NCBI GenBank assembly: GCA_002424625.1
Contig: DIKR01000071.1
Span: 97,392 to 151,502 of the forward strand
From: Desulfuromonadaceae bacterium UBA5613
GTDB lineage: Bacteria; Desulfobacterota; Desulfuromonadia; Desulfuromonadales; UBA2197
Direction of reading: 5' to 3'
Length of the DNA stretch: 54,111 nucleotides
This document shows, piece by piece, positions 1-54,111 of the stretch. A program made the position numbers and the translations under genes. Numbering within the stretch: the first letter of the stretch is position 1; the number at the start of each line of letters is the position of its first letter. The notes under the pieces are model-generated. The model worked only from the letters and a program-made list of their open reading frames with translations, was not told where the DNA came from and made no database searches.

Positions 1-261
1 GGCGGTGAGTTGGTCACCCATCACCTTTATACCTTCAAGGAACTCGAAGCCCTGCAGAAGGGGGGCGTGCAGCGCATCTATACCGGCAACATCAAATCCG
101 GCGAACATGACCTGCAGATCCTCCTGACCGGTAAAACCGCCAGCGGCGCTGATCTGCGCCGCAGCGAAAGCTTCAAGTTCAGCAAGGATGTGGGCCCGAA
201 AATGGTTGAAATCCATCTGGCCGGTCCCGGTGCGCAAAACATCACCCTGAAAGATTGGTAG
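1..261 (+). CDS. C-terminal fragment of a hypothetical protein (5' end lies outside the window)
   Basis: Frame 1 is open from nt 1 to the TAG at 259-261. The listed ORF 10..261 is only an internal Met. No family motif recognised. It sits directly upstream of the TPR/ExbBD locus. Confidence 0.4.
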   Translation, partial: GGELVTHHLYTFKELEALQKGGVQRIYTGNIKSGEHDLQILLTGKTASGADLRRSESFKFSKDVGPKMVEIHLAGPGAQNITLKDW

Positions 262-336
262 GGGGGCGATGCTTGTCATCGCCCTGGGCGAACACAAGGT
301 TCTCCCCTACGTGAGCTGCTTATCAGCGAGATCACT

Positions 337-2226
337 ATGAACAGACTAATCATTCTATTGGCTTCCCTGTTGTTCGTAACGCCTGTCCTGGCGGCCAGCA
401 CAGCTGCGCCTGAAGACCTGAAGGACCTCTATTTCGGTGAGGCTTTGTACTACGCTTATCAAGAGGACTGGTTCGAGGCGATTGCCCGGCTCGACAGTGA
501 GCTTTGGCAGTACCGCGGCCTTGATGAGCCCGAACTCGACTCCCTTTACTCCCATGTTGGGCAGGCCGAGTTTTCCGTGGGGGATTTCGAGCTGGCTTAT
601 CGGATGCATTATCGGGCCGGTCGGGCAATTACCGCGGTTATTGAGGGGAATGTCGAGGACGCAGTCCGTAACGAGGCCATTTTCCGTCTGGCCCGGATCT
701 ACTTCCAGAAAGATCAGCCGGAAAATGCCCAACTGGCTGTGCATCGGATCCGCGGCGTTGTTCCGGTCAAGATCCGCGACGATCTGGCTTTTTTGCGCGC
801 ACATATCGCTCTGGCCAACGGGCGCAATGCCGAAGCGGTCCGTATTCTCAAGGAGCTGCAGAGTGAGAAGAGCCTGGAAGGGTTCAGTTCCTACAATCTC
901 GGGATTGCCCTGTTGCGCAACGCTAACGAGCAGGATGGTCGCAAGGCTCTCGACCGTACGGGCCAGCTTGTCAGCGCTCTTCCGGCCACCCTGGCAATCA
1001 AGGACAAATCGAACCTGGTATTGGGCTACAAATTGCTGGAGGAGCAGAAGCACGAAGGCGCCAAGCTGGTCCTTGACCGGGTGCGTTTAAACGGTCCGTT
1101 CTCTAATCGGGCGCTGCTCGGATCGGGTTGGGCCGACGCATCTGCCGGGAACTTCGAGAGAGCGCTGGTTCCCTGGAGCATTCTTGCGGAACGCGAGGTC
1201 ACTGATCCGGCCGTGCAGGAAGCCCTGCTCGCCTTGCCGTTTGCCTATGGAAAATTGAATGTGCATGGCCGTGCCGCTCTGCTCTATGGCAGTGCTCTAG
1301 CGGCTTTTGGTGGTGAAATCGACAAGCTCAGCGCTTCGATCAAGAGCATCCGTGAAGGGAACTTTTTGCGGGCGCTGGTGCGGGAGGAACTGAAGCAGGA
1401 TGCCAACTGGGTGGTCAAGCTGCGCGAGCTGCCGGAGACCCCCGAGACCTACTACCTCCTGGACTTGATGGCCTCGCACGATTTTCAGGAATCCTTCAAG
1501 AATTACTTTGATCTGGAGGAGCTCCTGAAAAAATTGTCGGCCTGGCAAGGCGCACTCGATGCTTACGAAGATCTCATTCAGTATCGCCGCGCTTATTATC
1601 AACCCCTGCTTCCCGAGATCGACCGGGAGTTCAGACGACTGGACTCGCAGATGCGTCTGCGTCTGGAACAGCGGGAACGGATCGAACAACGCTTGCAGAG
1701 CATGCTGGTGGCGCCGCGCCCTGACTATCTGGCTACCGCCGGGGAGCGGATCTGTAGCGAAGAGTTGACGTCTCTGGAACAAAAGCTGAATGCCGGTGGC
1801 AGCAAAGTGGCGCCCGAGGTTAACGACCGGATCAAACGGTTGCGGGGAGTGCTGGCCTGGAATATTGCAACGGAATATGACCAGCGTTTTACCGATGCTC
1901 ATCTGCACCTGCGCGCATTGAACCAGGAGGTGGATCTGCTCAACCAGCAATACACCGCTTTTGTCCGTACCCGCCAAGCGGCCACTCAGAGCTATGAAGG
2001 TTATGACGAAACGATCCGTCAGCAGCGGCAGCTGATTCAGGCGGCCCGGGAAGAGACGCAGATGCTGATGGCGCGGCAAGGGAGCATGCTTGAGATCATG
2101 GCGGTGAATGAACTGAGCAAACGGCGTGATCGTCTGGATGAATACCAGGTCAAGGCGCGCTTCGCTCTGGCTGATAGTTACGATCGGGCCAGCAAGACCC
2201 AACTCCAGAAGGGTGTCGAGCAATGA
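337..2226 (+). CDS. Secreted TPR-like / coiled-coil protein
   Basis: 629-aa ORF with an N-terminal signal peptide (LLASLLFVTPVLAAS). The N-terminal half has TPR-like helical repeats and the C-terminal half is Q/R/E-rich coiled coil. Its stop overlaps the next start (ATGA at 2223-2226). Confidence 0.75.
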   Translation: MNRLIILLASLLFVTPVLAASTAAPEDLKDLYFGEALYYAYQEDWFEAIARLDSELWQYRGLDEPELDSLYSHVGQAEFSVGDFELAYRMHYRAGRAITAVIEGNVEDAVRNEAIFRLARIYFQKDQPENAQLAVHRIRGVVPVKIRDDLAFLRAHIALANGRNAEAVRILKELQSEKSLEGFSSYNLGIALLRNANEQDGRKALDRTGQLVSALPATLAIKDKSNLVLGYKLLEEQKHEGAKLVLDRVRLNGPFSNRALLGSGWADASAGNFERALVPWSILAEREVTDPAVQEALLALPFAYGKLNVHGRAALLYGSALAAFGGEIDKLSASIKSIREGNFLRALVREELKQDANWVVKLRELPETPETYYLLDLMASHDFQESFKNYFDLEELLKKLSAWQGALDAYEDLIQYRRAYYQPLLPEIDREFRRLDSQMRLRLEQRERIEQRLQSMLVAPRPDYLATAGERICSEELTSLEQKLNAGGSKVAPEVNDRIKRLRGVLAWNIATEYDQRFTDAHLHLRALNQEVDLLNQQYTAFVRTRQAATQSYEGYDETIRQQRQLIQAAREETQMLMARQGSMLEIMAVNELSKRRDRLDEYQVKARFALADSYDRASKTQLQKGVEQ

Positions 2227-5200
2227 GGGCAACGAATTGGCTTCGCTTGAGCGCGTTGGCGCTACCGCTGCTCCTGAGTGCTTGTCAGTCGGGCGGTGGC
2301 AAGGATACGATTGCCAAGTTGCGTCACCTGCAGGTTGAAATCAAGGAAGAGAAGATCGAAGGCGGCCTCGATAAAGCCATGGAGGGTTACCGGCGCTTCC
2401 TGGAAGAAACGCCGGATTCGGAGCTGACGGCCGAAGCGATTCGTCGCCTGGCAGACCTGAAGGTCGAAAGAGAATACGGTCTGCTGGCCGGCAATACCGT
2501 CGCTGCGCGACAGGCCACCGCCAGCGCGTTGCCACCGCCGCAACGGGCGACGGTCGACTCCCCGGCAGCGGTCCCGGCAGCGGAACCGCTGCCAGGTGAA
2601 TCAGCGGCCGACTTTGAGCAAAGAGTGGCCGCAAGTCCGCCGTCCGACCCGGTCGCGGCAGCGAACGGACTTGCCGAAAGTGGGGATGACCTGGAACGGG
2701 CCGGGACTCTGGAAGCCATTGCCCTCTACAAGAAATTGCTGAACGATCATCCCGCCTACGAACGCAATGACCAGGTGTTGTATCAGATGTCCCGTGCTTA
2801 TGAAGAGCTGGGACAGGTCGAAGCGGCCATGGAGGTCATGGACCGGTTGGTGCGGTCTTATCCCCAGTCCCGTTATATCGATGAAGTGCAGTTCCGCCGT
2901 GCCGAATATTTCTTCACCCGCCGGCATTATCTGGAGGCCGAGGCGGCCTACAGCAGCATCATCAGCATCGGTGACACCTCCTCCTATTATCAGCTGGCGC
3001 TCTACAAACTCGGCTGGACCTTTTACAAGCAGGATCTTTATGACGAGGCGCTGCACCGTTTCATTGCCCTGCTCGATTACAAGGTCTCGGTCGGCTACGA
3101 CTTTGCCCAGACCGTGGATGTGCCGGAACGCCAGCGTATTGATGACACCTTCCGGATCGTCAGTCTGAGTTTTTCCAACCTCGGCGGTGCCAACTCGGTG
3201 GTCGAATACTTTCGCAGCTACGGCGCGCGCAGTTATGAGGACGGCGTCTACAGCAACCTCGGGGAATTTTACTATGGTAAGCGCCGCTATGCGGACGCCG
3301 CCGCTACCTACAACGCCTTTGTCAGCCGCAATCCCTTCCACAAGGTGTCACCGCAATTCCACATGCGGGTGATCGAAATCCATCTTGCCGGCGCCTTCCC
3401 CAGCCTGGTCATTGACGCGAAAAAGCAATTTGCCAACAACTATGGACTCAAGGCGGAATACTGGCAGCACTTCGCGCCTGATGCCCGTCCGGAAGTTCTG
3501 GTCTGGCTCAAAACGAACCTGACGGATCTCGCCAATCATTATCACGCGCTTTACCAAAGCCCGCAGCAGCGCAAGGAGAAAGAGAGCAATTTCGCCGAAG
3601 CCATGCATTGGTACCGGGAATTCCTCACCTCCTTTCCGAGCGACCCCGAGTCGCCGGCGGTTAACTATATGTTAGCGGATCTCTTACTGGAAAATCGCTC
3701 CTTTGCGCTGGCGGCGGTGGAATACGAGAAGACCGCCTATGTCTACCCACGCCACGAGCAGTCAGCCGCGGCCGGTTATGCAGCCATTTATGCTTATCGC
3801 GAAGATCTCGGTGGCGCGGTTCCTGCGCGCAAAGAACAGGTGAAACGCGAGGTTGTCCGCAGTTCTCTGCAGTTTGCCGATACTTATCCTGAGCATGAAA
3901 AGGCGGCGCTGGTTCTGGGCGCGGCAGCGGATGATCTCTATGATCTCCGCGATTATGAACCGGCGGCCGCCGCTGCCCGCAAGCTGATCGCGACCTTCCC
4001 CGGCGCCGAGGTCGAGATCGTACGCGCCGCCTGGCTGGTGGTCGGTCACTCCTCTTACGAGCTGCTGCGCTACAGCGAAGCGGAAGCCGCTTATGTCAAT
4101 GTCCTGGCACTCCTCCCGGCCGGGGACGAAAGTCGCGCCGCCCTGAGCGATAATCTTGCCGCAGCTATTTACAAGCAGGGGGAAGCAGCCAATGGCTTGG
4201 CGGATTATCGCGCTGCCGCCGAGCACTTTCTGCGGGTGGGGCAGATCGCTCCGACTTCCAGGATTCGGGTGACCGCGGAGTACGACGCCGCCGCCGCCCT
4301 GATCCAGCTCAAGGACTGGAAGCAGGCAGCGGTGGTGCTGCTTTCCTTCCGCAATCTCTTCCCCGGCGATGCGCTGCAGCCGGAGGTGACCAAGAAGATC
4401 GCCTATGTTTATCGGCAGGACGGTCAACTCGCCTTGGCTGCGGATGAATATGAACGCATCGAAAGAGAGTCCACTAATGATGATGTTCGGCGGGAGGCTC
4501 TGCTGCTCGCTGCTGAATTGCATACGGAAGTCGGAAACAAACCCCGCACCCTGCTGGTCTATCGCCGCTATGTCGATGCCTTCCCGAAACCGCTGGAACT
4601 TAACCTTGAAACCCGCAACAAGATTGCCCTGCTTCTCAAGGAGCAGGGCGATCAGCAAAATTATCTGCGAGAACTGCAAGAGATCGTCAGGCTTGATTTG
4701 GCAGCGGGCCAGGCGCGAACTGTCCGGACCCGCTATCTTGCCGCCACCGCAGCCCTGGTGTTGACGGAACCGAAATTTACCAGTTTCGCGGCAGTTCAGC
4801 TGGTCAAGCCCTTCGATGTCAATTTGCGCAAGAAGCGCGATCTGATGAAGACGGCCACCCAGGAATTCAACAAGCTTCTCGACTATGAAGTCGGGGAAGT
4901 GACGGCAGCGGCGACTTTTTATCTCGCCGAGATCTATGCCCACTTCTGCAAAGCATTGCTGGCATCTGAACGCCCCGAGGGGCTGACTCCGGTAGAGCTC
5001 GAGCAGTACGAGTTGGCCATCGAAGAGCAGGCCTATCCCTTTGAGGATAAGGCGATCGAAGTTCATGAGCAGAATCTCAAATTGCTGACCGTCGGGATCT
5101 ACAACAACTGGATTGACAAGAGTCTGGAGAAACTCGCTCTCTTCGTTCCGGCGCGCTACTCCCGGCCGGAAGAACCGAGCACCATCCTTTCGTCCCTCAG

Positions 5201-5342
5201 CGGCTTCACCTACGAAATCGAGCGGCCGGTCCCGGCGCCGCCTGAGATCGAAGTGCCAGTTCCCGAGACGACTGCGACAGAGCCGACCGCAACAGAAACG
5301 GTGGAGGCAGCTGCTGTGCCATTGGCGCCGGCGGTGAAGTAA
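2223..5342 (+). CDS. Large TPR-repeat lipoprotein
   Basis: 1039-aa ORF with a lipobox (LLLSAC). Many TPR-like repeats (AxxxYxxxG/YxxAxxxF patterns), a Pro/Ala-rich linker after the lipobox and a Pro/Glu/Thr-rich tail. Confidence 0.8.
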   Translation: MRATNWLRLSALALPLLLSACQSGGGKDTIAKLRHLQVEIKEEKIEGGLDKAMEGYRRFLEETPDSELTAEAIRRLADLKVEREYGLLAGNTVAARQATASALPPPQRATVDSPAAVPAAEPLPGESAADFEQRVAASPPSDPVAAANGLAESGDDLERAGTLEAIALYKKLLNDHPAYERNDQVLYQMSRAYEELGQVEAAMEVMDRLVRSYPQSRYIDEVQFRRAEYFFTRRHYLEAEAAYSSIISIGDTSSYYQLALYKLGWTFYKQDLYDEALHRFIALLDYKVSVGYDFAQTVDVPERQRIDDTFRIVSLSFSNLGGANSVVEYFRSYGARSYEDGVYSNLGEFYYGKRRYADAAATYNAFVSRNPFHKVSPQFHMRVIEIHLAGAFPSLVIDAKKQFANNYGLKAEYWQHFAPDARPEVLVWLKTNLTDLANHYHALYQSPQQRKEKESNFAEAMHWYREFLTSFPSDPESPAVNYMLADLLLENRSFALAAVEYEKTAYVYPRHEQSAAAGYAAIYAYREDLGGAVPARKEQVKREVVRSSLQFADTYPEHEKAALVLGAAADDLYDLRDYEPAAAAARKLIATFPGAEVEIVRAAWLVVGHSSYELLRYSEAEAAYVNVLALLPAGDESRAALSDNLAAAIYKQGEAANGLADYRAAAEHFLRVGQIAPTSRIRVTAEYDAAAALIQLKDWKQAAVVLLSFRNLFPGDALQPEVTKKIAYVYRQDGQLALAADEYERIERESTNDDVRREALLLAAELHTEVGNKPRTLLVYRRYVDAFPKPLELNLETRNKIALLLKEQGDQQNYLRELQEIVRLDLAAGQARTVRTRYLAATAALVLTEPKFTSFAAVQLVKPFDVNLRKKRDLMKTATQEFNKLLDYEVGEVTAAATFYLAEIYAHFCKALLASERPEGLTPVELEQYELAIEEQAYPFEDKAIEVHEQNLKLLTVGIYNNWIDKSLEKLALFVPARYSRPEEPSTILSSLSGFTYEIERPVPAPPEIEVPVPETTATEPTATETVEAAAVPLAPAVK

Positions 5343-5348
5343 ACAAAA

Positions 5349-6059
5349 ATGGAAAGCGGTGCCGTAATGCAAACGACTGACAAAGAACAGTTTTCGCGAT
5401 CAAAAGCGCGCCGTCGTGCCGGCTTCGTTGTCCTGATCCTGGCGTTGGCCACCCTGGCGGGGTGTAGCAGCGGGGTCAAGGTGCCGCCCGTTGCCGTCCT
5501 TCCCAAACCTGTCGTGCCAGCGGTCTCCTCGGTAACGCGCCTCGGCGAAGGCAGAGAAGGGTTTGTCATCCAGGAGATTCCCGGTTTCGATGCGGCGGCA
5601 GTCAAAGATTTTGAACGGGCGGTGGTCATGATGCAGTCCGGTGATTATGAGGCTGCGAGTCGCCTGCTGGAAAAAGTAATAAAGCAAGACCCCGGCGTGA
5701 CCGCCCCTTATATCAATCTGGCGATTGCTCGCATGCATGGCAACAAGCCCGAGCAGGCTGAAGAAGCTCTGCAAGCCGCCCTGAAGTTGATTCCCGCCCA
5801 CCCGGTGGCGAGCCATGAATATGGCTTGCTGCTGCGCAAGGCCGGCCGCTTTGCCGAAGCCAGAAAGATCTATGAAGCGAGTCTGCAAGCTTTTCCCGCC
5901 TATAGCCCGGCCCATAAAAATCTCGGGATTCTTTGCGATCTTTATCTGCAAGATCCGGGCTGTGCCCTCGAACATTACGAAAGCTACAGCGCCGCCGTGC
6001 CGATGGATGAGCAAGTCAAAATATGGATAGCCGATCTGCGCGTGCGGCTAAAACGTTAA
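5349..6059 (+). CDS. TPR-repeat lipoprotein
   Basis: 236-aa ORF with a lipobox (LATLAGCSS). TPR motifs are present (GDYEAASRLLEKVIKQDP, HEYGLLLRKAGRFAEARKIYEASLQAFP). Confidence 0.75.
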   Translation: MESGAVMQTTDKEQFSRSKARRRAGFVVLILALATLAGCSSGVKVPPVAVLPKPVVPAVSSVTRLGEGREGFVIQEIPGFDAAAVKDFERAVVMMQSGDYEAASRLLEKVIKQDPGVTAPYINLAIARMHGNKPEQAEEALQAALKLIPAHPVASHEYGLLLRKAGRFAEARKIYEASLQAFPAYSPAHKNLGILCDLYLQDPGCALEHYESYSAAVPMDEQVKIWIADLRVRLKR

Positions 6060-6068
6060 GGAGCGGAT

Positions 6069-6392
6069 ATGTATCGAACTTTAGTTTTCATCCTGTGCCT
6101 CGCGCTCCTGCCGGCTTTCGTGGTCAAGGCGGAGGAGGCGGTTGCGGTCGAGGGGAGTGCTGCGGTCGAGGAAAGTGCGGAGGCCAAGATGATTTCCGGT
6201 ATGTCGATCGTCGGCAACGATGAAGCCCCGAAAGCGCTGTACATCGTCCCTTGGAAAAGCTCTGAAATCGGGGTGGAGACAAGTCTGGCGATGATGTTAA
6301 CTGAAAGTGCCATGCCCGTGGATCGTGAGGTGTTTATGCGCCAATTGGAGTTTTTCGAAGTCAGTATGGAGAGCGCAAGGAGGGATCACTGA
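6069..6392 (+). CDS. Small secreted protein of unknown function
   Basis: 107-aa ORF with a signal peptide (LVFILCLALLPAFVVKAEE). It starts 10 nt after the previous stop. No family recognised. Confidence 0.55.
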   Translation: MYRTLVFILCLALLPAFVVKAEEAVAVEGSAAVEESAEAKMISGMSIVGNDEAPKALYIVPWKSSEIGVETSLAMMLTESAMPVDREVFMRQLEFFEVSMESARRDH

Positions 6393-6456
6393 TGACATTG
6401 GCCTAGGGTGTCTCGGGAGTTTGCTTTTTGATTAACCGCATCATGGAGGAGTACGT

Positions 6457-7107
6457 ATGGATTCTATTTATTCGTTGGTTGGATTTTTTCAGAGTGGAGG
6501 TGTGTTCATGTACCCCATTCTCCTCGTCTTTGCCGTGGGCGTGGCCATCGCGTTCGAACGCTGGGTTCAGTTGAGCCGCACCAGAAACAAGAACCAGAAA
6601 TTATGGGAGTCGCTGCAGCCGGTGCTGGCCGGCGGAGAGTTCGACAATGCCCGGGAAATGGTCAATAAAGACGACTCCGCCCTCGGGCAAATGCTGAGTA
6701 TGGGACTGGCATACCAGGGAGCCGTGCGCCGCCGGGAAGACATCGAAATCGCCATGGAGGAGAGCATGATGGAGATCATTCCGCAGTTGGAAAAGCGGAC
6801 TCCCTATGTCGCACTCTTCTCGAATATTGCCACTCTGCTCGGACTGCTCGGCACCATCATGGGGCTGATCGCGGCTTTTACCGCCGTCGCCAACGCCAAT
6901 CCCGCCGAGAAAGCCGACCTGTTGTCAGCCAGTATTTCCGTGGCGATGAATACCACCGCCTTCGGCCTGATTGCTGCGATTCCACTGCTGATTATCCATG
7001 CCATGTTGACGACAACTACGGCCCGGATCGTTGATAGCCTGGAGATGGTCGCGGTTAAAGCGCTGAACATTATCTCCCATTCCGCCAAGCGAGTTGACCA
7101 TGGCTAA
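6457..7107 (+). CDS. MotA/TolQ/ExbB proton-channel family protein (paralog 1)
   Basis: 216 aa with three TM segments and the conserved TolQ/ExbB C-terminal core (LGLLGTIMGLIAAF...AMNTTAFGLIAAIP). A GGAGGAG RBS lies upstream. Confidence 0.9.
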   Translation: MDSIYSLVGFFQSGGVFMYPILLVFAVGVAIAFERWVQLSRTRNKNQKLWESLQPVLAGGEFDNAREMVNKDDSALGQMLSMGLAYQGAVRRREDIEIAMEESMMEIIPQLEKRTPYVALFSNIATLLGLLGTIMGLIAAFTAVANANPAEKADLLSASISVAMNTTAFGLIAAIPLLIIHAMLTTTTARIVDSLEMVAVKALNIISHSAKRVDHG

Positions 7108-7579
7108 GCGCCAGAGAAAACCCCACATTCCCCCTGAGCTGGATGTCACTACCTTTTTGAATCTGATGGTGGTGCTGATCCCCTTTCTCCTGATAAGCGC
7201 AGTCTTTTCGCGCGTAACCATCATGGAATTGAGTGTGCCGACCGGAGCGGGCGGAACGCCCGACAAGCCGAATTTTACCATCGAAGTGATCATCCGTGAT
7301 TTAGGTTTGGAGATCGCCGATGGTTCAAATGTCATGGCGGCGATTCCGAAAATAGGCGACCAACACGACATGAAGAAGCTGTCCGAACTTCTCGTCCGCC
7401 TTAAAAGCCAATATCCGGAGAAGGAGGATGCGACAGTTTTGATGGAACCGAAGATCGAATACGACTATCTGATTCAGATCATGGACGCAGTCCGTAGCAC
7501 CGATATAGCAACCCCCGGGAGTGTTGCTACGCAGAGAGTAGAACTCTTCCCCAATATATCCATTGGAGATGCGCCATGA
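7100..7579 (+). CDS. ExbD/TolR family biopolymer transport protein
   Basis: N-terminal motif ELDVTTFLNLMVVLIPFLL is the typical ExbD TM segment with a conserved acidic residue. ATG at 7100 is preferred over TTG at 7094. It overlaps the exbB-like stop by 8 nt. Confidence 0.85.
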   Translation: MAKRQRKPHIPPELDVTTFLNLMVVLIPFLLISAVFSRVTIMELSVPTGAGGTPDKPNFTIEVIIRDLGLEIADGSNVMAAIPKIGDQHDMKKLSELLVRLKSQYPEKEDATVLMEPKIEYDYLIQIMDAVRSTDIATPGSVATQRVELFPNISIGDAP

Positions 7580-8073
7580 TAAATAGCCGACGCATAAAAC
7601 GGATGGGGCGCAACAGGAAAAAAATGCCGGGGTTGAATCTGACCTCGCTGATGGATGTCTTTACCATCCTGGTCTTTTTCCTCCTCTTCAACACCGGCGC
7701 CAGTGAAGTTGTGGAGGCGCCCAAACAGATCAAGCTCCCCGACTCGGTGGTCGAGGCCAAGCCGCGGGCGAATACCGTGGTGATCATGATCAGTCATGAC
7801 ATTGTGCTTGTGCAGGGGGAGGCGGTGATCAGCACCGCCGAGCTGCTGAGCGCCAAGAGTGATTTGATCGCACCGATCACCGCACGGCTGAAGTCCCTCG
7901 AGCGCAGCATTATCGGGAGCAGCACTCAAGAGGTCGCGGAAAGCCGGGAAGTCACCATTCTTGCGGATAAAACGATTCCCTTCAGTGTGTTAAAAAAAGT
8001 CATGTCCACCTGCACGGATTCCGGATACGGGAAGATCTCTCTCGCCGTTATCCAGAAAGCGGCGAAGGTTTGA
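7576..8073 (+). CDS. ExbD/TolR family biopolymer transport protein (second copy)
   Basis: LNLTSLMDVFTILVFFLL ExbD-type TM segment. ATGA overlap with the preceding gene. Confidence 0.85.
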   Translation: MINSRRIKRMGRNRKKMPGLNLTSLMDVFTILVFFLLFNTGASEVVEAPKQIKLPDSVVEAKPRANTVVIMISHDIVLVQGEAVISTAELLSAKSDLIAPITARLKSLERSIIGSSTQEVAESREVTILADKTIPFSVLKKVMSTCTDSGYGKISLAVIQKAAKV

Positions 8074-8074
8074 T

Positions 8075-9511
8075 ATGAGTGCCGCAAAGACATCTTTGGC
8101 AGATGAATTGGCTCCACTCCAGGCCCAGATCAAGCAGGAAGAGGAAAATCTCCGGCGGCTGGAAGGTGATCTGCGCACCATCGTGGAAGAAATTGAACTG
8201 TTTTCAGCCGATAAACGCCGCTTCGACGCCCTGCGTGACGTCTGTACCGCCCTTGATACGCTGGGTGAATTGGGCGCCGGGCCGCTCTTCTGGGATGAAC
8301 TGCTCGAAGGACCTTATGTCGCCGGACATCTGCACCGGCTTCGCGAGCATATTGCCGGGTTTGAAGAAGAGATTCGCGGTACCCAGGAAAAGCATGCCGC
8401 TCTCAAAGTGCAGATCAACAAACGACACCACGAACTGAACTTCCTGCACGAAGAGGTACAACAGGCGTATGCCCGTGAGGAACGCCGGAATGAAGAGTTC
8501 CTCGTCGAACGGGAAGTTTCTCCCCTCCCTTTCCGCGAAATGGTTATGCCTTGGAACAACAAGGATGAAGGGGAAAAACGTTACCATCTGGCCTTGCTGG
8601 TCGCTGTCCTGCTCTCGATCGGTTTTGGCTCGCTGATTCCCCTGTGGCGACTGCCGGTCCCGGACCGTTCGGCCGTGGTTGAGATTCCGGAACGTCTGGC
8701 CATGCTGGTGAAAAAGGAGCAGGCCAAACCGGCGCCGATACCGAAGGGCCCAAAAGAAGAAAAGAAGCCCGACAAAGAGCAGGAAAAAGTGCAGGAGCAA
8801 AAGACGAATGACCAGCCCAAACCAGCCAAAACGCCCGTTGAAACGGCGAGTGCGAGTAAAAAAGCGGAGAGTACAGGGATTCTGGCCTTCAAGGAGACCT
8901 TTAGCGACCTGATGGACGTCACTCCCGTGCCGCGGCTCGGCGTTCAGTCCCATCTGATCAACCAGTCCGGGGCGGCAGGTCAAGCCAGTCGTTCGCTGGT
9001 GGCCATGCAGTCAGCGGGCGGTTCCGGTGGTATTGGCAATGCCGCAGTCAGTCGCAATATCGGTAGTGGTACTGGTACTGGCAGTGGAACTGGCGGCGGT
9101 AGTGGCAGCGGTAGCGGCACGGGCAATCGTCTTGGCGGTGTGGGGGTTGCACGAGTCGAAAGTACCGTAGCGGGGCTGACGGAAGAGGCGCGGCCCTTGA
9201 GCACGGGGACCGGTCCGGCCCGAACCGATGAAGAGATTCAGATCGTCTTCGATAAATACAAAGCCACGCTGTATCGGATCTATAACGCCGAATTGCGCAA
9301 GAACCCGACCCTGCGCGGCAAGATGATCCTGCGCCTCACCATCGAACCGGGGGGCGAAGTCTCCGCCTGTACGGTGCCGTCGACCGATCTCGCTTCACCG
9401 GAACTGGTCGCCCAGATTGTCGATCGCGTCAAAAAGTTTAATTTCGGACCGAAGGAGAAGGTCCCCACCACCACCATCTTGTACCCGATTGATTTCCTCC
9501 CCGCCGGCTAG
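8075..9511 (+). CDS. Atypical TonB-like energy transducer with an AgmX/PglI-type C-terminal domain
   Basis: 478 aa. About 170 aa of cytoplasmic coiled coil, one TM segment (HLALLVAVLLSIGFGSLIPLW), a K/P/E-rich linker and a GS/GT low-complexity tract. The C-terminal TonB-like fold pattern is YNAELRKNPTLRGKMILRLTIEPGGEVSACTV...FNFGP. It starts 1 nt after the exbD stop. Confidence 0.75.
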   Translation: MSAAKTSLADELAPLQAQIKQEEENLRRLEGDLRTIVEEIELFSADKRRFDALRDVCTALDTLGELGAGPLFWDELLEGPYVAGHLHRLREHIAGFEEEIRGTQEKHAALKVQINKRHHELNFLHEEVQQAYAREERRNEEFLVEREVSPLPFREMVMPWNNKDEGEKRYHLALLVAVLLSIGFGSLIPLWRLPVPDRSAVVEIPERLAMLVKKEQAKPAPIPKGPKEEKKPDKEQEKVQEQKTNDQPKPAKTPVETASASKKAESTGILAFKETFSDLMDVTPVPRLGVQSHLINQSGAAGQASRSLVAMQSAGGSGGIGNAAVSRNIGSGTGTGSGTGGGSGSGSGTGNRLGGVGVARVESTVAGLTEEARPLSTGTGPARTDEEIQIVFDKYKATLYRIYNAELRKNPTLRGKMILRLTIEPGGEVSACTVPSTDLASPELVAQIVDRVKKFNFGPKEKVPTTTILYPIDFLPAG

Positions 9512-9585
9512 GGCCTGACCGGGGCAACAAGTACAACAAGATCAAGAAGTTAACGAGCCAACCACAATATTCAGGAGGTAAGACA

Positions 9586-10218
9586 ATGATTGCATTTTTT
9601 CTCGATGGCGGGTTGTTCATGTGGCCAATTTTGTTGGTGTTCCTAGTCGGCATGGGCATCGCTGGTGAGCGCTGGTATCATTTGAGCCGCACCAAGATCA
9701 AAAGCCGTAACATGTGGAATCTGCTCCATCCGGTGCTGGTCCAGGGCGAATTCGATCAGGCCCGGGACATGGTAGAAAAGGATAACTCCGCGCTTTCGCA
9801 AATGCTGAGCATGGGGCTTGCGGTTCAGGGGTCTGGCCGGCGGCGGCAAGACATTGAAATTGCCATGGAAGAAAGCATGATGGAGATCATTCCGGATCTG
9901 GAACAACGGACCCCTTATGTGGCGCTTTTCTCCAATATTGCCACCCTGCTCGGGCTGCTCGGTACCATCATGGGTCTGATTGCGGCGTTCACCGCCGTCG
10001 CCAATGCCAACCCCGCCGAAAAGGCTGACCTGTTGTCCGCCAGTATCTCGGTCGCCATGAATACCACCGCCTTCGGTCTGATCGCCGCGATTCCGCTGCT
10101 GATTACCCACGCCATGCTGACGACCACCACCGCCCAGATCGTCGACAGCCTCGAAATGGCCTCAGTAAAGGCGCTGAATATTATCTCGAATTCTGCCAGG
10201 CGTGTTGACTTGTCCTGA
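9586..10218 (+). CDS. MotA/TolQ/ExbB proton-channel family protein (paralog 2)
   Basis: 210 aa with the same architecture as 6457..7107 and a nearly identical C-terminal core. AGGAGG RBS upstream. Confidence 0.9.
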   Translation: MIAFFLDGGLFMWPILLVFLVGMGIAGERWYHLSRTKIKSRNMWNLLHPVLVQGEFDQARDMVEKDNSALSQMLSMGLAVQGSGRRRQDIEIAMEESMMEIIPDLEQRTPYVALFSNIATLLGLLGTIMGLIAAFTAVANANPAEKADLLSASISVAMNTTAFGLIAAIPLLITHAMLTTTTAQIVDSLEMASVKALNIISNSARRVDLS

Positions 10219-10353
10219 CCTCCACCCGGTCGGCGGCCACCCTCTCGGGAGATGAGGGGGTGCTTTATGAATGTTGCACAAAATTAACGTAACGACTGTA
10301 CCTCGTCAGGTGTTCGGCACCTTAACCCTCAACCTTCAATTAAAGGATAACCA

Positions 10354-10905
10354 ATGTCTCGAGGATTCTTATTCTGTTTGGTCGTCACCCTGGTCTTCAG
10401 CGCGGGATGCGCAACGAAGAAGATTCAGGAAGAAACCACACTCACTCCGCCCCCGCCCCAAACCTTGTCACCTCCCGTCGACATCCCGCCTCCGGTTGCA
10501 GCCGTGGATCAGGATGTCGCTGCCGAAACTGTAGCGGAGGAACCGCAAGTCGTGGTGGCACCGCTACCGACCTCTGTACTGCAGAACGTCCCCTTCGAAT
10601 ACGATCAGCATCTGTTGAGCGACTCTGCCCGGGAGATTCTGGCCGCCAATACGGCAATCCTCATGGCACAAGACCGCTTGCAGGTGACCCTCGCCGGGTA
10701 TTGCGACGAACGCGGTTCGGATCAGTACAACATTGCCCTCGGCGAGCGACGGGCCGAGGCGGTACGCAACTATCTCCTTTCCCTCGGGATCAGCGCAGGC
10801 CGTCTGGAGGTCGTTTCGTACGGCGAAGAAAAACCCCTCGATGCAGGGCACGATGAGGACGCCTGGGCCAAGAATCGTCGCGTCGAATTCGTGCCGATGT
10901 TGTAA
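10354..10905 (+). CDS. Pal-like peptidoglycan-associated lipoprotein (OmpA C-terminal domain)
   Basis: Lipobox (VFSAGC), a Pro-rich linker and an OmpA_C motif set (FEYDQHLL...GYCDERGSDQYNIALGERRAEAVRNYL...NRRVEF). Confidence 0.85.
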   Translation: MSRGFLFCLVVTLVFSAGCATKKIQEETTLTPPPPQTLSPPVDIPPPVAAVDQDVAAETVAEEPQVVVAPLPTSVLQNVPFEYDQHLLSDSAREILAANTAILMAQDRLQVTLAGYCDERGSDQYNIALGERRAEAVRNYLLSLGISAGRLEVVSYGEEKPLDAGHDEDAWAKNRRVEFVPML

Positions 10906-10935
10906 AACTGCGCACGACAACACCCGCAAATGAAA

Positions 10936-10962
10936 GGGCCAGGCTTCAAGCCTGGCCCTTTT
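10936..10962. terminator. Bidirectional rho-independent terminator
   Basis: A 9-bp GC-rich stem (gggccaggc / gcctggccc) with a 5-nt loop. It is flanked by an A-run upstream and TTTT downstream, between convergent genes. Confidence 0.5.
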
Positions 10963-10997
10963 CGCTATGGTTTTATCCTGCTGTTTGCCTGTCGTCT

Positions 10998-11228
10998 TTA
11001 ATTCTTCTTCCAGGTGTGCTGGCTTTTTTCCGCTTCGCCCATTATCTTTCTGGCCTCGGTAACAACGGCCCGCACCTTTTTCGGGTTCATCCCCGCAATT
11101 CTCTCCAGGCCTTTTTCTTCGGCGTTGGCAACCTTGGCAATTGTGTCATAGCTGGATTCGACTAAACGTTGTGAAAGGACTTCTCCGATCCCTTTGAGTC
11201 GTTGCAGCTCTTTCATCTGTTTCTTCAT
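10998..11228 (-). CDS. Small helix-hairpin-helix DNA-binding protein
   Basis: 76 aa with two HhH-like motifs (LKGIGEVLSQRLV and IAGMNPKKVRAVV). Confidence 0.6.
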   Translation of the reverse strand: MKKQMKELQRLKGIGEVLSQRLVESSYDTIAKVANAEEKGLERIAGMNPKKVRAVVTEARKIMGEAEKSQHTWKKN

Positions 11229-11391
11229 AGCTTTCTCTCCTTATTTGAATTAATTTTATTCTCGAGCACCACCAGCCAACTGGTTAAAGGTTAAAACAAA
11301 AAGAAAAAATATCAAGTTTATCGGTAAATTTGAGTTAAACGCTTGCCGTTGCAAGCGGGGATATTTTCACGACGACCTTGATGGAGGATAA

Positions 11392-12378
11392 ATGGGCGAA
11401 CAGATTTTTCTCGAACGCTTTTTGTGGTTCGATCAGCAGTTGCGACAAAGTCTCTATCCCAATGCCGCTCACCTTGCCGAGCGCTTCGAGATTTCGGCCA
11501 AGACGGCGCAGCGTTCGATTGAATATTTTCGGGACCGGCTGCTGGCGCCGCTGGAATATGAGCCGCTGCATCGCGGTTACTACTATCGCACTGATTTCGA
11601 ACTGCCGGCGGCGCGGATCTCGGCAGGTGAGCTCGGGGCACTCCTCATCTCACGCCGTCTTCTCTCCGACGCATCCGCCGGCCATCTCGAAGGGGAACTC
11701 GCCAGTGTCGTCAACAAGCTTGGCGGTATCCTTTCCCGCCATCTCCCCGGTACGCTCGCGCCGGATGAAGCCTTCTCCTTTCGCTGGAACCAGTTTGTCC
11801 CGACCAAGAATGACGATTTTCAGCGGGTCTGTCAGGCGCTGCTCGGCGCCCGCATCCTGAGCTTCGACTATCAGTCGCCCACTCAGGTTAATCCCGCCCG
11901 GCGCAGCGTCGAACCCCATCATCTCGTCAATTATCTCGGCACCTGGCACCTTATCGCTTATTGCCGGCTGCGCCACGACTGGCGCGACTTTGTCCTGCCG
12001 CGCATGGCGGCGCTGGTGGTTGAGAGCGAGTCTTTCAGCTATCGCCCCCGCGCCGATTGGGAGCCCCTGTTGACCGGTACCTTCGGGATTTTTCAGAATC
12101 GTCACAGCTTTTCGGTGACGCTGCGCTTCACACCGGAGCGCAGCCGATTGGTCAAGGGCCAAATCTGGCATCCCGATCAGGAGATTACCCATGCCGACGA
12201 TGGCGCGCTCCTCCTCACCCTGCCGGCGAGCCATCCAGCCGAGATCCTCATGAGTATTCTCGGGCATGGCGCCGAGGTTGAGGTGTTGGCGCCGAGTTGG
12301 CTGCGGGAGCAGGTGGCAGAAGAGATCAAACGGATGGGGGAACGTTATGGGGGAGGGGAGGGCCAGGTGCGGCGGTGA
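11392..12378 (+). CDS. HTH-WYL domain transcriptional regulator
   Basis: 328 aa. N-terminal HTH region and a central WYL signature (VEPHHLVNYLGTWHLIAYCRLRHDWRDFVLPRM). GGAGGA RBS upstream. Confidence 0.8.
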   Translation: MGEQIFLERFLWFDQQLRQSLYPNAAHLAERFEISAKTAQRSIEYFRDRLLAPLEYEPLHRGYYYRTDFELPAARISAGELGALLISRRLLSDASAGHLEGELASVVNKLGGILSRHLPGTLAPDEAFSFRWNQFVPTKNDDFQRVCQALLGARILSFDYQSPTQVNPARRSVEPHHLVNYLGTWHLIAYCRLRHDWRDFVLPRMAALVVESESFSYRPRADWEPLLTGTFGIFQNRHSFSVTLRFTPERSRLVKGQIWHPDQEITHADDGALLLTLPASHPAEILMSILGHGAEVEVLAPSWLREQVAEEIKRMGERYGGGEGQVRR

Positions 12379-12379
12379 A

Positions 12380-13783
12380 TCAGCCGACGCTGTCGTACTC
12401 GCGTTCGCGCAGGGGGACGCCGAGCTCAGCCGCAACCCGGCGGCAGGCGGAAAGATCGAGATCGGGAAAGGCGACGACGCTGGCGATGACGTTCGGAATG
12501 ATCCCGCGGGCAGCGCGAATGAAGGCTTTGATCCCTTCGTAGCCGGCCTCACCAAGGCTGGAGTGACAGAGCCGCTGGTAAGTGGCGGCATCGGCGGCGT
12601 TGAGGGAGATGGAGAGGGTGTCGACCAGACCGGCCAATTCGGGGACGATATTGCGGCCGTGGACGAGATTCGCTTGGCCGTCGCTGTTGACCCGCACTTG
12701 CACGCCGCGCGTTTTCAGCCAGGCGGCAATCTCCTTGACCAGATCGAGACGCAGGAGTGGTTCGCCATAGCCGCAGAAGACGACTTCGTCGTAGCGGCTC
12801 GGATCGCCGATAGCGCGGCGTACTTCGGCGGCATCCGGTTCGTGGCTGAGGAGGAGATGATGCCCCTTGACCATGCCGCCGGAGAATTTCGGGCAGAAGG
12901 TGCAGGTATTGGTGCAGCGGTTGGTGATATTGAGATAAAGGCTGTTGCGGATGGTGTAGGCGATCTGCGCCCCTGCCGGGGTGCCGATCTGAAAGAGATC
13001 GTAGCTGTTGCGCCGCACCAGACGGGCAATATCCTCGGCGCTGATGCCGCGCAGTTCGGCAATTGCCTCGGCAGTGTAGCGGACAAAGGCCGGTTCGTTG
13101 CGTTTGCCGCGCTGCGGCACCGGACTTAAATAAGGACAGTCGGTCTCGATGAGGAGGCGGTCGTCGGGGATCATCTTGACAATTTCGCGGGCGGCGCTAT
13201 TGGCGGGATAGGTGATGGTGCCGGGGAAGGAGAGATAAAAACCCATCTCCAGGCAGCGTTTGGCCATGGCGACATCGCCGCTGAAGCAGTGGAGGACGCC
13301 GCCGATCTCCTCTGCGCCTTCTTCCCGCAGGATGGTCTCGACTTCGTCGTGGGCGTCGCGGTCATGGATGATTAGCGGCAGGCTGACTTCGCGGGCGAGG
13401 CGAATCTGGCGGCGAAAGGTTTCGCGTTGTACGTCGCGAGGGGCGCGGTCGCGGTAGAAATCGAGGCCGATCTCGCCGATCGCCACCACCTTGGCACTCG
13501 ATTTCGCCAGATGGCGCAAGGTGGCGATCCCGACGTCGCTTCCCTCCAGAGCGTCATGGGGATGAATGCCGACGCTGGCATAGACGTCCGGGTATTCGTT
13601 CGCCAGAGCAATCGACGCCTGCGAGGAAGCCAGGTCGCAGCCGACCGTGAGGATCTGGCTGATCCCACTCTGGCGGGCACGCTTGATGACCTCCGCACGA
13701 TCAGTGTCGTACTGGCTGCTGTCGAGATGGGCGTGGGTGTCGACCAGAGCCGGGAGCAAGGGCGTGACCTTTCCTGAGTCCAT
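12380..13783 (-). CDS. TatD-family hydrolase fused to a TatD-associated radical SAM domain
   Basis: The N-terminal half has TatD motifs (VDTHAHLD, SVGIHPH, GEIGLDF, ETDCPYL). The C-terminal half has CX3CX2C (NRCTNTCTFCPK) and GYGEPLL. Start is set at the internal ATG 13783. The longer ORF to 13906 would overlap the metG 3' end. Confidence 0.8.
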   Translation of the reverse strand: MDSGKVTPLLPALVDTHAHLDSSQYDTDRAEVIKRARQSGISQILTVGCDLASSQASIALANEYPDVYASVGIHPHDALEGSDVGIATLRHLAKSSAKVVAIGEIGLDFYRDRAPRDVQRETFRRQIRLAREVSLPLIIHDRDAHDEVETILREEGAEEIGGVLHCFSGDVAMAKRCLEMGFYLSFPGTITYPANSAAREIVKMIPDDRLLIETDCPYLSPVPQRGKRNEPAFVRYTAEAIAELRGISAEDIARLVRRNSYDLFQIGTPAGAQIAYTIRNSLYLNITNRCTNTCTFCPKFSGGMVKGHHLLLSHEPDAAEVRRAIGDPSRYDEVVFCGYGEPLLRLDLVKEIAAWLKTRGVQVRVNSDGQANLVHGRNIVPELAGLVDTLSISLNAADAATYQRLCHSSLGEAGYEGIKAFIRAARGIIPNVIASVVAFPDLDLSACRRVAAELGVPLREREYDSVG

Positions 13784-13790
13784 GCCGGCC

Positions 13791-15317
13791 TTATTCGATC
13801 TCAATGCGGGGGAAGAGCGGGGCCGCTTTTTCGATGACCGTCCCCGGCTGCAGCCCGCCCCACTGATCGTTTGCTTCCAGGGTGCTGGCGGGATCACAAC
13901 CGACAATCGTCAGGATTTTAGCTCCGGTCGTCGGCATGAAGGGGCCGACCATCAGGGCGATAAGGCGGATCGCTTCGATGAGGTTGTAGATAACCGTGGC
14001 GAGCCGTTCCTGTTGGGCCGGATCTTTGGCGAGAGTCCAGGGGGCGCAATCGTCGATGTATTTGTTCGAAGCGCTGACCAGTTCCCAGATCGTCTGCAGG
14101 GCTTTACTGAAGGCGAGGTCGTCCATCTGCTCATCGAGATTTTTGACGGCGGAGGAGAAACGAGCGACGTAGTCGTGATCGAATTCAGCGAGAGCCGCAG
14201 GCGCGGGGAGGGCGGCGCCAAAATATTTGTGGAGCATGGCGGTGGAGCGGCTGACCAGGTTGCCGAGATCGTTGGCAAGGTCGGAGTTGATGCGGGAGGT
14301 CAGGGCCGATTGCGAAAAGTCGCCATCAAGGCCAAAGGGGACTTCGCGCAGGAGGAAGTAGCGGATGGCATCGACGCCAAAGCGATCGACGAGCATATTC
14401 GGCTCGACGACGTTGAGCAGGCTCTTGCTCATCTTCTGCCCTTCGACCGTCCACCAGCCGTGGGCAAAGACCTTCTTCGGCAGCGGCAGACCGGCGGCGA
14501 GGAGGAACGTCGGCCAGTACACGCTGTGAAAGCGCAAAATATCCTTGCCGATCACATGAACGTCCACCGGCCAGAATTTGGCGTAATTTCCGCCTTCGTC
14601 GGGGTAACCGAGGGCGGTGATGTAGTTGCTGAGCGCGTCGAACCAGACGTAGATGACGTGGGCTTCATCCTTGGGGACGGGGATCCCCCAGGAAAAAGTC
14701 GTGCGCGAGATGGAGAGATCGCGCAGCCCTTCCTTGACAAAGTTGACGATTTCGTTGCGCCGCGAGCGGGGCTGAATAAAATCGGGATTGGCTTCGATAT
14801 GGTCGAGGAGCGCCTGCTGGTATTTGCTCATGCGAAAGAAGTACGACGGCTCGGAAAGTTTTTGCGTCGGGCGGCCGCAATCCGGGCAGTTGCCGTCGAG
14901 GAGCTGCGTCTCGGTCCAGAAGGATTCGCAGGGAGTGCAATACCAGTCGACATACTCGCCAAGGTAGATATCATTCTTGGCCTGAATCGTTTCAAAGAGG
15001 GCGCATACCCCGTTTTTATGGCGTTCCTGCGAGGTGCGGATAAAGTCGGTGTGGCTGATATCGAGCTTCTCCCAGAGGGCGGCAAAGCGCATCATCACCC
15101 GATCCGCCAGCTCCAGAGGGGTTTCGCCTTTGGCCTGGGCCGCTTTCTCTACCTTCTGTCCGTGCTCGTCGGTCCCGGTCAGAAAAAAGACTTCGTAGCC
15201 GCGCGAACGCTTGTAGCGGGCGAGGGCGTCGCAGGCGAGGGTGGTGTAGGCATGGCCGATGTGGGGAACGTCGTTGACATAGTAAATTGGGGTCGTGACG
15301 TAAAACCGTTTAGCCAT
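13791..15317 (-). CDS. metG: Methionine--tRNA ligase
   Basis: Class I motifs are present (PHIGHAYT as the HIGH box, KMSKS) along with the zinc knuckle CPDCG. 508 aa. Confidence 0.95.
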   Translation of the reverse strand: MAKRFYVTTPIYYVNDVPHIGHAYTTLACDALARYKRSRGYEVFFLTGTDEHGQKVEKAAQAKGETPLELADRVMMRFAALWEKLDISHTDFIRTSQERHKNGVCALFETIQAKNDIYLGEYVDWYCTPCESFWTETQLLDGNCPDCGRPTQKLSEPSYFFRMSKYQQALLDHIEANPDFIQPRSRRNEIVNFVKEGLRDLSISRTTFSWGIPVPKDEAHVIYVWFDALSNYITALGYPDEGGNYAKFWPVDVHVIGKDILRFHSVYWPTFLLAAGLPLPKKVFAHGWWTVEGQKMSKSLLNVVEPNMLVDRFGVDAIRYFLLREVPFGLDGDFSQSALTSRINSDLANDLGNLVSRSTAMLHKYFGAALPAPAALAEFDHDYVARFSSAVKNLDEQMDDLAFSKALQTIWELVSASNKYIDDCAPWTLAKDPAQQERLATVIYNLIEAIRLIALMVGPFMPTTGAKILTIVGCDPASTLEANDQWGGLQPGTVIEKAAPLFPRIEIE

Positions 15318-15319
15318 GG

Positions 15320-16618
15320 CTATTCTCCTGATTCGTTGGTAGTGGGGGCGCCTGGTTTGCGTGGTGGGCGCCGGCGATTACGTTGCCGCCGGCGACGGAC
15401 TTCCTGCTCCCCCGGCTTTTTCTCTACGGCGGGTTCCGGGACCGGCTTAATCTGTTGTTGCGGCGGCTGCACCGGTGTTTTTACTTCCGGCGTTACAGGC
15501 GGCGCCGGTCGACTGGGGGGCTGTTGTCGCCCTGATCCCTGCGGCCGGGCTGCAGCTTGGGATGGCTGCTGCTTTGTTTCGGGGGGATTGCCGCCGGGGC
15601 GCTGGCGCTGCTGCCGGCCGTCACGACTCTGCCGTTCCGGGGGGCGCGCCGGTGCTGTTTGACCCGACGAGCGTTCCGGCCGTTCCGGCGGGGCATTTCC
15701 TGCCACGGCCAACTTTTGCGGCATGATCCCTTTTTCGACTTCTTCCGGTGTCATTTCGATCCGCTGTTGCGGGCCGAAGTTGACGGTGACGGTTTGGCGG
15801 AGAATGTGCTGGCTGATGACTTCCCCTTCCCGGCCCTCGACCGTCACTTTGCGCCCGCATTTAGGCAGCGCCTTTTTCATCTCGCAATAGGTCTCATACT
15901 CATAAGCAAGGCAGCAAAGGAGTCGCCCGCACTGCCCGGAAATCTTGTTCGGATTCAAGGCGAGTTCCTGCTCTTTGGCCATCTTCACCGAGACCGGGGC
16001 GAATTCGGTCAGATAGGAGGAACAGCAGAGTTCCCGCCCGCAGATACCGATGCCGCCGATCAGTTTGGCTTCGTCCCGCACCCCGATCTGACGCATTTCG
16101 ATGCGGGTGTGAAAATAGTGCGCGAGATCTTTGACCAGCTCCCGGAAGTCGATCCGCCCGTCGGCGGTGAAGTAGAAGATAATCTTCGAGCCGTCAAAGA
16201 GATATTCGGCGCGCACCAGTTTCATCGCCAACTTCCGTTCGGCGATGCGTTCCCGGCAAAAACGGAGCGAGAATTCTTCCTTGGCGTTGAAGTTTGCAGC
16301 CATTGCCAGGTCGTCAGCACCGGCCAGGCGCTGTACCCCCTTCAACCCCTCCGGAAGATCCTGGTCGGCAACATGGCGCGGGAAAGTGACGACCGTACCG
16401 AGGGCGCGGCCGCGATCAGTTTCGACGACGACCCGGTCCCCCTTGGTGAGAGGGATGCTTCCGGCGGCAAAGTCGTAATGGCGACCGGCGGGACGAAATT
16501 TGATTTTGACCAGGCGGGTCGTCGCCGGCGCCGGCTCTTCCTCCTCGGTAAAGAAGGAGGGTGCGTCGGGTGCCGTCGTGTTTTTCTCGTTATCGGTATT
16601 CTCTTCAATATCTGGCAT
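15320..16618 (-). CDS. ricT: PSP1-domain protein (RicT/YaaT-like) with a long basic Pro-rich tail
   Basis: PSP1 core with a Cys cluster (GICGRELCCSSYL, CGRLLCCLAYE). It is located between holB and metG, as in the Bacillus tmk-holB-yaaT synteny. Confidence 0.85.
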   Translation of the reverse strand: MPDIEENTDNEKNTTAPDAPSFFTEEEEPAPATTRLVKIKFRPAGRHYDFAAGSIPLTKGDRVVVETDRGRALGTVVTFPRHVADQDLPEGLKGVQRLAGADDLAMAANFNAKEEFSLRFCRERIAERKLAMKLVRAEYLFDGSKIIFYFTADGRIDFRELVKDLAHYFHTRIEMRQIGVRDEAKLIGGIGICGRELCCSSYLTEFAPVSVKMAKEQELALNPNKISGQCGRLLCCLAYEYETYCEMKKALPKCGRKVTVEGREGEVISQHILRQTVTVNFGPQQRIEMTPEEVEKGIMPQKLAVAGNAPPERPERSSGQTAPARPPERQSRDGRQQRQRPGGNPPETKQQPSQAAARPQGSGRQQPPSRPAPPVTPEVKTPVQPPQQQIKPVPEPAVEKKPGEQEVRRRRQRNRRRPPRKPGAPTTNESGE

Positions 16619-16672
16619 GTTGAGTTATTTATCCGGGAATCGAGCCATTCGCAGAAAAGAACGAACTTCTTT

Positions 16673-17656
16673 TCAATGTTGGCTCTGGGTTGCTGTCAAG
16701 CGCATCAACAGAACGTCAAAGACCAATTGGCCGTTGACGTTGCGCTCCAGGTAAAAATAGGCGGCATTGATCGCTTCAATTTTGCGGAGCAGCATTTGCG
16801 GGCTCTCCTGGGCGGCAATGCGCCGGATCTTTTCAATAAGATCACGATTAACCAGATCGTCTTCCGGCCAACCGTGCTGGCAGAGGAGGAGATCCCGATA
16901 AAAAGCACGAAGAATATCGAGGATTTCACTCAAGCGCTCCTTCTCTTCGGCCAGTTCGGCCGCCAGTTCGAAGAGGGGGAGATAACTGCCGTGACTGAGG
17001 GCGGTCACGGCTTTGAGAATGACTTTGCGTCGCTCCAGATAAAGGTCGCGATCCCGCCCCAGGGCTTTATGGAAAGAGCCGTCGGACAGGGTGGCGAGAA
17101 TATGCGCGTGCGCCTCGTTCCCGGCGTCGGCCTCGGTTAACGCCCGCCGGATCGTTGCCGTCGGCAGGCGTGAAAAGGGGAGACGCTGACAGCGGGAGCG
17201 GATGGTCGGCAACACTGCATCCGGCCGCGAGGTCAGGAGGATAAGGAGGGCGTGGCCGGCCGGTTCCTCCAAAGTTTTTAAGAGGGCGTTGCCCGAGGAG
17301 GCATTCATCTTCTCGGCGGCCTCGATGACACAAATTTTGCGCTCTCCCTCGAGGGGCCGGAAAGAAAGTTCCTTTTGCAGCGCCCGGATCTGTTCGATCT
17401 TGATGGTGTTGCCGTCAGCTTCGACGATATGCAGATCCGGATGGTTCTGGTGGTCGACCTTGCGACAGGCCGGACACTCGCCGCAACCGTTTTTTGTGAC
17501 ACAAAAAAGCGAGCGCGCCAGCGCCAAAGCCACCAAGCGTTTGCCGATCCCTTCCGGTCCTTCAAAGAGATAGGCGTGCGCCAGGCGCCCAGAAGTTTGC
17601 GCCCGTTTCAGGATCGCCTTTTGCCGCTCATGACCAAGGATGCCGGCGTAGGTCAT
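16673..17656 (-). CDS. holB: DNA polymerase III subunit delta'
   Basis: HAYLFEGPEGIGK P-loop-like motif and a zinc module (CGECPACRKV). ATGA overlap with tmk. Confidence 0.9.
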   Translation of the reverse strand: MTYAGILGHERQKAILKRAQTSGRLAHAYLFEGPEGIGKRLVALALARSLFCVTKNGCGECPACRKVDHQNHPDLHIVEADGNTIKIEQIRALQKELSFRPLEGERKICVIEAAEKMNASSGNALLKTLEEPAGHALLILLTSRPDAVLPTIRSRCQRLPFSRLPTATIRRALTEADAGNEAHAHILATLSDGSFHKALGRDRDLYLERRKVILKAVTALSHGSYLPLFELAAELAEEKERLSEILDILRAFYRDLLLCQHGWPEDDLVNRDLIEKIRRIAAQESPQMLLRKIEAINAAYFYLERNVNGQLVFDVLLMRLTATQSQH

Positions 17657-18288
17657 GACGCGCCGAGAAAGGCGTCAACGCTGCGTGTCACCCGTGCGGT
17701 AACCTGCTCAGGGGTTCCTGTCGCATCGATGATGGTAAATCGTTTTTCCTGACTTGCCCCCTGGAGATAACCGTCCCGCACGCGTTGATGGAAAGCCAGG
17801 GATTCAGCTTCAAAGCGTCCCTCGTTCTCCATGGCAACGGCATTGCGGGCCAGGGCACGACCTAAACCAATGGCGACCGGGAGATCAAAGAGCAAGGTCA
17901 GATCGGGGAGCACTCCTGCGCTCGCCACCTGGTTCAATTGTTGGATCAGGGCCAGATCAAGCCCGCGACCAAATCCTTGATAGGCAATAGTGGCGTCAAT
18001 AAAGCGATCACAGAGGACGATAGCGCCCTGGGCCAGAGCCGGGCGGATGACTTCTTCGACATGCTGGGCGCGGGCGGCGGCATATAGCAAGAGTTCGGCC
18101 GTGGCGCCGAGTTTCTGATTGGATGGGTCAAGAAGGATGCGACGGATGGCATCAGCAATTGGGCAGCCGCCCGGTTCGCGTGTAACGACAACTTCACGTC
18201 CCTGGTCGCGAAGATGGGCGGCCAGGTGGAGAATCTGCGTCGACTTGCCGCTGCCTTCAATCCCTTCGCATGTGATCAGTTTTGCCAT
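17653..18288 (-). CDS. tmk: dTMP (thymidylate) kinase
   Basis: MAKLITCEGIEGSGKSTQ P-loop and the DRF motif (CDRFIDAT). Start is set at the internal ATG 18288 rather than the ORF start 18357. Confidence 0.92.
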   Translation of the reverse strand: MAKLITCEGIEGSGKSTQILHLAAHLRDQGREVVVTREPGGCPIADAIRRILLDPSNQKLGATAELLLYAAARAQHVEEVIRPALAQGAIVLCDRFIDATIAYQGFGRGLDLALIQQLNQVASAGVLPDLTLLFDLPVAIGLGRALARNAVAMENEGRFEAESLAFHQRVRDGYLQGASQEKRFTIIDATGTPEQVTARVTRSVDAFLGAS

Positions 18289-18511
18289 TGTTCGCCCATA
18301 TCCCTTAAATCGGCTTATTATAGGGAGCAAGTGCACTTGAATCAAGGAAAAGATCAAGAAGCAAGAAGGTTTGGGGACTTGACAGTGTGGTTAATATAAT
18401 ATTTTTTGTCACAAAACTGATGTTTTGTGTTAAAAAAGGAACAACCAAAATGTTTCCCGAGGGTCGTACTTTTCGGGAGTTGTTTGCTAACCGTGAAGAA
18501 GGAGCTAAAAA

Positions 18512-19162
18512 ATGATAAGGATGATGACGATCGCGATTTGTAGTCTAGTGCTGTTGACCGCTTGTGCCGAGCCTCTGACCAAGACCCAGAAGGGGGCGTT
18601 ATACGGAACTGCGGGGGGGGCAGCTGCCGGGGCGTTGATTGGCCAGGCTGCCGGCCGGGACACCAAGGGGACTCTGCTCGGGGCGGGGATCGGAGCGGCG
18701 GTCGGCGGCGGATCCGGAGCGGGAATCGGTTATTACATGGATAAGCAGGAAGCTAAAATGCGTGAAGCGCTGCAGTCCGTCGAAGGGGTCAGTGTTGTCC
18801 GTGACGGGAACAATCTTAATATTTCGTTCCGCTCTGATAATCAGTTTAAGGTCGGTTCGTCAATACTGGAAGGTGCGGCGCAAAACGATTTGAATCGTTT
18901 TGCTGATGTGGTCAGGGAATTTGATAAAACCAATGTCACGGTAATCGGTCACACTGATAGCGTTGGCTCGGAGAGTGCGAATCAGACGCTCTCTGAACAG
19001 CGGGCGGCGGCGGTTCGGAGTCTGATGGTAGCGCGTGGGGTTGCGGCAGGCCGAGTGACTACACTTGGTCTCGGAGAAGGAAGACCGATAGCCGACAACA
19101 ATACGGAGTATGGTCGTCAGTTGAACCGGCGGATTGAGATCGTGGTCGTCCCCAAAGGGTAG
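18512..19162 (+). CDS. OmpA-family lipoprotein with a glycine-zipper N-domain
   Basis: Lipobox (LLTAC), a Gly-zipper (GAAAGALIGQAAG...GAGIGAAVGGGSGAGIG) and an OmpA_C domain (GHTDSVGSESANQTLSEQRAAAV...NRRIEIVV). Confidence 0.85.
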   Translation: MIRMMTIAICSLVLLTACAEPLTKTQKGALYGTAGGAAAGALIGQAAGRDTKGTLLGAGIGAAVGGGSGAGIGYYMDKQEAKMREALQSVEGVSVVRDGNNLNISFRSDNQFKVGSSILEGAAQNDLNRFADVVREFDKTNVTVIGHTDSVGSESANQTLSEQRAAAVRSLMVARGVAAGRVTTLGLGEGRPIADNNTEYGRQLNRRIEIVVVPKG

Positions 19163-19195
19163 ATGTGCTTTTCGGAACGGCTCCTAAAAGAAAAA

Positions 19196-19226
19196 GGTTA
19201 CAGGCGCGCGCCTGTAACCTTTTTAC
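19196..19226 (+). terminator. Rho-independent terminator after the OmpA-family gene
   Basis: Perfect palindrome ggttacaggcgc/gcgcctgtaacc followed by TTTTTAC. An A-run upstream could also stop the convergent tRNA transcript. Confidence 0.55.
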
Positions 19227-19230
19227 TTTT

Positions 19231-19305
19231 TGGAGCCGTTGGTCGGAATTGAACCGACGACCTGCTCATTACGAGTGAGCTGCTCTACCCCTGAGCCACA
19301 ACGGC
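19231..19305 (-). tRNA. tRNA-Thr (anticodon CGU), CCA encoded
   Basis: Manual fold of the reverse complement. Acceptor GCCGTTG/CAACGGC, D arm GCTC/GAGC, anticodon stem GCTCA/TGAGC with loop CTCGTAA, T arm GTCGG/CCGAC with loop TTCAATT, discriminator T, then CCA. Confidence 0.9.
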
Positions 19306-19376
19306 GAACTGGATTTCAACAATATCAGGGAGGATTCCTCCCCCTGTTGCCGGGGAAGGCTGGCAACGGGTCAATA

Positions 19377-19405
19377 TATTTACAGCAAAGACAAAATCGT
19401 GTCAA
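19377..19405 (-). promoter_or_regulatory. Candidate sigma70 promoter for tRNA-Thr
   Basis: The minus strand reads TTGACA-17 nt-TAAATA, about 70 nt upstream of the tRNA 5' end. Consensus match only. Confidence 0.35.
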
Positions 19406-19501
19406 TCATCCTCTTGACAGAACGATTGATTTTCCCAATTAGGTGTTTACTCTCCTCTGCCTTTCTGTTAAATGCATAAAGGTTTAAAAGGATGAGATGG
19501 T

Positions 19502-20194
19502 ATGGTAGCCGAAAATCGTGAAAAGTTGCAGACATTGATCGGATATCATTTTTCCGATACAGCACGGCTTGATGAAGCTCTGACGCATCGCTCCTATGCC
19601 AACGAACAGCGGACAAGATGTGCCGATAATGAGCGTCTGGAATTCCTTGGGGATGCAATCCTCGGACTGGTCATTGCCGAAACCCTCTTTATCGGCGATC
19701 TGCATCGCCCGGAAGGTGAGTTAAGTCGCCTGCGTTCTGAACTGGTCAATGCCGGCACCCTGGCGCAGCTAGCGCGGCAGATCGATCTTGGCGCGGCGCT
19801 GAAGTTGGGGCGAGGAGAAGTCAAAGCCGGAGGAAGCGATAAAGAAAATATCCTGGCCGACGCCTTTGAAGCGCTGCTGGGTGCGATCTATCTGGAAGGA
19901 GGCATCGCTGCCGTTCGTCCGGTAATTTCGCACCTTTTTGCTCAGGTGATGATTGAGAAGACGCTGCAGCAAGGCAACAGCGATTTTAAATCACAGTTGC
20001 AGGAATATCTGCAGTCGTTACAACAAACGCCGCCGGAATATGTTTTAATTGAAACTGAGGGCCCGGAACATGACCGGACCTTCGTTGTCGAAGCTCGTAC
20101 TCCCGGCCAGGTGCTGGGTGTTGGTCAAGGGCGGAGCAAGAAGGAAGCGGAACAGGCCGCGGCAGGGGCCGCTCTCAAAACGCTGCTAAGATGA
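19502..20194 (+). CDS. rnc: Ribonuclease III
   Basis: RNase III signature ERLEFLGDAILG and a C-terminal dsRBD (GPEHDRTFVVEA...GRSKKEAEQAAA). Confidence 0.95.
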   Translation: MVAENREKLQTLIGYHFSDTARLDEALTHRSYANEQRTRCADNERLEFLGDAILGLVIAETLFIGDLHRPEGELSRLRSELVNAGTLAQLARQIDLGAALKLGRGEVKAGGSDKENILADAFEALLGAIYLEGGIAAVRPVISHLFAQVMIEKTLQQGNSDFKSQLQEYLQSLQQTPPEYVLIETEGPEHDRTFVVEARTPGQVLGVGQGRSKKEAEQAAAGAALKTLLR

Positions 20195-21204
20195 GCCGGA
20201 GATCAATTTATCCGATCTTTCTTCCCCATGCCGGTTGTCCGCACCGTTGTATATTTTGTGCCCAAGTTTTGACCAGCGCCTGTATCTGTCTGCCTGATCC
20301 CGCCGTGACCTTCGAGACCCTGCTGGTCTCATTGCCGCAAAGCGGCGATGGTGAGTTGGCATTTTACGGCGGGAGCTTTACTCTTCTAGCGGAAATTGAA
20401 CAGCAACGCTGGCTGGAACTCGGTGCCCGGTTGCTGGCCGCGGGGCGGATCGCGGCCCTGCGAATTTCAACCCGGCCGGACGCCGTCACACCGGCGATTG
20501 CCAGGCGACTCGCCGCGGCCGGGGTGGCGACGGTAGAATTGGGCTGTCAATCTTTTGATCCTGAAGTGCTGCGTCGGGCGGGGCGCGGTCATAGCGGCGC
20601 TGCTGCCGCGCAGGCTCTCCTTCTTCTGCGGGCGGAAGGAATCGCGGTCGGTCTCCATCTGATGCCGGGGCTTCCCGGTGCGGATGTCGGGGAGGCGTTG
20701 CATTCGCTCGAGATGGCCCTGGCGTTGCAACCCGATTTTTTGCGAATCCATCCGACCGTTGTCCTGCGCGGGACAGGCCTCGAAAAACTTTATGATTCCG
20801 GAGAGTACCAGCCTCTTTCGTTGCCTGCAGCAGTGCAGTTGGGTGCAACGATGCTCCGACGCGCGCGCGCTGCCAATATTCCGGTCATCCGCTTTGGTCT
20901 GATGGCGAATGAGAACCTTGACAGCGGCGCTGCGGTTGTTGCCGGCCCTTATCATCCCGCTTTTGGCCAGTTGATTCGTTCGCGCCTCTGGTTTGAGCGG
21001 ATCGCACTCCTGGCTGAGCGCGGCTGCTGTTTCTTTCGCCTCCATCCGGCTGATCTCGCGGATGTCTTTGGCCAGCACCGCAGTAATTTTAAAGAATTAA
21101 ATAATCGTTACGGCCCGTTAACCTATGAATGCTCGGAGACTCTTTCCCGCGAGACGATCGAGAGTGCCGGCGTATTCTATTCACTCTTTTCAGAAAAAGA
21201 TTAA
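20191..21204 (+). CDS. Radical SAM protein (ELP3-like N-terminal family, no GNAT domain)
   Basis: CX3CX2C near the N-terminus (GCPHRCIFCAQ). ATGA overlap with rnc. Confidence 0.75.
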   Translation: MSRRSIYPIFLPHAGCPHRCIFCAQVLTSACICLPDPAVTFETLLVSLPQSGDGELAFYGGSFTLLAEIEQQRWLELGARLLAAGRIAALRISTRPDAVTPAIARRLAAAGVATVELGCQSFDPEVLRRAGRGHSGAAAAQALLLLRAEGIAVGLHLMPGLPGADVGEALHSLEMALALQPDFLRIHPTVVLRGTGLEKLYDSGEYQPLSLPAAVQLGATMLRRARAANIPVIRFGLMANENLDSGAAVVAGPYHPAFGQLIRSRLWFERIALLAERGCCFFRLHPADLADVFGQHRSNFKELNNRYGPLTYECSETLSRETIESAGVFYSLFSEKD

Positions 21205-21216
21205 GGACAGCATTTT

Positions 21217-22131
21217 ATGCAGGCAGAAACAACCGAAAAATTTCATTCCGGCGTGGTGGCGATCATCGGCCGGCCGAACGTCGGCAAGTCGACCTTGCTC
21301 AATCGTATCCTCGGACAAAAGATTGCGATTACTTCGCCCAAACCGCAGACGACGCGGAATCGCATCCTCGGGGTGGCTCATTTTGATCATGGGCAGATCC
21401 TTTTTCTTGATACCCCGGGGATCCATCAAGCCAAGGATCGCTTGAACCAGTTTATGGTCGAACAGGCGATGAGCTCTTGCGGCGAAGTCGATATGGTTCT
21501 GTACCTGATCGATGCCACCGATCATGCGCCGCACAATGCCACCGAAGAGAAGATCTTTACGCATCTGCGCAACTGTGGCCGTCCTGTCTATCTGGTGATC
21601 AACAAGATCGATGCCCTCAGTCGTGAACGCCTTTTGCCGATCATGCAATCTTATGCGACGAAGTATCCTTTTGCCTCCCTTGTCCCGATCTCGGCGGCAA
21701 CGGGGGACGGCGTCGATCTTTTGGTAAAGATGCTGCGGGATGCTTTGCCGGAAGGGCCGCAATATTATTCCGAAGATACCGTCACCGACCTGCCGGAACG
21801 CTTTATCGTTGCTGAGATGGTGCGTGAACAGCTGCTGCGGCAGATGCGCGATGAAATTCCTTTTATGGTGGCGGTGGTCGTGGAGGAGTTTAGCGAAGAG
21901 CCTGAGCGCAATCTGGTGGTGATCAAGGCGGCGATTAACGTTGCCCGTGACAGCCACAAGGGGATCGTCATCGGCAAACAGGGGGCGATGATCCGCGCTC
22001 TTGGCCAGTCGGCGCGGCGTGATATTGAAAAATTCCTTGGTTGTCGCGTTTATCTCGAACTTTTCGTCAAGGTACAAAAAGATTGGACCGCTTCGGAGCG
22101 GATGTTGCGCGAATTCGGTTACCACAGTTAA
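21217..22131 (+). CDS. era: GTPase Era
   Basis: G1 [10 protein letters not shown]3 DTPG, G4 NKID and a C-terminal KH domain. Confidence 0.95.
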   Translation: MQAETTEKFHSGVVAIIGRPNVGKSTLLNRILGQKIAITSPKPQTTRNRILGVAHFDHGQILFLDTPGIHQAKDRLNQFMVEQAMSSCGEVDMVLYLIDATDHAPHNATEEKIFTHLRNCGRPVYLVINKIDALSRERLLPIMQSYATKYPFASLVPISAATGDGVDLLVKMLRDALPEGPQYYSEDTVTDLPERFIVAEMVREQLLRQMRDEIPFMVAVVVEEFSEEPERNLVVIKAAINVARDSHKGIVIGKQGAMIRALGQSARRDIEKFLGCRVYLELFVKVQKDWTASERMLREFGYHS

Positions 22132-22158
22132 TACATTTAGCAAAAGACAGGTTTGATC

Positions 22159-23469
22159 ATGCTCCCCATTGTCGCTATCGTCGGTCGCCCGAATGTCGGA
22201 AAATCGACTCTTTTCAATAAAATTCTTGGACAGCGCAAAGCGATTGTCGATGATTTTCCCGGTGTAACCCGTGACCGTAATTATGCGGTGGTCACCCGTT
22301 ACGGCGCGCCCTTTACCATGATCGATACCGGCGGTTTTGAGCCGGTCAGTGAAGAGCGTCTCCTCGTGCAGATGCGTGAGCAATCGCAGTTGGCGGTCGA
22401 GGAAGCGGATCTGATCATCTTCCTCCTTGATGGCCGGCAGGGTTTGACTCCTGCGGACCGTGAAGTTGCGGGAATTTTGCGGCGCTCGAACAAGAAGATC
22501 CTTTTTGCCGTCAACAAGATCGACGGCAGTCGGCAGGAAGAGCAGATGGTGGACTTCTTTGCCCTGGCGGCCGAAGAGCTTTATCCGGTCTCGGCGGAGC
22601 ACGGCCATGGCGTGGGGGAACTCATTGATGTGGTCTTGAGCAAGCTGCCCCACTCGAGGCCGGCGGAAGATATCGAAGATATGACCTGTCTGGCGGTAAT
22701 CGGCCGCCCGAATGTCGGCAAATCTTCATTGATCAACAAGTTGCTGGGAGAGGAGCGGATGGTGGCGAATCCGCTGGCCGGGACGACTCGCGACAGCATC
22801 GATACGCCCTTTACCTATAACAAAAAGCGCTATCTGCTGGTCGACACAGCGGGAATTCGTCGCAAGGGGAAGGTCTCGGCGCATCTGGAAAAATTCAGTA
22901 TCGTTCAGGCCCTCAAGGCGATGGATCGGGCCAGTCTGGTTCTTTTAGTGATCGATGCGCAGGAAGGGGTGACTGATCAGGATGTCACCGTCGCCGGTTA
23001 TGCCTACGAGCGCGGCAAAGCGATACTTCTTGTCGTCAACAAGTGGGATTTAGTCGAAAAAGATAATGCGAGTATGGGCAAGTTTGTCGAGAAGCTCCGT
23101 CTCGCCTTCAAATTTCTGCCACAAGTGCCGATCGTCTTTGTTTCGGCGGTAACCGGTCAGCGGGTGACGAAGATCATGAAGGAGGTGGAGATCGTCGCCG
23201 AGCAGTACAGTCGCCGCGCGTCGACTCCAGAGCTCAATCGAATGCTCGAAGATGCTATTCGTCTGCATCAGCCGCCGATCGTGCGGGGACGGCGTATGAA
23301 GCTCTTTTATATGACTCAGACCGGAACCTGTCCGCCGCATTTTGTGATCTTCGCCAACTCGGCCGAAGAAGTGCATTTTTCCTACGAGCGCTATCTTTTG
23401 AACCAAATCCGTGAAACCTTTGATTTTGGCGGTGTGCCATTGCGACTGAGTTTCCGCGCCCGGCAGTAG
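22159..23469 (+). CDS. der: Ribosome-biogenesis GTPase Der (EngA)
   Basis: Two tandem GTPase domains ([12 protein letters not shown] ... [12 protein letters not shown], each with DTGG/DTAG and NKxD) plus a KH-like C-terminal domain. ATG 22159 is preferred over TTG 22153. Confidence 0.95.
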
Positions 23470-23592
23470 CCCGGGAAAATGCTTTACTTAGCCTCCGGCG
23501 TAGGCTATATTTTATTTTCTTTTTAATAATAAGCCGTTACGCAACATCAGCGGCCAACCTCTTTCCTGCTTCGTAACCGAATCCGGTCCTCT

Positions 23593-24864
23593 ATGAGCCT
23601 TGTTGGAAATCTTGAAGATCTGGGTCTCGGCGATATTCTGCAAATTGTCAGTCTCAGCAGAAAGTCGGGGGAACTCCTTCTGCGTGGTCCGAAACGCGAG
23701 GGGAGAATCATATTCAAAAATGGACAGGTCAACCGGGCGCTCTCCACCGATTTCCGGGAAAATATCGGGGATCTCCTGGTACGCCGCGGGATTGTCGATA
23801 TTGACGTCATCAGGCAGGCCGCCGAGTTGCAGCGTACTGTCTATCCTGATCAGCGTCTCGGCACCATTCTCACTGAAAAGCACGGCGTACCTAAAGAAAC
23901 TATCGATATTCTCGTCAAGGAACAGATCGAAAAGATTGTTTATAGTTTTTTCACCTGGAATGAAGGGACGTTCGTTTTCGACCTTGGCGATAGTAATGAG
24001 GAAGCAGCCACAAGTTTCGACCCTCTGCAATTTATGCTCGATCAGGGAATTAACCCCCAGTGGCTGGCGCTGGAGGGGAGCCGGATCCTTGACGAGCGGC
24101 GGCACCGTGGCGAATCGCTCGATATTGTCGGAGATGAACCACTCCTTGAGGTTGCCAGTATCTTTGCCCCTGGCGCGGCTTCATCACCCGCCAAGGTCTC
24201 ACCCCTTCTCAACCCCTTCGCCGACAGCAGAAAATCTTTAAGCGCGGATCAGTCGGGGACTTTTAATCTCGGTGCCGAACTGCGACTGGAACTTGGTGAA
24301 GATAACTCTGCACAGCGTGGGGATAAAGGCCCGGAAACACCGGGATTGCATCTGTTGCGCGGCATGCTGCAAGAGTTGAATAATCCGGCTTTAGGGGGCG
24401 GAATTATTTTGCTGGTGTTGCGTTTTGCCAGTGAGTTGATGAATCGTGCCGTGATTTTTTTGGTGAAAGAATACGAAATTGTCGGGCTCGGTCAATTCGG
24501 GATGGAAGCGCTTGACGGAATTTCCGCTGATGAGCGGGTGCGGCGGATGCGCGTTCCCCGCAACGCCGGCTCGATTTTTGAGCAGGTACTCCAATCCTGG
24601 ACCCCCCTTAAAACGGTCACCGGTTCAGAGGAATGGGATCGCTATCTGGTCGAAGAACTTGGCAGTGGCGTGGCGAGTGAGATTTTTGTCGGGCCGATTA
24701 TCAGCGAGGGGAAGGTGGTTGCTATTCTTTACGGAGATAATGCCCCGCAAAAAAGAGTCATCGGCGATACAGAATCTTTGGAAATCTTTTTGTCGCAGGC
24801 AGGGTTGGCGATGGAAAAGGTCTTGCTCGAACGCAGATTGCGGAGCAAGGAAATGTTGGTTTAA
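23593..24864 (+). CDS. DUF4388/PATAN-domain protein with a central T2SSE_N/MshEN-like module and a C-terminal GAF-like domain
   Basis: N-terminus is GNLEDLGLGDILQIVSLSRKSGELLL...GRIIFKNGQV. The centre has two GspE-N-like half motifs (IGDLLVRRGIVDIDVIRQAAELQ and RLGTILTEKHGVPKETIDILVKEQ). The C-terminus is a GAF-like fold. Confidence 0.65.
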   Translation: MSLVGNLEDLGLGDILQIVSLSRKSGELLLRGPKREGRIIFKNGQVNRALSTDFRENIGDLLVRRGIVDIDVIRQAAELQRTVYPDQRLGTILTEKHGVPKETIDILVKEQIEKIVYSFFTWNEGTFVFDLGDSNEEAATSFDPLQFMLDQGINPQWLALEGSRILDERRHRGESLDIVGDEPLLEVASIFAPGAASSPAKVSPLLNPFADSRKSLSADQSGTFNLGAELRLELGEDNSAQRGDKGPETPGLHLLRGMLQELNNPALGGGIILLVLRFASELMNRAVIFLVKEYEIVGLGQFGMEALDGISADERVRRMRVPRNAGSIFEQVLQSWTPLKTVTGSEEWDRYLVEELGSGVASEIFVGPIISEGKVVAILYGDNAPQKRVIGDTESLEIFLSQAGLAMEKVLLERRLRSKEMLV

Positions 24865-24873
24865 GTAAGGAGG

Positions 24874-25254
24874 ATGCCTGGCGTGCAGAAGAAAATTCTG
24901 GTAGCGGAAGATTCTCCCACGATGCGCTACCTGATCGCTTCGACGATCGCAGCGCTCGGAGACTTTACTGTCATTGAAGCCGGGAACGGTTTTGAAGCAT
25001 TACGGATATTACCCCATGAAAAGGTCGATCTGGTGATTACGGACATCAATATGCCCGATATTAACGGCCTTGAGTTGGTGAGTTTTATTCGGCAGAGCCC
25101 GAATTATCGGACGACACCGCTCTTCATTATCAGCACCGAAGGTAGCGCCCGCGACCGGGAAAAAGGGATGTCTCTTGGTGCCAATGCCTATCTGGTCAAA
25201 CCTTTTGCCCCGGAAGAACTTCAGTCCCTGATCCGTCAATATCTTGGAGAGTAG
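24874..25254 (+). CDS. cheY: CheY-like single-domain response regulator
   Basis: 126 aa. ILVAEDS, VITDINMP (phospho-acceptor Asp), IISTEG and YLVKPF. Confidence 0.85.
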   Translation: MPGVQKKILVAEDSPTMRYLIASTIAALGDFTVIEAGNGFEALRILPHEKVDLVITDINMPDINGLELVSFIRQSPNYRTTPLFIISTEGSARDREKGMSLGANAYLVKPFAPEELQSLIRQYLGE

Positions 25255-25257
25255 ACT

Positions 25258-27321
25258 TTGAGCGATTCTAATTCTTCCCGCGCCATCAAGGATTTCCTCG
25301 CCGAATCAGAAGAGATTCTTGAACAGCTTAATCTCGATCTGGTGACCCTTGGTGATGCCATCGAGAATGGTGGAGATGTTGACCCGGGACTCCTCAATAC
25401 CATCTTCCGCGGTGCGCATTCCTTCAAGGGGATCTCCGGGATGTTCGGTTTTGACGATCTGTGTGAGTTGTGCCATCACATGGAAAGTCTGCTCGACAGT
25501 TTGCGCCTCGGTAAAGTGCCGCTTTCGGAAAATTTGATCGAGACCCTCTTTTCCCTGTTGGAAGTTTTGACTCGTCTGGTACACGGCAAGGCCGAATCCG
25601 AAGATTTCACCCTTGATATTAATCCCTTCATCCAGCGTATCGATGCCCTCCTCCGTGGTGATGAATTGTCAGCGCCGCCGGTTGCAGAGGGGATTGATCC
25701 CGCGATCCTGCGGGTGCTGACGGAGTACGAAGAGCATCGCCTTAACGAAAGCATCAAGAGCGGCAAGAATATCCTGCGGGTTGCAGTCAATTTCAGCCTG
25801 ATGAGCTTTGATGTGGAGCTTGCGGCACTGACCGATCACCTCAAGCAGTACGGCGAGGTCCTCAGTACTTTGCCCTCGGCCGGCGACCTTCCCGGGCATA
25901 TCGGTTTCCAGCTCCTTTTTGGTGCGCGCAGTACGGGCGAAGAGCTTGCAAGGATTTTGCAATCCGAAGACATAAAGATTGTCTGTCTTTACCCGGCGGT
26001 TGAAGTTGCGGCACCCTTGAATTTTCCGGCCAAATCGCACCCCTCTCGGCCTGTCGAAGTTGAGATCGTCAACAAAGAAGGGGAAGGCAACGAGGAAGAG
26101 CGTGCCGCTTCCTTGCGCTCCCTAAGTCGTACCGTGCGGGTTGACATCGATAAACTCGATAACTTGATGAATATAGTCGGTGAACTGGTCCTGTCCAAGA
26201 GTGCAATTACCGCCATTGCTGTGCAATTAAAGCAGCAGGAGTCGAATGATTTAACTGCGGAGTTGCAAAAAGCGACGCGAGGATTGGAGCGTCGTCTCGA
26301 AGAGCTGCAACAAGGGGTCATGGATGTACGGATGGTGCCGATTTCGCAGATTTTTGACAAGATGGTGCGAATCATCCGGCGTGCTTCCAACGAACAAGGG
26401 AAAAGAATTACACTTGATGTCCGTGGTGCGGAGACGGAGTTGGACAAATTGATCGTGGAAGATCTTTCCGACCCGCTCATGCATATTATTCGTAATGCCG
26501 TTGATCACGGCATTGAAGCGCCGGAAGAGCGTGTCGCTGCGGGAAAATCCGAAAAAGGGACGATTACGCTGTGGGCGGCGCAAAAAGGGAATCATGTCGT
26601 CCTGGAAATCGGTGATGATGGTCGCGGTATCGATGCCAACCGGGTGCGGCAGAAGGCGATCGAACGCGGGTTGATCTCTCCTGAAGCAGAATTGAGTCGG
26701 GAAGATATTTACAATCTGGTCTTCCTCCCCGGGTTCTCAACACGGGATGAAGTAACCGACCTCTCGGGCCGCGGGGTCGGCATGGACGTCGTCAAGAATA
26801 ATATCGCCGCTCTCTCCGGAGCGATTGAGATCGATAGCGAGTTCGGTCGCGGCACTTTGATGACGATTACCCTGCCGATTACCCTGGCTATTATCAAGGC
26901 CTTGATCGTGCGGGTCAGCGGCCGTAGTTATGCCATTCCCATCAATTCGGTACTGGAAACGTTGATGATCAATGCGTCGGCGATTCGCACCATTGAGCGC
27001 CGCGAGGTGATGGAATTACGGCAGAAAACTTTACCCCTGTTGCGTCTGACGGAAGTCTTTGCCCTCCCCGTCGAAGAGAAGCAAGGGAGCGCCCGCTCCT
27101 TCGTTGTCGTGACCGGCATGGCGGAAAAGAGGATTGGTATCCTGGTCGATGAGTTGATTGGTCAGCAGGATGTCGTCATTAAGTCTTTGGGGAAAGCCCT
27201 TTCTTTTGTGCGGGGGATTGCCGGCGCCGCCGATCTTGGTAATCAGAAAACGATTCTGGTCCTTGATGTCGGCGGATTGATGAATGAAGCGTTGCGGGGA
27301 GAGTTGGCGCGGCATGTATGA
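25258..27321 (+). CDS. cheA: Chemotaxis histidine kinase CheA
   Basis: TTG start. Hpt (FRGAHSFKG), dimerisation region, HATPase (DPLMHIIRNAVDHG, DDGRGI, GRGVGMD) and a C-terminal CheW-like P5 domain. Confidence 0.92.
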   Translation: MSDSNSSRAIKDFLAESEEILEQLNLDLVTLGDAIENGGDVDPGLLNTIFRGAHSFKGISGMFGFDDLCELCHHMESLLDSLRLGKVPLSENLIETLFSLLEVLTRLVHGKAESEDFTLDINPFIQRIDALLRGDELSAPPVAEGIDPAILRVLTEYEEHRLNESIKSGKNILRVAVNFSLMSFDVELAALTDHLKQYGEVLSTLPSAGDLPGHIGFQLLFGARSTGEELARILQSEDIKIVCLYPAVEVAAPLNFPAKSHPSRPVEVEIVNKEGEGNEEERAASLRSLSRTVRVDIDKLDNLMNIVGELVLSKSAITAIAVQLKQQESNDLTAELQKATRGLERRLEELQQGVMDVRMVPISQIFDKMVRIIRRASNEQGKRITLDVRGAETELDKLIVEDLSDPLMHIIRNAVDHGIEAPEERVAAGKSEKGTITLWAAQKGNHVVLEIGDDGRGIDANRVRQKAIERGLISPEAELSREDIYNLVFLPGFSTRDEVTDLSGRGVGMDVVKNNIAALSGAIEIDSEFGRGTLMTITLPITLAIIKALIVRVSGRSYAIPINSVLETLMINASAIRTIERREVMELRQKTLPLLRLTEVFALPVEEKQGSARSFVVVTGMAEKRIGILVDELIGQQDVVIKSLGKALSFVRGIAGAADLGNQKTILVLDVGGLMNEALRGELARHV

Positions 27322-28129
27322 GGCTTTTTACGGCTTGCAAGACCGGCCCTTCAGCAAGACTCCTGATCCGCGCTTCCTTTTTCTAAGCGGGACGCATCGG
27401 GAAGCATTGGCGCGTTTGGTCCATGCTGTGGAAGAACGGGACCTGATCCTTCTGACCGGGGATATCGGTTGCGGTAAGACCACCCTTTCCCGGGCCTTGA
27501 TGGATGAACTCGGCGACGATTACAAGGTTCTCCTGCTGGTCAATCCGCGCTTAACGCCCATCGAATTTTTGCGAACCCTGGCCCTGCGCCTCGATATTGC
27601 CGAACCGTCGCGATTCAAGACCGACCTTTTGGAAGAGATTGGCGGAGCGCTTTATGCTGCTTATGAAAAGGGAATCTGTCCGGTCCTGGTGATAGATGAG
27701 GCTCAACTCGTCCCTTATAAAGAAACTTTTGACGAGATCCGCCTTCTCACCAATTTTCAGCTGGATGACCGTAATCTCCTCAGTGTTGTTCTCATGGGGC
27801 AACCGGAGTTGCGGCGGCGTCTGGCGCATCATGCTTATGAACCCTTGCGGCAACGGATTGGCATGCAATATGCGCTCAAACCGTTATCGCTGGTCGAGAC
27901 CGGTGAATATCTCGATTTTCGTTTAGCGGTGGCGGGTGGAAAGCCGGGGCTCTTTTTGCCGGAAGCGGTGGAACTCCTTTACCGGTTCTCTTCCGGCGTC
28001 CCCCGACGCATCAATCACATTGCCTCCCTGGCGTTGCTTGAGGGATTCGGTCGTGAAGCCCGGCACATTAGCGCCAAGATCCTCGACGCAATCCTCAGTG
28101 AACTTAACCTTGTCGCTAAGAGCGGATGA
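27314..28129 (+). CDS. ExeA/GspA/MshM-like AAA+ ATPase (ATPase module only)
   Basis: MYEAFYGLQDRPF N-terminus typical of ExeA. Walker A GDIGCGKTT and Walker B VLVIDEAQ. The ATG at 27314 overlaps the cheA stop (27319-27321). Confidence 0.75.
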   Translation: MYEAFYGLQDRPFSKTPDPRFLFLSGTHREALARLVHAVEERDLILLTGDIGCGKTTLSRALMDELGDDYKVLLLVNPRLTPIEFLRTLALRLDIAEPSRFKTDLLEEIGGALYAAYEKGICPVLVIDEAQLVPYKETFDEIRLLTNFQLDDRNLLSVVLMGQPELRRRLAHHAYEPLRQRIGMQYALKPLSLVETGEYLDFRLAVAGGKPGLFLPEAVELLYRFSSGVPRRINHIASLALLEGFGREARHISAKILDAILSELNLVAKSG

Positions 28130-28132
28130 TCG

Positions 28133-28870
28133 ATGAATATTGCCGAAATCAGAAAGAAAGCCCGGGATGATAAGGCGGAATCCAGGATTTGCGAGTCGGA
28201 ACCCCTGAGTGGCGCGGTGACTCCCAAAGAGGTCGCGTCTGCCGCCGGGTCGTTGCCACCGTTGGTGATACAACCGTTATCGCCTCCGCTTGCGGAATCG
28301 CCGGCAGCAGCTCCCGTCGCGGAAAGAGAGCTGCTCGCAGTTGGCAACGATCGTCTCGATCAGCTCTTTTCCTGGGTGCCGCAGGCGGAGGACCTTCTGC
28401 TTGAGAGCTCCATCGGTGAGGCAAGGGTTGAAGTCGCAGCGCGACGTTGGCTGTCATTTTCTCTGGGGAGCGAAGATTATGCCCTAGACATCAGTCTGAT
28501 TCGCGAAATTCTTAAACCTCGTGAGATTACAGCAATCCCCCGGGTGCCGGACTTTCTACTCGGTATCATCTCCTTGCGCGGCAACATTATCCCCATCTTC
28601 GATCTCAAAAGAAGGTTGGGTCTGGGGGTGGTGACGGTTGACGAGGATTCACGGATTATTGTGTGTCAGGAAGGCGAACTCCTCGCCGGCCTTTTGATCG
28701 ACCGGATTACGCAAGTGACATCCATTCAGGAAGAAGGGATTGAGCCGCCACCGGCAATTTTTTCCGGTCGGGATCGGGCCTTGCTCGATGGTGTTGGGCG
28801 TGTTCAGGGAAAAGTGCTGATATTGCTGAATATAGCCAATGTTTTAACGATCGACTCGAATGGTTTATGA
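28133..28870 (+). CDS. cheW: CheW-like coupling protein with a ~100-aa N-terminal extension
   Basis: CheW core YALDISLIREILKPREITAIPRVPDFLLGIISLRGNIIPIFDLKRRLG. The N-terminal region is low-complexity and Pro/Ala-rich. Confidence 0.85.
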   Translation: MNIAEIRKKARDDKAESRICESEPLSGAVTPKEVASAAGSLPPLVIQPLSPPLAESPAAAPVAERELLAVGNDRLDQLFSWVPQAEDLLLESSIGEARVEVAARRWLSFSLGSEDYALDISLIREILKPREITAIPRVPDFLLGIISLRGNIIPIFDLKRRLGLGVVTVDEDSRIIVCQEGELLAGLLIDRITQVTSIQEEGIEPPPAIFSGRDRALLDGVGRVQGKVLILLNIANVLTIDSNGL

Positions 28871-28889
28871 GGAGAAAGGGGAGCATAAC

Positions 28890-29261
28890 ATGGCAAAGCA
28901 AAAGATTATGGTGGTAGAAGATGAGGAGAGCCTGCTTAAGTTGGAAAGCATTTTGTTGACCTCTCGCGGTTATCAGGTTTGCAGCATGCGCAATGGGAGA
29001 GATGCCTTGGAAAGCATTGCAACAGAGAAACCTGATCTCGTCCTCCTTGATGTTATGTTGCCTGAAATCGATGGATTTGAAGTCTGCCGCCAGATCAAGG
29101 AAAACCCTTTGACCAGCCATATCCCCGTTGTTCTTCTCACCGCAAAAAAGGGGCGGGAAGATATGGCGAAAGGGGAAGAGGTCAAGGCGGACTGGTACAT
29201 CACTAAACCGTTTAAATCAGCGATGGTGATTGAAACTATTCAGAGGTTTTTGAACCGATGA
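28890..29261 (+). CDS. Single-domain response regulator
   Basis: IMVVEDEE, VLLDVMLP, LLTAK and YITKPF. ATG 28890 with a GGAGAAAGGGGA RBS is preferred over the ORF start 28860. Confidence 0.85.
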   Translation: MAKQKIMVVEDEESLLKLESILLTSRGYQVCSMRNGRDALESIATEKPDLVLLDVMLPEIDGFEVCRQIKENPLTSHIPVVLLTAKKGREDMAKGEEVKADWYITKPFKSAMVIETIQRFLNR

Positions 29262-29800
29262 TCGGCCATTTTGGAGAAAATGATCTGCAGGAAACGGATA
29301 GAAAGATGGTTCGTGCCGAGGTCAAACTCGCCACCTTTCGTGTTGGCAGCGCTCTTTATGCCATCGACATTCTGCGCATCAAGGAGATTATTCGTCCGAT
29401 CAAGGTGACCTCAGTCCCGAATTCTCCACCATATATCGAGGGGGTCGTCAATTTACGGGGGGCGGTGATTCCGGTCATCGATTTGCGTAAGCGTTTTGTC
29501 GTTGCCACCACTGTTGACGGTCGCTTGACGCGTATCGTCATCTGTCTGGTCTTCCGCCGTCTTTTTGCTCTGGTTGTTGATGAGGTCGTCGAAGTTCGCA
29601 GTTATGTCAGGGAGGAATTACATCCCCCCCCGAAATTTTTTCAGGGGCAGGAGACCGATATCTTTCTTGGAGTCGCACACCGTGCCGACGATCTTTTGAT
29701 GATCCTTGATCTGGAGCGTTTTTTGTCTTTGTCGCGAATGGTCGACTTCATCCCTCCATCGGGCATGCTGGATGACCGTTCTGCTATTTCCCTGTCATAG
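29258..29800 (+). CDS. cheW: CheW coupling protein
   Basis: YAIDILRIKEIIRPIKVTSVPNSPPYIEGVVNLRGAVIPVIDLRKRF. ATGA overlap with the preceding receiver gene. Confidence 0.85.
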   Translation: MIGHFGENDLQETDRKMVRAEVKLATFRVGSALYAIDILRIKEIIRPIKVTSVPNSPPYIEGVVNLRGAVIPVIDLRKRFVVATTVDGRLTRIVICLVFRRLFALVVDEVVEVRSYVREELHPPPKFFQGQETDIFLGVAHRADDLLMILDLERFLSLSRMVDFIPPSGMLDDRSAISLS

Positions 29801-29815
29801 GTTATCGAGGGATTC

Positions 29816-30718
29816 ATGATTATCAGTTGTCACCATTGCGGAAAACATGTTCGTATCGATGTCGTCAAATATTCAGGAAAGCGGATAAAGTTGCGTTGCA
29901 GTCACTGTAGCACAGCTTCTGTGGCAGAGGTTCCGATTCAGACCGGCAGCGCCGCAAACAGGTCGGAGCTGTCGCGATCGCAAGTCCTTATTGCTCATAG
30001 TGACCCCGTTCTTTGTAGTACCGTCGGGAGTATCCTTGGCAATCATGGTTTCTTGTGGCAGGCGTGTCATGATGGTGAAACCGCCTTGGAATTTATGGAT
30101 CGTCAGCCCCCGCAGGTTGCCATTGTTGATGTGGCTCTTCCCGGCCTTTTTGCTTTTGAGGTGGTTGAAAAGGTCCGCAAACGTCCAGGGCTTGAAGGTG
30201 TCAAGATCATGCTTTTGAGCTCGGTTTACAATAAAATGGCTTACAAGCGTCGTCCAACCACGCTTTACGGCGCCGACGATTATATCGAAAAGCACCATAT
30301 ACCCCTTGATTTAATAGCAAAAATACATAAGTTAATTGAAAGAAACTGTCACGAAGTGAAAGGGGGAGCGATTGCTCCCGAGGAAGTATCGACCCGTTTG
30401 GAGATAGATGAACTTAAGACCCGGTTGAAAAATGCCGAAGAGTCGGAGAGGATTCTGGCTCCCCTTGAACTTGCAGAGTTGGCGAAGGCGCAACGTCTGG
30501 CTCGAATCATCGCCTCTGATATCTCCTTGTACGATGAAGCCAAGGTGAAAGAAGGGATTCGCTCGGGAACTTTTTTTGAACTCTTTGCAGAGGAAATAGC
30601 TGAAGGACGGCAACACTTTCTAGCCCGGATTCCAGAAACCGTTCCCCGCCGTATCGCGATTCTTGATGAAGCATTTAACGAATTAATCGAACACTTTCGT
30701 CGTGAAAATCATTTGTAA
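29816..30718 (+). CDS. MJ0042-type zinc-ribbon protein with a receiver-like domain and a helical C-terminal region
   Basis: CHHCG...CSHC zinc ribbon at the N-terminus. The receiver-like core is VLIAHSD, VAIVDVALPG, IMLLSS and ADDYIEKH. The C-terminus is charged and helical. Confidence 0.6.
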   Translation: MIISCHHCGKHVRIDVVKYSGKRIKLRCSHCSTASVAEVPIQTGSAANRSELSRSQVLIAHSDPVLCSTVGSILGNHGFLWQACHDGETALEFMDRQPPQVAIVDVALPGLFAFEVVEKVRKRPGLEGVKIMLLSSVYNKMAYKRRPTTLYGADDYIEKHHIPLDLIAKIHKLIERNCHEVKGGAIAPEEVSTRLEIDELKTRLKNAEESERILAPLELAELAKAQRLARIIASDISLYDEAKVKEGIRSGTFFELFAEEIAEGRQHFLARIPETVPRRIAILDEAFNELIEHFRRENHL

Positions 30719-30743
30719 TCTGTAGGTTACGGAGTTACTCGTT

Positions 30744-32753
30744 GTGAATCGTTGTCTTTTGATACAAACGGCCCTTCTGTCAACAGACGAAGAGATTCGC
30801 TTGAGCGGTCTGCAAAGTCTTTACCACTACGACGGTGAAAAGCGCATCGATTTGATCTGTGCGGCACTGGGTGATAACAGTTGGCGCATTCGCAAGGAAG
30901 CGATCAATCTCTTTCTCTCTCTTCCCTGTGCCGTTGCTTCTGCTGAGCGCATCCTTGTCCTCCTTTATGATGAAGAAAATGCTGGTCTGCGGAATGCAGC
31001 GGCTGAAATTCTGGTAAAACTGGGTCATGTCGTCCTCCCGATCTTGTTCCGCTCCGCCGATTCACCCGACCCTGACGTTCGTAAATTTATTCTCGATATT
31101 TTGGGCGATATCGGCGATCAACAGGCGACGCCATTGCTGTTACGTTTGCTGCAGAATGATGATGAGACCAATGTTCGTGCTGCTGCGGCGGAAAATCTCG
31201 GCAAGATTCGGGATGCCAGCGCTGTGCCGGTTATGGTCAGCGCCTTGTCGACGCCTGATCTGCTTGTGCAGTTCAGTCTCCTTGATGCCCTGGCCCGGAT
31301 TGGCAGTGTGATTCCCGTGGCGGGTCTTGTCGGTCTGGGCGAAAACAGGTTGTTAAAAAAACCCCTCTTCGATCTTTTGGGCCGGATCGGTGACGAAACG
31401 GCGATTTCTCCCCTGGTGGCCGGGTTGCATGATCCGATGCGTAACGTCCGTGAGGCAGCAATTCTGGCATTGCAGAGCCTGGTGTCCCGTTGTGGCGAGA
31501 AGGTTCTGGTCGGACAGTTGACCGCAACCGACCTGGATGGGGTCATCGCGTTACTATCGAGTTCGTCACTGCCGGTGCAGAAAGCGGCTCTGTCCATCCT
31601 CGGCAGGCATTGTGATCGAGAGCGCGCCCTTCTTCTGTCATCCTATCTCGACGACGACCACCTTGCTGCTGATGTTGTGACTATTTTTCTGGCAAGGGGG
31701 CACGATGACGTTGCCGACCTCACCATGTGCTGGGTCGGCGCATCCGAGAAGAAAAAAGCGTATCTTGCTTATCTCTTTGGTGCAATGGGGGTTGAAAGTG
31801 CTGTTAATCTGCTTGTTTCTGAATTGAAAACAGCGGACGATTTTTTGCGGACCATTCTTCTCCGCACCCTGGGACAGGTCGGAAGGATTGAAGATATTGC
31901 CATTTTGGCGGGTTATCTTGAGGATTCTGAAGATGATGTCCGGCAAGCGGCGGTTGAAGGTCTGGTGAATATCGCGAAACGGTTTCACGCTTCAGTTATC
32001 GATCTGGTGCGCAATGCTTTAGCTCATGTTGAGCCCCCGATTCGTCAGGCTGCCCTTCAGGTCCTGGGCCGCCTTGGCGGGGCGGAGTCAGAAGCCCTGC
32101 TGTTGCTGGCGATGAAGGATGAATCCTCACTGGTCAGGCGTGCGGCTATTTGCTACCTCGATGGACGCAACCCGCACCATTATCCGGCGCTGACCTTGGC
32201 GTTAACGGATGAGGAGAGTGATGTCAGGCGCCAGGCCATTGAAACCCTGGCCATGAGTGCCGTTCGCTCCTTGACCGAGCCTCTCATGCTTGTGTTGCAG
32301 GACGAGGACCCCTGGGTCCGGGCTGCCGCTGTCCGTGCTCTTGGGCATTTTGGCGGGAGCGAGGCTCTGGCCGCCGTCCGCAGTGGTCTGCGTGACCCGG
32401 TTGGACTGGTGGCGATAGCGGCCGTGGAGACTTTGACAAAGGAGGATATCCCTTTTGATCAGAAGGAGCTGGCCGCTCAACTTGGTCATGCTGATGATGA
32501 TGTTGTTCTGGCATTGTTGAAGGAGTTATCAACATCGTCTGACACTTTCTGGCTTGGGCAGTGGGGGGAGAAGTTGTTGGGACACCAGCACTGGTTGATC
32601 CGGCAGAAGGTCGCGGAGATAATCGGTCACCGGGGGACAGCAGAGGGACGGGTCCTTTTGCAGCAGCGCTTGCTGCTAGAGGAAGAGGAGATCGTGCGCA
32701 CCGCCCTTCATCAGGGACTGAGCGCCTTTGCCTGCGCCGGGGAGAGCGACTAG
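30744..32753 (+). CDS. HEAT-repeat (PBS-lyase-type) protein
   Basis: 669 aa with a GTG start. Many repeats of the form D(x)xxVRxxAaxaLGxiG (e.g. DPDVRKFILDILGDIGD, NVRAAAAENLGKIRD, DPWVRAAAVRALGHFGG). Confidence 0.75.
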   Translation: MNRCLLIQTALLSTDEEIRLSGLQSLYHYDGEKRIDLICAALGDNSWRIRKEAINLFLSLPCAVASAERILVLLYDEENAGLRNAAAEILVKLGHVVLPILFRSADSPDPDVRKFILDILGDIGDQQATPLLLRLLQNDDETNVRAAAAENLGKIRDASAVPVMVSALSTPDLLVQFSLLDALARIGSVIPVAGLVGLGENRLLKKPLFDLLGRIGDETAISPLVAGLHDPMRNVREAAILALQSLVSRCGEKVLVGQLTATDLDGVIALLSSSSLPVQKAALSILGRHCDRERALLLSSYLDDDHLAADVVTIFLARGHDDVADLTMCWVGASEKKKAYLAYLFGAMGVESAVNLLVSELKTADDFLRTILLRTLGQVGRIEDIAILAGYLEDSEDDVRQAAVEGLVNIAKRFHASVIDLVRNALAHVEPPIRQAALQVLGRLGGAESEALLLLAMKDESSLVRRAAICYLDGRNPHHYPALTLALTDEESDVRRQAIETLAMSAVRSLTEPLMLVLQDEDPWVRAAAVRALGHFGGSEALAAVRSGLRDPVGLVAIAAVETLTKEDIPFDQKELAAQLGHADDDVVLALLKELSTSSDTFWLGQWGEKLLGHQHWLIRQKVAEIIGHRGTAEGRVLLQQRLLLEEEEIVRTALHQGLSAFACAGESD

Positions 32754-33635
32754 ATGCTCTTCTTTGCTCCGGATATTCCCTTGCCGGATGAGGAGTTCCG
32801 CTTGCTGCGTGATCTTGTCTATCAGCACTGCGGCTTGTATTTCCACGAAGAGAACCGCTATCTTCTCGAAAAAAGGCTGTCCAAACGGGTACAACAACTC
32901 CAACTGAAAAACTTTAAAGATTATTATTATCTTCTACGTTATAGTCCCCAGCGCGAAAACGAGTTGACAGAAGTCGTCAATACCCTGACCACGAATGAGA
33001 CCTATTTTTTTCGCGAAGATTTTCAGCTCAAAACGTTTGTCCGGGAAATACTGCCGGAGATTCGGGCCCAAAAAGAGCAGGAAGGGGAGCGTCGTCTGCG
33101 GATCTGGAGTGCGGGGTGTTCTTCCGGCGAAGAACCTTATACTCTGGCCATGCTTCTCCTCGATATACCGGCCTTTCAGGGGTGGCAGATTGAAATTATC
33201 GGTACCGATATCAGCCAAAGGGTTTTGAATCTGGCCCGCAAAGGGGTGTACGGCACGTCGTCTTTCCGGACAACCGACGACGATTACCTGCGGCGATTTT
33301 TTGTCGAGTATGAAGGTAAATACAAGATCGTCGACCGCGTCAAAAATCTGGTGACAATTAGTCATCTTAATCTCTTTGATACAACCAAAGTTTCTCTTCT
33401 TGGCAAGATGGATGTCGTCTTTTGTCGTAATGTTATTATCTATTTTGATGCAACCGGAAAAAAACGGGTGATCGATACATTTTATCAACGTTTGCGCCCG
33501 GACGGTTTTTTACTCCTCGGCCATTCCGAGTCACTCATGAATATTACGAACCAATTTTCCTTGCGCCATTTCACCCATGACATGGTCTACCAGCGGCCTC
33601 CTGTCGGTGCGTCTTTGTTCCCGGAGGGATTATGA
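32754..33635 (+). CDS. cheR: Chemotaxis protein methyltransferase CheR
   Basis: TNETYFFRE and the SAM-binding IWSAGCSSGEEPYTLAM motif. It starts immediately after the HEAT-protein stop codon. Confidence 0.9.
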   Translation: MLFFAPDIPLPDEEFRLLRDLVYQHCGLYFHEENRYLLEKRLSKRVQQLQLKNFKDYYYLLRYSPQRENELTEVVNTLTTNETYFFREDFQLKTFVREILPEIRAQKEQEGERRLRIWSAGCSSGEEPYTLAMLLLDIPAFQGWQIEIIGTDISQRVLNLARKGVYGTSSFRTTDDDYLRRFFVEYEGKYKIVDRVKNLVTISHLNLFDTTKVSLLGKMDVVFCRNVIIYFDATGKKRVIDTFYQRLRPDGFLLLGHSESLMNITNQFSLRHFTHDMVYQRPPVGASLFPEGL

Positions 33636-34702
33636 GTTCAACAATCCGGGTCCTGGTTGTTGATGATTCCGCCTATAACCGGCGAACGATCATCAAGATG
33701 CTGGAGGCGGTCCCCGGCATTGAGGTCGTCGGTTATGCCTGTGACGGAGAAGAGGGGCTGCGTAAAGTCTTTGACTTGCATCCGGATCTGATCACCCTGG
33801 ATCTGGAGATGCCGCGGATGGACGGTTTCACCTTCCTGCGGATCGTTATGGCCGGACGTCCGACCCCGGTTATTGTTATCTCGGCGCGTTCCGAGGACGA
33901 AAATGTTTTCCGTGCCCTTGATTTTGGAGCTGTCGATTTTGTCGCCAAGCCCTCGGCGCGGATTTCTCCCGAACTCTTTAATATTCGAGAAGACTTGGTA
34001 CGCAAGGTCCTTTCCGGCGGCCGGGCCGACATGAGCAAAGTGCTGCAACGCAACCGCCAGGTTGAGACCCTGGTGCCGCTGAGCATCGCCGCCCGTAAAA
34101 GTGGAGAGCAATTTTCGAGCGTCAAACAAACGACAGCCCTGGTCGTTATCGGCGCTTCAACCGGGGGGCCGCCAGCGTTACAAACGATCTTTTCCGCCAT
34201 TCGCGAGCCCCTGCCGGTGGCGTTTGCTATCGCCCAACACATGCCCCCGGGGTTCACCCGGGCTTTTGCCGAGCGGATGAACAAGCTTTCGGCACTGACG
34301 ATCTCTGAGGCCGCCGATGGGGATCTGGTCCTGCCGGGGAAGGTCTTTATTGCTCCCGGCGGGAAGAACCTGGTCTTTGAGCGAAGCGGGCACGAGATCC
34401 GGATCAGAGTGGTCAACCCATCCCCGGCACAGCGGTATGTTCCCTCTGTCGATGTTCTCTTTACCTCGGCCGCGGAAACCTTTGCCGCCAACACCGTTGC
34501 GGTTGTTCTTACCGGGATGGGGAATGACGGCCACCAGGGAGTTATGGCGGTTAAAAAGGCGGGGGGGACCGTGATTGCTGAATCGGAAGAGAGCAGTGTG
34601 GTCTTTGGTATGCCCAAGGAAGCGATTGCGACCGGATGTGTCGATACAGTCGTCCCCCTGGCTTTGGTCTGTGGAGAAATAATGCGCAAGAGCGGTCTTT
34701 AA
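33632..34702 (+). CDS. cheB: Protein-glutamate methylesterase CheB
   Basis: Receiver domain (VLVVDDS, ITLDLEMP) plus an esterase domain (IGASTGGPPAL, HMPPGFT, GMGNDG). ATGA overlap with cheR. Confidence 0.92.
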   Translation: MSSTIRVLVVDDSAYNRRTIIKMLEAVPGIEVVGYACDGEEGLRKVFDLHPDLITLDLEMPRMDGFTFLRIVMAGRPTPVIVISARSEDENVFRALDFGAVDFVAKPSARISPELFNIREDLVRKVLSGGRADMSKVLQRNRQVETLVPLSIAARKSGEQFSSVKQTTALVVIGASTGGPPALQTIFSAIREPLPVAFAIAQHMPPGFTRAFAERMNKLSALTISEAADGDLVLPGKVFIAPGGKNLVFERSGHEIRIRVVNPSPAQRYVPSVDVLFTSAAETFAANTVAVVLTGMGNDGHQGVMAVKKAGGTVIAESEESSVVFGMPKEAIATGCVDTVVPLALVCGEIMRKSGL

Positions 34703-34751
34703 ATTCATGGTAAGCAATTTCTTGTACACCGATAAGGAAGGAGATCACTTT

Positions 34752-35573
34752 ATGAGTGAACAGGACGACGACAAGAGCGCCAGCCGTCGCGCTGAAGAGT
34801 TTCTACAGGTTTTTAAGAGAGGGGCGGATTTTACCCAGGATCTGCTCAAGGAGAATGAGCGGCTGCGTTTCTCTCTCCTTCAGCTTGAAGGTCAGTTAAA
34901 GAGCGGCAGCAATGCCGATAACGAGGAAACCATCCGTATGCGAAAACGGATCGAGGAACTCGAACAGCAAAAGGAAGAGATTCTCGGCCGCGCCCGGAGG
35001 GTCGAAGAAGAGAATGCCGACTTCGCCAATCGCTATGTTGAGATCGAAAATGAAAACAACATGTTGGCGAATTTGTACATCGCTTCTTATCAGTTGCATT
35101 CCACCCTCGACTTTCGCGAAGTCTTGCAGGTTATTACCGAGATTATCATCAATCTGATTGGCGCTGAAGAATTTGCCATCATGTTGCTCGATGAAAAGAC
35201 CAATAAGCTGCAGGCGGTCATGACCGAAGGGCTTGAAATCTCCGAAGTTCCTGCGATCGCCATCGGTGACGGTCTGGTCGGGCAGATGGCCAAGACCGGT
35301 GAGAATTACTTTATCGATCAGATGGATAACTATGAGCGTGATTTCCACCATCCCCTCGTTGTCATCCCCCTGAAGATCAAAGAGCGCGTGATCGGCGTGA
35401 TTGTTATCTATAAACTTCTCGTGCAAAAACCGAAGTTTGCCGAGGTGGATTACGAACTCTTTACGCTTCTGGCGGGGCATGCGGCCACGGCCATCTTCTC
35501 TTCCAAGCTTTATTCGGAGTCAGAACGTAAGCTTTCGACAATCCAAGGTTTTATTGATCTTCTGACCAAGTAA
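34752..35573 (+). CDS. Coiled-coil + GAF domain protein
   Basis: The N-terminal ~110 aa is acidic coiled coil. The C-terminal GAF is REVLQVITEIIINLIGAEEFAIMLLDE...GLVGQMAKTGE...VIGVIVIYK. ATG 34752 with an AAGGAAGGAG RBS is preferred over 34707. Confidence 0.7.
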   Translation: MSEQDDDKSASRRAEEFLQVFKRGADFTQDLLKENERLRFSLLQLEGQLKSGSNADNEETIRMRKRIEELEQQKEEILGRARRVEEENADFANRYVEIENENNMLANLYIASYQLHSTLDFREVLQVITEIIINLIGAEEFAIMLLDEKTNKLQAVMTEGLEISEVPAIAIGDGLVGQMAKTGENYFIDQMDNYERDFHHPLVVIPLKIKERVIGVIVIYKLLVQKPKFAEVDYELFTLLAGHAATAIFSSKLYSESERKLSTIQGFIDLLTK

Positions 35574-35594
35574 TCGTTAACAGGAGCCACGACT

Positions 35595-35975
35595 ATGTCT
35601 AACTATAATGTGTTGATCGTAGAAGATTCTCCGACCATGCGGCAATTGATCGTCTTTGCTTTGAAACGGATCCGGGGACTCACTATCGTCGAGGCGGGGG
35701 ATGGGGTTGACGGTTTAAAAAAACTCTCCGCGACAAAATTTGATATGATTCTGACTGACATCAATATGCCGATTATGGATGGCCTCAAGTTGGTCAGTCT
35801 GGTGCGAAGCGACCCCAATTATGCCGCTGTACCGATCGTGATTATTACCACTGAGGGTGCCAGCGAGGACAAAGAGCGGGCCATTGCATTGGGGGCAAAT
35901 GCATATATTACCAAACCGATCCAGACAACCCAGATCCTTGATGTGACCAGGCGCTTGCTGAATCTGCCCGCCTAA
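35595..35975 (+). CDS. cheY: CheY-like single-domain response regulator
   Basis: VLIVEDS, ILTDINMP, IITTEG and YITKPI. It is similar in sequence to the CheY at 24874..25254. Confidence 0.85.
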   Translation: MSNYNVLIVEDSPTMRQLIVFALKRIRGLTIVEAGDGVDGLKKLSATKFDMILTDINMPIMDGLKLVSLVRSDPNYAAVPIVIITTEGASEDKERAIALGANAYITKPIQTTQILDVTRRLLNLPA

Positions 35976-35998
35976 ACGTGCTGCGTAAAGCAAACAAG

Positions 35999-36027
35999 TT
36001 GAATCTACAGAAAAATCATGCTATACA
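35999..36027 (+). promoter_or_regulatory. Candidate sigma70 promoter for infA
   Basis: TTGAAT-17 nt-TATACA, about 45 nt upstream of the infA start. Consensus match only. Confidence 0.35.
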
Positions 36028-36072
36028 CTCAACCTTGTCTGGATCTACACCCTGTGTTTGACGGAGGAACGT

Positions 36073-36291
36073 TTGTCTAAAGAAGAAGCAATTGAAGTAG
36101 AAGGTTCGGTCATTGAGCCCTTGCCTAATGCCATGTTCCGCGTCAAGCTCGACAACGGTCATGTTGTTTTGGCGCATATTTCCGGAAAGATGCGCAAATT
36201 TTATATTCGTATTCTTCCCGGCGATCGGGTCACCGTTGAACTTTCCCCCTACGATTTGACCCGTGGCCGGATTACCTACCGCGCCAAATAG
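36073..36291 (+). CDS. infA: Translation initiation factor IF-1
   Basis: [41 protein letters not shown]...[17 protein letters not shown] 36073 gives the canonical 72-aa protein with GGAGGA 5-6 nt upstream. The listed ORF start 36058 is a longer alternative. Confidence 0.93.
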
Positions 36292-36379
36292 TCAGGATTT
36301 CCGCGCTGTAACTGATGGGTCCTGTCATTGCACCGAGGGATGAATTGAACCTGTTCTCTTTGTCCTGATTGTCTAGCGA

Positions 36380-36410
36380 GAATACCGGCCTGGCCGGTAT
36401 TCCTGTTTTC
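36380..36410 (+). terminator. Rho-independent terminator after infA
   Basis: Palindrome gaataccggcc-t-ggccggtattc followed by CTGTTTTC. Confidence 0.5.
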
Positions 36411-36446
36411 TGGGGCGATTAAATGAAGTTGAGTGGAGAAATGAAG

Positions 36447-38996
36447 ATGCAGGAGCGTTATACCCCGGCGGATATCGAAAAAAAGTGGCAACTGTTCTGG
36501 GAAGAGCAGTCAACGTTTGTTGCCGAAATGTCTTCGCCCCTCCCCAAATTTTATCTCCTGGAAATGTTTCCCTACCCCTCCGGCCGCATCCACATGGGGC
36601 ATGTCCGCAACTATTCGATCGGTGATGTTGTGGCCCGCTTCAAGCGGCTGCGCGGCTTCAATGTCCTGCATCCGATGGGGTGGGACGCCTTTGGCATGCC
36701 GGCAGAGAACGCGGCGATTCAGAACAACATTCATCCGGCGAAGTGGACCTTCGAAAATATTGCTAATATGCGCACCCAACTCAAGTCGATGGGTTTTTCC
36801 TATGACTGGAGCCGGGAGCTGGCCACCTGCGATCCGGATTATTATCGCTGGGAGCAGTTGATTTTTTTGCAGATGTTCGAAAAGGGACTGGCTTACAAAA
36901 AAAGTTCCTTTGTTAACTGGTGCCCTTCCTGCCAGACCGTCCTCGCCAACGAGCAGGTAGAGGATGACGGTTGCTGGCGCTGTGACAGTAAGGTTGAGCA
37001 AAAAGAGCTGGAGCAATGGTTCTTTCGCATTACCGCTTATGCCGAAGAGCTGCTCGAAGCGACCAACCATCTCCCGGGCTGGCCGGAGACGGTCTTGACC
37101 ATGCAGCGCAACTGGATCGGCCGCAGCATCGGCTGTGAAATCGATTTTCCGGTCGCCGGCCGCGCTCAGGCGATCCGGGTCTTTACCACCCGGCAGGATA
37201 CGCTCTTCGGCGCCACCTTCATGAGCCTGGCTCCCGAGCATCCTCTGGCGCTGGAGTTGACGGTGCCGGAGCGCCGCGCTGAAGTCGAAGCTTTCATCGC
37301 CAAGGTGAAAACCCAGGACAAGATCAAGCGCAGCAGTGACGATTTCGAGAAGGAAGGAGTCTTTACCGGCTCTTACTGTATTAATCCCGTCACCGCGCAT
37401 AAGATGCCGATCTATCTCGGCAACTTTGTGCTGATGGATTACGGCACCGGTGCGGTCATGGCGGTGCCGACTCATGATCAACGCGATTTCGAATTCGCCC
37501 GCAAGTTTGATCTGCCGATGGTGGTGGTCATTGAGCCGCAAGGGGTGCTGCTCAACCCGGAATCGATGACCGAAGCGTGGACCGGCCCTGGCCATCTGGT
37601 CAATTCCGGCGAGTTTGACGGCTTGGCGAATGACGCGGCAAAGGAAGCGATTGCCGATGTGCTGGAGCGTCGTAAGATCGGCAAGAAGACGGTCAATTAT
37701 CGCCTGCGCGACTGGGGGGTTTCCCGGCAGCGTTACTGGGGAACACCGATTCCGATCATCTACTGCGATGATTGCGGCATGGTCCCGGTCCCGGAAAAGG
37801 ATCTGCCTGTGATCCTGCCGACCGATGTTCCCTTTACCGGAGAAGGCGGCAGTCCTCTTGCCAAGTCCGCGAAATTTGTCGAGGTACTCTGCCCCAAGTG
37901 CGGTAAGGCGGCGCGGCGCGATACTGATACCTTTGACACCTTTGTTGAAAGTTCCTGGTACTTTGCCCGTTACTGTTCGCCGCAGGCGACGCATGCGCCG
38001 GTCGATAAGGCGCAGGTCGATTACTGGATGCCGGTCGATCAGTATATCGGCGGCGTCGAACATGCGGTCATGCACCTTCTTTACGCTCGATTCTTCTGCA
38101 AGGTCATGCGTGATCTCGGCTTTCTGGCGGCGGATGAACCCTTCACCAATCTCCTGACGCAAGGGATGGTCTGCAAGGAAACGCAATCCTGCCCCACCCA
38201 TGGCTGGCTTTATCCGGAAGAGGTCGTCGAGGGGCAATGCTTGAAGTGTGGAACTCCTGCTTTGGCGGGGCGCACTGAAAAGATGAGCAAGTCGAAGAAG
38301 AATGTCGTCGACCCGGATAAACTGATTGCTCAGTACGGGGCAGATACCGCCCGTCTCTTCTCCCTCTTTGCTGCCCCTCCGGAGAAGCATCTGGAGTGGA
38401 ATGATCAAAGTGTTGACGGCTGTTATCGCTTCCTGAACCGGGTTTGGCGTTTGGTCTTTGAGCATCGCCATCTCGTTGCTGCGGGCGGTTTTGAACAGGA
38501 CGGGCCCGCCCGCAACCTGCGGCGTCTGACCCATCGGACGATTCGCAAGGTCACCGAGGATATCGACGGTCGTTTCCATTTCAATACCGCAATCGCTGCC
38601 ATCATGGAACTGGTCAATGGCATCAGCGCCTTTGAGGGAAAGACCACTTGCCCGGCTGTGATGCGTGAGGCGGTGGAGACGGTCGTGCGTCTGCTTGCTC
38701 CCTTTGTGCCGCATGTCACTGAAGAATTGTGGAGTCATCTTGGCCATGCCGAAGGGCTGGAAGCAGCGGGTTGGCCGGTGTGGGATGCCGAGGCGATCGT
38801 TGATGACGAAAAGGTCATAGTTGTTCAGGTTAACGGCAAGATGCGCGGCAGGATCACTGTTGCCGCCGATTTAGGCGATGAAGAGGTCAAAGTGCAGGCT
38901 TTGGCTGAAGCCAATGTTGCGCGGGCCCTGGCTGGGCAAACGATTCGCAATGTGATTGTCGTACCGAACCGCCTCGTCAATGTCGTGATCGGTTAA
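36447..38996 (+). CDS. leuS: Leucine--tRNA ligase
   Basis: [16 protein letters not shown]-terminus, HMGHVRNY (HIGH), KMSKSKKN (KMSKS) and a CP1 editing domain. ATG 36447 is preferred over 36423. Confidence 0.95.
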
Positions 38997-39000
38997 GCGG

Positions 39001-39519
39001 ATGCGACAGGGTTTTCTGGTCAAGTTACTGGTCTCGGTTTTGCTCCTCCTTAGTTGCTGCGCGTGCGGCTATCACCTCGAAGGTAGGGAAGCTGCCGTGA
39101 CTGAGCGGCCGCGCCTTTATGTCGAGCTCTTTGCCAATGATACGCACCGCGCTTTTGCCAACGATGTCCTGACGGTGCAGGTCATTGAGCGCTTTGCCCG
39201 TAGCCCCCTCTTCTCCATCGTTGAAAATCCTGCTCAGGCCGATCTCCTCCTGGGCGGGGCAATCACCCTTTACGATACCGCGCCGATTGCCTACAGCCAG
39301 ACTGACACCATCAGTGCTTACCGGGCGGATCTGGCCGTCCGCTCGACCCTGCGCCGTCCCGGCGCCGCGCGCGAAATGGTCTGGCGTGGGACATTATCGA
39401 CGAGCCAGGATTATACCGGCAACAATCCCGACCTGGTCATGCAGCAGAGTGCCGAACGCCTGGCGAACGATCTTTATGTCCAGGTCACAGATGCGCTTTT
39501 CTGGAGCGGAGGCAAATAA
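39001..39519 (+). CDS. lptE: LPS-assembly lipoprotein LptE (RlpB-like)
   Basis: Lipobox (LLSCCACG), 172 aa, in the conserved leuS-lptE-holA position. The sequence itself is weakly diagnostic. Confidence 0.7.
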   Translation: MRQGFLVKLLVSVLLLLSCCACGYHLEGREAAVTERPRLYVELFANDTHRAFANDVLTVQVIERFARSPLFSIVENPAQADLLLGGAITLYDTAPIAYSQTDTISAYRADLAVRSTLRRPGAAREMVWRGTLSTSQDYTGNNPDLVMQQSAERLANDLYVQVTDALFWSGGK

Positions 39520-39524
39520 AGAGC

Positions 39525-40517
39525 ATGACTGTTGCCGAGCTTGAGCGGGTTATTGCGAACGGCCACTTTCCTCCGCTCCTCTTCCTCTACGGGGAGGAAC
39601 AGTTCCTGCTAGAACGCACTCTGCAACACCTTCTCGACAAAGCGATCCCCTTGGACGCGCGGGACTTCAATCTCACCATCTTCCACCCCAAAGAATTTTC
39701 TGCCGCCAAACTCCTTGATACGGTTCGCACCTATCCCGTCTTCTTTCCGCGCAGAGTCGTGCTTGTCAAAGGCGCCCATCAGATTGTTGCTGCCGAGCTT
39801 GAAGGCCTGCAGAGCTATCTTCAGCATCCCTTGCCTGAGACACTTTTGATCTTTGTCGGCGAAAAGATCGATGCCCGGAGAAAATTCTTCATCGATTTCA
39901 AGAAGCATGGTGAGATGGTTGAGTTTAAGAAGTTGTATGACAACCAGCTGCCGGCGGCGATTCGTGATCTGGCCAGGCAAAATCATCTGACCTTGACCGA
40001 TGCCGGCCTCACTCTCTTTTGTCGTCGTGTCGGTGCCAATCTTCAGGAAGTTGAGACTGAACTAGTCAAGTTGGCCCTCTATCTCGGTGGGAAAGCCCTT
40101 GCCGATGTTGCTGATGTCGAGGCGGTGGTGACGGGTAGTCGGCAGGAGACAGTCTTTGCGCTGAATGATGCCATCGGTGAGCGACAGACGGCCCAAGCGG
40201 TCGCACTGGTGGGGCGTATCCTTGACGAAGGTCTGGCTGCTCTGCTGATTCTGAATATGGTGACGCGGCATATGCGCAATCTATGCAAAGTCGGGGAGAT
40301 GGTGGCACAGAAGCGTTCCAAGGGTGAAATCGCCAAGGTCGCGGGGGTGAATCCTTATTTCCTGGATGGTTTGATCCGGCAATCGCGTAATTTTAATGCG
40401 GAGCAGATGCGTCAGGCCTTTGAACGCCTGCTGACAACCGATCTTGCTCTCAAGTCGGCCGGCGCCCATCCGGCGGCAATGCTCGAAGGCTTGGTCCTGG
40501 CCCTGTGCACCGAATAA
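39525..40517 (+). CDS. holA: DNA polymerase III subunit delta
   Basis: 330 aa. The N-terminus PLLFLYGEEQFLLER is typical of HolA, and the synteny follows lptE. Confidence 0.88.
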   Translation: MTVAELERVIANGHFPPLLFLYGEEQFLLERTLQHLLDKAIPLDARDFNLTIFHPKEFSAAKLLDTVRTYPVFFPRRVVLVKGAHQIVAAELEGLQSYLQHPLPETLLIFVGEKIDARRKFFIDFKKHGEMVEFKKLYDNQLPAAIRDLARQNHLTLTDAGLTLFCRRVGANLQEVETELVKLALYLGGKALADVADVEAVVTGSRQETVFALNDAIGERQTAQAVALVGRILDEGLAALLILNMVTRHMRNLCKVGEMVAQKRSKGEIAKVAGVNPYFLDGLIRQSRNFNAEQMRQAFERLLTTDLALKSAGAHPAAMLEGLVLALCTE

Positions 40518-40521
40518 AAAA

Positions 40522-40545
40522 AGGGCCATTCTTGCGAATGGCCCT
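40522..40545. terminator. Bidirectional terminator between holA and rpsT
   Basis: agggccattc-ttgc-gaatggccct hairpin preceded by AAAAAA, between convergent genes. Confidence 0.55.
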
Positions 40546-40569
40546 GGATTAACGCTGATAGTTTGGCGA

Positions 40570-40833
40570 TCAGGTCAAATCGTTGACGAGTTTGCTCAGG
40601 CGTGAAATTTTGCGACTGGCGGTGGCGCTGTGAATCACCCCTTTAGTCGCGGCTTTGTCGATGCAGGGAATCGCTTTTGCCAGAGCAAGTTTTGCCCCGT
40701 CAATGTTTCCTTCGGCGACAGCCTCCCGAACTTGTTTAACATAGGTCCGCATGGTTGAACGGATATGAGTGTTACGGGCGGTCCGTACGGCGGTCTGCCG
40801 AATCCGTTTTTCTGATGATTTGTGATTAGCCAA
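40570..40833 (-). CDS. rpsT: 30S ribosomal protein S20
   Basis: [30 protein letters not shown] is the canonical S20 N-terminus. 87 aa. Confidence 0.93.
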
Positions 40834-40878
40834 GGTCGTTACCTCCGAATAGTAGACATGTCGTTAAACTTGTGTATG

Positions 40879-40907
40879 CATATAGCATTAGAATGGAACT
40901 CTGTCAA
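40879..40907 (-). promoter_or_regulatory. Candidate sigma70 promoter for rpsT
   Basis: The minus strand reads TTGACA-17 nt-TATATG in the AT-rich divergent region. Consensus match only. Confidence 0.35.
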
Positions 40908-41040
40908 GTTAAAATAATTGAATTAATCTTGAATTTTATCATTTAATCGGTAGGTTACGGTGATAGAATAATGAATTAATCAATAATAATCCTTCTTTTT
41001 TAGTTGTCAAGAATATTTATTTCCTCTTTGAAAGGCACTT

Positions 41041-41508
41041 ATGTCTCCGTGCTGTTCTCTCGATACTCCGATTGGAATGATCCGACTGGTTGCCGGCGAT
41101 CAAGGTCTTCATTCCTTATCGTGGAATGAGGATACGATCATTGAGCAAGAACCGGACAATCCACACCTACTGCTGGCGCGACAGGAGCTAAATCAATATT
41201 TTTCCGGCGGGTTGCGGACCTTTACGGTCCCGCTTGATTTTTCCCGCTGGCAGGGCTTTACAGCACAGGTTTATATGGCGTTGCGCGATGTTCCTTATGG
41301 GGAAACAGTCACTTACGGAGAACTTGCCCGTCGTGCCGGTCAGCCCGCTGCCGCCCGCGCCGTCGGCGGGATCATGGCGCGCAATCCCTTACCGATCATC
41401 CTCCCCTGCCATCGAGTGATCGCCGCCAATGGCGCCCTGACCGGTTATTCCGGCGGCGACGGTATCGCCACCAAGATCTTTCTTCTCCATCATGAAAAGG
41501 CGTTGTGA
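41041..41508 (+). CDS. ogt: Methylated-DNA--protein-cysteine methyltransferase
   Basis: Active-site PCHRVI and the TYGELA helix motif. 155 aa. Confidence 0.9.
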   Translation: MSPCCSLDTPIGMIRLVAGDQGLHSLSWNEDTIIEQEPDNPHLLLARQELNQYFSGGLRTFTVPLDFSRWQGFTAQVYMALRDVPYGETVTYGELARRAGQPAAARAVGGIMARNPLPIILPCHRVIAANGALTGYSGGDGIATKIFLLHHEKAL

Positions 41509-44148
41509 ATGGATCTGATTACGACCCATGTCAATGCTGATTTCGATTGTCTCGGAGCGATGGTCGCGGCGCGGCGCCTTTACCCGCAAGCTTTGCTGGT
41601 CTTCCCTGGCGCGCAGGAAAAGGGAGTCAGCGCTTACCTGGCGCAGCACGACGATTGCGCCGCGCTCTTCAGCAGGATCCGCGAGGTCGATCTGGCGGCG
41701 ATCGATCGTTTGATCCTCGTCGATGTCAGCCAGGTGGAGCGTATTGGCCCCTTTGCCGAAGTTGCCCGCCGCAGCGGGGTGGAGTTGCATCTTTACGATC
41801 ATCACCCCGAGAAAGGGAATGAACTTCGTCCGGCGATTGCCCGGATTGCCGCAGTCGGAGCGACGGTGACGATCTTCTGCGAACTCTTTCAGGAGCAGGG
41901 GATCGTTCCGACGCCGAGTGACGCGACCGCGATGATGCTCGGTCTTTATGAAGATACCGGCAGCCTGCAGTTTACCTCCACGACTGAGCGTGATTATCAC
42001 GCCGCTGCCTTCCTCCTGCGTCATGGTGCCGAACTCAGTGTCGTTGCTGAAAATCTCGTGCAAGAGATGACGGCAGATCAGGTCGAACTCCTGCATGCGC
42101 TCATTCAATCCCGGCAGGCCCTCAATATCAACGGCATCGACGTCAGTATCGCTCATGCCAGTTCGCCGGATTTTGTCGGCGATGTCGCGACACTGGCGCA
42201 CAAAATCAAGGATATGGAGAGTCTGGACGCGATTATTCTCGTGATCCGAATGGGCGACCGGATTATTCTCGTCGGGCGTTCGCGGCGCAGCGAAGTGCCG
42301 ATGAACGATATCCTGGCAGAATTCGGCGGCGGCGGGCACGCCCAGGCCGCCTCGGCCACGGTTTCTAACTTTACTTTGATTCAAGTCCTGGAGATGCTGC
42401 CGATGATCTTGACCCGGCATGTCACTCCGCTCTGGCGGGCCGAGGATCTGATGAGCGTTCCGGTCAAAACCGTGGAAAGCGGCACGACGATTCAGGCGGC
42501 ACGCGATTTCCTCACCCGTTACAACGTCAATGCTGCGCCAGTCCTGGCCGAGGGTGCGGTCGTCGGCATTCTCACCCGTCAGACGGTCGATAAGGCCGCA
42601 CAGCATGGACTTGCAGGGACCGCCATCGATGAATTCATGAATCGGGACTTTTTTGTGGTGGGGCCGCAAACTCCGGTCGTTGAACTCAAAGAGTTGATGA
42701 CCGGCCGCGATCAACGTTTTGTGCCGGTGGTCGACAGCGGGCGACTGGCCGGCGCCATCACCCGCACTGACCTGTTGCGTCATCTCGTCTCCGGGCAACG
42801 CGCTCTGCCGGTGCAGGGAGCAGCGGTGCATGGCGGCGCCCTCTTCAAACGCCGTCCGATTGAACGGTTGCTGCGCGACCGCCTCCCGCCGAAAATCATG
42901 GAGCTTTTGGAGTCGGTTGCAGCGGTCGCTGATCGATTGTCTGTGGCGGTCTATCTCGTCGGCGGTTTTGTCCGTGATCTTCTGTTGCGCAAAAAGAATT
43001 TTGATCTCGATCTCGTCGTCGAAGGGGAGGGGATCGTCTTTGCCGAGGCCTTGGCTGCGGCGTTAGCGGGGCGGGTGCGGACCCACGCCAAGTTCGGCAC
43101 GGCGGTGGTCATCTGTCCCGACCACTTCAAAATCGATGTAGCCTCGGCCCGGATGGAGTACTATCTGCAGCCGGGGGCGCTTCCCAGTGTTGAGGAGGCT
43201 TCCCTTAAACTCGATCTTTACCGCCGCGACTTTACCATCAACACTCTGGCCATCGCTTTGAATCAGGGGCGCTTCGGGGAGTTGTACGATTTCTTTGGCG
43301 GACAACTCGATCTGGACAACCGGGTGATCCGGATCCTGCACAATCTCAGCTTTATCGAAGACCCGACCCGGGTCTTTCGTGCCATCCGCTTCGCGCAGCG
43401 TCTGGGCTTCAACATCGGCCCCCACACCGAATCTCTGCTGCGCAGTGCGGTCCGCCTCGGTTTTGTCGCCAGGATCAGCGGCGCGCGGCTGCGTAATGAG
43501 CTCATCACCATCTTGCAGGAAGAAGAACCGCTGCCGATTCTCCGGCAGCTCGCGAACTACGGTCTCCTGCCCTATGTGCAAAAGAATCTGGTACTGACCG
43601 AAAAGATTGCCAAGCTCTTTGCGGCGGCAGAACAGACGCTGAACTGGTATCAGCTCTTGTATACCGGCGAAGTGGTCGAGCCGTGGCAGGTCTACTTCCT
43701 TTGTCTGACCTCGCATCTCGATGATGCCGAGATGGAGGAGATGATCGAGCGGCTGCGCATGCCGGAAAGTCAACGTCACGACCTTCTTGCCGGCCGCACT
43801 GAGGCACATGGACTGTTGACCCGCTTGACCCGAAAGAAGAAGCGTGCGCCCCGGCCGCGGGCCAGCGAAATCTATCGCTGGTTTGCGAGCTGCTCGACGA
43901 CCGTCCTTCTGTATCTCAGTGCCCGCGCTGACGACGAAATCCGCCGCTGGATCTCGCAGTACCTCATTCATCTGCGCACGGTTCATCCCGAGTTGACCGG
44001 AGACGATCTCCGTAAACTCGGCTTTGCTCCCGGCCCGATTTATCGGGAAATCCTGGATGCTCTGCGCTTTGCCCGCCTTGATGCCGAGGTGGAGAGTCGC
44101 GGCGATGAAATATCTTTTGTGAAAAAACGCTTCGCTTCTGTGCTTTAA
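41509..44148 (+). CDS. DHH/DHHA1 - tandem CBS - poly(A) polymerase/tRNA nucleotidyltransferase family fusion protein
   Basis: N-terminal THVNADFDCLG (DHH), GGGGHAQAASA (DHHA1) and two CBS repeats. Then GGFVRDLLL...DLDLVVEG and RRDFTINTLA nucleotidyltransferase motifs. The ATG directly abuts the ogt stop. Confidence 0.85.
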   Translation: MDLITTHVNADFDCLGAMVAARRLYPQALLVFPGAQEKGVSAYLAQHDDCAALFSRIREVDLAAIDRLILVDVSQVERIGPFAEVARRSGVELHLYDHHPEKGNELRPAIARIAAVGATVTIFCELFQEQGIVPTPSDATAMMLGLYEDTGSLQFTSTTERDYHAAAFLLRHGAELSVVAENLVQEMTADQVELLHALIQSRQALNINGIDVSIAHASSPDFVGDVATLAHKIKDMESLDAIILVIRMGDRIILVGRSRRSEVPMNDILAEFGGGGHAQAASATVSNFTLIQVLEMLPMILTRHVTPLWRAEDLMSVPVKTVESGTTIQAARDFLTRYNVNAAPVLAEGAVVGILTRQTVDKAAQHGLAGTAIDEFMNRDFFVVGPQTPVVELKELMTGRDQRFVPVVDSGRLAGAITRTDLLRHLVSGQRALPVQGAAVHGGALFKRRPIERLLRDRLPPKIMELLESVAAVADRLSVAVYLVGGFVRDLLLRKKNFDLDLVVEGEGIVFAEALAAALAGRVRTHAKFGTAVVICPDHFKIDVASARMEYYLQPGALPSVEEASLKLDLYRRDFTINTLAIALNQGRFGELYDFFGGQLDLDNRVIRILHNLSFIEDPTRVFRAIRFAQRLGFNIGPHTESLLRSAVRLGFVARISGARLRNELITILQEEEPLPILRQLANYGLLPYVQKNLVLTEKIAKLFAAAEQTLNWYQLLYTGEVVEPWQVYFLCLTSHLDDAEMEEMIERLRMPESQRHDLLAGRTEAHGLLTRLTRKKKRAPRPRASEIYRWFASCSTTVLLYLSARADDEIRRWISQYLIHLRTVHPELTGDDLRKLGFAPGPIYREILDALRFARLDAEVESRGDEISFVKKRFASVL

Positions 44149-44200
44149 TGTCTTTCTGAATTGTTTCGGAAGATCTATTGCTAAAGGATTAAAGGACCCT

Positions 44201-44863
44201 ATGGAAGACTTCTTTGCCAAACTCTCGATCATGCTCGTCCCGGCTTTGCTCGCCATCACCGCTCATGAGGTGGCGCACGGGCTGGTTGCCGATCACTTTG
44301 GTGATCCGACGGCGCGGCTTCTCGGACGCTTGACGATTAATCCGGTAAAGCATCTTGATCTGGTCGGGACGATCACCCTGCTGATCTTCGGTTTTGGCTG
44401 GGCCAAACCAGTGCCGGTGACCTTCAGTAATCTGCGTAATCCCCGCCGCGACATGATCCTGGTGGCGCTTGGCGGTCCAATCGCCAACCTGCTGTTGGCG
44501 ACACTCTGCGCTCTGGGTCTGCATCTCCTCGGGATGCTGTCGCTGCAATCCCGTTCTCTCGAAGCGATTTCGCTGATGCTCGGCTTTGGTCTGTATGTCA
44601 ATCTCCTCCTCGCCCTCTTTAATCTGCTGCCGATTCCCCCGCTGGATGGCGGACGGGTTCTGATGGGCCTCCTTCCGCCCCGCCAGGCCTATACCTTGTC
44701 GCGGATTGAACCTTTTGGCTTTTTACTGGTCATTGTCCTGATCTATTTCACCGGCTTATGGAAAGCGGTGATCGCGCCGATGGTGAATTTTCTCCTGGTT
44801 ATTTTTGCCGGACAGCAGGTAGTGGTGGTGGAGCAGGCGATGCGTTTTCTTTTTGGCCGTTGA
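44201..44863 (+). CDS. Site-2 protease family (peptidase M50) membrane protein
   Basis: HEVAHG zinc motif and NLLPIPPLDGG. Multiple TM segments. Confidence 0.8.
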   Translation: MEDFFAKLSIMLVPALLAITAHEVAHGLVADHFGDPTARLLGRLTINPVKHLDLVGTITLLIFGFGWAKPVPVTFSNLRNPRRDMILVALGGPIANLLLATLCALGLHLLGMLSLQSRSLEAISLMLGFGLYVNLLLALFNLLPIPPLDGGRVLMGLLPPRQAYTLSRIEPFGFLLVIVLIYFTGLWKAVIAPMVNFLLVIFAGQQVVVVEQAMRFLFGR

Positions 44864-44903
44864 GTCGTCAACTGCAAAAGTTCTTTTCTCGCCGCGGTAA
44901 TTC

Positions 44904-44932
44904 TTGATTGCCGGCGCCGCAACAGGTATAAC
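44904..44932 (+). promoter_or_regulatory. Candidate sigma70 promoter for the ole operon
   Basis: TTGATT-17 nt-TATAAC, 33 nt upstream of the oleA ATG. Consensus match only. Confidence 0.3.
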
Positions 44933-44964
44933 AGCCAAAACAATTTACCCCCCAATGGTGGTTC

Positions 44965-46008
44965 ATGAGATATTCACGAGTCTATATAGAATCAGTCGGT
45001 TATGAATTGGCGCCGATCGTCGTCACTTCGACGGAGCTGGAACAGCGCCTTAAACCGATGTATGAAGCGCTGCATATTGCGCCCGGGCAACTTGAAACCC
45101 TGACCGGCATCCGCGAGCGACGCTGGTGGAAGCCGAATACTCCGGTGTCGCTGGGAGCGATCGCCGCTGCCCGCAAGGCGCTGCAAGGGCGGAATATTAC
45201 CCCGCAGGATATCGGCGCGGTCGTTTATGCCGGCGTTTGTCGCGAGAACTTCGAGCCGGCCACCGCTTGTCCGGTGGCGTCCGCCCTCGGTGTCCACGGC
45301 GCCGCCGCTATTTACGACATCTCCAATGCCTGTCTCGGCATTCTCAACGGCGTTCTTGATATTGCCAATCGCATCGAACTTGGCCAGATCCGCGCCGGAT
45401 TGGTTGTGGCTTGCGAAAGCTCCCGCGAGATCAACGAGGTCATGATCAAGAAGATGAACGAAAATCCGAGCATGGAGCTCTTTACCACCTCCCTTGCCAC
45501 CTTTACCGGCGGTTCCGGGGCAGCGGCGGTCCTGCTCACCGATGGCTCCTTTACTCCGGCACGGCGGCCGAAACTCCTCGGCGGCGTCAATCTCGCCGAG
45601 CCGCAGCACCATAAACTCTGTCGCTGGGGGATCAAATCCAATTCTGTCGAGAATCACGTCCCCTACATGCAGACCGATGCGGTGGCGGTGATGAAGCATG
45701 GCGTCGAACTCGGCAAACGCACCTGGGATGCGCTGCTCAAGGAGCTGGATCTGACCACTGAGCAGATTGACAAGGTTATCTGTCATCAGGTCGGCAATGC
45801 CCACCAGAAGCTGATTTTACAGACGATCGGCGTGCCGCTGGAGAAGGACTTCACCACCTATGAATTCCTCGGCAATATGGGGACGGTCTCTCTGCCGGTG
45901 ACTGCCGCCCTCGCCAAGGAGCGTGATGTTCTCCTCCCCGGCGATATCGTCGGTTTCCTCGGCATCGGCAGCGGTCTCAACTGCCTGATGTTGGGGATCC
46001 AATGGTAA
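44965..46008 (+). CDS. oleA: OleA-type thiolase (FabH-like, head-to-head Claisen condensing enzyme)
   Basis: FabH-like fold with active-site Cys context (ISNACLG) and a GNMGTVS C-terminal motif. It is assigned as OleA because of the strict oleA-B-C-D gene order. Confidence 0.8.
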   Translation: MRYSRVYIESVGYELAPIVVTSTELEQRLKPMYEALHIAPGQLETLTGIRERRWWKPNTPVSLGAIAAARKALQGRNITPQDIGAVVYAGVCRENFEPATACPVASALGVHGAAAIYDISNACLGILNGVLDIANRIELGQIRAGLVVACESSREINEVMIKKMNENPSMELFTTSLATFTGGSGAAAVLLTDGSFTPARRPKLLGGVNLAEPQHHKLCRWGIKSNSVENHVPYMQTDAVAVMKHGVELGKRTWDALLKELDLTTEQIDKVICHQVGNAHQKLILQTIGVPLEKDFTTYEFLGNMGTVSLPVTAALAKERDVLLPGDIVGFLGIGSGLNCLMLGIQW

Positions 46009-46898
46009 AAAAATCCCTTTACCCCTTTTCGGGGCATTATCACGATCTGAATGGTTTGAAGTACCACTACCTTGATGAAGGTCAGGGCGAAACCGTGGTC
46101 ATGGTTCATGGCAACCCGACCTGGTCCTTTTACTACCGCAATCTCGTCCTTGCCCTGCGCGACCAGTATCGGGTGATCGTCCCTGATCATATCGGCTGCG
46201 GTCTGTCCGACAAACCGGTCGATTCCGGCTACTCCTTTACCCTGAAGCAGCGCGTCGATGATCTCGAAGCTCTCCTCGAAGCTCTCGGTCTGCGTGAGAA
46301 GATTACCCTTGTCCTCCACGACTGGGGGGGGATGATCGGTATGGCCTACGCCTCGCGCCACCCCGAGCGCATTGCCCGGCTGGTCATTCTCAATACCGGT
46401 GCTTTCCCGCTCCCGGCGGCCAAGCAGTTTCCCCTCGCCCTGAAGATCTGTCGCGACACCCAGTTCGGCGTCTTTCTCGTCCAGGGACTCAATGCCTTTG
46501 CCCGCTTGGCCGCGCGCGTCGGCTGCAAACGTCACCCGCTGAGCAAAGAGCTGCGCGATGCTTATTGCAGCCCCTACGATACCTGGCACCATCGTATCGC
46601 CACTCTGCGCTTTGTCCAGGATATCCCTCTCTCTCCCGACGATCCTGGCTTTTCCTTGATCCAGGAAGTGGCGGACGGTCTGCACCGTTTTGCGGCGCTG
46701 CCGATGCTGATCTGCTGGGGGGAGCGCGATTTTGTCTTCGATCACCATTTCCGTGATGAATGGCAACGGCGTTTCCCGGCGGCGGAAGTCCATTCCTACC
46801 CCGATTGCGGCCATTACATCCTTGAAGACGCCCAGGAAGAGATTGTCCCGCTGATCCAGCAGTTCCTGAGCCACCACCCCCTGCCCAGCCCCGAATAA
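46002..46898 (+). CDS. oleB: OleB alpha/beta-hydrolase (haloalkane-dehalogenase-like beta-lactone decarboxylase)
   Basis: HGNPTWSFYYR and nucleophile-Asp elbow VLHDWGGMIG. It overlaps oleA by 7 nt. Confidence 0.8.
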   Translation: MVKKSLYPFSGHYHDLNGLKYHYLDEGQGETVVMVHGNPTWSFYYRNLVLALRDQYRVIVPDHIGCGLSDKPVDSGYSFTLKQRVDDLEALLEALGLREKITLVLHDWGGMIGMAYASRHPERIARLVILNTGAFPLPAAKQFPLALKICRDTQFGVFLVQGLNAFARLAARVGCKRHPLSKELRDAYCSPYDTWHHRIATLRFVQDIPLSPDDPGFSLIQEVADGLHRFAALPMLICWGERDFVFDHHFRDEWQRRFPAAEVHSYPDCGHYILEDAQEEIVPLIQQFLSHHPLPSPE

Positions 46899-46902
46899 GA
46901 GG

Positions 46903-48567
46903 ATGGTGAGCCCTTTCACCAATATCGCCGCCCACCTGCCAAAGATGGCCCGCCTTCAGCCCGAGACCGTGGCGATCTATTGCCCGGTCGGCCACCATCC
47001 GGACGGCTCTCCCCGCTACACCCGCACCAGCTATTCCCAACTCGACCAGGACAGCGATCGTATCGCCCACGCTCTCGAATCCCTTGGCATCGTTCGTGGC
47101 GTCCGCACAGTCCTCATGGTCCCGCCGAGCGCGGAATTTTTTGCCCTGACCTTTGCCCTCTTCAAGGTCGGAGCGATCCCCATCCTCATCGATCCGGGGA
47201 TGGGGATCAAGAATCTCAAAGTCTGTATCGCCGAGGCCGAGCCGACCGCTTTTATCGGCATCCCCAAGGCGCACCTCGCCCGCTGTCTCCTCGGTTGGGG
47301 GAAGCCGACGATCAAGGTCCTCCTCACGATCGGCGCGCTCCGCCTCTGGGGAGGGACAACCCTGAAGCGACTTCTCGCTGCCAGTCCCGGCGATCGCTCC
47401 TATACCATGGCCGCCACCGCTGCCGACGAAACTGCGGCGATCCTCTTTACCAGCGGCAGCACCGGCGTCCCTAAGGGAGCGGTCTACAGCCACGGTAACT
47501 TCAGCGCTCAGGTTTCAGCGCTGCGTGATCTTTACAATATTCAGCCCGGCGAAATCGATCTGCCGACCTTCCCCCTCTTTGCCCTCTTTGCCCCGGCGCT
47601 GGGGATGACCTCGGTCCTGCCGGAGATGGACTTTACCCGGCCGGCCCTCGTCGATCCGCGCAAAATCATCACTGCCATCCAGACCTTCGAGATCACCAGC
47701 ATGTTCGGCTCGCCGGCCCTGATTAATCGCGTCAGCCTTTATGGTCGCGAGCACGGGATCAAGCTGCCGAGTCTGCAGCGGGTCATCTCCGCTGGGGCGC
47801 CGGTGCCGGCAACAGTGCTGGAGCGCTTTGCGGCCATGCTTGATGCCCCGGCGCAGATCTTCACTCCCTACGGCGCCACCGAGGCGTTGCCGGTCTGCTC
47901 TATCGGCAGTGCCGAGATCCTCGCTGAGACCCGGGCTCTGACCGAGCAGGGGCAGGGGGTCTGTGTCGGCCGGCCGGTCGCCGGTATTGAGCTGGAGATC
48001 ATTGCTATCAGCGATGAACCGATTTCGCGTTGGGATGACTCGCTGAAAGTTGCCCCCGGTGCCATCGGCGAGATTACCGTCAAGGGGGCGCAGGTGACGC
48101 GGGGCTACCATAATCGCCCGACTTCGACGGCGCTCGCCAAGATCGCTGCTCCGGCCGGGGGGTTCTATCACCGCATGGGCGATCTCGGCTATCGCGACGA
48201 AAGCGGGCGAATCTGGTTCTGCGGTCGCAAGTCGCACCGGGTTGTCACCGAAAACGGCCCTCTCTTCACCGTCCCCTGTGAAGGGATCTTCAATGCCCAC
48301 CCGGCGGTCTACCGCACGGCCCTGGTTGGCATCGGTCCTTCCGGCAAACAGCGTCCGGTCCTTTGTGTCGAGCTGGAAAAAGGGATCGATCCGGCGCAAC
48401 AGTCTGCGATCCGCGCCGCACTCTGCGTCCTCGGACAGCAGCATAGCCAGACGCAGACGATCGAAACCTTCCTCTTTCACCCCGCCTTCCCCGTCGATAT
48501 CCGTCATAATGCCAAGATCTTCCGTGAGAAGCTGGCGCTGTGGGCCGCTACCCAGGTGACGCCATGA
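46903..48567 (+). CDS. oleC: OleC AMP-dependent ligase family (beta-lactone synthetase)
   Basis: AMP-binding motif ILFTSGSTGVPKG, YGATE and GDLGYRDESG. Confidence 0.85.
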   Translation: MVSPFTNIAAHLPKMARLQPETVAIYCPVGHHPDGSPRYTRTSYSQLDQDSDRIAHALESLGIVRGVRTVLMVPPSAEFFALTFALFKVGAIPILIDPGMGIKNLKVCIAEAEPTAFIGIPKAHLARCLLGWGKPTIKVLLTIGALRLWGGTTLKRLLAASPGDRSYTMAATAADETAAILFTSGSTGVPKGAVYSHGNFSAQVSALRDLYNIQPGEIDLPTFPLFALFAPALGMTSVLPEMDFTRPALVDPRKIITAIQTFEITSMFGSPALINRVSLYGREHGIKLPSLQRVISAGAPVPATVLERFAAMLDAPAQIFTPYGATEALPVCSIGSAEILAETRALTEQGQGVCVGRPVAGIELEIIAISDEPISRWDDSLKVAPGAIGEITVKGAQVTRGYHNRPTSTALAKIAAPAGGFYHRMGDLGYRDESGRIWFCGRKSHRVVTENGPLFTVPCEGIFNAHPAVYRTALVGIGPSGKQRPVLCVELEKGIDPAQQSAIRAALCVLGQQHSQTQTIETFLFHPAFPVDIRHNAKIFREKLALWAATQVTP

Positions 48568-49550
48568 AGGCGCTGGTCACCGGCGGCGGCGGTTTCCTCG
48601 GCAAGGCGATTGTCCGCTTGCTGCGCGCCCGCGGCGATGTCGTCCGTTCCTTTTCGCGCACCCCCCATCCGGAGCTGGCCGCGCTTGGCGTCGAACATTG
48701 CTGCGGCGAGCTTCACGACCCGACCGCAGTTGCCGCCGCGGTGGCTGGTTGCGATATTGTTTATCACGTCGCCGCCAAGGCCGGGATCTGGGGGCCCTAT
48801 GCCGAGTTTTATCAGGCCAACGTCATCGGCACGCAAAATGTCATCGCTGCCTGCCGCCGCCATGGTGTTCGTCGCCTCGTTTATACCAGCTCGCCGAGTG
48901 TGGTCTTCGACGGCAGCGACATGGAAGGGGTCGATGAGTCAGTCCCTTATCCACAACATTTTCATGCCCCTTATCCGCAGACCAAGGCCGAAGCGGAGAT
49001 TCTCGTGCTGCGCAGCAATGGACCCGAGCTCGCGACCGTGGCCCTGCGGCCGCATCTGATCTGGGGGCCGGAGGATAACCACCTCGTGCCGCGCATCCTT
49101 GCCCGCGGCCGCCAGGGGGCGCTGCGCCGCATCGGCACCCGGCCCTGTCTGGTCGATACCATCTATATCGATAATGCCGCTGCTGCCCATCTCCTTGCGG
49201 CCGATACTTTGGCGATCGGTTCGCAAGTCGCCGGTCGCGCCTACTTCCTGTCGCAGGGGGAGCCGATTCCCCTTTGGGAGATGGTCAATCGCATCCTCGC
49301 CGCCGGCGGCCTGGCGCCGGTCACCCGCACCATCTCTCCCGGTCTTGCCTACGCCATCGGCTGGACGCTGGAGAAGAGTTACGCGGCGCTGCGGATCAGT
49401 AGCGAGCCGCGCCTGACCCGTTTTGTTGCTCGTGAACTTTCGACGGCGCACTGGTTCGACATCAGTGCGGCCCGCCGTGACTTTGGTTACCATCCGGAGG
49501 TCTCCCTCGACGCCGGGATGGAGAGACTGCAGACGTGGCTGGCACGATGA
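48564..49550 (+). CDS. oleD: OleD NAD(P)H-dependent reductase (3-beta-HSD/epimerase family)
   Basis: Rossmann VTGGGGFLG and catalytic YPQTK. ATG 48564 forms an ATGA overlap with oleC. Confidence 0.85.
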   Translation: MKALVTGGGGFLGKAIVRLLRARGDVVRSFSRTPHPELAALGVEHCCGELHDPTAVAAAVAGCDIVYHVAAKAGIWGPYAEFYQANVIGTQNVIAACRRHGVRRLVYTSSPSVVFDGSDMEGVDESVPYPQHFHAPYPQTKAEAEILVLRSNGPELATVALRPHLIWGPEDNHLVPRILARGRQGALRRIGTRPCLVDTIYIDNAAAAHLLAADTLAIGSQVAGRAYFLSQGEPIPLWEMVNRILAAGGLAPVTRTISPGLAYAIGWTLEKSYAALRISSEPRLTRFVARELSTAHWFDISAARRDFGYHPEVSLDAGMERLQTWLAR

Positions 49551-50206
49551 CCCTCTGGCCTTCGCCCCCCGCCACGCGCTCTTTGCCCCCGGGGGAGGTT
49601 CACCTCTGGCGCATCCCCCTCACGCCTTCAGCCGAAGAATTTTCCCTCCTCCACACTCTCCTTTCCTCTGACGAATTGCAACGCGCTGAACGCTTGCTTG
49701 ATCGCCGCAAAGCACAGGATTTCATCGTCGGCCGCGGCCGTCTGCGCCAGATTCTCGCTTCTTATCTGCATGTGGATCCGGCTGCCATGGCTTTGACCTG
49801 CGGCAAGCACGGCAAGCCGGCGCTGACGGGCAACGCTCTGCAATTCAACCTGTCCCACTCCGGCGACTGGGCACTCCTTGCTCTTCGTGCCGATGCGGCC
49901 ATCGGCGTCGATCTCGAAAGGATCGATCCTGCGCTCGATTATAAAGTGTTGACAACGAGGTTCTTTACCGCGGCCGAGAATGCACTCCTCCTGGCGGCCC
50001 CGATAGCACAACGCCGGCGGCGATTTTATCGGCTCTGGACGCGCAAGGAAGCGCTGCTCAAAGGGCAGGGGCAGGGGTTTTCCGGGTCAGCAGAGGATGA
50101 GGCGGGGGATTGGCAATGGCAAACATTCTGGCTGGCGCCGGGATATGTCGGGACCATGGCGTCTGAGGGAGAGATTCTGGCGCTGCGGCGCTGGCAGGTG
50201 GGGTGA
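49547..50206 (+). CDS. Sfp-type 4'-phosphopantetheinyl transferase
   Basis: FNLSHSG, GVDLERI and WTRKEALLKG motifs. ATG 49547 forms an ATGA overlap with oleD. Confidence 0.8.
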   Translation: MTLWPSPPATRSLPPGEVHLWRIPLTPSAEEFSLLHTLLSSDELQRAERLLDRRKAQDFIVGRGRLRQILASYLHVDPAAMALTCGKHGKPALTGNALQFNLSHSGDWALLALRADAAIGVDLERIDPALDYKVLTTRFFTAAENALLLAAPIAQRRRRFYRLWTRKEALLKGQGQGFSGSAEDEAGDWQWQTFWLAPGYVGTMASEGEILALRRWQVG

Positions 50207-50224
50207 AATGAAAAAAAAGGGAAA

Positions 50225-50246
50225 GGGGCGGTTCACGAACCGCCCC
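50225..50246 (-). terminator. Rho-independent terminator of rpoH
   Basis: ggggcggt-tcacga-accgcccc hairpin. On the minus strand it is followed by a long T-run (plus-strand aaaaaaaa at 50208-50217). Confidence 0.55.
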
Positions 50247-50251
50247 CAGAA

Positions 50252-51094
50252 TTAAGCCGCCGGTGCCAGTAGTTTGCGCAGCTTCTCCATGGCGTTCTTT
50301 TCGAGCTGGCGGACCCGTTCGCGACTGATACCGTATTCATCGGCAACATCCTGCAGCGTGCGTGGCACTTCCGCGAGGATGCGCTCATGGACAATGTGCC
50401 GTTCCCGTTCATTGAGGGCAGAGAGGGCAGCAGCGATGGTCGCTTCCCGCCGCGTCTCCTCCTGGCGGCGCATCAACGCTTCTTCCTGATTTTCCCGCTC
50501 ATCCGGAAGATGATCGAGAAAGGTCTCCTCCGCCCCCTCAAAGCGGGCAAGGTCGAGGGAGCTGTCGCGTCCGGACATGCGGCCGCTCATCTCTTCGACC
50601 GCCGCGCCGCGTAACTCCAGGTGGCGACCGATCTCTTCGGCATCGGCGTCGCCGGTGAGGTTACGAATCGCTTCGCGGGCCTGGGAGAGTTTGAAAAAGA
50701 GTTTCTTCTGCGCCTGGGTGGTGCCGATCTTGACCAGTGACCAGGAGTGAATGATAAAGTTCTGGATGTAGGCACGAATCCACCAGACAGCATAGGTAAT
50801 GAGGCGAATGCCGCGCTCGGGATCGAATTTTTTCACCGCCAGCATCAGGCCGATATTCCCTTCCTGAATGAGGTCGAGGAGGCGCATGCCGTAGGAACGG
50901 TATTCGTTGGCGATTTTGACGACAAAACGCAGATGACCGCAGGTGAGCTGGTGGGCGGCGTCAATGTCCTGATGATCGCGCCAGCGTCGTGCCAGAGTGG
51001 TCTCCTCATCCCGCGACAGCAGGGGAAGGCGATTGATCTCACTCATGTAACGATCCAAGGTGTCGGGCATCAAGGAAAGTTGCGCTAGTTCCAT
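50252..51094 (-). CDS. rpoH: RNA polymerase sigma-32 (heat-shock sigma factor RpoH)
   Basis: Region 2 (LIQEGNIGLMLAVKKFDP, YAVWWIRA) and an RpoH box (TTQAQKKLFFKL). Region 4 HTH is LQDVADEYGISRERVRQLE. Confidence 0.92.
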   Translation of the reverse strand: MELAQLSLMPDTLDRYMSEINRLPLLSRDEETTLARRWRDHQDIDAAHQLTCGHLRFVVKIANEYRSYGMRLLDLIQEGNIGLMLAVKKFDPERGIRLITYAVWWIRAYIQNFIIHSWSLVKIGTTQAQKKLFFKLSQAREAIRNLTGDADAEEIGRHLELRGAAVEEMSGRMSGRDSSLDLARFEGAEETFLDHLPDERENQEEALMRRQEETRREATIAAALSALNERERHIVHERILAEVPRTLQDVADEYGISRERVRQLEKNAMEKLRKLLAPAA

Positions 51095-51258
51095 GCTTGA
51101 AAAACCTCCGTTGGCACTCTTGATGTTTGAGTGCTAAATATAGCCAGAGTCAGAGGCTTTTGCAAGGGGGGAGCGAAATTTTATCATTTTTTCGTGTATT
51201 ATTTCCTTACAAGAGGATCTGTCCGCCTTGATGTTTTTTTATGGAGCCGGATCGCTAG

Positions 51259-51972
51259 ATGGCTAATTCCACTAACAATTTTCTCCCCTGGATCAAGGCG
51301 ACAATCCTTGTCCTCATTCTCATCGCCCTCGGCCTTTTGGTCTGGTGGGCGATGCCGCCGGAACTCTTTGATCCCGACTGGATTGCGAATCTTCTCCAAG
51401 GAGCAGGGTGGTGGGCGCCCTTGGCCTTTATCCTGCTGCGCGTCGTTGCGATCATGGTCACCGTCGTCCCCAATGCTCCTCTCGATATTGCCGGCGGCGC
51501 TCTCTTCGGCCCCTTCTGGGGGACGATCTACTCCCTGCTCGGCAGTGAACTCGGCGCGATCGTCTGTTTCCTCCTGGCCCGCTCCCTTGGCCGCGAAGCG
51601 ATCACCCGTGTCCTGCACCGCGAAATCACCTTCTGCGACCGTATCGCCGACCGGCATCTGGTCTTCGTTATCCTCTTTGCCCGTCTCGAACCGATCTTCT
51701 CCTTTGCCCTCGTTAGTTACGGCGCCGGCTTGACGCGGATGTCGCTGCAGGCTTTTGCTCTGAGTACGCTGGTGGGGATGACCCCTGGTACCCTCATCCT
51801 CAACTACTACGGCAAAAGTTTCTTCTCCGGCAGTATCTTCCTCCAGATCTTTCTCGGCCTCGCCTTTGTTATCCTCATCCTAGTTATTCCCGTCTGGATC
51901 AAACGGAGAAACCCCTGGGGCTGGTACGACAAGATGACCGGACGGGGGGAGTGCAAGGATGAAATATCATAA
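51259..51972 (+). CDS. TVP38/TMEM64 (DedA-related, SNARE-associated) family membrane protein
   Basis: 237 aa with about 5 TM segments. The family-typical segment is PNAPLDIAGGALFGPFWGTIYSLLGSELGAIVCFLLAR. Confidence 0.8.
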   Translation: MANSTNNFLPWIKATILVLILIALGLLVWWAMPPELFDPDWIANLLQGAGWWAPLAFILLRVVAIMVTVVPNAPLDIAGGALFGPFWGTIYSLLGSELGAIVCFLLARSLGREAITRVLHREITFCDRIADRHLVFVILFARLEPIFSFALVSYGAGLTRMSLQAFALSTLVGMTPGTLILNYYGKSFFSGSIFLQIFLGLAFVILILVIPVWIKRRNPWGWYDKMTGRGECKDEIS

Positions 51973-52130
51973 TTCAACTTTCATAATTGTCTTTTTTACG
52001 GTACAACTTTGACTCTTTTTAATGGCGGGATTTGCAGGTTGAGAGAGGGCTTGAATGTTTAAACAGAATGCAGCAGCGCTAACGCCGCCTTGATCAGCAG
52101 ATAACAATGCCGATCGGCGGCGTTTTGCAT

Positions 52131-52155
52131 TTGATATTCCAATCTGGAATATCAA
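52131..52155. repeat. Perfect 11-bp-arm palindrome
   Basis: ttgatattcca-atc-tggaatatcaa, read directly from the sequence. Confidence 0.9.
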
Positions 52156-52166
52156 ATTGCCGAATC

Positions 52167-52193
52167 TTTGAGGTCACAAATTGTGACCTCAAA
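52167..52193. repeat. Perfect 27-nt palindrome that includes the IS3-family left end
   Basis: tttgaggtcaCA-aat-TGtgacctcaaa. A further copy of the half-site (tttgaggAcaca) lies at 52227-52238. Confidence 0.9.
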
Positions 52194-52269
52194 CGTGCCC
52201 ACACAGTATGTTGAGCTATCTTCAAATTTGAGGACACACCATATATCCTAAAGATCAGGAGGTGTGTTC

Positions 52270-52578
52270 ATGCGAAACAAACGTAGGTACGACTCAGAGT
52301 TCAAGCAAGAGGCCGTTCGCCTCGTTACCGAAGATGGTCTAGGCATTCGCGAGGTGGAAAGAAATCTCGGAATTACCCATGGCGTCTTGAAAGGTTGGGT
52401 ACAAAAGCACCACGACCAACAGGAGGCCGCTCTTTCCGGTGGAAATTCTCCACTATCGCCAGAAGTCGAACTTAAGCAGCTTCGCAAAGAAAATGAGCGA
52501 CTTCAGCGAGAGCGCGACATTCTAAAAAAAGCAGTGGCCATCTTCTCGACGGACCCGCATCGATATTCGGGTTCATAA
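52270..52578 (+). CDS. IS3-family transposase OrfA (HTH/leucine-zipper subunit)
   Basis: RYDSEFKQEAVRLV...GITHGVLKGWVQKH HTH and LKQLRKENERLQRERDILKKAVAIFS zipper. AGGAGG lies 7 nt upstream of ATG 52270. Confidence 0.8.
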   Translation: MRNKRRYDSEFKQEAVRLVTEDGLGIREVERNLGITHGVLKGWVQKHHDQQEAALSGGNSPLSPEVELKQLRKENERLQRERDILKKAVAIFSTDPHRYSGS

Positions 52579-52607
52579 CCGAGCACCGCTCCGAATTCGG
52601 AGTGAAG
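52524..52607 (+). pseudogene. 5' stub of IS3-family orfB (DDE transposase), truncated
   Basis: The -1 frame from the A7G site reads KKSSGHLLDGPASIFGFITEHRSEFGVK. It then runs into unrelated AT-rich sequence and a stop. Confidence 0.6.
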
Positions 52608-52740
52608 GATAATTCATGCAGAAAATATTTCCCAAAATGAGCTTGAAGAAATATTGAAAAACGCCAAAAGCATAACAGCAATAGAAACAAAAAAAGAATG
52701 AAAATAACAAGCAAATCAAGCGGATGGAAGAGATCTGATA

Positions 52741-52795
52741 GGGGTCAGCCACTGACAATGGACACTTTATTTGTCCATTGTCAGTGGCTGACCCC
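52741..52795. repeat. Perfect 24-bp-stem / 7-nt-loop hairpin
   Basis: ggggtcagccactgacaatggaca-ctttatt-tgtccattgtcagtggctgacccc, verified base by base. It is followed by TTTAAT and ends 49 nt upstream of the nuclease ATG. Confidence 0.9.
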
Positions 52796-52843
52796 TTTAA
52801 TGAATCATTCAACATATTTTGTCACATCATATTGGTGAATGTT

Positions 52844-53845
52844 ATGGCACGAAGAAGAACAAGTCCGTTTGAAGATTTAGTTGATACGGTCAGTAAAATG
52901 CCGTGGTGGATTGGTCTCGTCATGGCTTTGGTCTCCTATTTGATTCTGCATCAAATGTCCATAAGACCACCTGTCACGGTAACCGGTCCGGCACAGATGG
53001 GTGCTGCCGCGACAGGCGGGCTCATCAGGGTTCTGGCGATGTTTGGTCAGTTCGTTCTCCCCTTTGCGTTTGTTCTTGGCTCCCTAATCTCCGCATTCAA
53101 AACCCTCAGTGACAAAAAGCCCCTTGCCCCTGCGCCTAAACGCACGGGTGGGCCGATCGTTCCGGGCGAAAGGAAGTCGCTCGATCATGGCTCCCGGTCC
53201 GGTCAACCCGCAATAACTGCTCTTCCGGTGCCGGTGGCGCCCCGACAGGCTGACGACGGCTGGACTCCAGAGATTCTCGCTGCACTGGAATGGAAGCGCT
53301 TTGAGACCGTTTGCGCCGAATATTTGCGGCTGATTGGTTTTGACCCGAAAGAGACCAGAATCGGTGCCGACGGTGGTGTCGATATCTGGATTTACAAGCA
53401 GGGCATGGAGCGGCCGTTCGGCATCGTTCAGTGCAAGGCATGGAATACTTACAAAGTGGGTATCAAGCCGGTTCGGGAACTTTATGGAGTCATGTCCGCC
53501 GAGAAGGTCGCCAATGGTTTATTCATCACTTCAGGGACATTCACTTCGGAAGCCATGACTTTTGCCGAGGGGAAATTGATTACGCTCTTTTCCGGGCAGG
53601 AGTTTCTGGCCAAGATCAAATCCCTTGCCGAAAAAGATCAGGCAACACTTCTCAATATCGCCACCGCCGGGGATTATCGAACTCCAACTTGTCCGCAGTG
53701 CGGCATTAAAATGACCCTGCGGAATGGAGTCGATGGGAAGAGAGCCTTTTGGGGTTGTGTCAAATTCCCTAAATGCCGGGCAACTCTTGTCTATAAAAAA
53801 GCTGAGATAGAAGAGCCGGACCCAGTGCCAGATTGGGCTTATTGA
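52844..53845 (+). CDS. Membrane-anchored Mrr-type (PD-(D/E)xK) restriction endonuclease-like protein with a C-terminal topoisomerase-type C4 zinc ribbon
   Basis: N-terminus RRRTSPFEDLVD is followed by two TM helices. Mrr_cat core is WKRFETVCAEYLRLIGF...GADGGVDIWIY...GIVQCKAW...LFITSGTFTSEA. The C-terminus is CPQCG...FWGCVKFPKCR. ATG 52844 is preferred, because the ORF start 52778 lies inside the hairpin. Confidence 0.75.
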   Translation: MARRRTSPFEDLVDTVSKMPWWIGLVMALVSYLILHQMSIRPPVTVTGPAQMGAAATGGLIRVLAMFGQFVLPFAFVLGSLISAFKTLSDKKPLAPAPKRTGGPIVPGERKSLDHGSRSGQPAITALPVPVAPRQADDGWTPEILAALEWKRFETVCAEYLRLIGFDPKETRIGADGGVDIWIYKQGMERPFGIVQCKAWNTYKVGIKPVRELYGVMSAEKVANGLFITSGTFTSEAMTFAEGKLITLFSGQEFLAKIKSLAEKDQATLLNIATAGDYRTPTCPQCGIKMTLRNGVDGKRAFWGCVKFPKCRATLVYKKAEIEEPDPVPDWAY

Positions 53846-54028
53846 TTTAACGTCGTGTAACGCAATAACCATAATCGGGCGAAAGATTTTTCGCCCCTAC
53901 GACACCGCCCCCAGAAATTCATTTAATTTTATCGAATAGATAACAGCCTTAGTTCCTCAAGAATCGACAGACAGCGATGGAGAAAGCTCATCGAAAAGAA
54001 TCAGCAACAGAGAGAGACCGAAGAGGGT

Positions 54029-54111
54029 GTGGTTGTGCCGGTGGAGCAGATTGACCCCGTGACGCTGCGCAATCTTGTGACTGAATTTGTTACGCGAGAA
54101 TGGACGGAACT
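54029..54111 (+). CDS. YheU-family (UPF0270-like) protein, 5' fragment running off the window
   Basis: The frame open to the window end reads (M)VVPVEQIDPVTLRNLVTEFVTREWTE, which resembles the YheU N-terminus pattern. GTG 54029 has GAAGAGGG upstream. It is too short for the ORF track. Confidence 0.45.
   Translation, partial: MVVPVEQIDPVTLRNLVTEFVTREWTE

Follow-up and report, generated by a model that had tools for sequence, protein, structure and literature searches.

Which machine is encoded by a run of ten genes in the genome of Desulfuromonadaceae bacterium UBA5613, and what does it act on? The window (the whole stretch of 54,111 nucleotides of contig DIKR01000071.1 that was analysed) was proposed in a sequence-only reading to carry a locus resembling the Agl-Glt core of Myxococcus rather than Tol-Pal or a TonB uptake system. 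The role of this core in non-gliding bacteria has been a standing question since 2011.

Gene layout and the published core complex

Ten plus-strand open reading frames (ORFs), all in one direction and some overlapping, fill positions 337–10905 in the ORF listing of the window. Their coordinates confirmed the translational couplings claimed for them: ATGA overlaps lie at 2223 and 7576, a gap of 1 nt precedes 8075, and genes 5 and 6 overlap by 8 nt, given a gene 6 start at the ATG at 7100. The proposed span was correct for the ten genes and incorrect in starting the cluster at 337, since the predicted operon extends about 14 kb further, upstream of the window. By DNA alignment, the window starts inside this operon, immediately after a run of 39 N in the contig. 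Promoter and terminator scans gave a result at chance level. The features are:

1..261, +: gY, 3' part, about residues 95–180 (tblastn and DNA alignment)
337..2226, +: gene 1, 629-aa secreted helical protein, weakly TPR-like, in the GltC position (ORF, family scan, size and order)
2223..5342, +: gene 2, 1039-aa TPR lipoprotein, putative GltD equivalent (TIGR02795, TIGR03302, lipobox)
5349..6059, +: gene 3, 236-aa TPR lipoprotein, putative GltE equivalent (TPR families, lipobox, order)
6069..6392, +: gene 4, 107-aa secreted protein, familyless (position)
6457..7107, +: gene 5, 216-aa TolQ/ExbB-family channel subunit, putatively of AglR type (PF01618)
7094/7100..7579, +: gene 6, ExbD/TolR-family subunit, 161/159 aa (PF02472)
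7576..8073, +: gene 7, 165-aa ExbD/TolR-family subunit (PF02472)
8075..9511, +: gene 8, 478-aa GltG-type TonB-like transducer (NF033768)
9586..10218, +: gene 9, 210-aa second TolQ-type subunit (MotA_ExbB)
10354..10905, +: gene 10, 183-aa Pal paralogue (TIGR02802, lipobox)

Family scans matched the product list of the sequence-only reading for two TolQ/ExbB, two ExbD/TolR, one TonB-like and one Pal-like protein. Of its three TPR proteins, genes 2 and 3 matched TPR families and carry the lipoboxes expected of the two lipoproteins it had counted (LLLSAC and LAGC, respectively), while gene 1 gave only weak TPR-like matches. Signal peptides, like the lipoboxes, were recognised in the translations.

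The Group B genes gltC, gltD, gltE, gltG, aglR, aglQ and aglS make up, with one extra gene, the core complex described by Luciano et al. (2011; PMC3169522), out of which the Myxococcus gliding machine evolved; the extra gene has no Myxococcales homologue according to these authors. In their Table S3, Geobacter uraniireducens Gura_3077, 3076, 3075, (3074), 3073, 3072, 3071 and 3070 (629, 1108, 240, –, 211, 166, 166 and 484 aa) are assigned as homologues of GltC, GltD, GltE, the extra gene, AglR, AglQ, AglS and GltG, the first three being paired with MXAN_2541, MXAN_4870 and MXAN_4869. Genes 1–8 of the window form a single co-directional unit of the same families in identical order, with similar sizes (629, 1039, 236, 107, 216, 161, 165 and 478 aa). 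Gene 5 (PF01618) and genes 6 and 7 (PF02472 twice) make up a contiguous, overlapping AglR-Q-S-like set, followed directly by the GltG-type gene 8, and gene 4 is the small extra gene, lying between the GltE-like and AglR-like genes. Upstream of the stator, genes 1–3 follow the order and sizes of Gura_3077/3076/3075 and gave only weak matches to the GltE model and to TPR families. Genes 1–3 are therefore presented here as putative homologues of GltC/D/E, on the published assignment and these weak NCBIfam matches. The order and sizes also agree with a second published example, GM21_0438–0445 (GM21_0438–0443 compared). Loci from Geotalea and Geomonas, to which the two Geobacter strains of the 2011 study are now assigned, were collinear with the window at 45–73% identity.

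Gene 1 was 59–84% identical to its counterparts in related loci, and a PDB sequence search with it found no solved relative. Gene 2 contains three CpoB/YbgF-type TPR modules (TIGR02795, 109.1 bits with the cut-off at 90.1, in three stretches) and a BamD-like module (TIGR03302, 75.5 bits). The match of gene 3 to the GltE model was weak (23.5 bits). Gene 4 had no match in family scans and is kept at its position in nearly all related loci.

Conservation of the neighbourhood, a check that had been suggested, was borne out in the 80 related loci fetched: gene order was the same in all, and genes 1–8 were strictly collinear in every locus long enough to hold them. At least 587 species genomes, metagenome-assembled genomes (MAGs) of Nitrospirota and Gemmatimonadota among them, encode a relative of gene 8, as against about 20 genomes reported with the core in 2011 (Luciano et al., 2011). 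The locus subfamily is carried by Geobacteraceae, Desulfuromonadales, Desulfobacterales and Nitrospirota, and its distribution is patchy, 17 of 61 relatives having the system. The literature search found no experimental work on any member of the subfamily; neither the Teredinibacter TonB paper nor the Pelobacter genome paper treats the cluster. The order and size match to Gura_3077–3070, together with the family scans, supports the proposal of an Agl-Glt core over Tol-Pal or TonB uptake and shows that the locus is, at the level of sequence, an orthologue of the Agl-Glt core complex, already published in kind.

Motor subunits and transducer

That the stators lie outside the canonical TolQR and ExbBD groups was upheld by equivalog scores far below the cut-offs, which the genome's real TolQ and TolR pass. 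Gene 5, which matched PF01618 at 87 bits, and gene 9 scored 61.7 and 56.4 bits on the TolQ model (cut-off 221) and 44 and 41 bits on the ExbB model (cut-off 206). The ExbD/TolR-like proteins of the locus reached 23 and 25 bits on the TolR model (cut-off 127) and at most 30 bits on the ExbD models (cut-offs 153–216). Gene 5 was as far from solved TolQ as from solved ExbB (33.6 versus 33.5 bits), and 26% identical to the genome's own TolQ.

The two TolR-like subunits differ at the transmembrane proton-relay position. In gene 6 the relay Asp is replaced by Asn, with an Asp seven residues earlier (LDVTTFLNLMVV); when 72 orthologues and the genome's TolR were aligned with it, this position was Asn in 53 of 73 sequences and Asp in 20. 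Gene 7 retains the canonical Asp (LMDVFTIL), as do all 72 of its orthologues. The gene 6 product could be a subunit that perhaps does not conduct protons. Myxococcus AglQ and AglS, in contrast, are both described with the relay Asp (PMC9389320).

Genes 5 and 9 are 80% identical in protein and 77% in nucleotide sequence, and gene 9 falls inside the gene 5 family in the tree. Over residues 114–190 protein identity is 100%, with third codon positions only 55–70% identical. Third-position differences of 30–45% in a protein-identical stretch rule out recent gene conversion between the two, which are old duplicates under strong purifying selection. Of 63 loci, 21 have a second TolQ, for which the tree requires at least two origins.

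Gene 8 begins with a cytoplasmic coiled coil of ∼170 aa and a single transmembrane helix. A linker rich in Lys, Pro and Glu then leads to a conserved middle segment, which a second, Gly/Ser linker joins to the C-terminal AgmX/PglI domain. The protein is conserved over its full length, the transmembrane helix and linkers being visible in the alignment. The AgmX/PglI tail pattern noted in the sequence-only reading was recovered as NF033768 (61.4 bits, cut-off 40), whereas TonB_C fell below its cut-off (19.1 bits against 24.6). The GltG equivalog model NF033760 matched residues 207–476 only, with 52 bits against a cut-off of 650. The family scan found no FHA domain, the N-terminus being the coiled coil, and a PDB sequence search with gene 8 gave no match. 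Gene 8 is the only AgmX-tail protein in the genome, which therefore has no GltJ-type second transducer.

Genes upstream of the core

Upstream of gene 1 the predicted operon contains, in order, a gene for a 2849-aa fibre protein, gX (1739 aa) and gY (a secreted protein of ∼180 aa). The gY protein from related locus L017 matched window positions 1–261 with 85% identity by tblastn, and the 5' part of gY lies before the N run, outside the window. A gY frameshift at the window start was considered and rejected: the contig has 39 N where the closest relative has 61 bases, so this is an assembly gap or mask and not a broken gene. gY was found in 46 of the 56 related loci with enough upstream sequence. 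Its AlphaFold model (pLDDT 81) shows a long helix and a beta-sandwich, with no PDB match at E < 0.001.

More than 3330 homologues were found for gX, a protein with a large predicted beta-barrel and three OmpA-like domains. Among the 50 related loci that reach far enough upstream, 47 have gX; in all 12 genomes searched it was full length and adjacent. The model of the barrel region was of low confidence (mean pLDDT 49.9, pTM 0.35), and Foldseek comparison with LptD and TonB-dependent transporters gave TM-scores of 0.13–0.30. The region is consistent with a large outer-membrane barrel, predicted at roughly 30 strands, without family assignment.

The giant 2849-aa protein has a Sec signal peptide and DUF11/isopeptide-type domains; a DUF11/DUF7619/DUF7927/SdrD_B architecture was repeated in the giant proteins of two further genomes scanned. 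Fibrillar adhesins have stalks of isopeptide-type domains, among them DUF11/CLIPPER, DUF7507, DUF7619 and SdrD_B (bioRxiv 10.1101/2025.04.25.650565). Eight of nine genomes inspected encode a protein of 2247–3744 aa directly upstream of gX, the exception (G003) having gX and no giant gene before it. The last 150 aa are the most conserved part of the protein (62–73% identity). The order fibre-gX-gY-core also occurs, by NCBI gene calls, in the complete genome of the cultured Desulfuromonas soudanensis. In one Nitrospirota MAG the giant gene and gX are joined in a single frame of 4553 aa. This fusion was discounted as evidence because in the genome of the window the genes overlap in different frames, and one indel error in assembly could create it.

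Linkage of gY, gX and the fibre gene to the core holds in almost every relative checked. Core clusters at a greater distance, sampled from the window's own GTDB phylum, were without the giant barrel and fibre, and the fibre is therefore not a universal load of Glt-type cores. None of gY, the triple-OmpA barrel and the giant fibre is mentioned in the 2011 paper (PMC3169522); downstream, the window adds the second TolQ-type gene and the Pal paralogue to the core described there.

Output of the locus

The core orthologue probably works as a proton-driven, envelope-spanning force transducer with the fibre as its likely load, a reading in which we have somewhat more confidence than doubt. Our best guess for its output is that proton flow powers the handling of the giant fibre at the outer membrane. 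In the AlphaFold model of Agl-Glt, an AglR5QS motor contacts the transmembrane helix of GltG through AglR, the GltG linker wraps round GltD, GltE sits on GltD and GltC is docked on outer-membrane barrels (PMC11761067). The steps proposed for the locus are modelled on this architecture, and we infer motor stoichiometry, protein contacts and output by analogy with it. A TolQ-like pentamer (of gene 5, or perhaps of gene 9 or a mixture of both) would surround a TolR-like heterodimer in which only gene 7 has the canonical proton-relay Asp. Proton flow would move the membrane anchor of gene 8, whose long periplasmic linker and TonB-like tail would engage the GltD-like TPR scaffold (gene 2), joined by the GltE-like lipoprotein (gene 3) and the GltC-like adaptor (gene 1). 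The likely outer-membrane partner would be gX, with its three OmpA-like domains and barrel, and the likely load the Sec-exported fibre of isopeptide-type Ig domains, which would be exported, displayed, tensioned or moved with the energy supplied. The Pal paralogue and the second TolQ would be optional accessories.

The presence of a Pal-type protein bears on a different explanation. Gene 10 matched TIGR02802 (Pal_lipo) with 127.7 bits against a cut-off of 125.35, has a lipobox (SAGC) and shares 50% identity (E 5e-52) with the canonical Pal of the genome; it is, by these matches, a true Pal paralogue and a predicted peptidoglycan-binding outer-membrane lipoprotein. The locus might thus be a second, specialised Tol-Pal-like system that tethers and remodels the outer membrane and peptidoglycan, in envelope integrity, lipid homeostasis or constriction, with the fibre an unrelated neighbour. 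Such a system would also account for the CpoB/YbgF-type modules of gene 2, which are above cut-off, for the three OmpA-like, predicted peptidoglycan-binding domains of gX and for TolQ being the best-scoring stator model, though far below its cut-off. We nevertheless judge it unlikely. A complete canonical tolQ-tolR-tolA-tolB-pal-cpoB cluster, with models at or above their cut-offs, lies elsewhere in the genome, on contig C7. TolA and TolB were found neither in the window nor just upstream; their claimed absence from the window holds, and that of CpoB has to be qualified by the modules of gene 2. What the locus shares with Tol-Pal is a TolQ/TolR-family motor driven by protons, CpoB-type TPR modules and a lipoprotein of Pal type; it has no TolA, TolB or stators of the canonical type. 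In only 23 of 63 loci does a Pal-like gene follow the core within 3 kb, so that it and the second TolQ are optional additions to the core. The patchiness of the system is unlike a housekeeping envelope system, and both the linkage of the giant gene and the conservation of its C-terminus argue against an unrelated neighbour.

Still less probable is a Ton-like energiser, in which gene 8 would open the giant barrel for import or non-fibre secretion, or would energise two orphan TonB_C proteins. The genome has three MotA_ExbB genes and three ExbD genes in total, leaving no ExbB/ExbD pair besides TolQR and the locus genes, yet encodes two TonB_C proteins. The C-terminus of gene 8 belongs to a TonB-like fold family, and a TonB-dependent transporter is known to act in protein secretion in Myxococcus (Oar/PopC; PMC6434023). 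With ∼8% of the genome missing from the assembly, an exbBD pair may have gone unassembled. The domain scan found neither Plug nor TonB_dep_Rec in gX, the ExbB, ExbD and TonB_C models all fell below their cut-offs in the locus, and nothing in Ton systems corresponds to the elaborate TPR scaffold. The reported lack of a TonB-dependent receptor or tolB at the locus extends to the sequence just upstream, and no receptor was confirmed in the genome, where a single weak Plug match failed hmmscan.

To our knowledge, gliding has not been reported for Desulfuromonas soudanensis, Geotalea uraniireducens or Geomonas carriers. A surface-motility engine moving the giant adhesin along the cell surface, as homology to the core of the Myxococcus gliding machine and the linkage to an adhesin-like fibre might suggest (compare gliding motors with CglB or SprB; PMC11761067 and PMC8986121), is very improbable, since no locus gene is assigned to Group A, which Luciano et al. 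found necessary for motility, the core alone is insufficient for gliding, as they argue (PMC3169522), and gene 8 has a coiled coil where GltG has its FHA region.

We return to the motor acting on the fibre. Like Agl-Glt and Agl-Nfs of Myxococcus xanthus, the locus has a motor of TolQR type in which the two TolR-like subunits differ, a GltG-type transducer ending in an AgmX/PglI tail and putative GltD/E/C-type periplasmic TPR proteins. For all of them a trans-envelope link is proposed that reaches a barrel complex in the outer membrane and, at the surface, an adhesin or polymer (PMC11761067, PMC3858216). The locus differs from the gliding machine in that no gene is assigned to GltA/B/H/K/F/I/J or CglB, gene 8 is far below the GltG cut-off, and a single candidate outer-membrane partner of 1739 aa takes the place of three small barrels. 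An analogy, in function only, is offered by Salmonella SPI4, where SiiAB, a MotAB/ExbBD-like proton channel, aids the giant adhesin SiiE (bioRxiv 10.1101/641415). Both clusters combine a stator-type proton channel with a giant Ig-repeat adhesin and peptidoglycan binding. SiiE, however, exits by a type 1 secretion system, whereas the fibre here carries a signal peptide for Sec, and neither an ABC transporter nor a TolC-type gene was found in the operon; SPI4 also has neither the TPR scaffold nor the TonB-like transducer.

The core was already known; new here are the upstream gY/gX/fibre linkage, the optional second TolQ and Pal, and the Asn for Asp in gene 6. As one among hundreds of copies, the locus is nothing unusual in itself; its full context, however, gives a concrete motor-barrel-fibre hypothesis. 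Tentatively, the ancient motor of Glt type may in this widespread subfamily power an outer-membrane system so far undescribed, which through the TonB-like transducer uses the proton gradient and exports, anchors, tensions or moves a 2000–4400-residue isopeptide-stabilised fibre through or on a ∼1700-residue triple-OmpA mega-barrel protein. If so, the ancestral, pre-gliding function of Agl-Glt would have been to move an adhesin relative to the cell wall, and diderm bacteria would have a new display route for giant Sec-dependent surface proteins. Luciano et al. (2011) held that understanding the core would explain the gliding and spore-coat machines of Myxococcus (PMC3169522). The Asp-to-Asn TolR-like subunit and the conserved second TolQ are natural variants for the debate on proton conduction by 5:2 motors with a heterodimeric axle. 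The hypothesis concerns culturable, partly genetically tractable metal reducers, and in Desulfuromonas and Geobacter-type organisms the fibre could aid attachment to minerals, electrodes or partner cells.

Identity and distribution of the cluster

Ten open reading frames occupy window positions 337-10905 on the forward strand, and the ORF listing bore out their co-direction and overlaps as described in the sequence-only reading. Their products were assigned to families by Pfam and NCBIfam scans, and signal peptides and lipoboxes are readable in the translations. Related loci revealed two further conserved co-directional genes, gX and gY, before gene 1.

Features of the cluster and its upstream DNA (genes 1-10 in window coordinates; upstream genes on contig C4, which carries the window)
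C4:83358-91907, fibre gene, 2849 aa, directly upstream of gX with a 14-nt overlap
C4:91894-97113, + strand, gX, 1739 aa, three OmpA-like peptidoglycan-binding repeats, a middle region and a C-terminal outer-membrane beta-barrel signature
Spanning the window start, + strand, gY, ~175 aa, directly before gene 1 and usually ending 4 nt ahead of it (from clustered flanking ORFs)
337-2226, + strand, gene 1, 629 aa, weak TPR-like matches only
2223-5342, + strand, gene 2, 1039 aa, many TPR matches, including three CpoB/YbgF-type modules and a BamD-like module
5349-6059, + strand, gene 3, 236 aa, TPR
6069-6392, + strand, gene 4, 107 aa, no family match in the Pfam and NCBIfam scans
6457-7107, + strand, gene 5, 216 aa, MotA_ExbB
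7094/7100-7579, + strand, gene 6, 161/159 aa depending on the start, ExbD
7576-8073, + strand, gene 7, 165 aa, ExbD
8075-9511, + strand, gene 8, 478 aa, AgmX/PglI C-terminal domain (61.4 bits; cut-off 40)
9586-10218, + strand, gene 9, MotA_ExbB
10354-10905, + strand, gene 10, Pal_lipo (127.7 bits; cut-off 125.35)

A 'core complex' encoded at one locus was defined by Luciano et al. (2011; PMC3169522). It comprises gltC, gltD, gltE, gltG, aglR, aglQ, aglS and one extra gene; they reported it from Geobacter, several Gammaproteobacteria, one Betaproteobacterium and Fibrobacter, and gave its function as unknown. Their Table S3 lists Gura_3077/3076/3075/3073/3072/3071/3070 of Geobacter uraniireducens at 629/1108/240/211/166/166/484 aa, with a matching gene set in Geobacter sp. 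M21. The products of genes 1-8 (629/1039/236/(107)/216/161/165/478 aa) follow the same order at similar sizes and are collinear with relatives, as expected from the earlier proposal of an Agl-Glt 'core'. We conclude that the locus is the published core complex. It is a further member of a published kind, to which the context of the complete operon and the variants of its subunits are added here. Among the later full-text papers searched, none gives the core complex a function outside Myxococcus and Bdellovibrio.

The same proposal had counted three TPR proteins, which held for genes 2 and 3, gene 1 giving weak matches only. The three CpoB/YbgF-type modules of gene 2 reached 109.1 bits against TIGR02795 (cut-off 90.1). 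The GltD-like scaffold (gene 2, window 2223-5342) consists in part of CpoB/YbgF-type and BamD-type TPR modules (gene 2 residues ~150-230 and ~640-790), a link, at the level of sequence, between the Glt core and the Tol-Pal/Bam accessory lipoproteins. Gene 8 matched the GltG model only partially (52 bits vs 650).

The order of genes 1-8 was kept in all 80 fetched related loci wherever the contig was long enough, with identities from ~45% to 86%; some of them come from Geotalea and Geomonas, the genera in which the two Geobacter strains of Luciano et al. are now placed. Laboratory strains with the operon are Desulfuromonas soudanensis WTL (around DSOUD_0440), Geotalea uraniireducens Rf4 (Gura_3070-3077) and Geomonas strains. 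Relatives of gene 8 were found in at least 587 genomes when one genome per species was scanned. The locus was present in two of three further genomes from its genus and in 17/61 relatives overall, while a close orthologue occurred in 2 of 301 genomes drawn evenly from the phylum; it also occurred in MAGs under the labels Nitrospirota, Gemmatimonadota and others. Such a patchy spread agrees with the horizontal transfer that Luciano et al. inferred.

A gene for a predicted giant barrel and a giant fibre gene precede the core

Both gX, the large OmpA-domain gene, and gY, which encodes a small secreted protein, were found by clustering the flanking ORFs of related loci, where a 10-kb flank limit cuts gX off. 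gY was present in 46/56 and gX in 47/50 of the related loci whose upstream sequence was long enough, and in all 12 genomes searched gX was full length, 54-75% identical and adjoining the core. More than 3330 gX homologues exist, with no annotation beyond 'OmpA family' or 'MotB'. The window start falls within gY, and the window boundary coincides with a gap in that gene: a 39-N run at C4:97353-97391, just before position 1, takes the place of 61 bases in the closest relative. The apparent gY frameshift at the window start is an artefact of this run.

The fibre gene product carries a Sec signal peptide, ten DUF11-type repeats, three isopeptide-forming fimbrial-type domains and DUF7619, DUF7927, DUF7507 and SdrD_B domains. 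[quoted passage not shown] A protein of 2247-3744 aa precedes gX in 8/9 inspected genomes, with its C-terminal 150 residues best conserved (62-73% identity) and its N-terminal half variable in length and content. The NCBI gene calls of the complete genome of cultured Desulfuromonas soudanensis give 4379 aa (DUF11/SdrD_B) and 1692 aa (OmpA), followed by 172, 629, 1092, 227 (TPR) and 99 aa, MotA_ExbB, ExbD, ExbD and 472 aa.

In one Nitrospirota MAG (G005:C1:363858-368984, the genome of related locus L039; also L100), the fibre gene and gX read as one 4553-aa frame, which may be a true fusion or reflect an indel error of the assembly. Paralogues of gX also lie away from the core in several genomes (G003:C1:520987-523074, G006:C2:763314-765209, G007:C1:641263-642294, G009:C1:227595-230204, G010:C4:282885-284819); these are ~1700-2300 aa, have OmpA-like domains and show 32-34% identity over the middle region.

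More distant core clusters from the phylum sample (L129:16466-25974 in genome G209, L137 in G396, L136 in G271, L133 in G269 and L131-L132 in G079; 22-43% identity) comprise, in this order, GltC-like, GltD-like, GltE-like, small, TolQ, TolR, TolR and GltG-like genes, the arrangement also seen in the window. Two have a gY-like gene and none has a giant barrel or fibre, indicating that the giant pair is a trait of the subfamily rather than of all Glt-type cores.

Stator subunits and their relation to Tol-Pal and Ton

A specialised Tol-Pal-like tether is the first alternative to be weighed. Gene 10 and the canonical Pal of this genome share 50% identity. The assembly (2.38 Mb, 92% complete) has a separate canonical tolQ-tolR-tolA-tolB-pal-cpoB cluster on contig C7, with products at or above equivalog cut-offs (TolQ 249.8 bits vs 221; TolB 365 vs 343). 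With the TolQ model, genes 5 and 9 reached only 62 and 56 bits, and genes 6 and 7 had at most 30 bits with the TolR and ExbD models. Gene 5 shares 26% identity with the TolQ of this genome, whose branch in the tree is very long. A Ton-like gate energiser is the second alternative. Among solved structures TolQ (33.6 bits) and ExbB (33.5 bits) are equally distant from gene 5, and the ExbB model gave 44 bits for gene 5 and 41 for gene 9; for TonB-dependent receptors, the assembly yielded a single weak Plug match, unconfirmed by hmmscan. We conclude that the locus is neither a Tol-Pal nor a Ton system, as the sequence-only reading had held.

The whole assembly contains three MotA_ExbB and three ExbD genes only, those of TolQR and the window locus. 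Two orphan TonB_C proteins are encoded on contigs C44 (L014:7997-8743) and C40 (L015:4801-5712), although no further ExbB/ExbD pair is present; the one on C44 adjoins genes for a histidine kinase and a response regulator, and also two large ORFs of 829 and 1034 aa that matched no Pfam family.

Some subunits are optional. A second TolQ gene lies directly 3' of gene 8 in 21/63 loci, a Pal-like gene within 3 kb in 23/63, and both in 13/63; the second TolQ copies all fall inside the family in the tree and require at least two origins. At the protein level, genes 5 and 9 share 80% identity overall and 100% over residues 114-190 (TM2-TM3). Even so, of the 169 identical residues 75 are encoded by different codons, and third codon positions over residues 114-190 are only 55-70% identical. 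This indicates purifying selection over a long time and not a recent conversion: the two are old duplicates under strong constraint. Such constraint agrees with the two copies working with the same TolR-like partners, on which they might form mixed pentamers or alternative motors.

Gene 6 has Asn in place of the TolR/ExbD/MotB proton-relay Asp and, seven residues earlier, Asp where other family members have Asn (residues 15-30; LDVTTFLNLMVV vs LNLTPMMDI). The swap marks a subfamily (53/73 orthologues), the canonical pattern being kept by 20/73, from Nitrospirota and Geobacteraceae. Gene 7 always retains the relay Asp, and AglQ and AglS are both described with it retained (PMC9389320). Gene 8 is conserved end to end, including ~170 cytoplasmic coiled-coil residues. 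The remaining alternative is a gliding engine; Myxococcus GltG has FHA domains (PMC11761067) where gene 8 has the coiled coil.

A proposed mechanism

We favour a motor serving the giant fibre, with the Agl-Glt model (PMC11761067) as template. The motor would be a 5:1:1 assembly, and the linker of a GltG-type transducer would cross the peptidoglycan and wrap a GltD-type scaffold, to which a GltE-type lipoprotein would bind; a GltC-type adaptor would dock on outer-membrane barrels. At the present locus, gX would act as the barrel and the giant fibre as the load, contacts and output that homology and gene linkage suggest. Salmonella SiiAB-SiiE, in which a stator-type proton channel serves a giant adhesin, is a precedent. 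The operon context and the subunit variants thereby turn an 'unknown output' into a testable proposal.

Follow-up and report, generated by a model that had tools for sequence, protein, structure and literature searches.

Tran et al. (2008) described an mcp-less "beta-group" che cluster, encoding CheA, CheW, CheR and CheB, in Geobacter and other delta-proteobacteria, and listed Myxococcus xanthus among the genomes that carry it (PMC2577667). The beta-group cluster and EsnA homologues were present in 5 of 5 Desulfuromonas genomes compared. In Geobacter sulfurreducens, the genes are ordered GSU2225 (EngA/Der), GSU2224 (a regulator), GSU2223 (CheY), GSU2222 (CheA), GSU2221 (an ATPase) and GSU2220 (CheW), and the cluster that includes GSU2220-GSU2224 goes under two names, che cluster 5 and electrode sensing network (Esn). 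GSU2220 (EsnB), GSU2221 and GSU2222 (EsnC) were hits in a Tn-seq screen for growth on electrodes that also yielded pilC, pilQ and pilP; scarless esnB and esnC deletion strains failed to colonise electrodes and reduced Fe(III) oxide normally (PMC5585712). EsnA (GSU1704), a GAF-MCP of class 40H encoded away from the cluster, associates with EsnB and EsnC in two-hybrid assays, and the esnA mutant has the phenotype common to the cluster mutants. The proposed output is EsnD (GSU3376), a GGDEF response regulator whose deletion shares the electrode-specific defect, and esn mutants grow normally on fumarate and Fe(III) oxide (PMC5585712). Geobacter genetics tie the pathway to electrode colonisation and the extracellular matrix. 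For the HEAT, GAF and ATPase proteins, the functional evidence consists of the single Tn-seq score of GSU2221 (PMC5585712).

In the 54,111-nt stretch of DNA under study (the 54-kb window) we found 13 genes on the + strand between 23593 and 35975 (Table 1). A preliminary description had proposed 13 co-directional, tightly packed genes here, and both coordinates and junctions were correct on re-checking. The ATPase gene shares its first 8 nt with cheA; its true start is at 27314, where the start codon region reads MYEAFYGLQDRPF, with GGGGAGAG just before it and a ribosome-binding site. ATGA overlaps join genes 6 and 7 (29258/29261) and genes 10 and 11 (33632/33635), genes 9 and 10 abut at 32753/32754, and the remaining intergenic gaps are all 25 nt or less. 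A small infA gene sits between gene 13 and leuS. Pfam agreed with the earlier assignment of CheA, two CheWs, CheR, CheB and three stand-alone CheYs, and the AAA_22, HEAT_2 and GAF_3 matches bore out an ExeA/MshM-like AAA+ ATPase, a 669-aa HEAT-repeat protein and a coiled-coil GAF protein.

Table 1. Genes of the chemosensory cluster in 5' to 3' order, with the domains of gene 8 (window coordinates)
Feature	Position	Strand	Match or content
Gene 1, PATAN (PatA_N/DUF4388) protein	23593..24864	+	Pfam DUF4388, 96.6 bits, aa 5-169
Gene 2, single-domain CheY-like receiver	24874..25254	+	Response_reg, 95.2 bits
Gene 3, CheA	25258..27321	+	Pfam Hpt, H-kinase_dim, HATPase_c and CheW
Gene 4, ExeA/GspA/MshM-like ATPase	27314..28129 (ORF from 27284)	+	AAA_22, 77.9 bits
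Gene 5, long CheW	28133..28870	+	CheW, 121.2 bits, aa 106-239
Gene 6, inter-CheW CheY-like receiver	28860..29261 (likely start 28890)	+	Response_reg, 96.1 bits
Gene 7, CheW	29258..29800	+	CheW, 117.6 bits
Gene 8, Zn-ribbon/REC/RomX-like protein	29816..30718	+	Pfam Zn_ribbon_4 and Response_reg; RomX-like C-terminus
Gene 8, Zn-ribbon	29816..29920	+	aa 1-35; four invariant Cys
Gene 8, atypical receiver	29984..30325	+	aa ~57-170
Gene 8, RomX-like three-helix domain	30476..30709	+	aa ~221-298
Gene 9, 669-aa HEAT-repeat protein	30744..32753	+	HEAT_2, 224.6 bits, 7 stretches
Gene 10, CheR methyltransferase	32754..33635	+	CheR, 197.6 bits; CheR_N, 53.4 bits
Gene 11, CheB methylesterase with receiver	33632..34702	+	CheB_methylest, 209.6 bits; Response_reg
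Gene 12, coiled-coil N-terminus and GAF	34707..35573 (likely start 34752)	+	GAF_3, 63.1 bits, aa 138-263
Gene 13, CheY-like receiver	35595..35975	+	Response_reg, 95.8 bits

We compared the region with loci from about 80 related genomes (L001-L080; Desulfuromonadales, Geothermobacter, Geomonas and Geobacter spp.). The order der, genes 1 to 13, leuS was kept in essentially every full-length locus, and the gene set is therefore more than a chance assembly. Identities between the cluster proteins and those of the Geobacter, Geomonas and Desulfuromonas loci ranged from 33 to 98%. By position, gene 1 matches GSU2224, gene 2 GSU2223, gene 3 EsnC/GSU2222, gene 4 GSU2221 and gene 5 EsnB/GSU2220, an orthology that rests on gene order in the published synteny and in the Geobacter spp. 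loci. The best explanation is that the region, from an uncultured member of the Desulfuromonadales, is an orthologue of the delta-proteobacterial beta-group cluster, with its G. sulfurreducens counterpart identified by gene order. Like the window, che cluster 5 has cheA, two cheW, cheR, cheB and several cheY but lacks an mcp, and both run locally in the order der, PatA-type regulator, CheY, CheA, ATPase and CheW. The architecture is not new; it matches the described Geobacter-type Esn/Che5 cluster. We noted two differences: (i) GSU2224 is described as an Asp-phosphorylated response regulator, whereas the PATAN protein of the window has no receiver; and (ii) the CheY encoded between the two CheW genes is present in the window but absent from part of the Geobacteraceae. 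The earlier view that both input and output of this architecture are unclear was half true, as the system has been studied in G. sulfurreducens, where the counterpart has a receptor (EsnA), mutant phenotypes and a proposed output (EsnD).

In four outgroup lineages, a gene for a 690-704-aa HAMP-MCP separates the second cheW from the gene for the Zn-ribbon receiver; the loci with an in-cluster MCP are L078, L081, L082 (= CP070770.1), L084 and L085. Their backbone is that of the window (PatA-type protein, CheY, CheA, AAA_22 ATPase, long CheW, CheW, Zn-ribbon/REC/RomX-like protein, HEAT, CheR and CheB), and L082 and L085 also share genes 12 (GAF) and 13 (terminal CheY); clusters of the L081/L084 type have no gene 12 GAF protein. 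The outgroup clusters differ from the window in having no inter-CheW CheY, in their flanking genes, and in a much longer first gene (555-640 aa), with a Pfam receiver in three of four (L081, L082 and L085).

Two M. xanthus systems can be set beside the window. Che8 (MXAN_4751-4759) likewise has no mcp; its order is CheY8b, CheA8 (with H-kinase_dim), CheW8b, CheW8a, two unnamed genes (MXAN_4754 and MXAN_4755), CheR8, CheB8 and CheY8a, and by locus-tag spacing it has no slot for an ATPase gene between cheA and cheW and none for the GAF gene. Che8 is best explained as a reduced relative of the window's cluster; the one activity described for it in the 2022 literature is the action of CheA8 on the orphan regulator MXAN_4468. 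Che7, which the preliminary description had cited as a precedent, does share a HEAT-repeat protein (Cpc7, with CheY7) and has a non-motility output. This is a mere resemblance, however, as a soluble Mcp7 is encoded within the Che7 cluster itself, the accessible part of the Che7 literature lists no PATAN protein, ExeA-like ATPase or Zn-ribbon/RomX receiver, and the mcp-less Che8 is nearer by gene order.

Gene 8 had been described as a Zn-ribbon receiver protein. Both domains are there, but a third, RomX-like domain at the C-terminus had been overlooked. The last ~80 residues align with RomX (PDB 8ZNA) over 72 aa (E 3.6e-19 with profile A1, E 4.9e-13 with the single sequence), and an AF2 model (pLDDT 77) folds the C-terminus into three helices. 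R227, R230 and D235 correspond to R11, R14 and D19 in helix 1 of RomX, which are required for MglA-GTP binding; the three residues are invariant in the family, and the RomX motif is also kept in the outgroups. In the receiver, His-Ser replaces the acidic Mg-binding pair, while D105, S135 and K159 are retained; given the absent acidic pair, this receiver may not be a substrate of CheA. In the RomR/RomX-MglA polarity module of M. xanthus, RomX stands alone as a 95-aa protein and binds RomR, whereas the window's RomX-like domain is part of a single polypeptide with an atypical receiver and a Zn-ribbon, encoded inside a che operon. The accessible text of the RomX structure paper already notes Zn-finger/REC/RomX-like proteins, such as A0A2N6E6P0 of Desulfuromonas, and makes no mention there of a che-operon context. 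In all loci and outgroups the gene 9 HEAT protein is encoded directly 3' of the Zn-ribbon receiver, and the stop codon of the receiver gene often overlaps the start codon of the HEAT gene.

In the gene 1 product, a PATAN domain that contains a helical insert is followed by a low-complexity linker and, at the C-terminus, by a divergent GAF-like domain. Of its earlier designation as a DUF4388/PATAN-MshEN-like-GAF protein, the PATAN part stands; the GAF assignment is weak but consistent (GAF_2 matches in 13 of 18 family members, best E 2.6e-5), and the MshE-type c-di-GMP motif is only sub-threshold (22 bits, where the cutoff is 38). A match to the PilB N-terminus is also weak. In most gene 1 orthologues (537-640 aa) the PATAN and C-terminal domains are separated by a REC domain, which is missing from the window, L001, L013, L018 and L020 (alignment A2). 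The lineage of the window has, on this comparison, lost the receiver, and direct phosphorylation of the protein would thus no longer be possible there. In Synechocystis, PATAN serves as the output domain and binds PilB1 and PilC. A PatA-type gene typically comes first in Tfp-type che loci, as it does in the window. The cyanobacterial PatA-type (PATAN-REC) regulators PixG, PixE and TaxP are likewise encoded first in their che loci with CheY next; unlike them, the PATAN protein of the window lacks a receiver, carries a divergent C-terminal GAF domain and has no pilus genes nearby.

The chemosensory core is complete. CheA has P1 (Hpt), P3 (dimerisation), P4 (ATPase) and P5 (CheW-like) domains, with phospho-His H54 in an HSFKG motif. 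The gene 5 CheW has an N-terminal extension of ~100 aa, a long form also found in the outgroup clusters (241-285 aa). Aligned with E. coli CheY, the gene 2 CheY has an intact acidic pocket (ED), phospho-acceptor Asp, Ser/Thr and Lys, and it is 51-60% identical to the outgroup CheYs at the same position. Active-site residues are also intact in the CheYs of genes 6 and 13, the latter 63-66% identical to the terminal CheYs of L082 and L085. The gene 6 CheY is a variable component of the cluster; its descent from the lost PatA receiver was rejected by sequence comparison. CheB matches NF001965 above its cutoff (383.7 bits), with GASTGG as its catalytic-Ser motif. The gene 4 ATPase has Walker A (GCGKT) and Walker B (LVIDEAQ) motifs and scores 219 bits against TIGR03015 (PEP-CTERM-associated ATPase), below the cutoff of 324.5. 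The gene 12 GAF protein is highly conserved (74% mean column identity, alignment A4).

We think it reasonably likely that the cluster is an Esn/beta-group orthologue that works with an EsnA-type MCP in trans and sends its output also to the polarity and type IV pilus machinery. An EsnA-type class-40H MCP from elsewhere in the genome would form arrays with the two CheWs and CheA, as two-hybrid data show for G. sulfurreducens, and its methylation and demethylation by CheR and CheB would provide adaptation. CheA-P would feed several receivers: those of the three CheYs and CheB and, possibly, the atypical one in gene 8. The output would be non-flagellar, with the EsnD GGDEF response regulator as one proposed target. 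The preliminary description was right that the chemosensory operon is complete and mcp-less, with motility genes absent nearby. A second, direct output to the cell-polarity and type IV pilus machinery is predicted from domain content: the Zn-ribbon/REC/RomX-like protein, together with the HEAT protein coupled to it, would have MglA-GTP and perhaps MglB as binding partners, PilB and PilC of the pilus motor would be bound by the PATAN protein, and the ExeA-like ATPase would serve as an accessory factor. This output is probable because of the RomX homology with its invariant MglA-contact residues, the PATAN domain, the Geobacter polarity proteins (G. sulfurreducens has MglB and an MglA with 82% identity to its Myxococcus counterpart, and Geobacter has RomR) and the pil hits in Tn-seq. 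Several observations count against it: gene 8 stops short of the RomX Trp-87 region, which contacts RomR-REC, its receiver has His-Ser for the acidic pair, the PATAN protein of the window lacks a receiver, and the window and all 87 fetched loci have no MglA or MglB gene.

The Geobacter phenotypes could be wholly explained by c-di-GMP and EsnD, with no polarity output. In such a scheme, exactly as Chan et al. put it forward (PMC5585712), an EsnA-type MCP, CheW and CheA would phosphorylate an EsnD-like GGDEF regulator encoded elsewhere, and c-di-GMP would promote a surface-attached biofilm; the cluster's GAF proteins and the MshEN-like motif would be nucleotide feedback sensors, and the RomX-like and PATAN domains would be re-used for other partners. 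The esnD deletion phenotype, the GAF domain of EsnA, the one clear and one divergent GAF domain encoded by the cluster, and the weak c-di-GMP motif and PilB-type match of gene 1 all argue for it. However, phosphotransfer from CheA to EsnD is a putative step (PMC5585712), the gene 1 motif falls below threshold, and a domain with family-invariant MglA-contact residues is left without a role. As a full account we consider second messengers alone unlikely, though the two models are not mutually exclusive.

Both readings place the receptor outside the cluster. Searches of the whole window by tblastn with the signalling domains of Tsr, EsnA and Gura4018 gave noise (best E 0.05-0.35), and ten shadow ORFs of at least 137 aa in the cluster had no significant Pfam match (one noise-level EMC6_arch, E 0.15), in line with the earlier report of no in-cluster MCP. 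Its further statement that CheZ/C/D/X, flagellar and pilus genes are absent also held, and MglA/MglB genes were likewise not found, among the window ORFs scanned (those of the cluster and most of the others). The preliminary description had placed the CheR/CheB substrate either elsewhere or in one of the unusual cluster proteins, and the first option is the one we retain: the substrate is best explained as an EsnA-type MCP in trans, because the outgroups keep an in-cluster MCP with an EsnA-like hairpin tip. Aligned with EsnA, the signalling domains of the L078, L081 and L082 receptors are gap-free over 300-309 aa, and their tip reads NLLALNAAIIASQ(S/A)GE(Y/Q)GK(S/G)FAVVADEI, that of EsnA NLLALNASIIAAQAGEYGKSFGVVADEI. 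A genuinely MCP-less system, in which the coiled-coil GAF, HEAT or PATAN-GAF protein is the CheR/CheB substrate and couples to CheW and CheA as a receptor substitute, would suit a cluster that keeps CheR and CheB with no substrate gene beside them, and the long coiled-coil N-terminus and strong conservation of the GAF protein. We find it hard to credit, as EsnA associates with the orthologous CheW and CheA (EsnB and EsnC) and an esnA deletion has the same phenotype as theirs (PMC5585712), the outgroups carry a standard HAMP-MCP in cis, L081 and L084 keep that MCP but have no GAF protein, and the accessory proteins show zero similarity to the MCP signalling domain by Pfam and tblastn.

Conventional chemotaxis, with the cluster steering flagellar swimming through MCPs scattered in the genome, draws on the full CheA/W/Y/R/B set with intact catalytic motifs and on the scattering of most mcp genes in Geobacter genomes, but is very improbable given that no flagellar genes were found among the window ORFs scanned, that only two of the five Desulfuromonas strains with the beta-group cluster are described as harbouring flagella, that esn mutants are impaired in surface colonisation while growing normally on fumarate and Fe(III) oxide (PMC5585712), and that a PatA-type first gene typifies pilus-type rather than flagellar che loci.

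The new leads from this locus are the loss of the receiver from the window's gene 1 product and, above all, a chemosensory-cluster protein that carries a domain known in Myxococcus to bind a cell-polarity GTPase.

All 13 co-directional genes proposed in the preliminary description of the chemosensory cluster were recovered as open reading frames on the + strand. Their order and flanks are listed in the table, together with the other features of the region. Intergenic gaps within the cluster are all <=25 nt, and the junctions quoted earlier, two ATGA overlaps and one abutting pair, were reproduced. The canonical chemosensory core is present, with catalytic motifs and CheY active sites intact. 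CheA (gene 3) has Hpt, dimerisation, HATPase_c and CheW-like domains by Pfam, a phospho-accepting histidine (H54) in the HSFKG motif of P1, and a kinase core. CheB (gene 11) retains its GASTGG catalytic motif, and the Asp, Ser/Thr and Lys residues are complete in its receiver and in those of genes 2, 6, and 13. Walker A and Walker B are both intact in the gene 4 ATPase, and the gene 5 CheW carries an N-terminal extension of ~100 aa (Pfam). We found no sigma-54 promoter upstream of gene 1; matches across the window were at chance level, and scans for sigma-70 promoters and terminators were at chance level overall. We note that the region's strongest terminator-like hairpin follows infA, and that no comparable terminator lies between gene 13 and infA.

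Features of the window, with one protein from a related locus (gene assignments of the cluster from Pfam)
Feature	Position	Strand	Description
Tol/Exb/Agl-like proton-channel motor cluster	337-10905	+	First part: 629-aa protein without Pfam match, TPR proteins of 1039 and 236 aa; rest: ExbB/MotA-type channel, two ExbD/TolR proteins, 478-aa protein without match, second ExbB, OmpA-domain protein
WYL + WCX regulator	11392-12378	+	Alone between the Exb-like cluster and housekeeping genes
TatD/radical-SAM ORF	12380-13906	-	508 aa; full TatD DNase (aa 55-306) and radical-SAM (aa 325-483)
Upstream flank			rnc, radical-SAM gene, era, der
Chemosensory cluster	23593-35975	+	13 genes
Genes 1-5, in order		+	DUF4388/PatA_N, CheY, CheA, AAA_22 ATPase, CheW
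Genes 6-9, in order		+	CheY, CheW, Zn-ribbon + receiver, 669-aa HEAT protein
Genes 10-13, in order		+	CheR, CheB, GAF protein, CheY
Start of gene 4 (ATPase)	27314	+	MYEAFYGLQDRPF, with ribosome-binding site; 8-nt overlap with cheA
Downstream flank			infA, leuS, lptE, holA
infA	~36073-36291		IF-1, 72 aa; between the last CheY and leuS
Terminator-like hairpin	36380-36402		10-bp stem, T-rich tail
Thiolase/AMP-binding gene group	44965-49550	+	FabH-like thiolase, alpha/beta hydrolase, AMP-binding enzyme, 3-beta-HSD/epimerase-type reductase; then phosphopantetheinyl transferase
GC minimum	52001-54000		Lowest GC of the window, 0.483 vs ~0.55 elsewhere; contains the Mrr-type gene
Mrr-type restriction endonuclease	52778-53845		With topoisomerase-type zinc finger
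Zn-ribbon/receiver protein, related locus L083	10001-11185 of L083		394 aa; two tandem RomX-like repeats; away from any che genes

The cluster is almost certainly a member of the beta-group/Esn family, and it is instantly recognisable to specialists. The beta group was defined by Tran et al. 2008 as clusters with cheA, cheW, cheR, and cheB homologues but without mcp (PMC2577667). It takes in cluster 5 of both G. sulfurreducens and G. uraniireducens as well as cluster 2 of G. metallireducens, and its conservation in delta-proteobacteria extends to Myxococcus, Anaeromyxobacter, Stigmatella, and Plesiocystis (PMC2577667). The window cluster shares the family's gene content, its lack of an mcp gene, its gene order and flanking genes, and its phyletic spread. 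Stretches encoding a relative of gene 8 numbered 506, and querying with the family of the Zn-ribbon receiver gave 80 loci, all from Desulfuromonadales or Geobacteraceae. By tblastn against these 80 loci, the order der, 13 genes, leuS is kept in essentially all full-length loci, and protein identities span ~33% (HEAT, Geobacter spp.) to 98% (CheY, closest metagenome-assembled genomes). G. sulfurreducens is not among the 80, and two loci from Geobacter spp. (L055 and L056) stood in for it. The published G. sulfurreducens order, GSU2225-GSU2220, is that of Der, PATAN, CheY, CheA, ATPase, and CheW in the window; a paper later than Chan et al. 2017 places the GSU2224 "response regulator" between GSU2223 (CheY)/GSU2222 (CheA) and GSU2225 (EngA). 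Judged by locus-tag order, Myxococcus Che8 is the reduced relative.

A surface or electrode colonisation phenotype has been described for G. sulfurreducens only. Tn-seq for electrode growth recovered GSU2220 (CheW, EsnB), GSU2221 (ATPase), and GSU2222 (CheA, EsnC), and deletions of esnB, esnC, esnA, or esnD abolish electrode colonisation while Fe(III) oxide reduction stays normal (PMC5585712). EsnA (GSU1704) is a distantly encoded MCP of class 40H with a GAF sensor, EsnD (GSU3376) is a GGDEF regulator, and EsnB and EsnC associate with EsnA in two-hybrid assays (PMC5585712). Unpublished beta-group knockouts had earlier indicated control of extracellular matrix (PMC2577667), and the 2026 literature describes the Esn network only as "suggested to be important". 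The preliminary description had raised the possibility that this architecture is already characterised in Geobacter. That holds for the description, the identity of the receptor, and the phenotype, but not for the signal, the biochemical output, or the accessory proteins.

Five outgroup loci (L078, L081, L082, L084, and L085) share the backbone of the window cluster: PatA-type protein, CheY, CheA, AAA_22 ATPase, long CheW, CheW, Zn-ribbon receiver, HEAT, CheR, and CheB, to which two of the five add a GAF protein and a CheY. One of them, L082, is a complete genome of 3.4 Mb. The presence of the gene 6 CheY varies: it is missing from these outgroups and from part of the Geobacteraceae. Seven Geobacteraceae loci (L049, L055, L056, L058, L064, L071, and L075) have no gene 6 counterpart and carry the two cheW genes side by side; Geomonas and Desulfuromonadales loci retain it.

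Gene 8 was the most informative of the accessory genes. It consists of a Zn-ribbon with four invariant cysteines, a receiver, and a C-terminal stretch of ~80 residues that matches M. xanthus RomX (PDB 8ZNA) over 72 aligned residues; the E value is 3.6e-19 when the family profile is used and 4.9e-13 with the single sequence. R227, R230, and D235 of gene 8 correspond to the RomX residues that contact MglA and are invariant in an 18-sequence alignment; the R/R/D motif recurs in 77 of 88 sequences, all outgroups among them. AlphaFold models the C-terminus as three helices (pLDDT 77). The RomX partner, the RomR receiver, is a separate protein, whereas in gene 8 a receiver is fused in cis. That receiver is atypical, with His-Ser in place of the acidic pair and invariant phospho-acceptor Asp, Ser, and Lys, and may be a pseudo-receiver. 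Gene 8 lacks the helix-3/Trp-87 interface through which RomX meets the RomR receiver: the protein ends 8 residues past the aligned region and so has no Trp-87 equivalent, and a basic residue follows the helix. Foldseek with the whole gene 8 model was dominated by receiver domains and was uninformative for both the Zn-ribbon and the RomX-like part, and the Zn-ribbon alone gave only noise against the PDB. Zn-finger/REC/RomX-like proteins were already noticed by Foldseek in the RomX structure preprint (e.g., A0A2N6E6P0 from Desulfuromonas), which also reports that the GltJ zinc-finger binds MglB; we saw no reference to a chemosensory setting in it. The L083 protein in the table indicates that the RomX-like module can be both orphan and duplicated.

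Gene 1 encodes a protein of PatA type. Its N-terminal PATAN domain is clear (PF14332, 96.6 bits, Pfam), and most of its orthologues (537-640 aa) run from PATAN through a receiver to a C-terminal domain. The window gene and four related loci have lost the receiver; in the window protein a short linker stands in its place, and a receiver domain with a phospho-acceptor Asp is absent. This receiver-less protein is a lineage-specific variant within a known cluster family. The C-terminal domain could be a divergent GAF, an assignment drawn solely from weak GAF_2 matches in 13 of 18 members (best E 2.6e-5). Comparison with the gene 12 GAF family by hhalign gave a probability of 0.1, and a PDB profile search matched only the receiver part and lent no support to a GAF. 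The MshEN-like motif suggested earlier for gene 1 is sub-threshold. The PATAN domain of Synechocystis is an output domain that binds PilB1 and PilC, and PatA-type genes are typically first in pilus-type che loci. Of the remaining accessory proteins, the gene 4 product is an ATPase similar to ExeA/MshM (TIGR03015, 219 bits, under the cutoff); its Geobacter counterpart scored in the electrode Tn-seq screen (PMC5585712). Gene 9 (HEAT) always lies directly downstream of gene 8, often with overlapping codons, and the gene 12 coiled-coil GAF protein is very conserved.

From these domains, the output is predicted to reach the polarity and type IV pilus machinery, with the RomX-like module binding MglA-GTP and the PATAN domain binding PilB and PilC. 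In response to CheA activity, the universally conserved gene 8 protein and its translationally coupled HEAT partner might take up MglA-GTP by means of the helix-1 residues of RomX, and the Zn-ribbon might engage MglB by analogy with the GltJ zinc-finger. The pathway would then set the place and timing of type IV pilus deployment as cells colonise a surface or an electrode; the controlled process could alternatively be pilus-dependent secretion of matrix and cytochrome filaments. In relatives, several of the parts exist. G. sulfurreducens encodes MglB and an MglA 82% identical to the Myxococcus protein, both among the best-conserved Geobacter proteins, and RomR is present in Geobacter and Pelobacter. 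Further hits of the electrode Tn-seq screen were pilC, pilQ, and pilP (PMC5585712). A CheA-CheY fusion is listed for G. metallireducens and G. uraniireducens only, and not for G. sulfurreducens (Table 1, PMC2577667), which suggests that G. sulfurreducens has no Frz-like cluster.

We hold the polarity output only tentatively, since nothing ties the window organism to MglA or pili, and since the gene 8 receiver may be inert as a receiver. By tblastn, neither MglA nor MglB was found in the window or in any of the 87 loci retrieved. The stronger version, in which the beta group (Esn/Che5/Che8) would feed straight into the MglA/MglB polarity GTPase module with no Frz system in between, strikes us as rather unlikely. 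The published model, signalling by c-di-GMP through EsnD alone, could suffice to account for the output.

On the input side, the preliminary description found no MCP in the cluster, and our searches bear this out. No MCP signalling domain was detectable in the 54 kb: tblastn with the signalling domains of Tsr, EsnA, and Gura4018 against the whole stretch returned only noise, and ten shadow ORFs had no significant match to Pfam. The chemosensory core of the window thus has no receptor encoded with it. Likewise, no flagellar, pilus, or CheZ/C/D/X genes were among the window ORFs scanned. In all five outgroup loci, a HAMP-MCP of 690-704 aa follows the second CheW and precedes the Zn-ribbon receiver. 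We aligned three of these (L078, L081, and L082) with the EsnA signalling domain, extracted from an alignment in the supplement to Tran et al. (PMC2577667); the domains align over 300-309 residues with zero gaps, and Tsr (class 36H) needs 32-56 gap positions in the same region. The three receptors share an unusual tip, NLLALNAAIIASQ(S/A)GE(Y/Q)GK(S/G)FAVVADEI, and that of EsnA reads NLLALNASIIAAQAGEYGKSFGVVADEI. The simplest reading of these alignments is that the cluster family would work with EsnA-type MCPs belonging to a single length class, the gene lying in cis in some lineages but in trans in the Desulfuromonadales.

For the window cluster, a receptor acting in trans is very probable. 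The support is indirect: the EsnA-like MCP found in cis in the outgroups, and five Desulfuromonas genomes (only two of them from strains described as flagellum-harbouring), all of which carry the beta-group cluster together with EsnA homologues. In G. sulfurreducens, electrode colonisation depends on the EsnA MCP, CheW, and CheA, and these three associate (PMC5585712). The same receptor class would act in trans in the window organism, where CheR and CheB would adapt it and CheA would feed several receivers. The earlier proposal that one of the accessory proteins might itself be the CheR substrate accounts for a CheR and CheB without an MCP next to them. It is not needed once such a receptor is accepted, and it is contradicted by the outgroups, because some of them have the MCP yet lack the GAF protein. 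A Che7-type cluster is ruled out despite the HEAT protein that the two have in common, as M. xanthus Che7 has its own soluble Mcp7-type receptor with a CheY and HEAT, and the window has no MCP. The proposal that the gene 6 CheY is a split-off PatA-type receiver was also rejected; the two are ~30% identical (E 5e-8), and gene 6 is closer to ordinary CheYs. Taken as one statement, the identification, a receptor in trans, and a polarity output together are somewhat favoured by us.

Elsewhere in the window, the TatD/radical-SAM ORF may represent a genuine fusion, or mechanical ORF calling may have joined two separate genes. The gene order of the thiolase/AMP-binding group resembles that of an oleABCD olefin/beta-lactone lipid cluster. 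The Mrr-type gene was possibly acquired horizontally.

The cluster is an ordinary genome feature for this bacterial order; it was catalogued in 2008, its partial characterisation dates from 2017, and its pathway governs electrode colonisation in a model electricigen. Three results make the earlier verdict that its input and output are both unclear experimentally specific: (i) the EsnA-like receptor in cis in the outgroups; (ii) the fused receiver/RomX-like module of gene 8, in which the MglA-contact residues are intact; and (iii) a first gene encoding a PatA-type pilus-motor regulator whose receiver is gone in this lineage. At stake is whether Geobacter-type bacteria connect chemosensing to a Ras-like polarity GTPase and to type IV pili. 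With the RomX-like module, the PATAN output, and the receptors that outgroups carry in cis, the question of what Esn, Che5, and Che8 control becomes directly testable. If the polarity wiring were true, the Geobacter Esn system would gain a defined output and Myxococcus Che8 a function.
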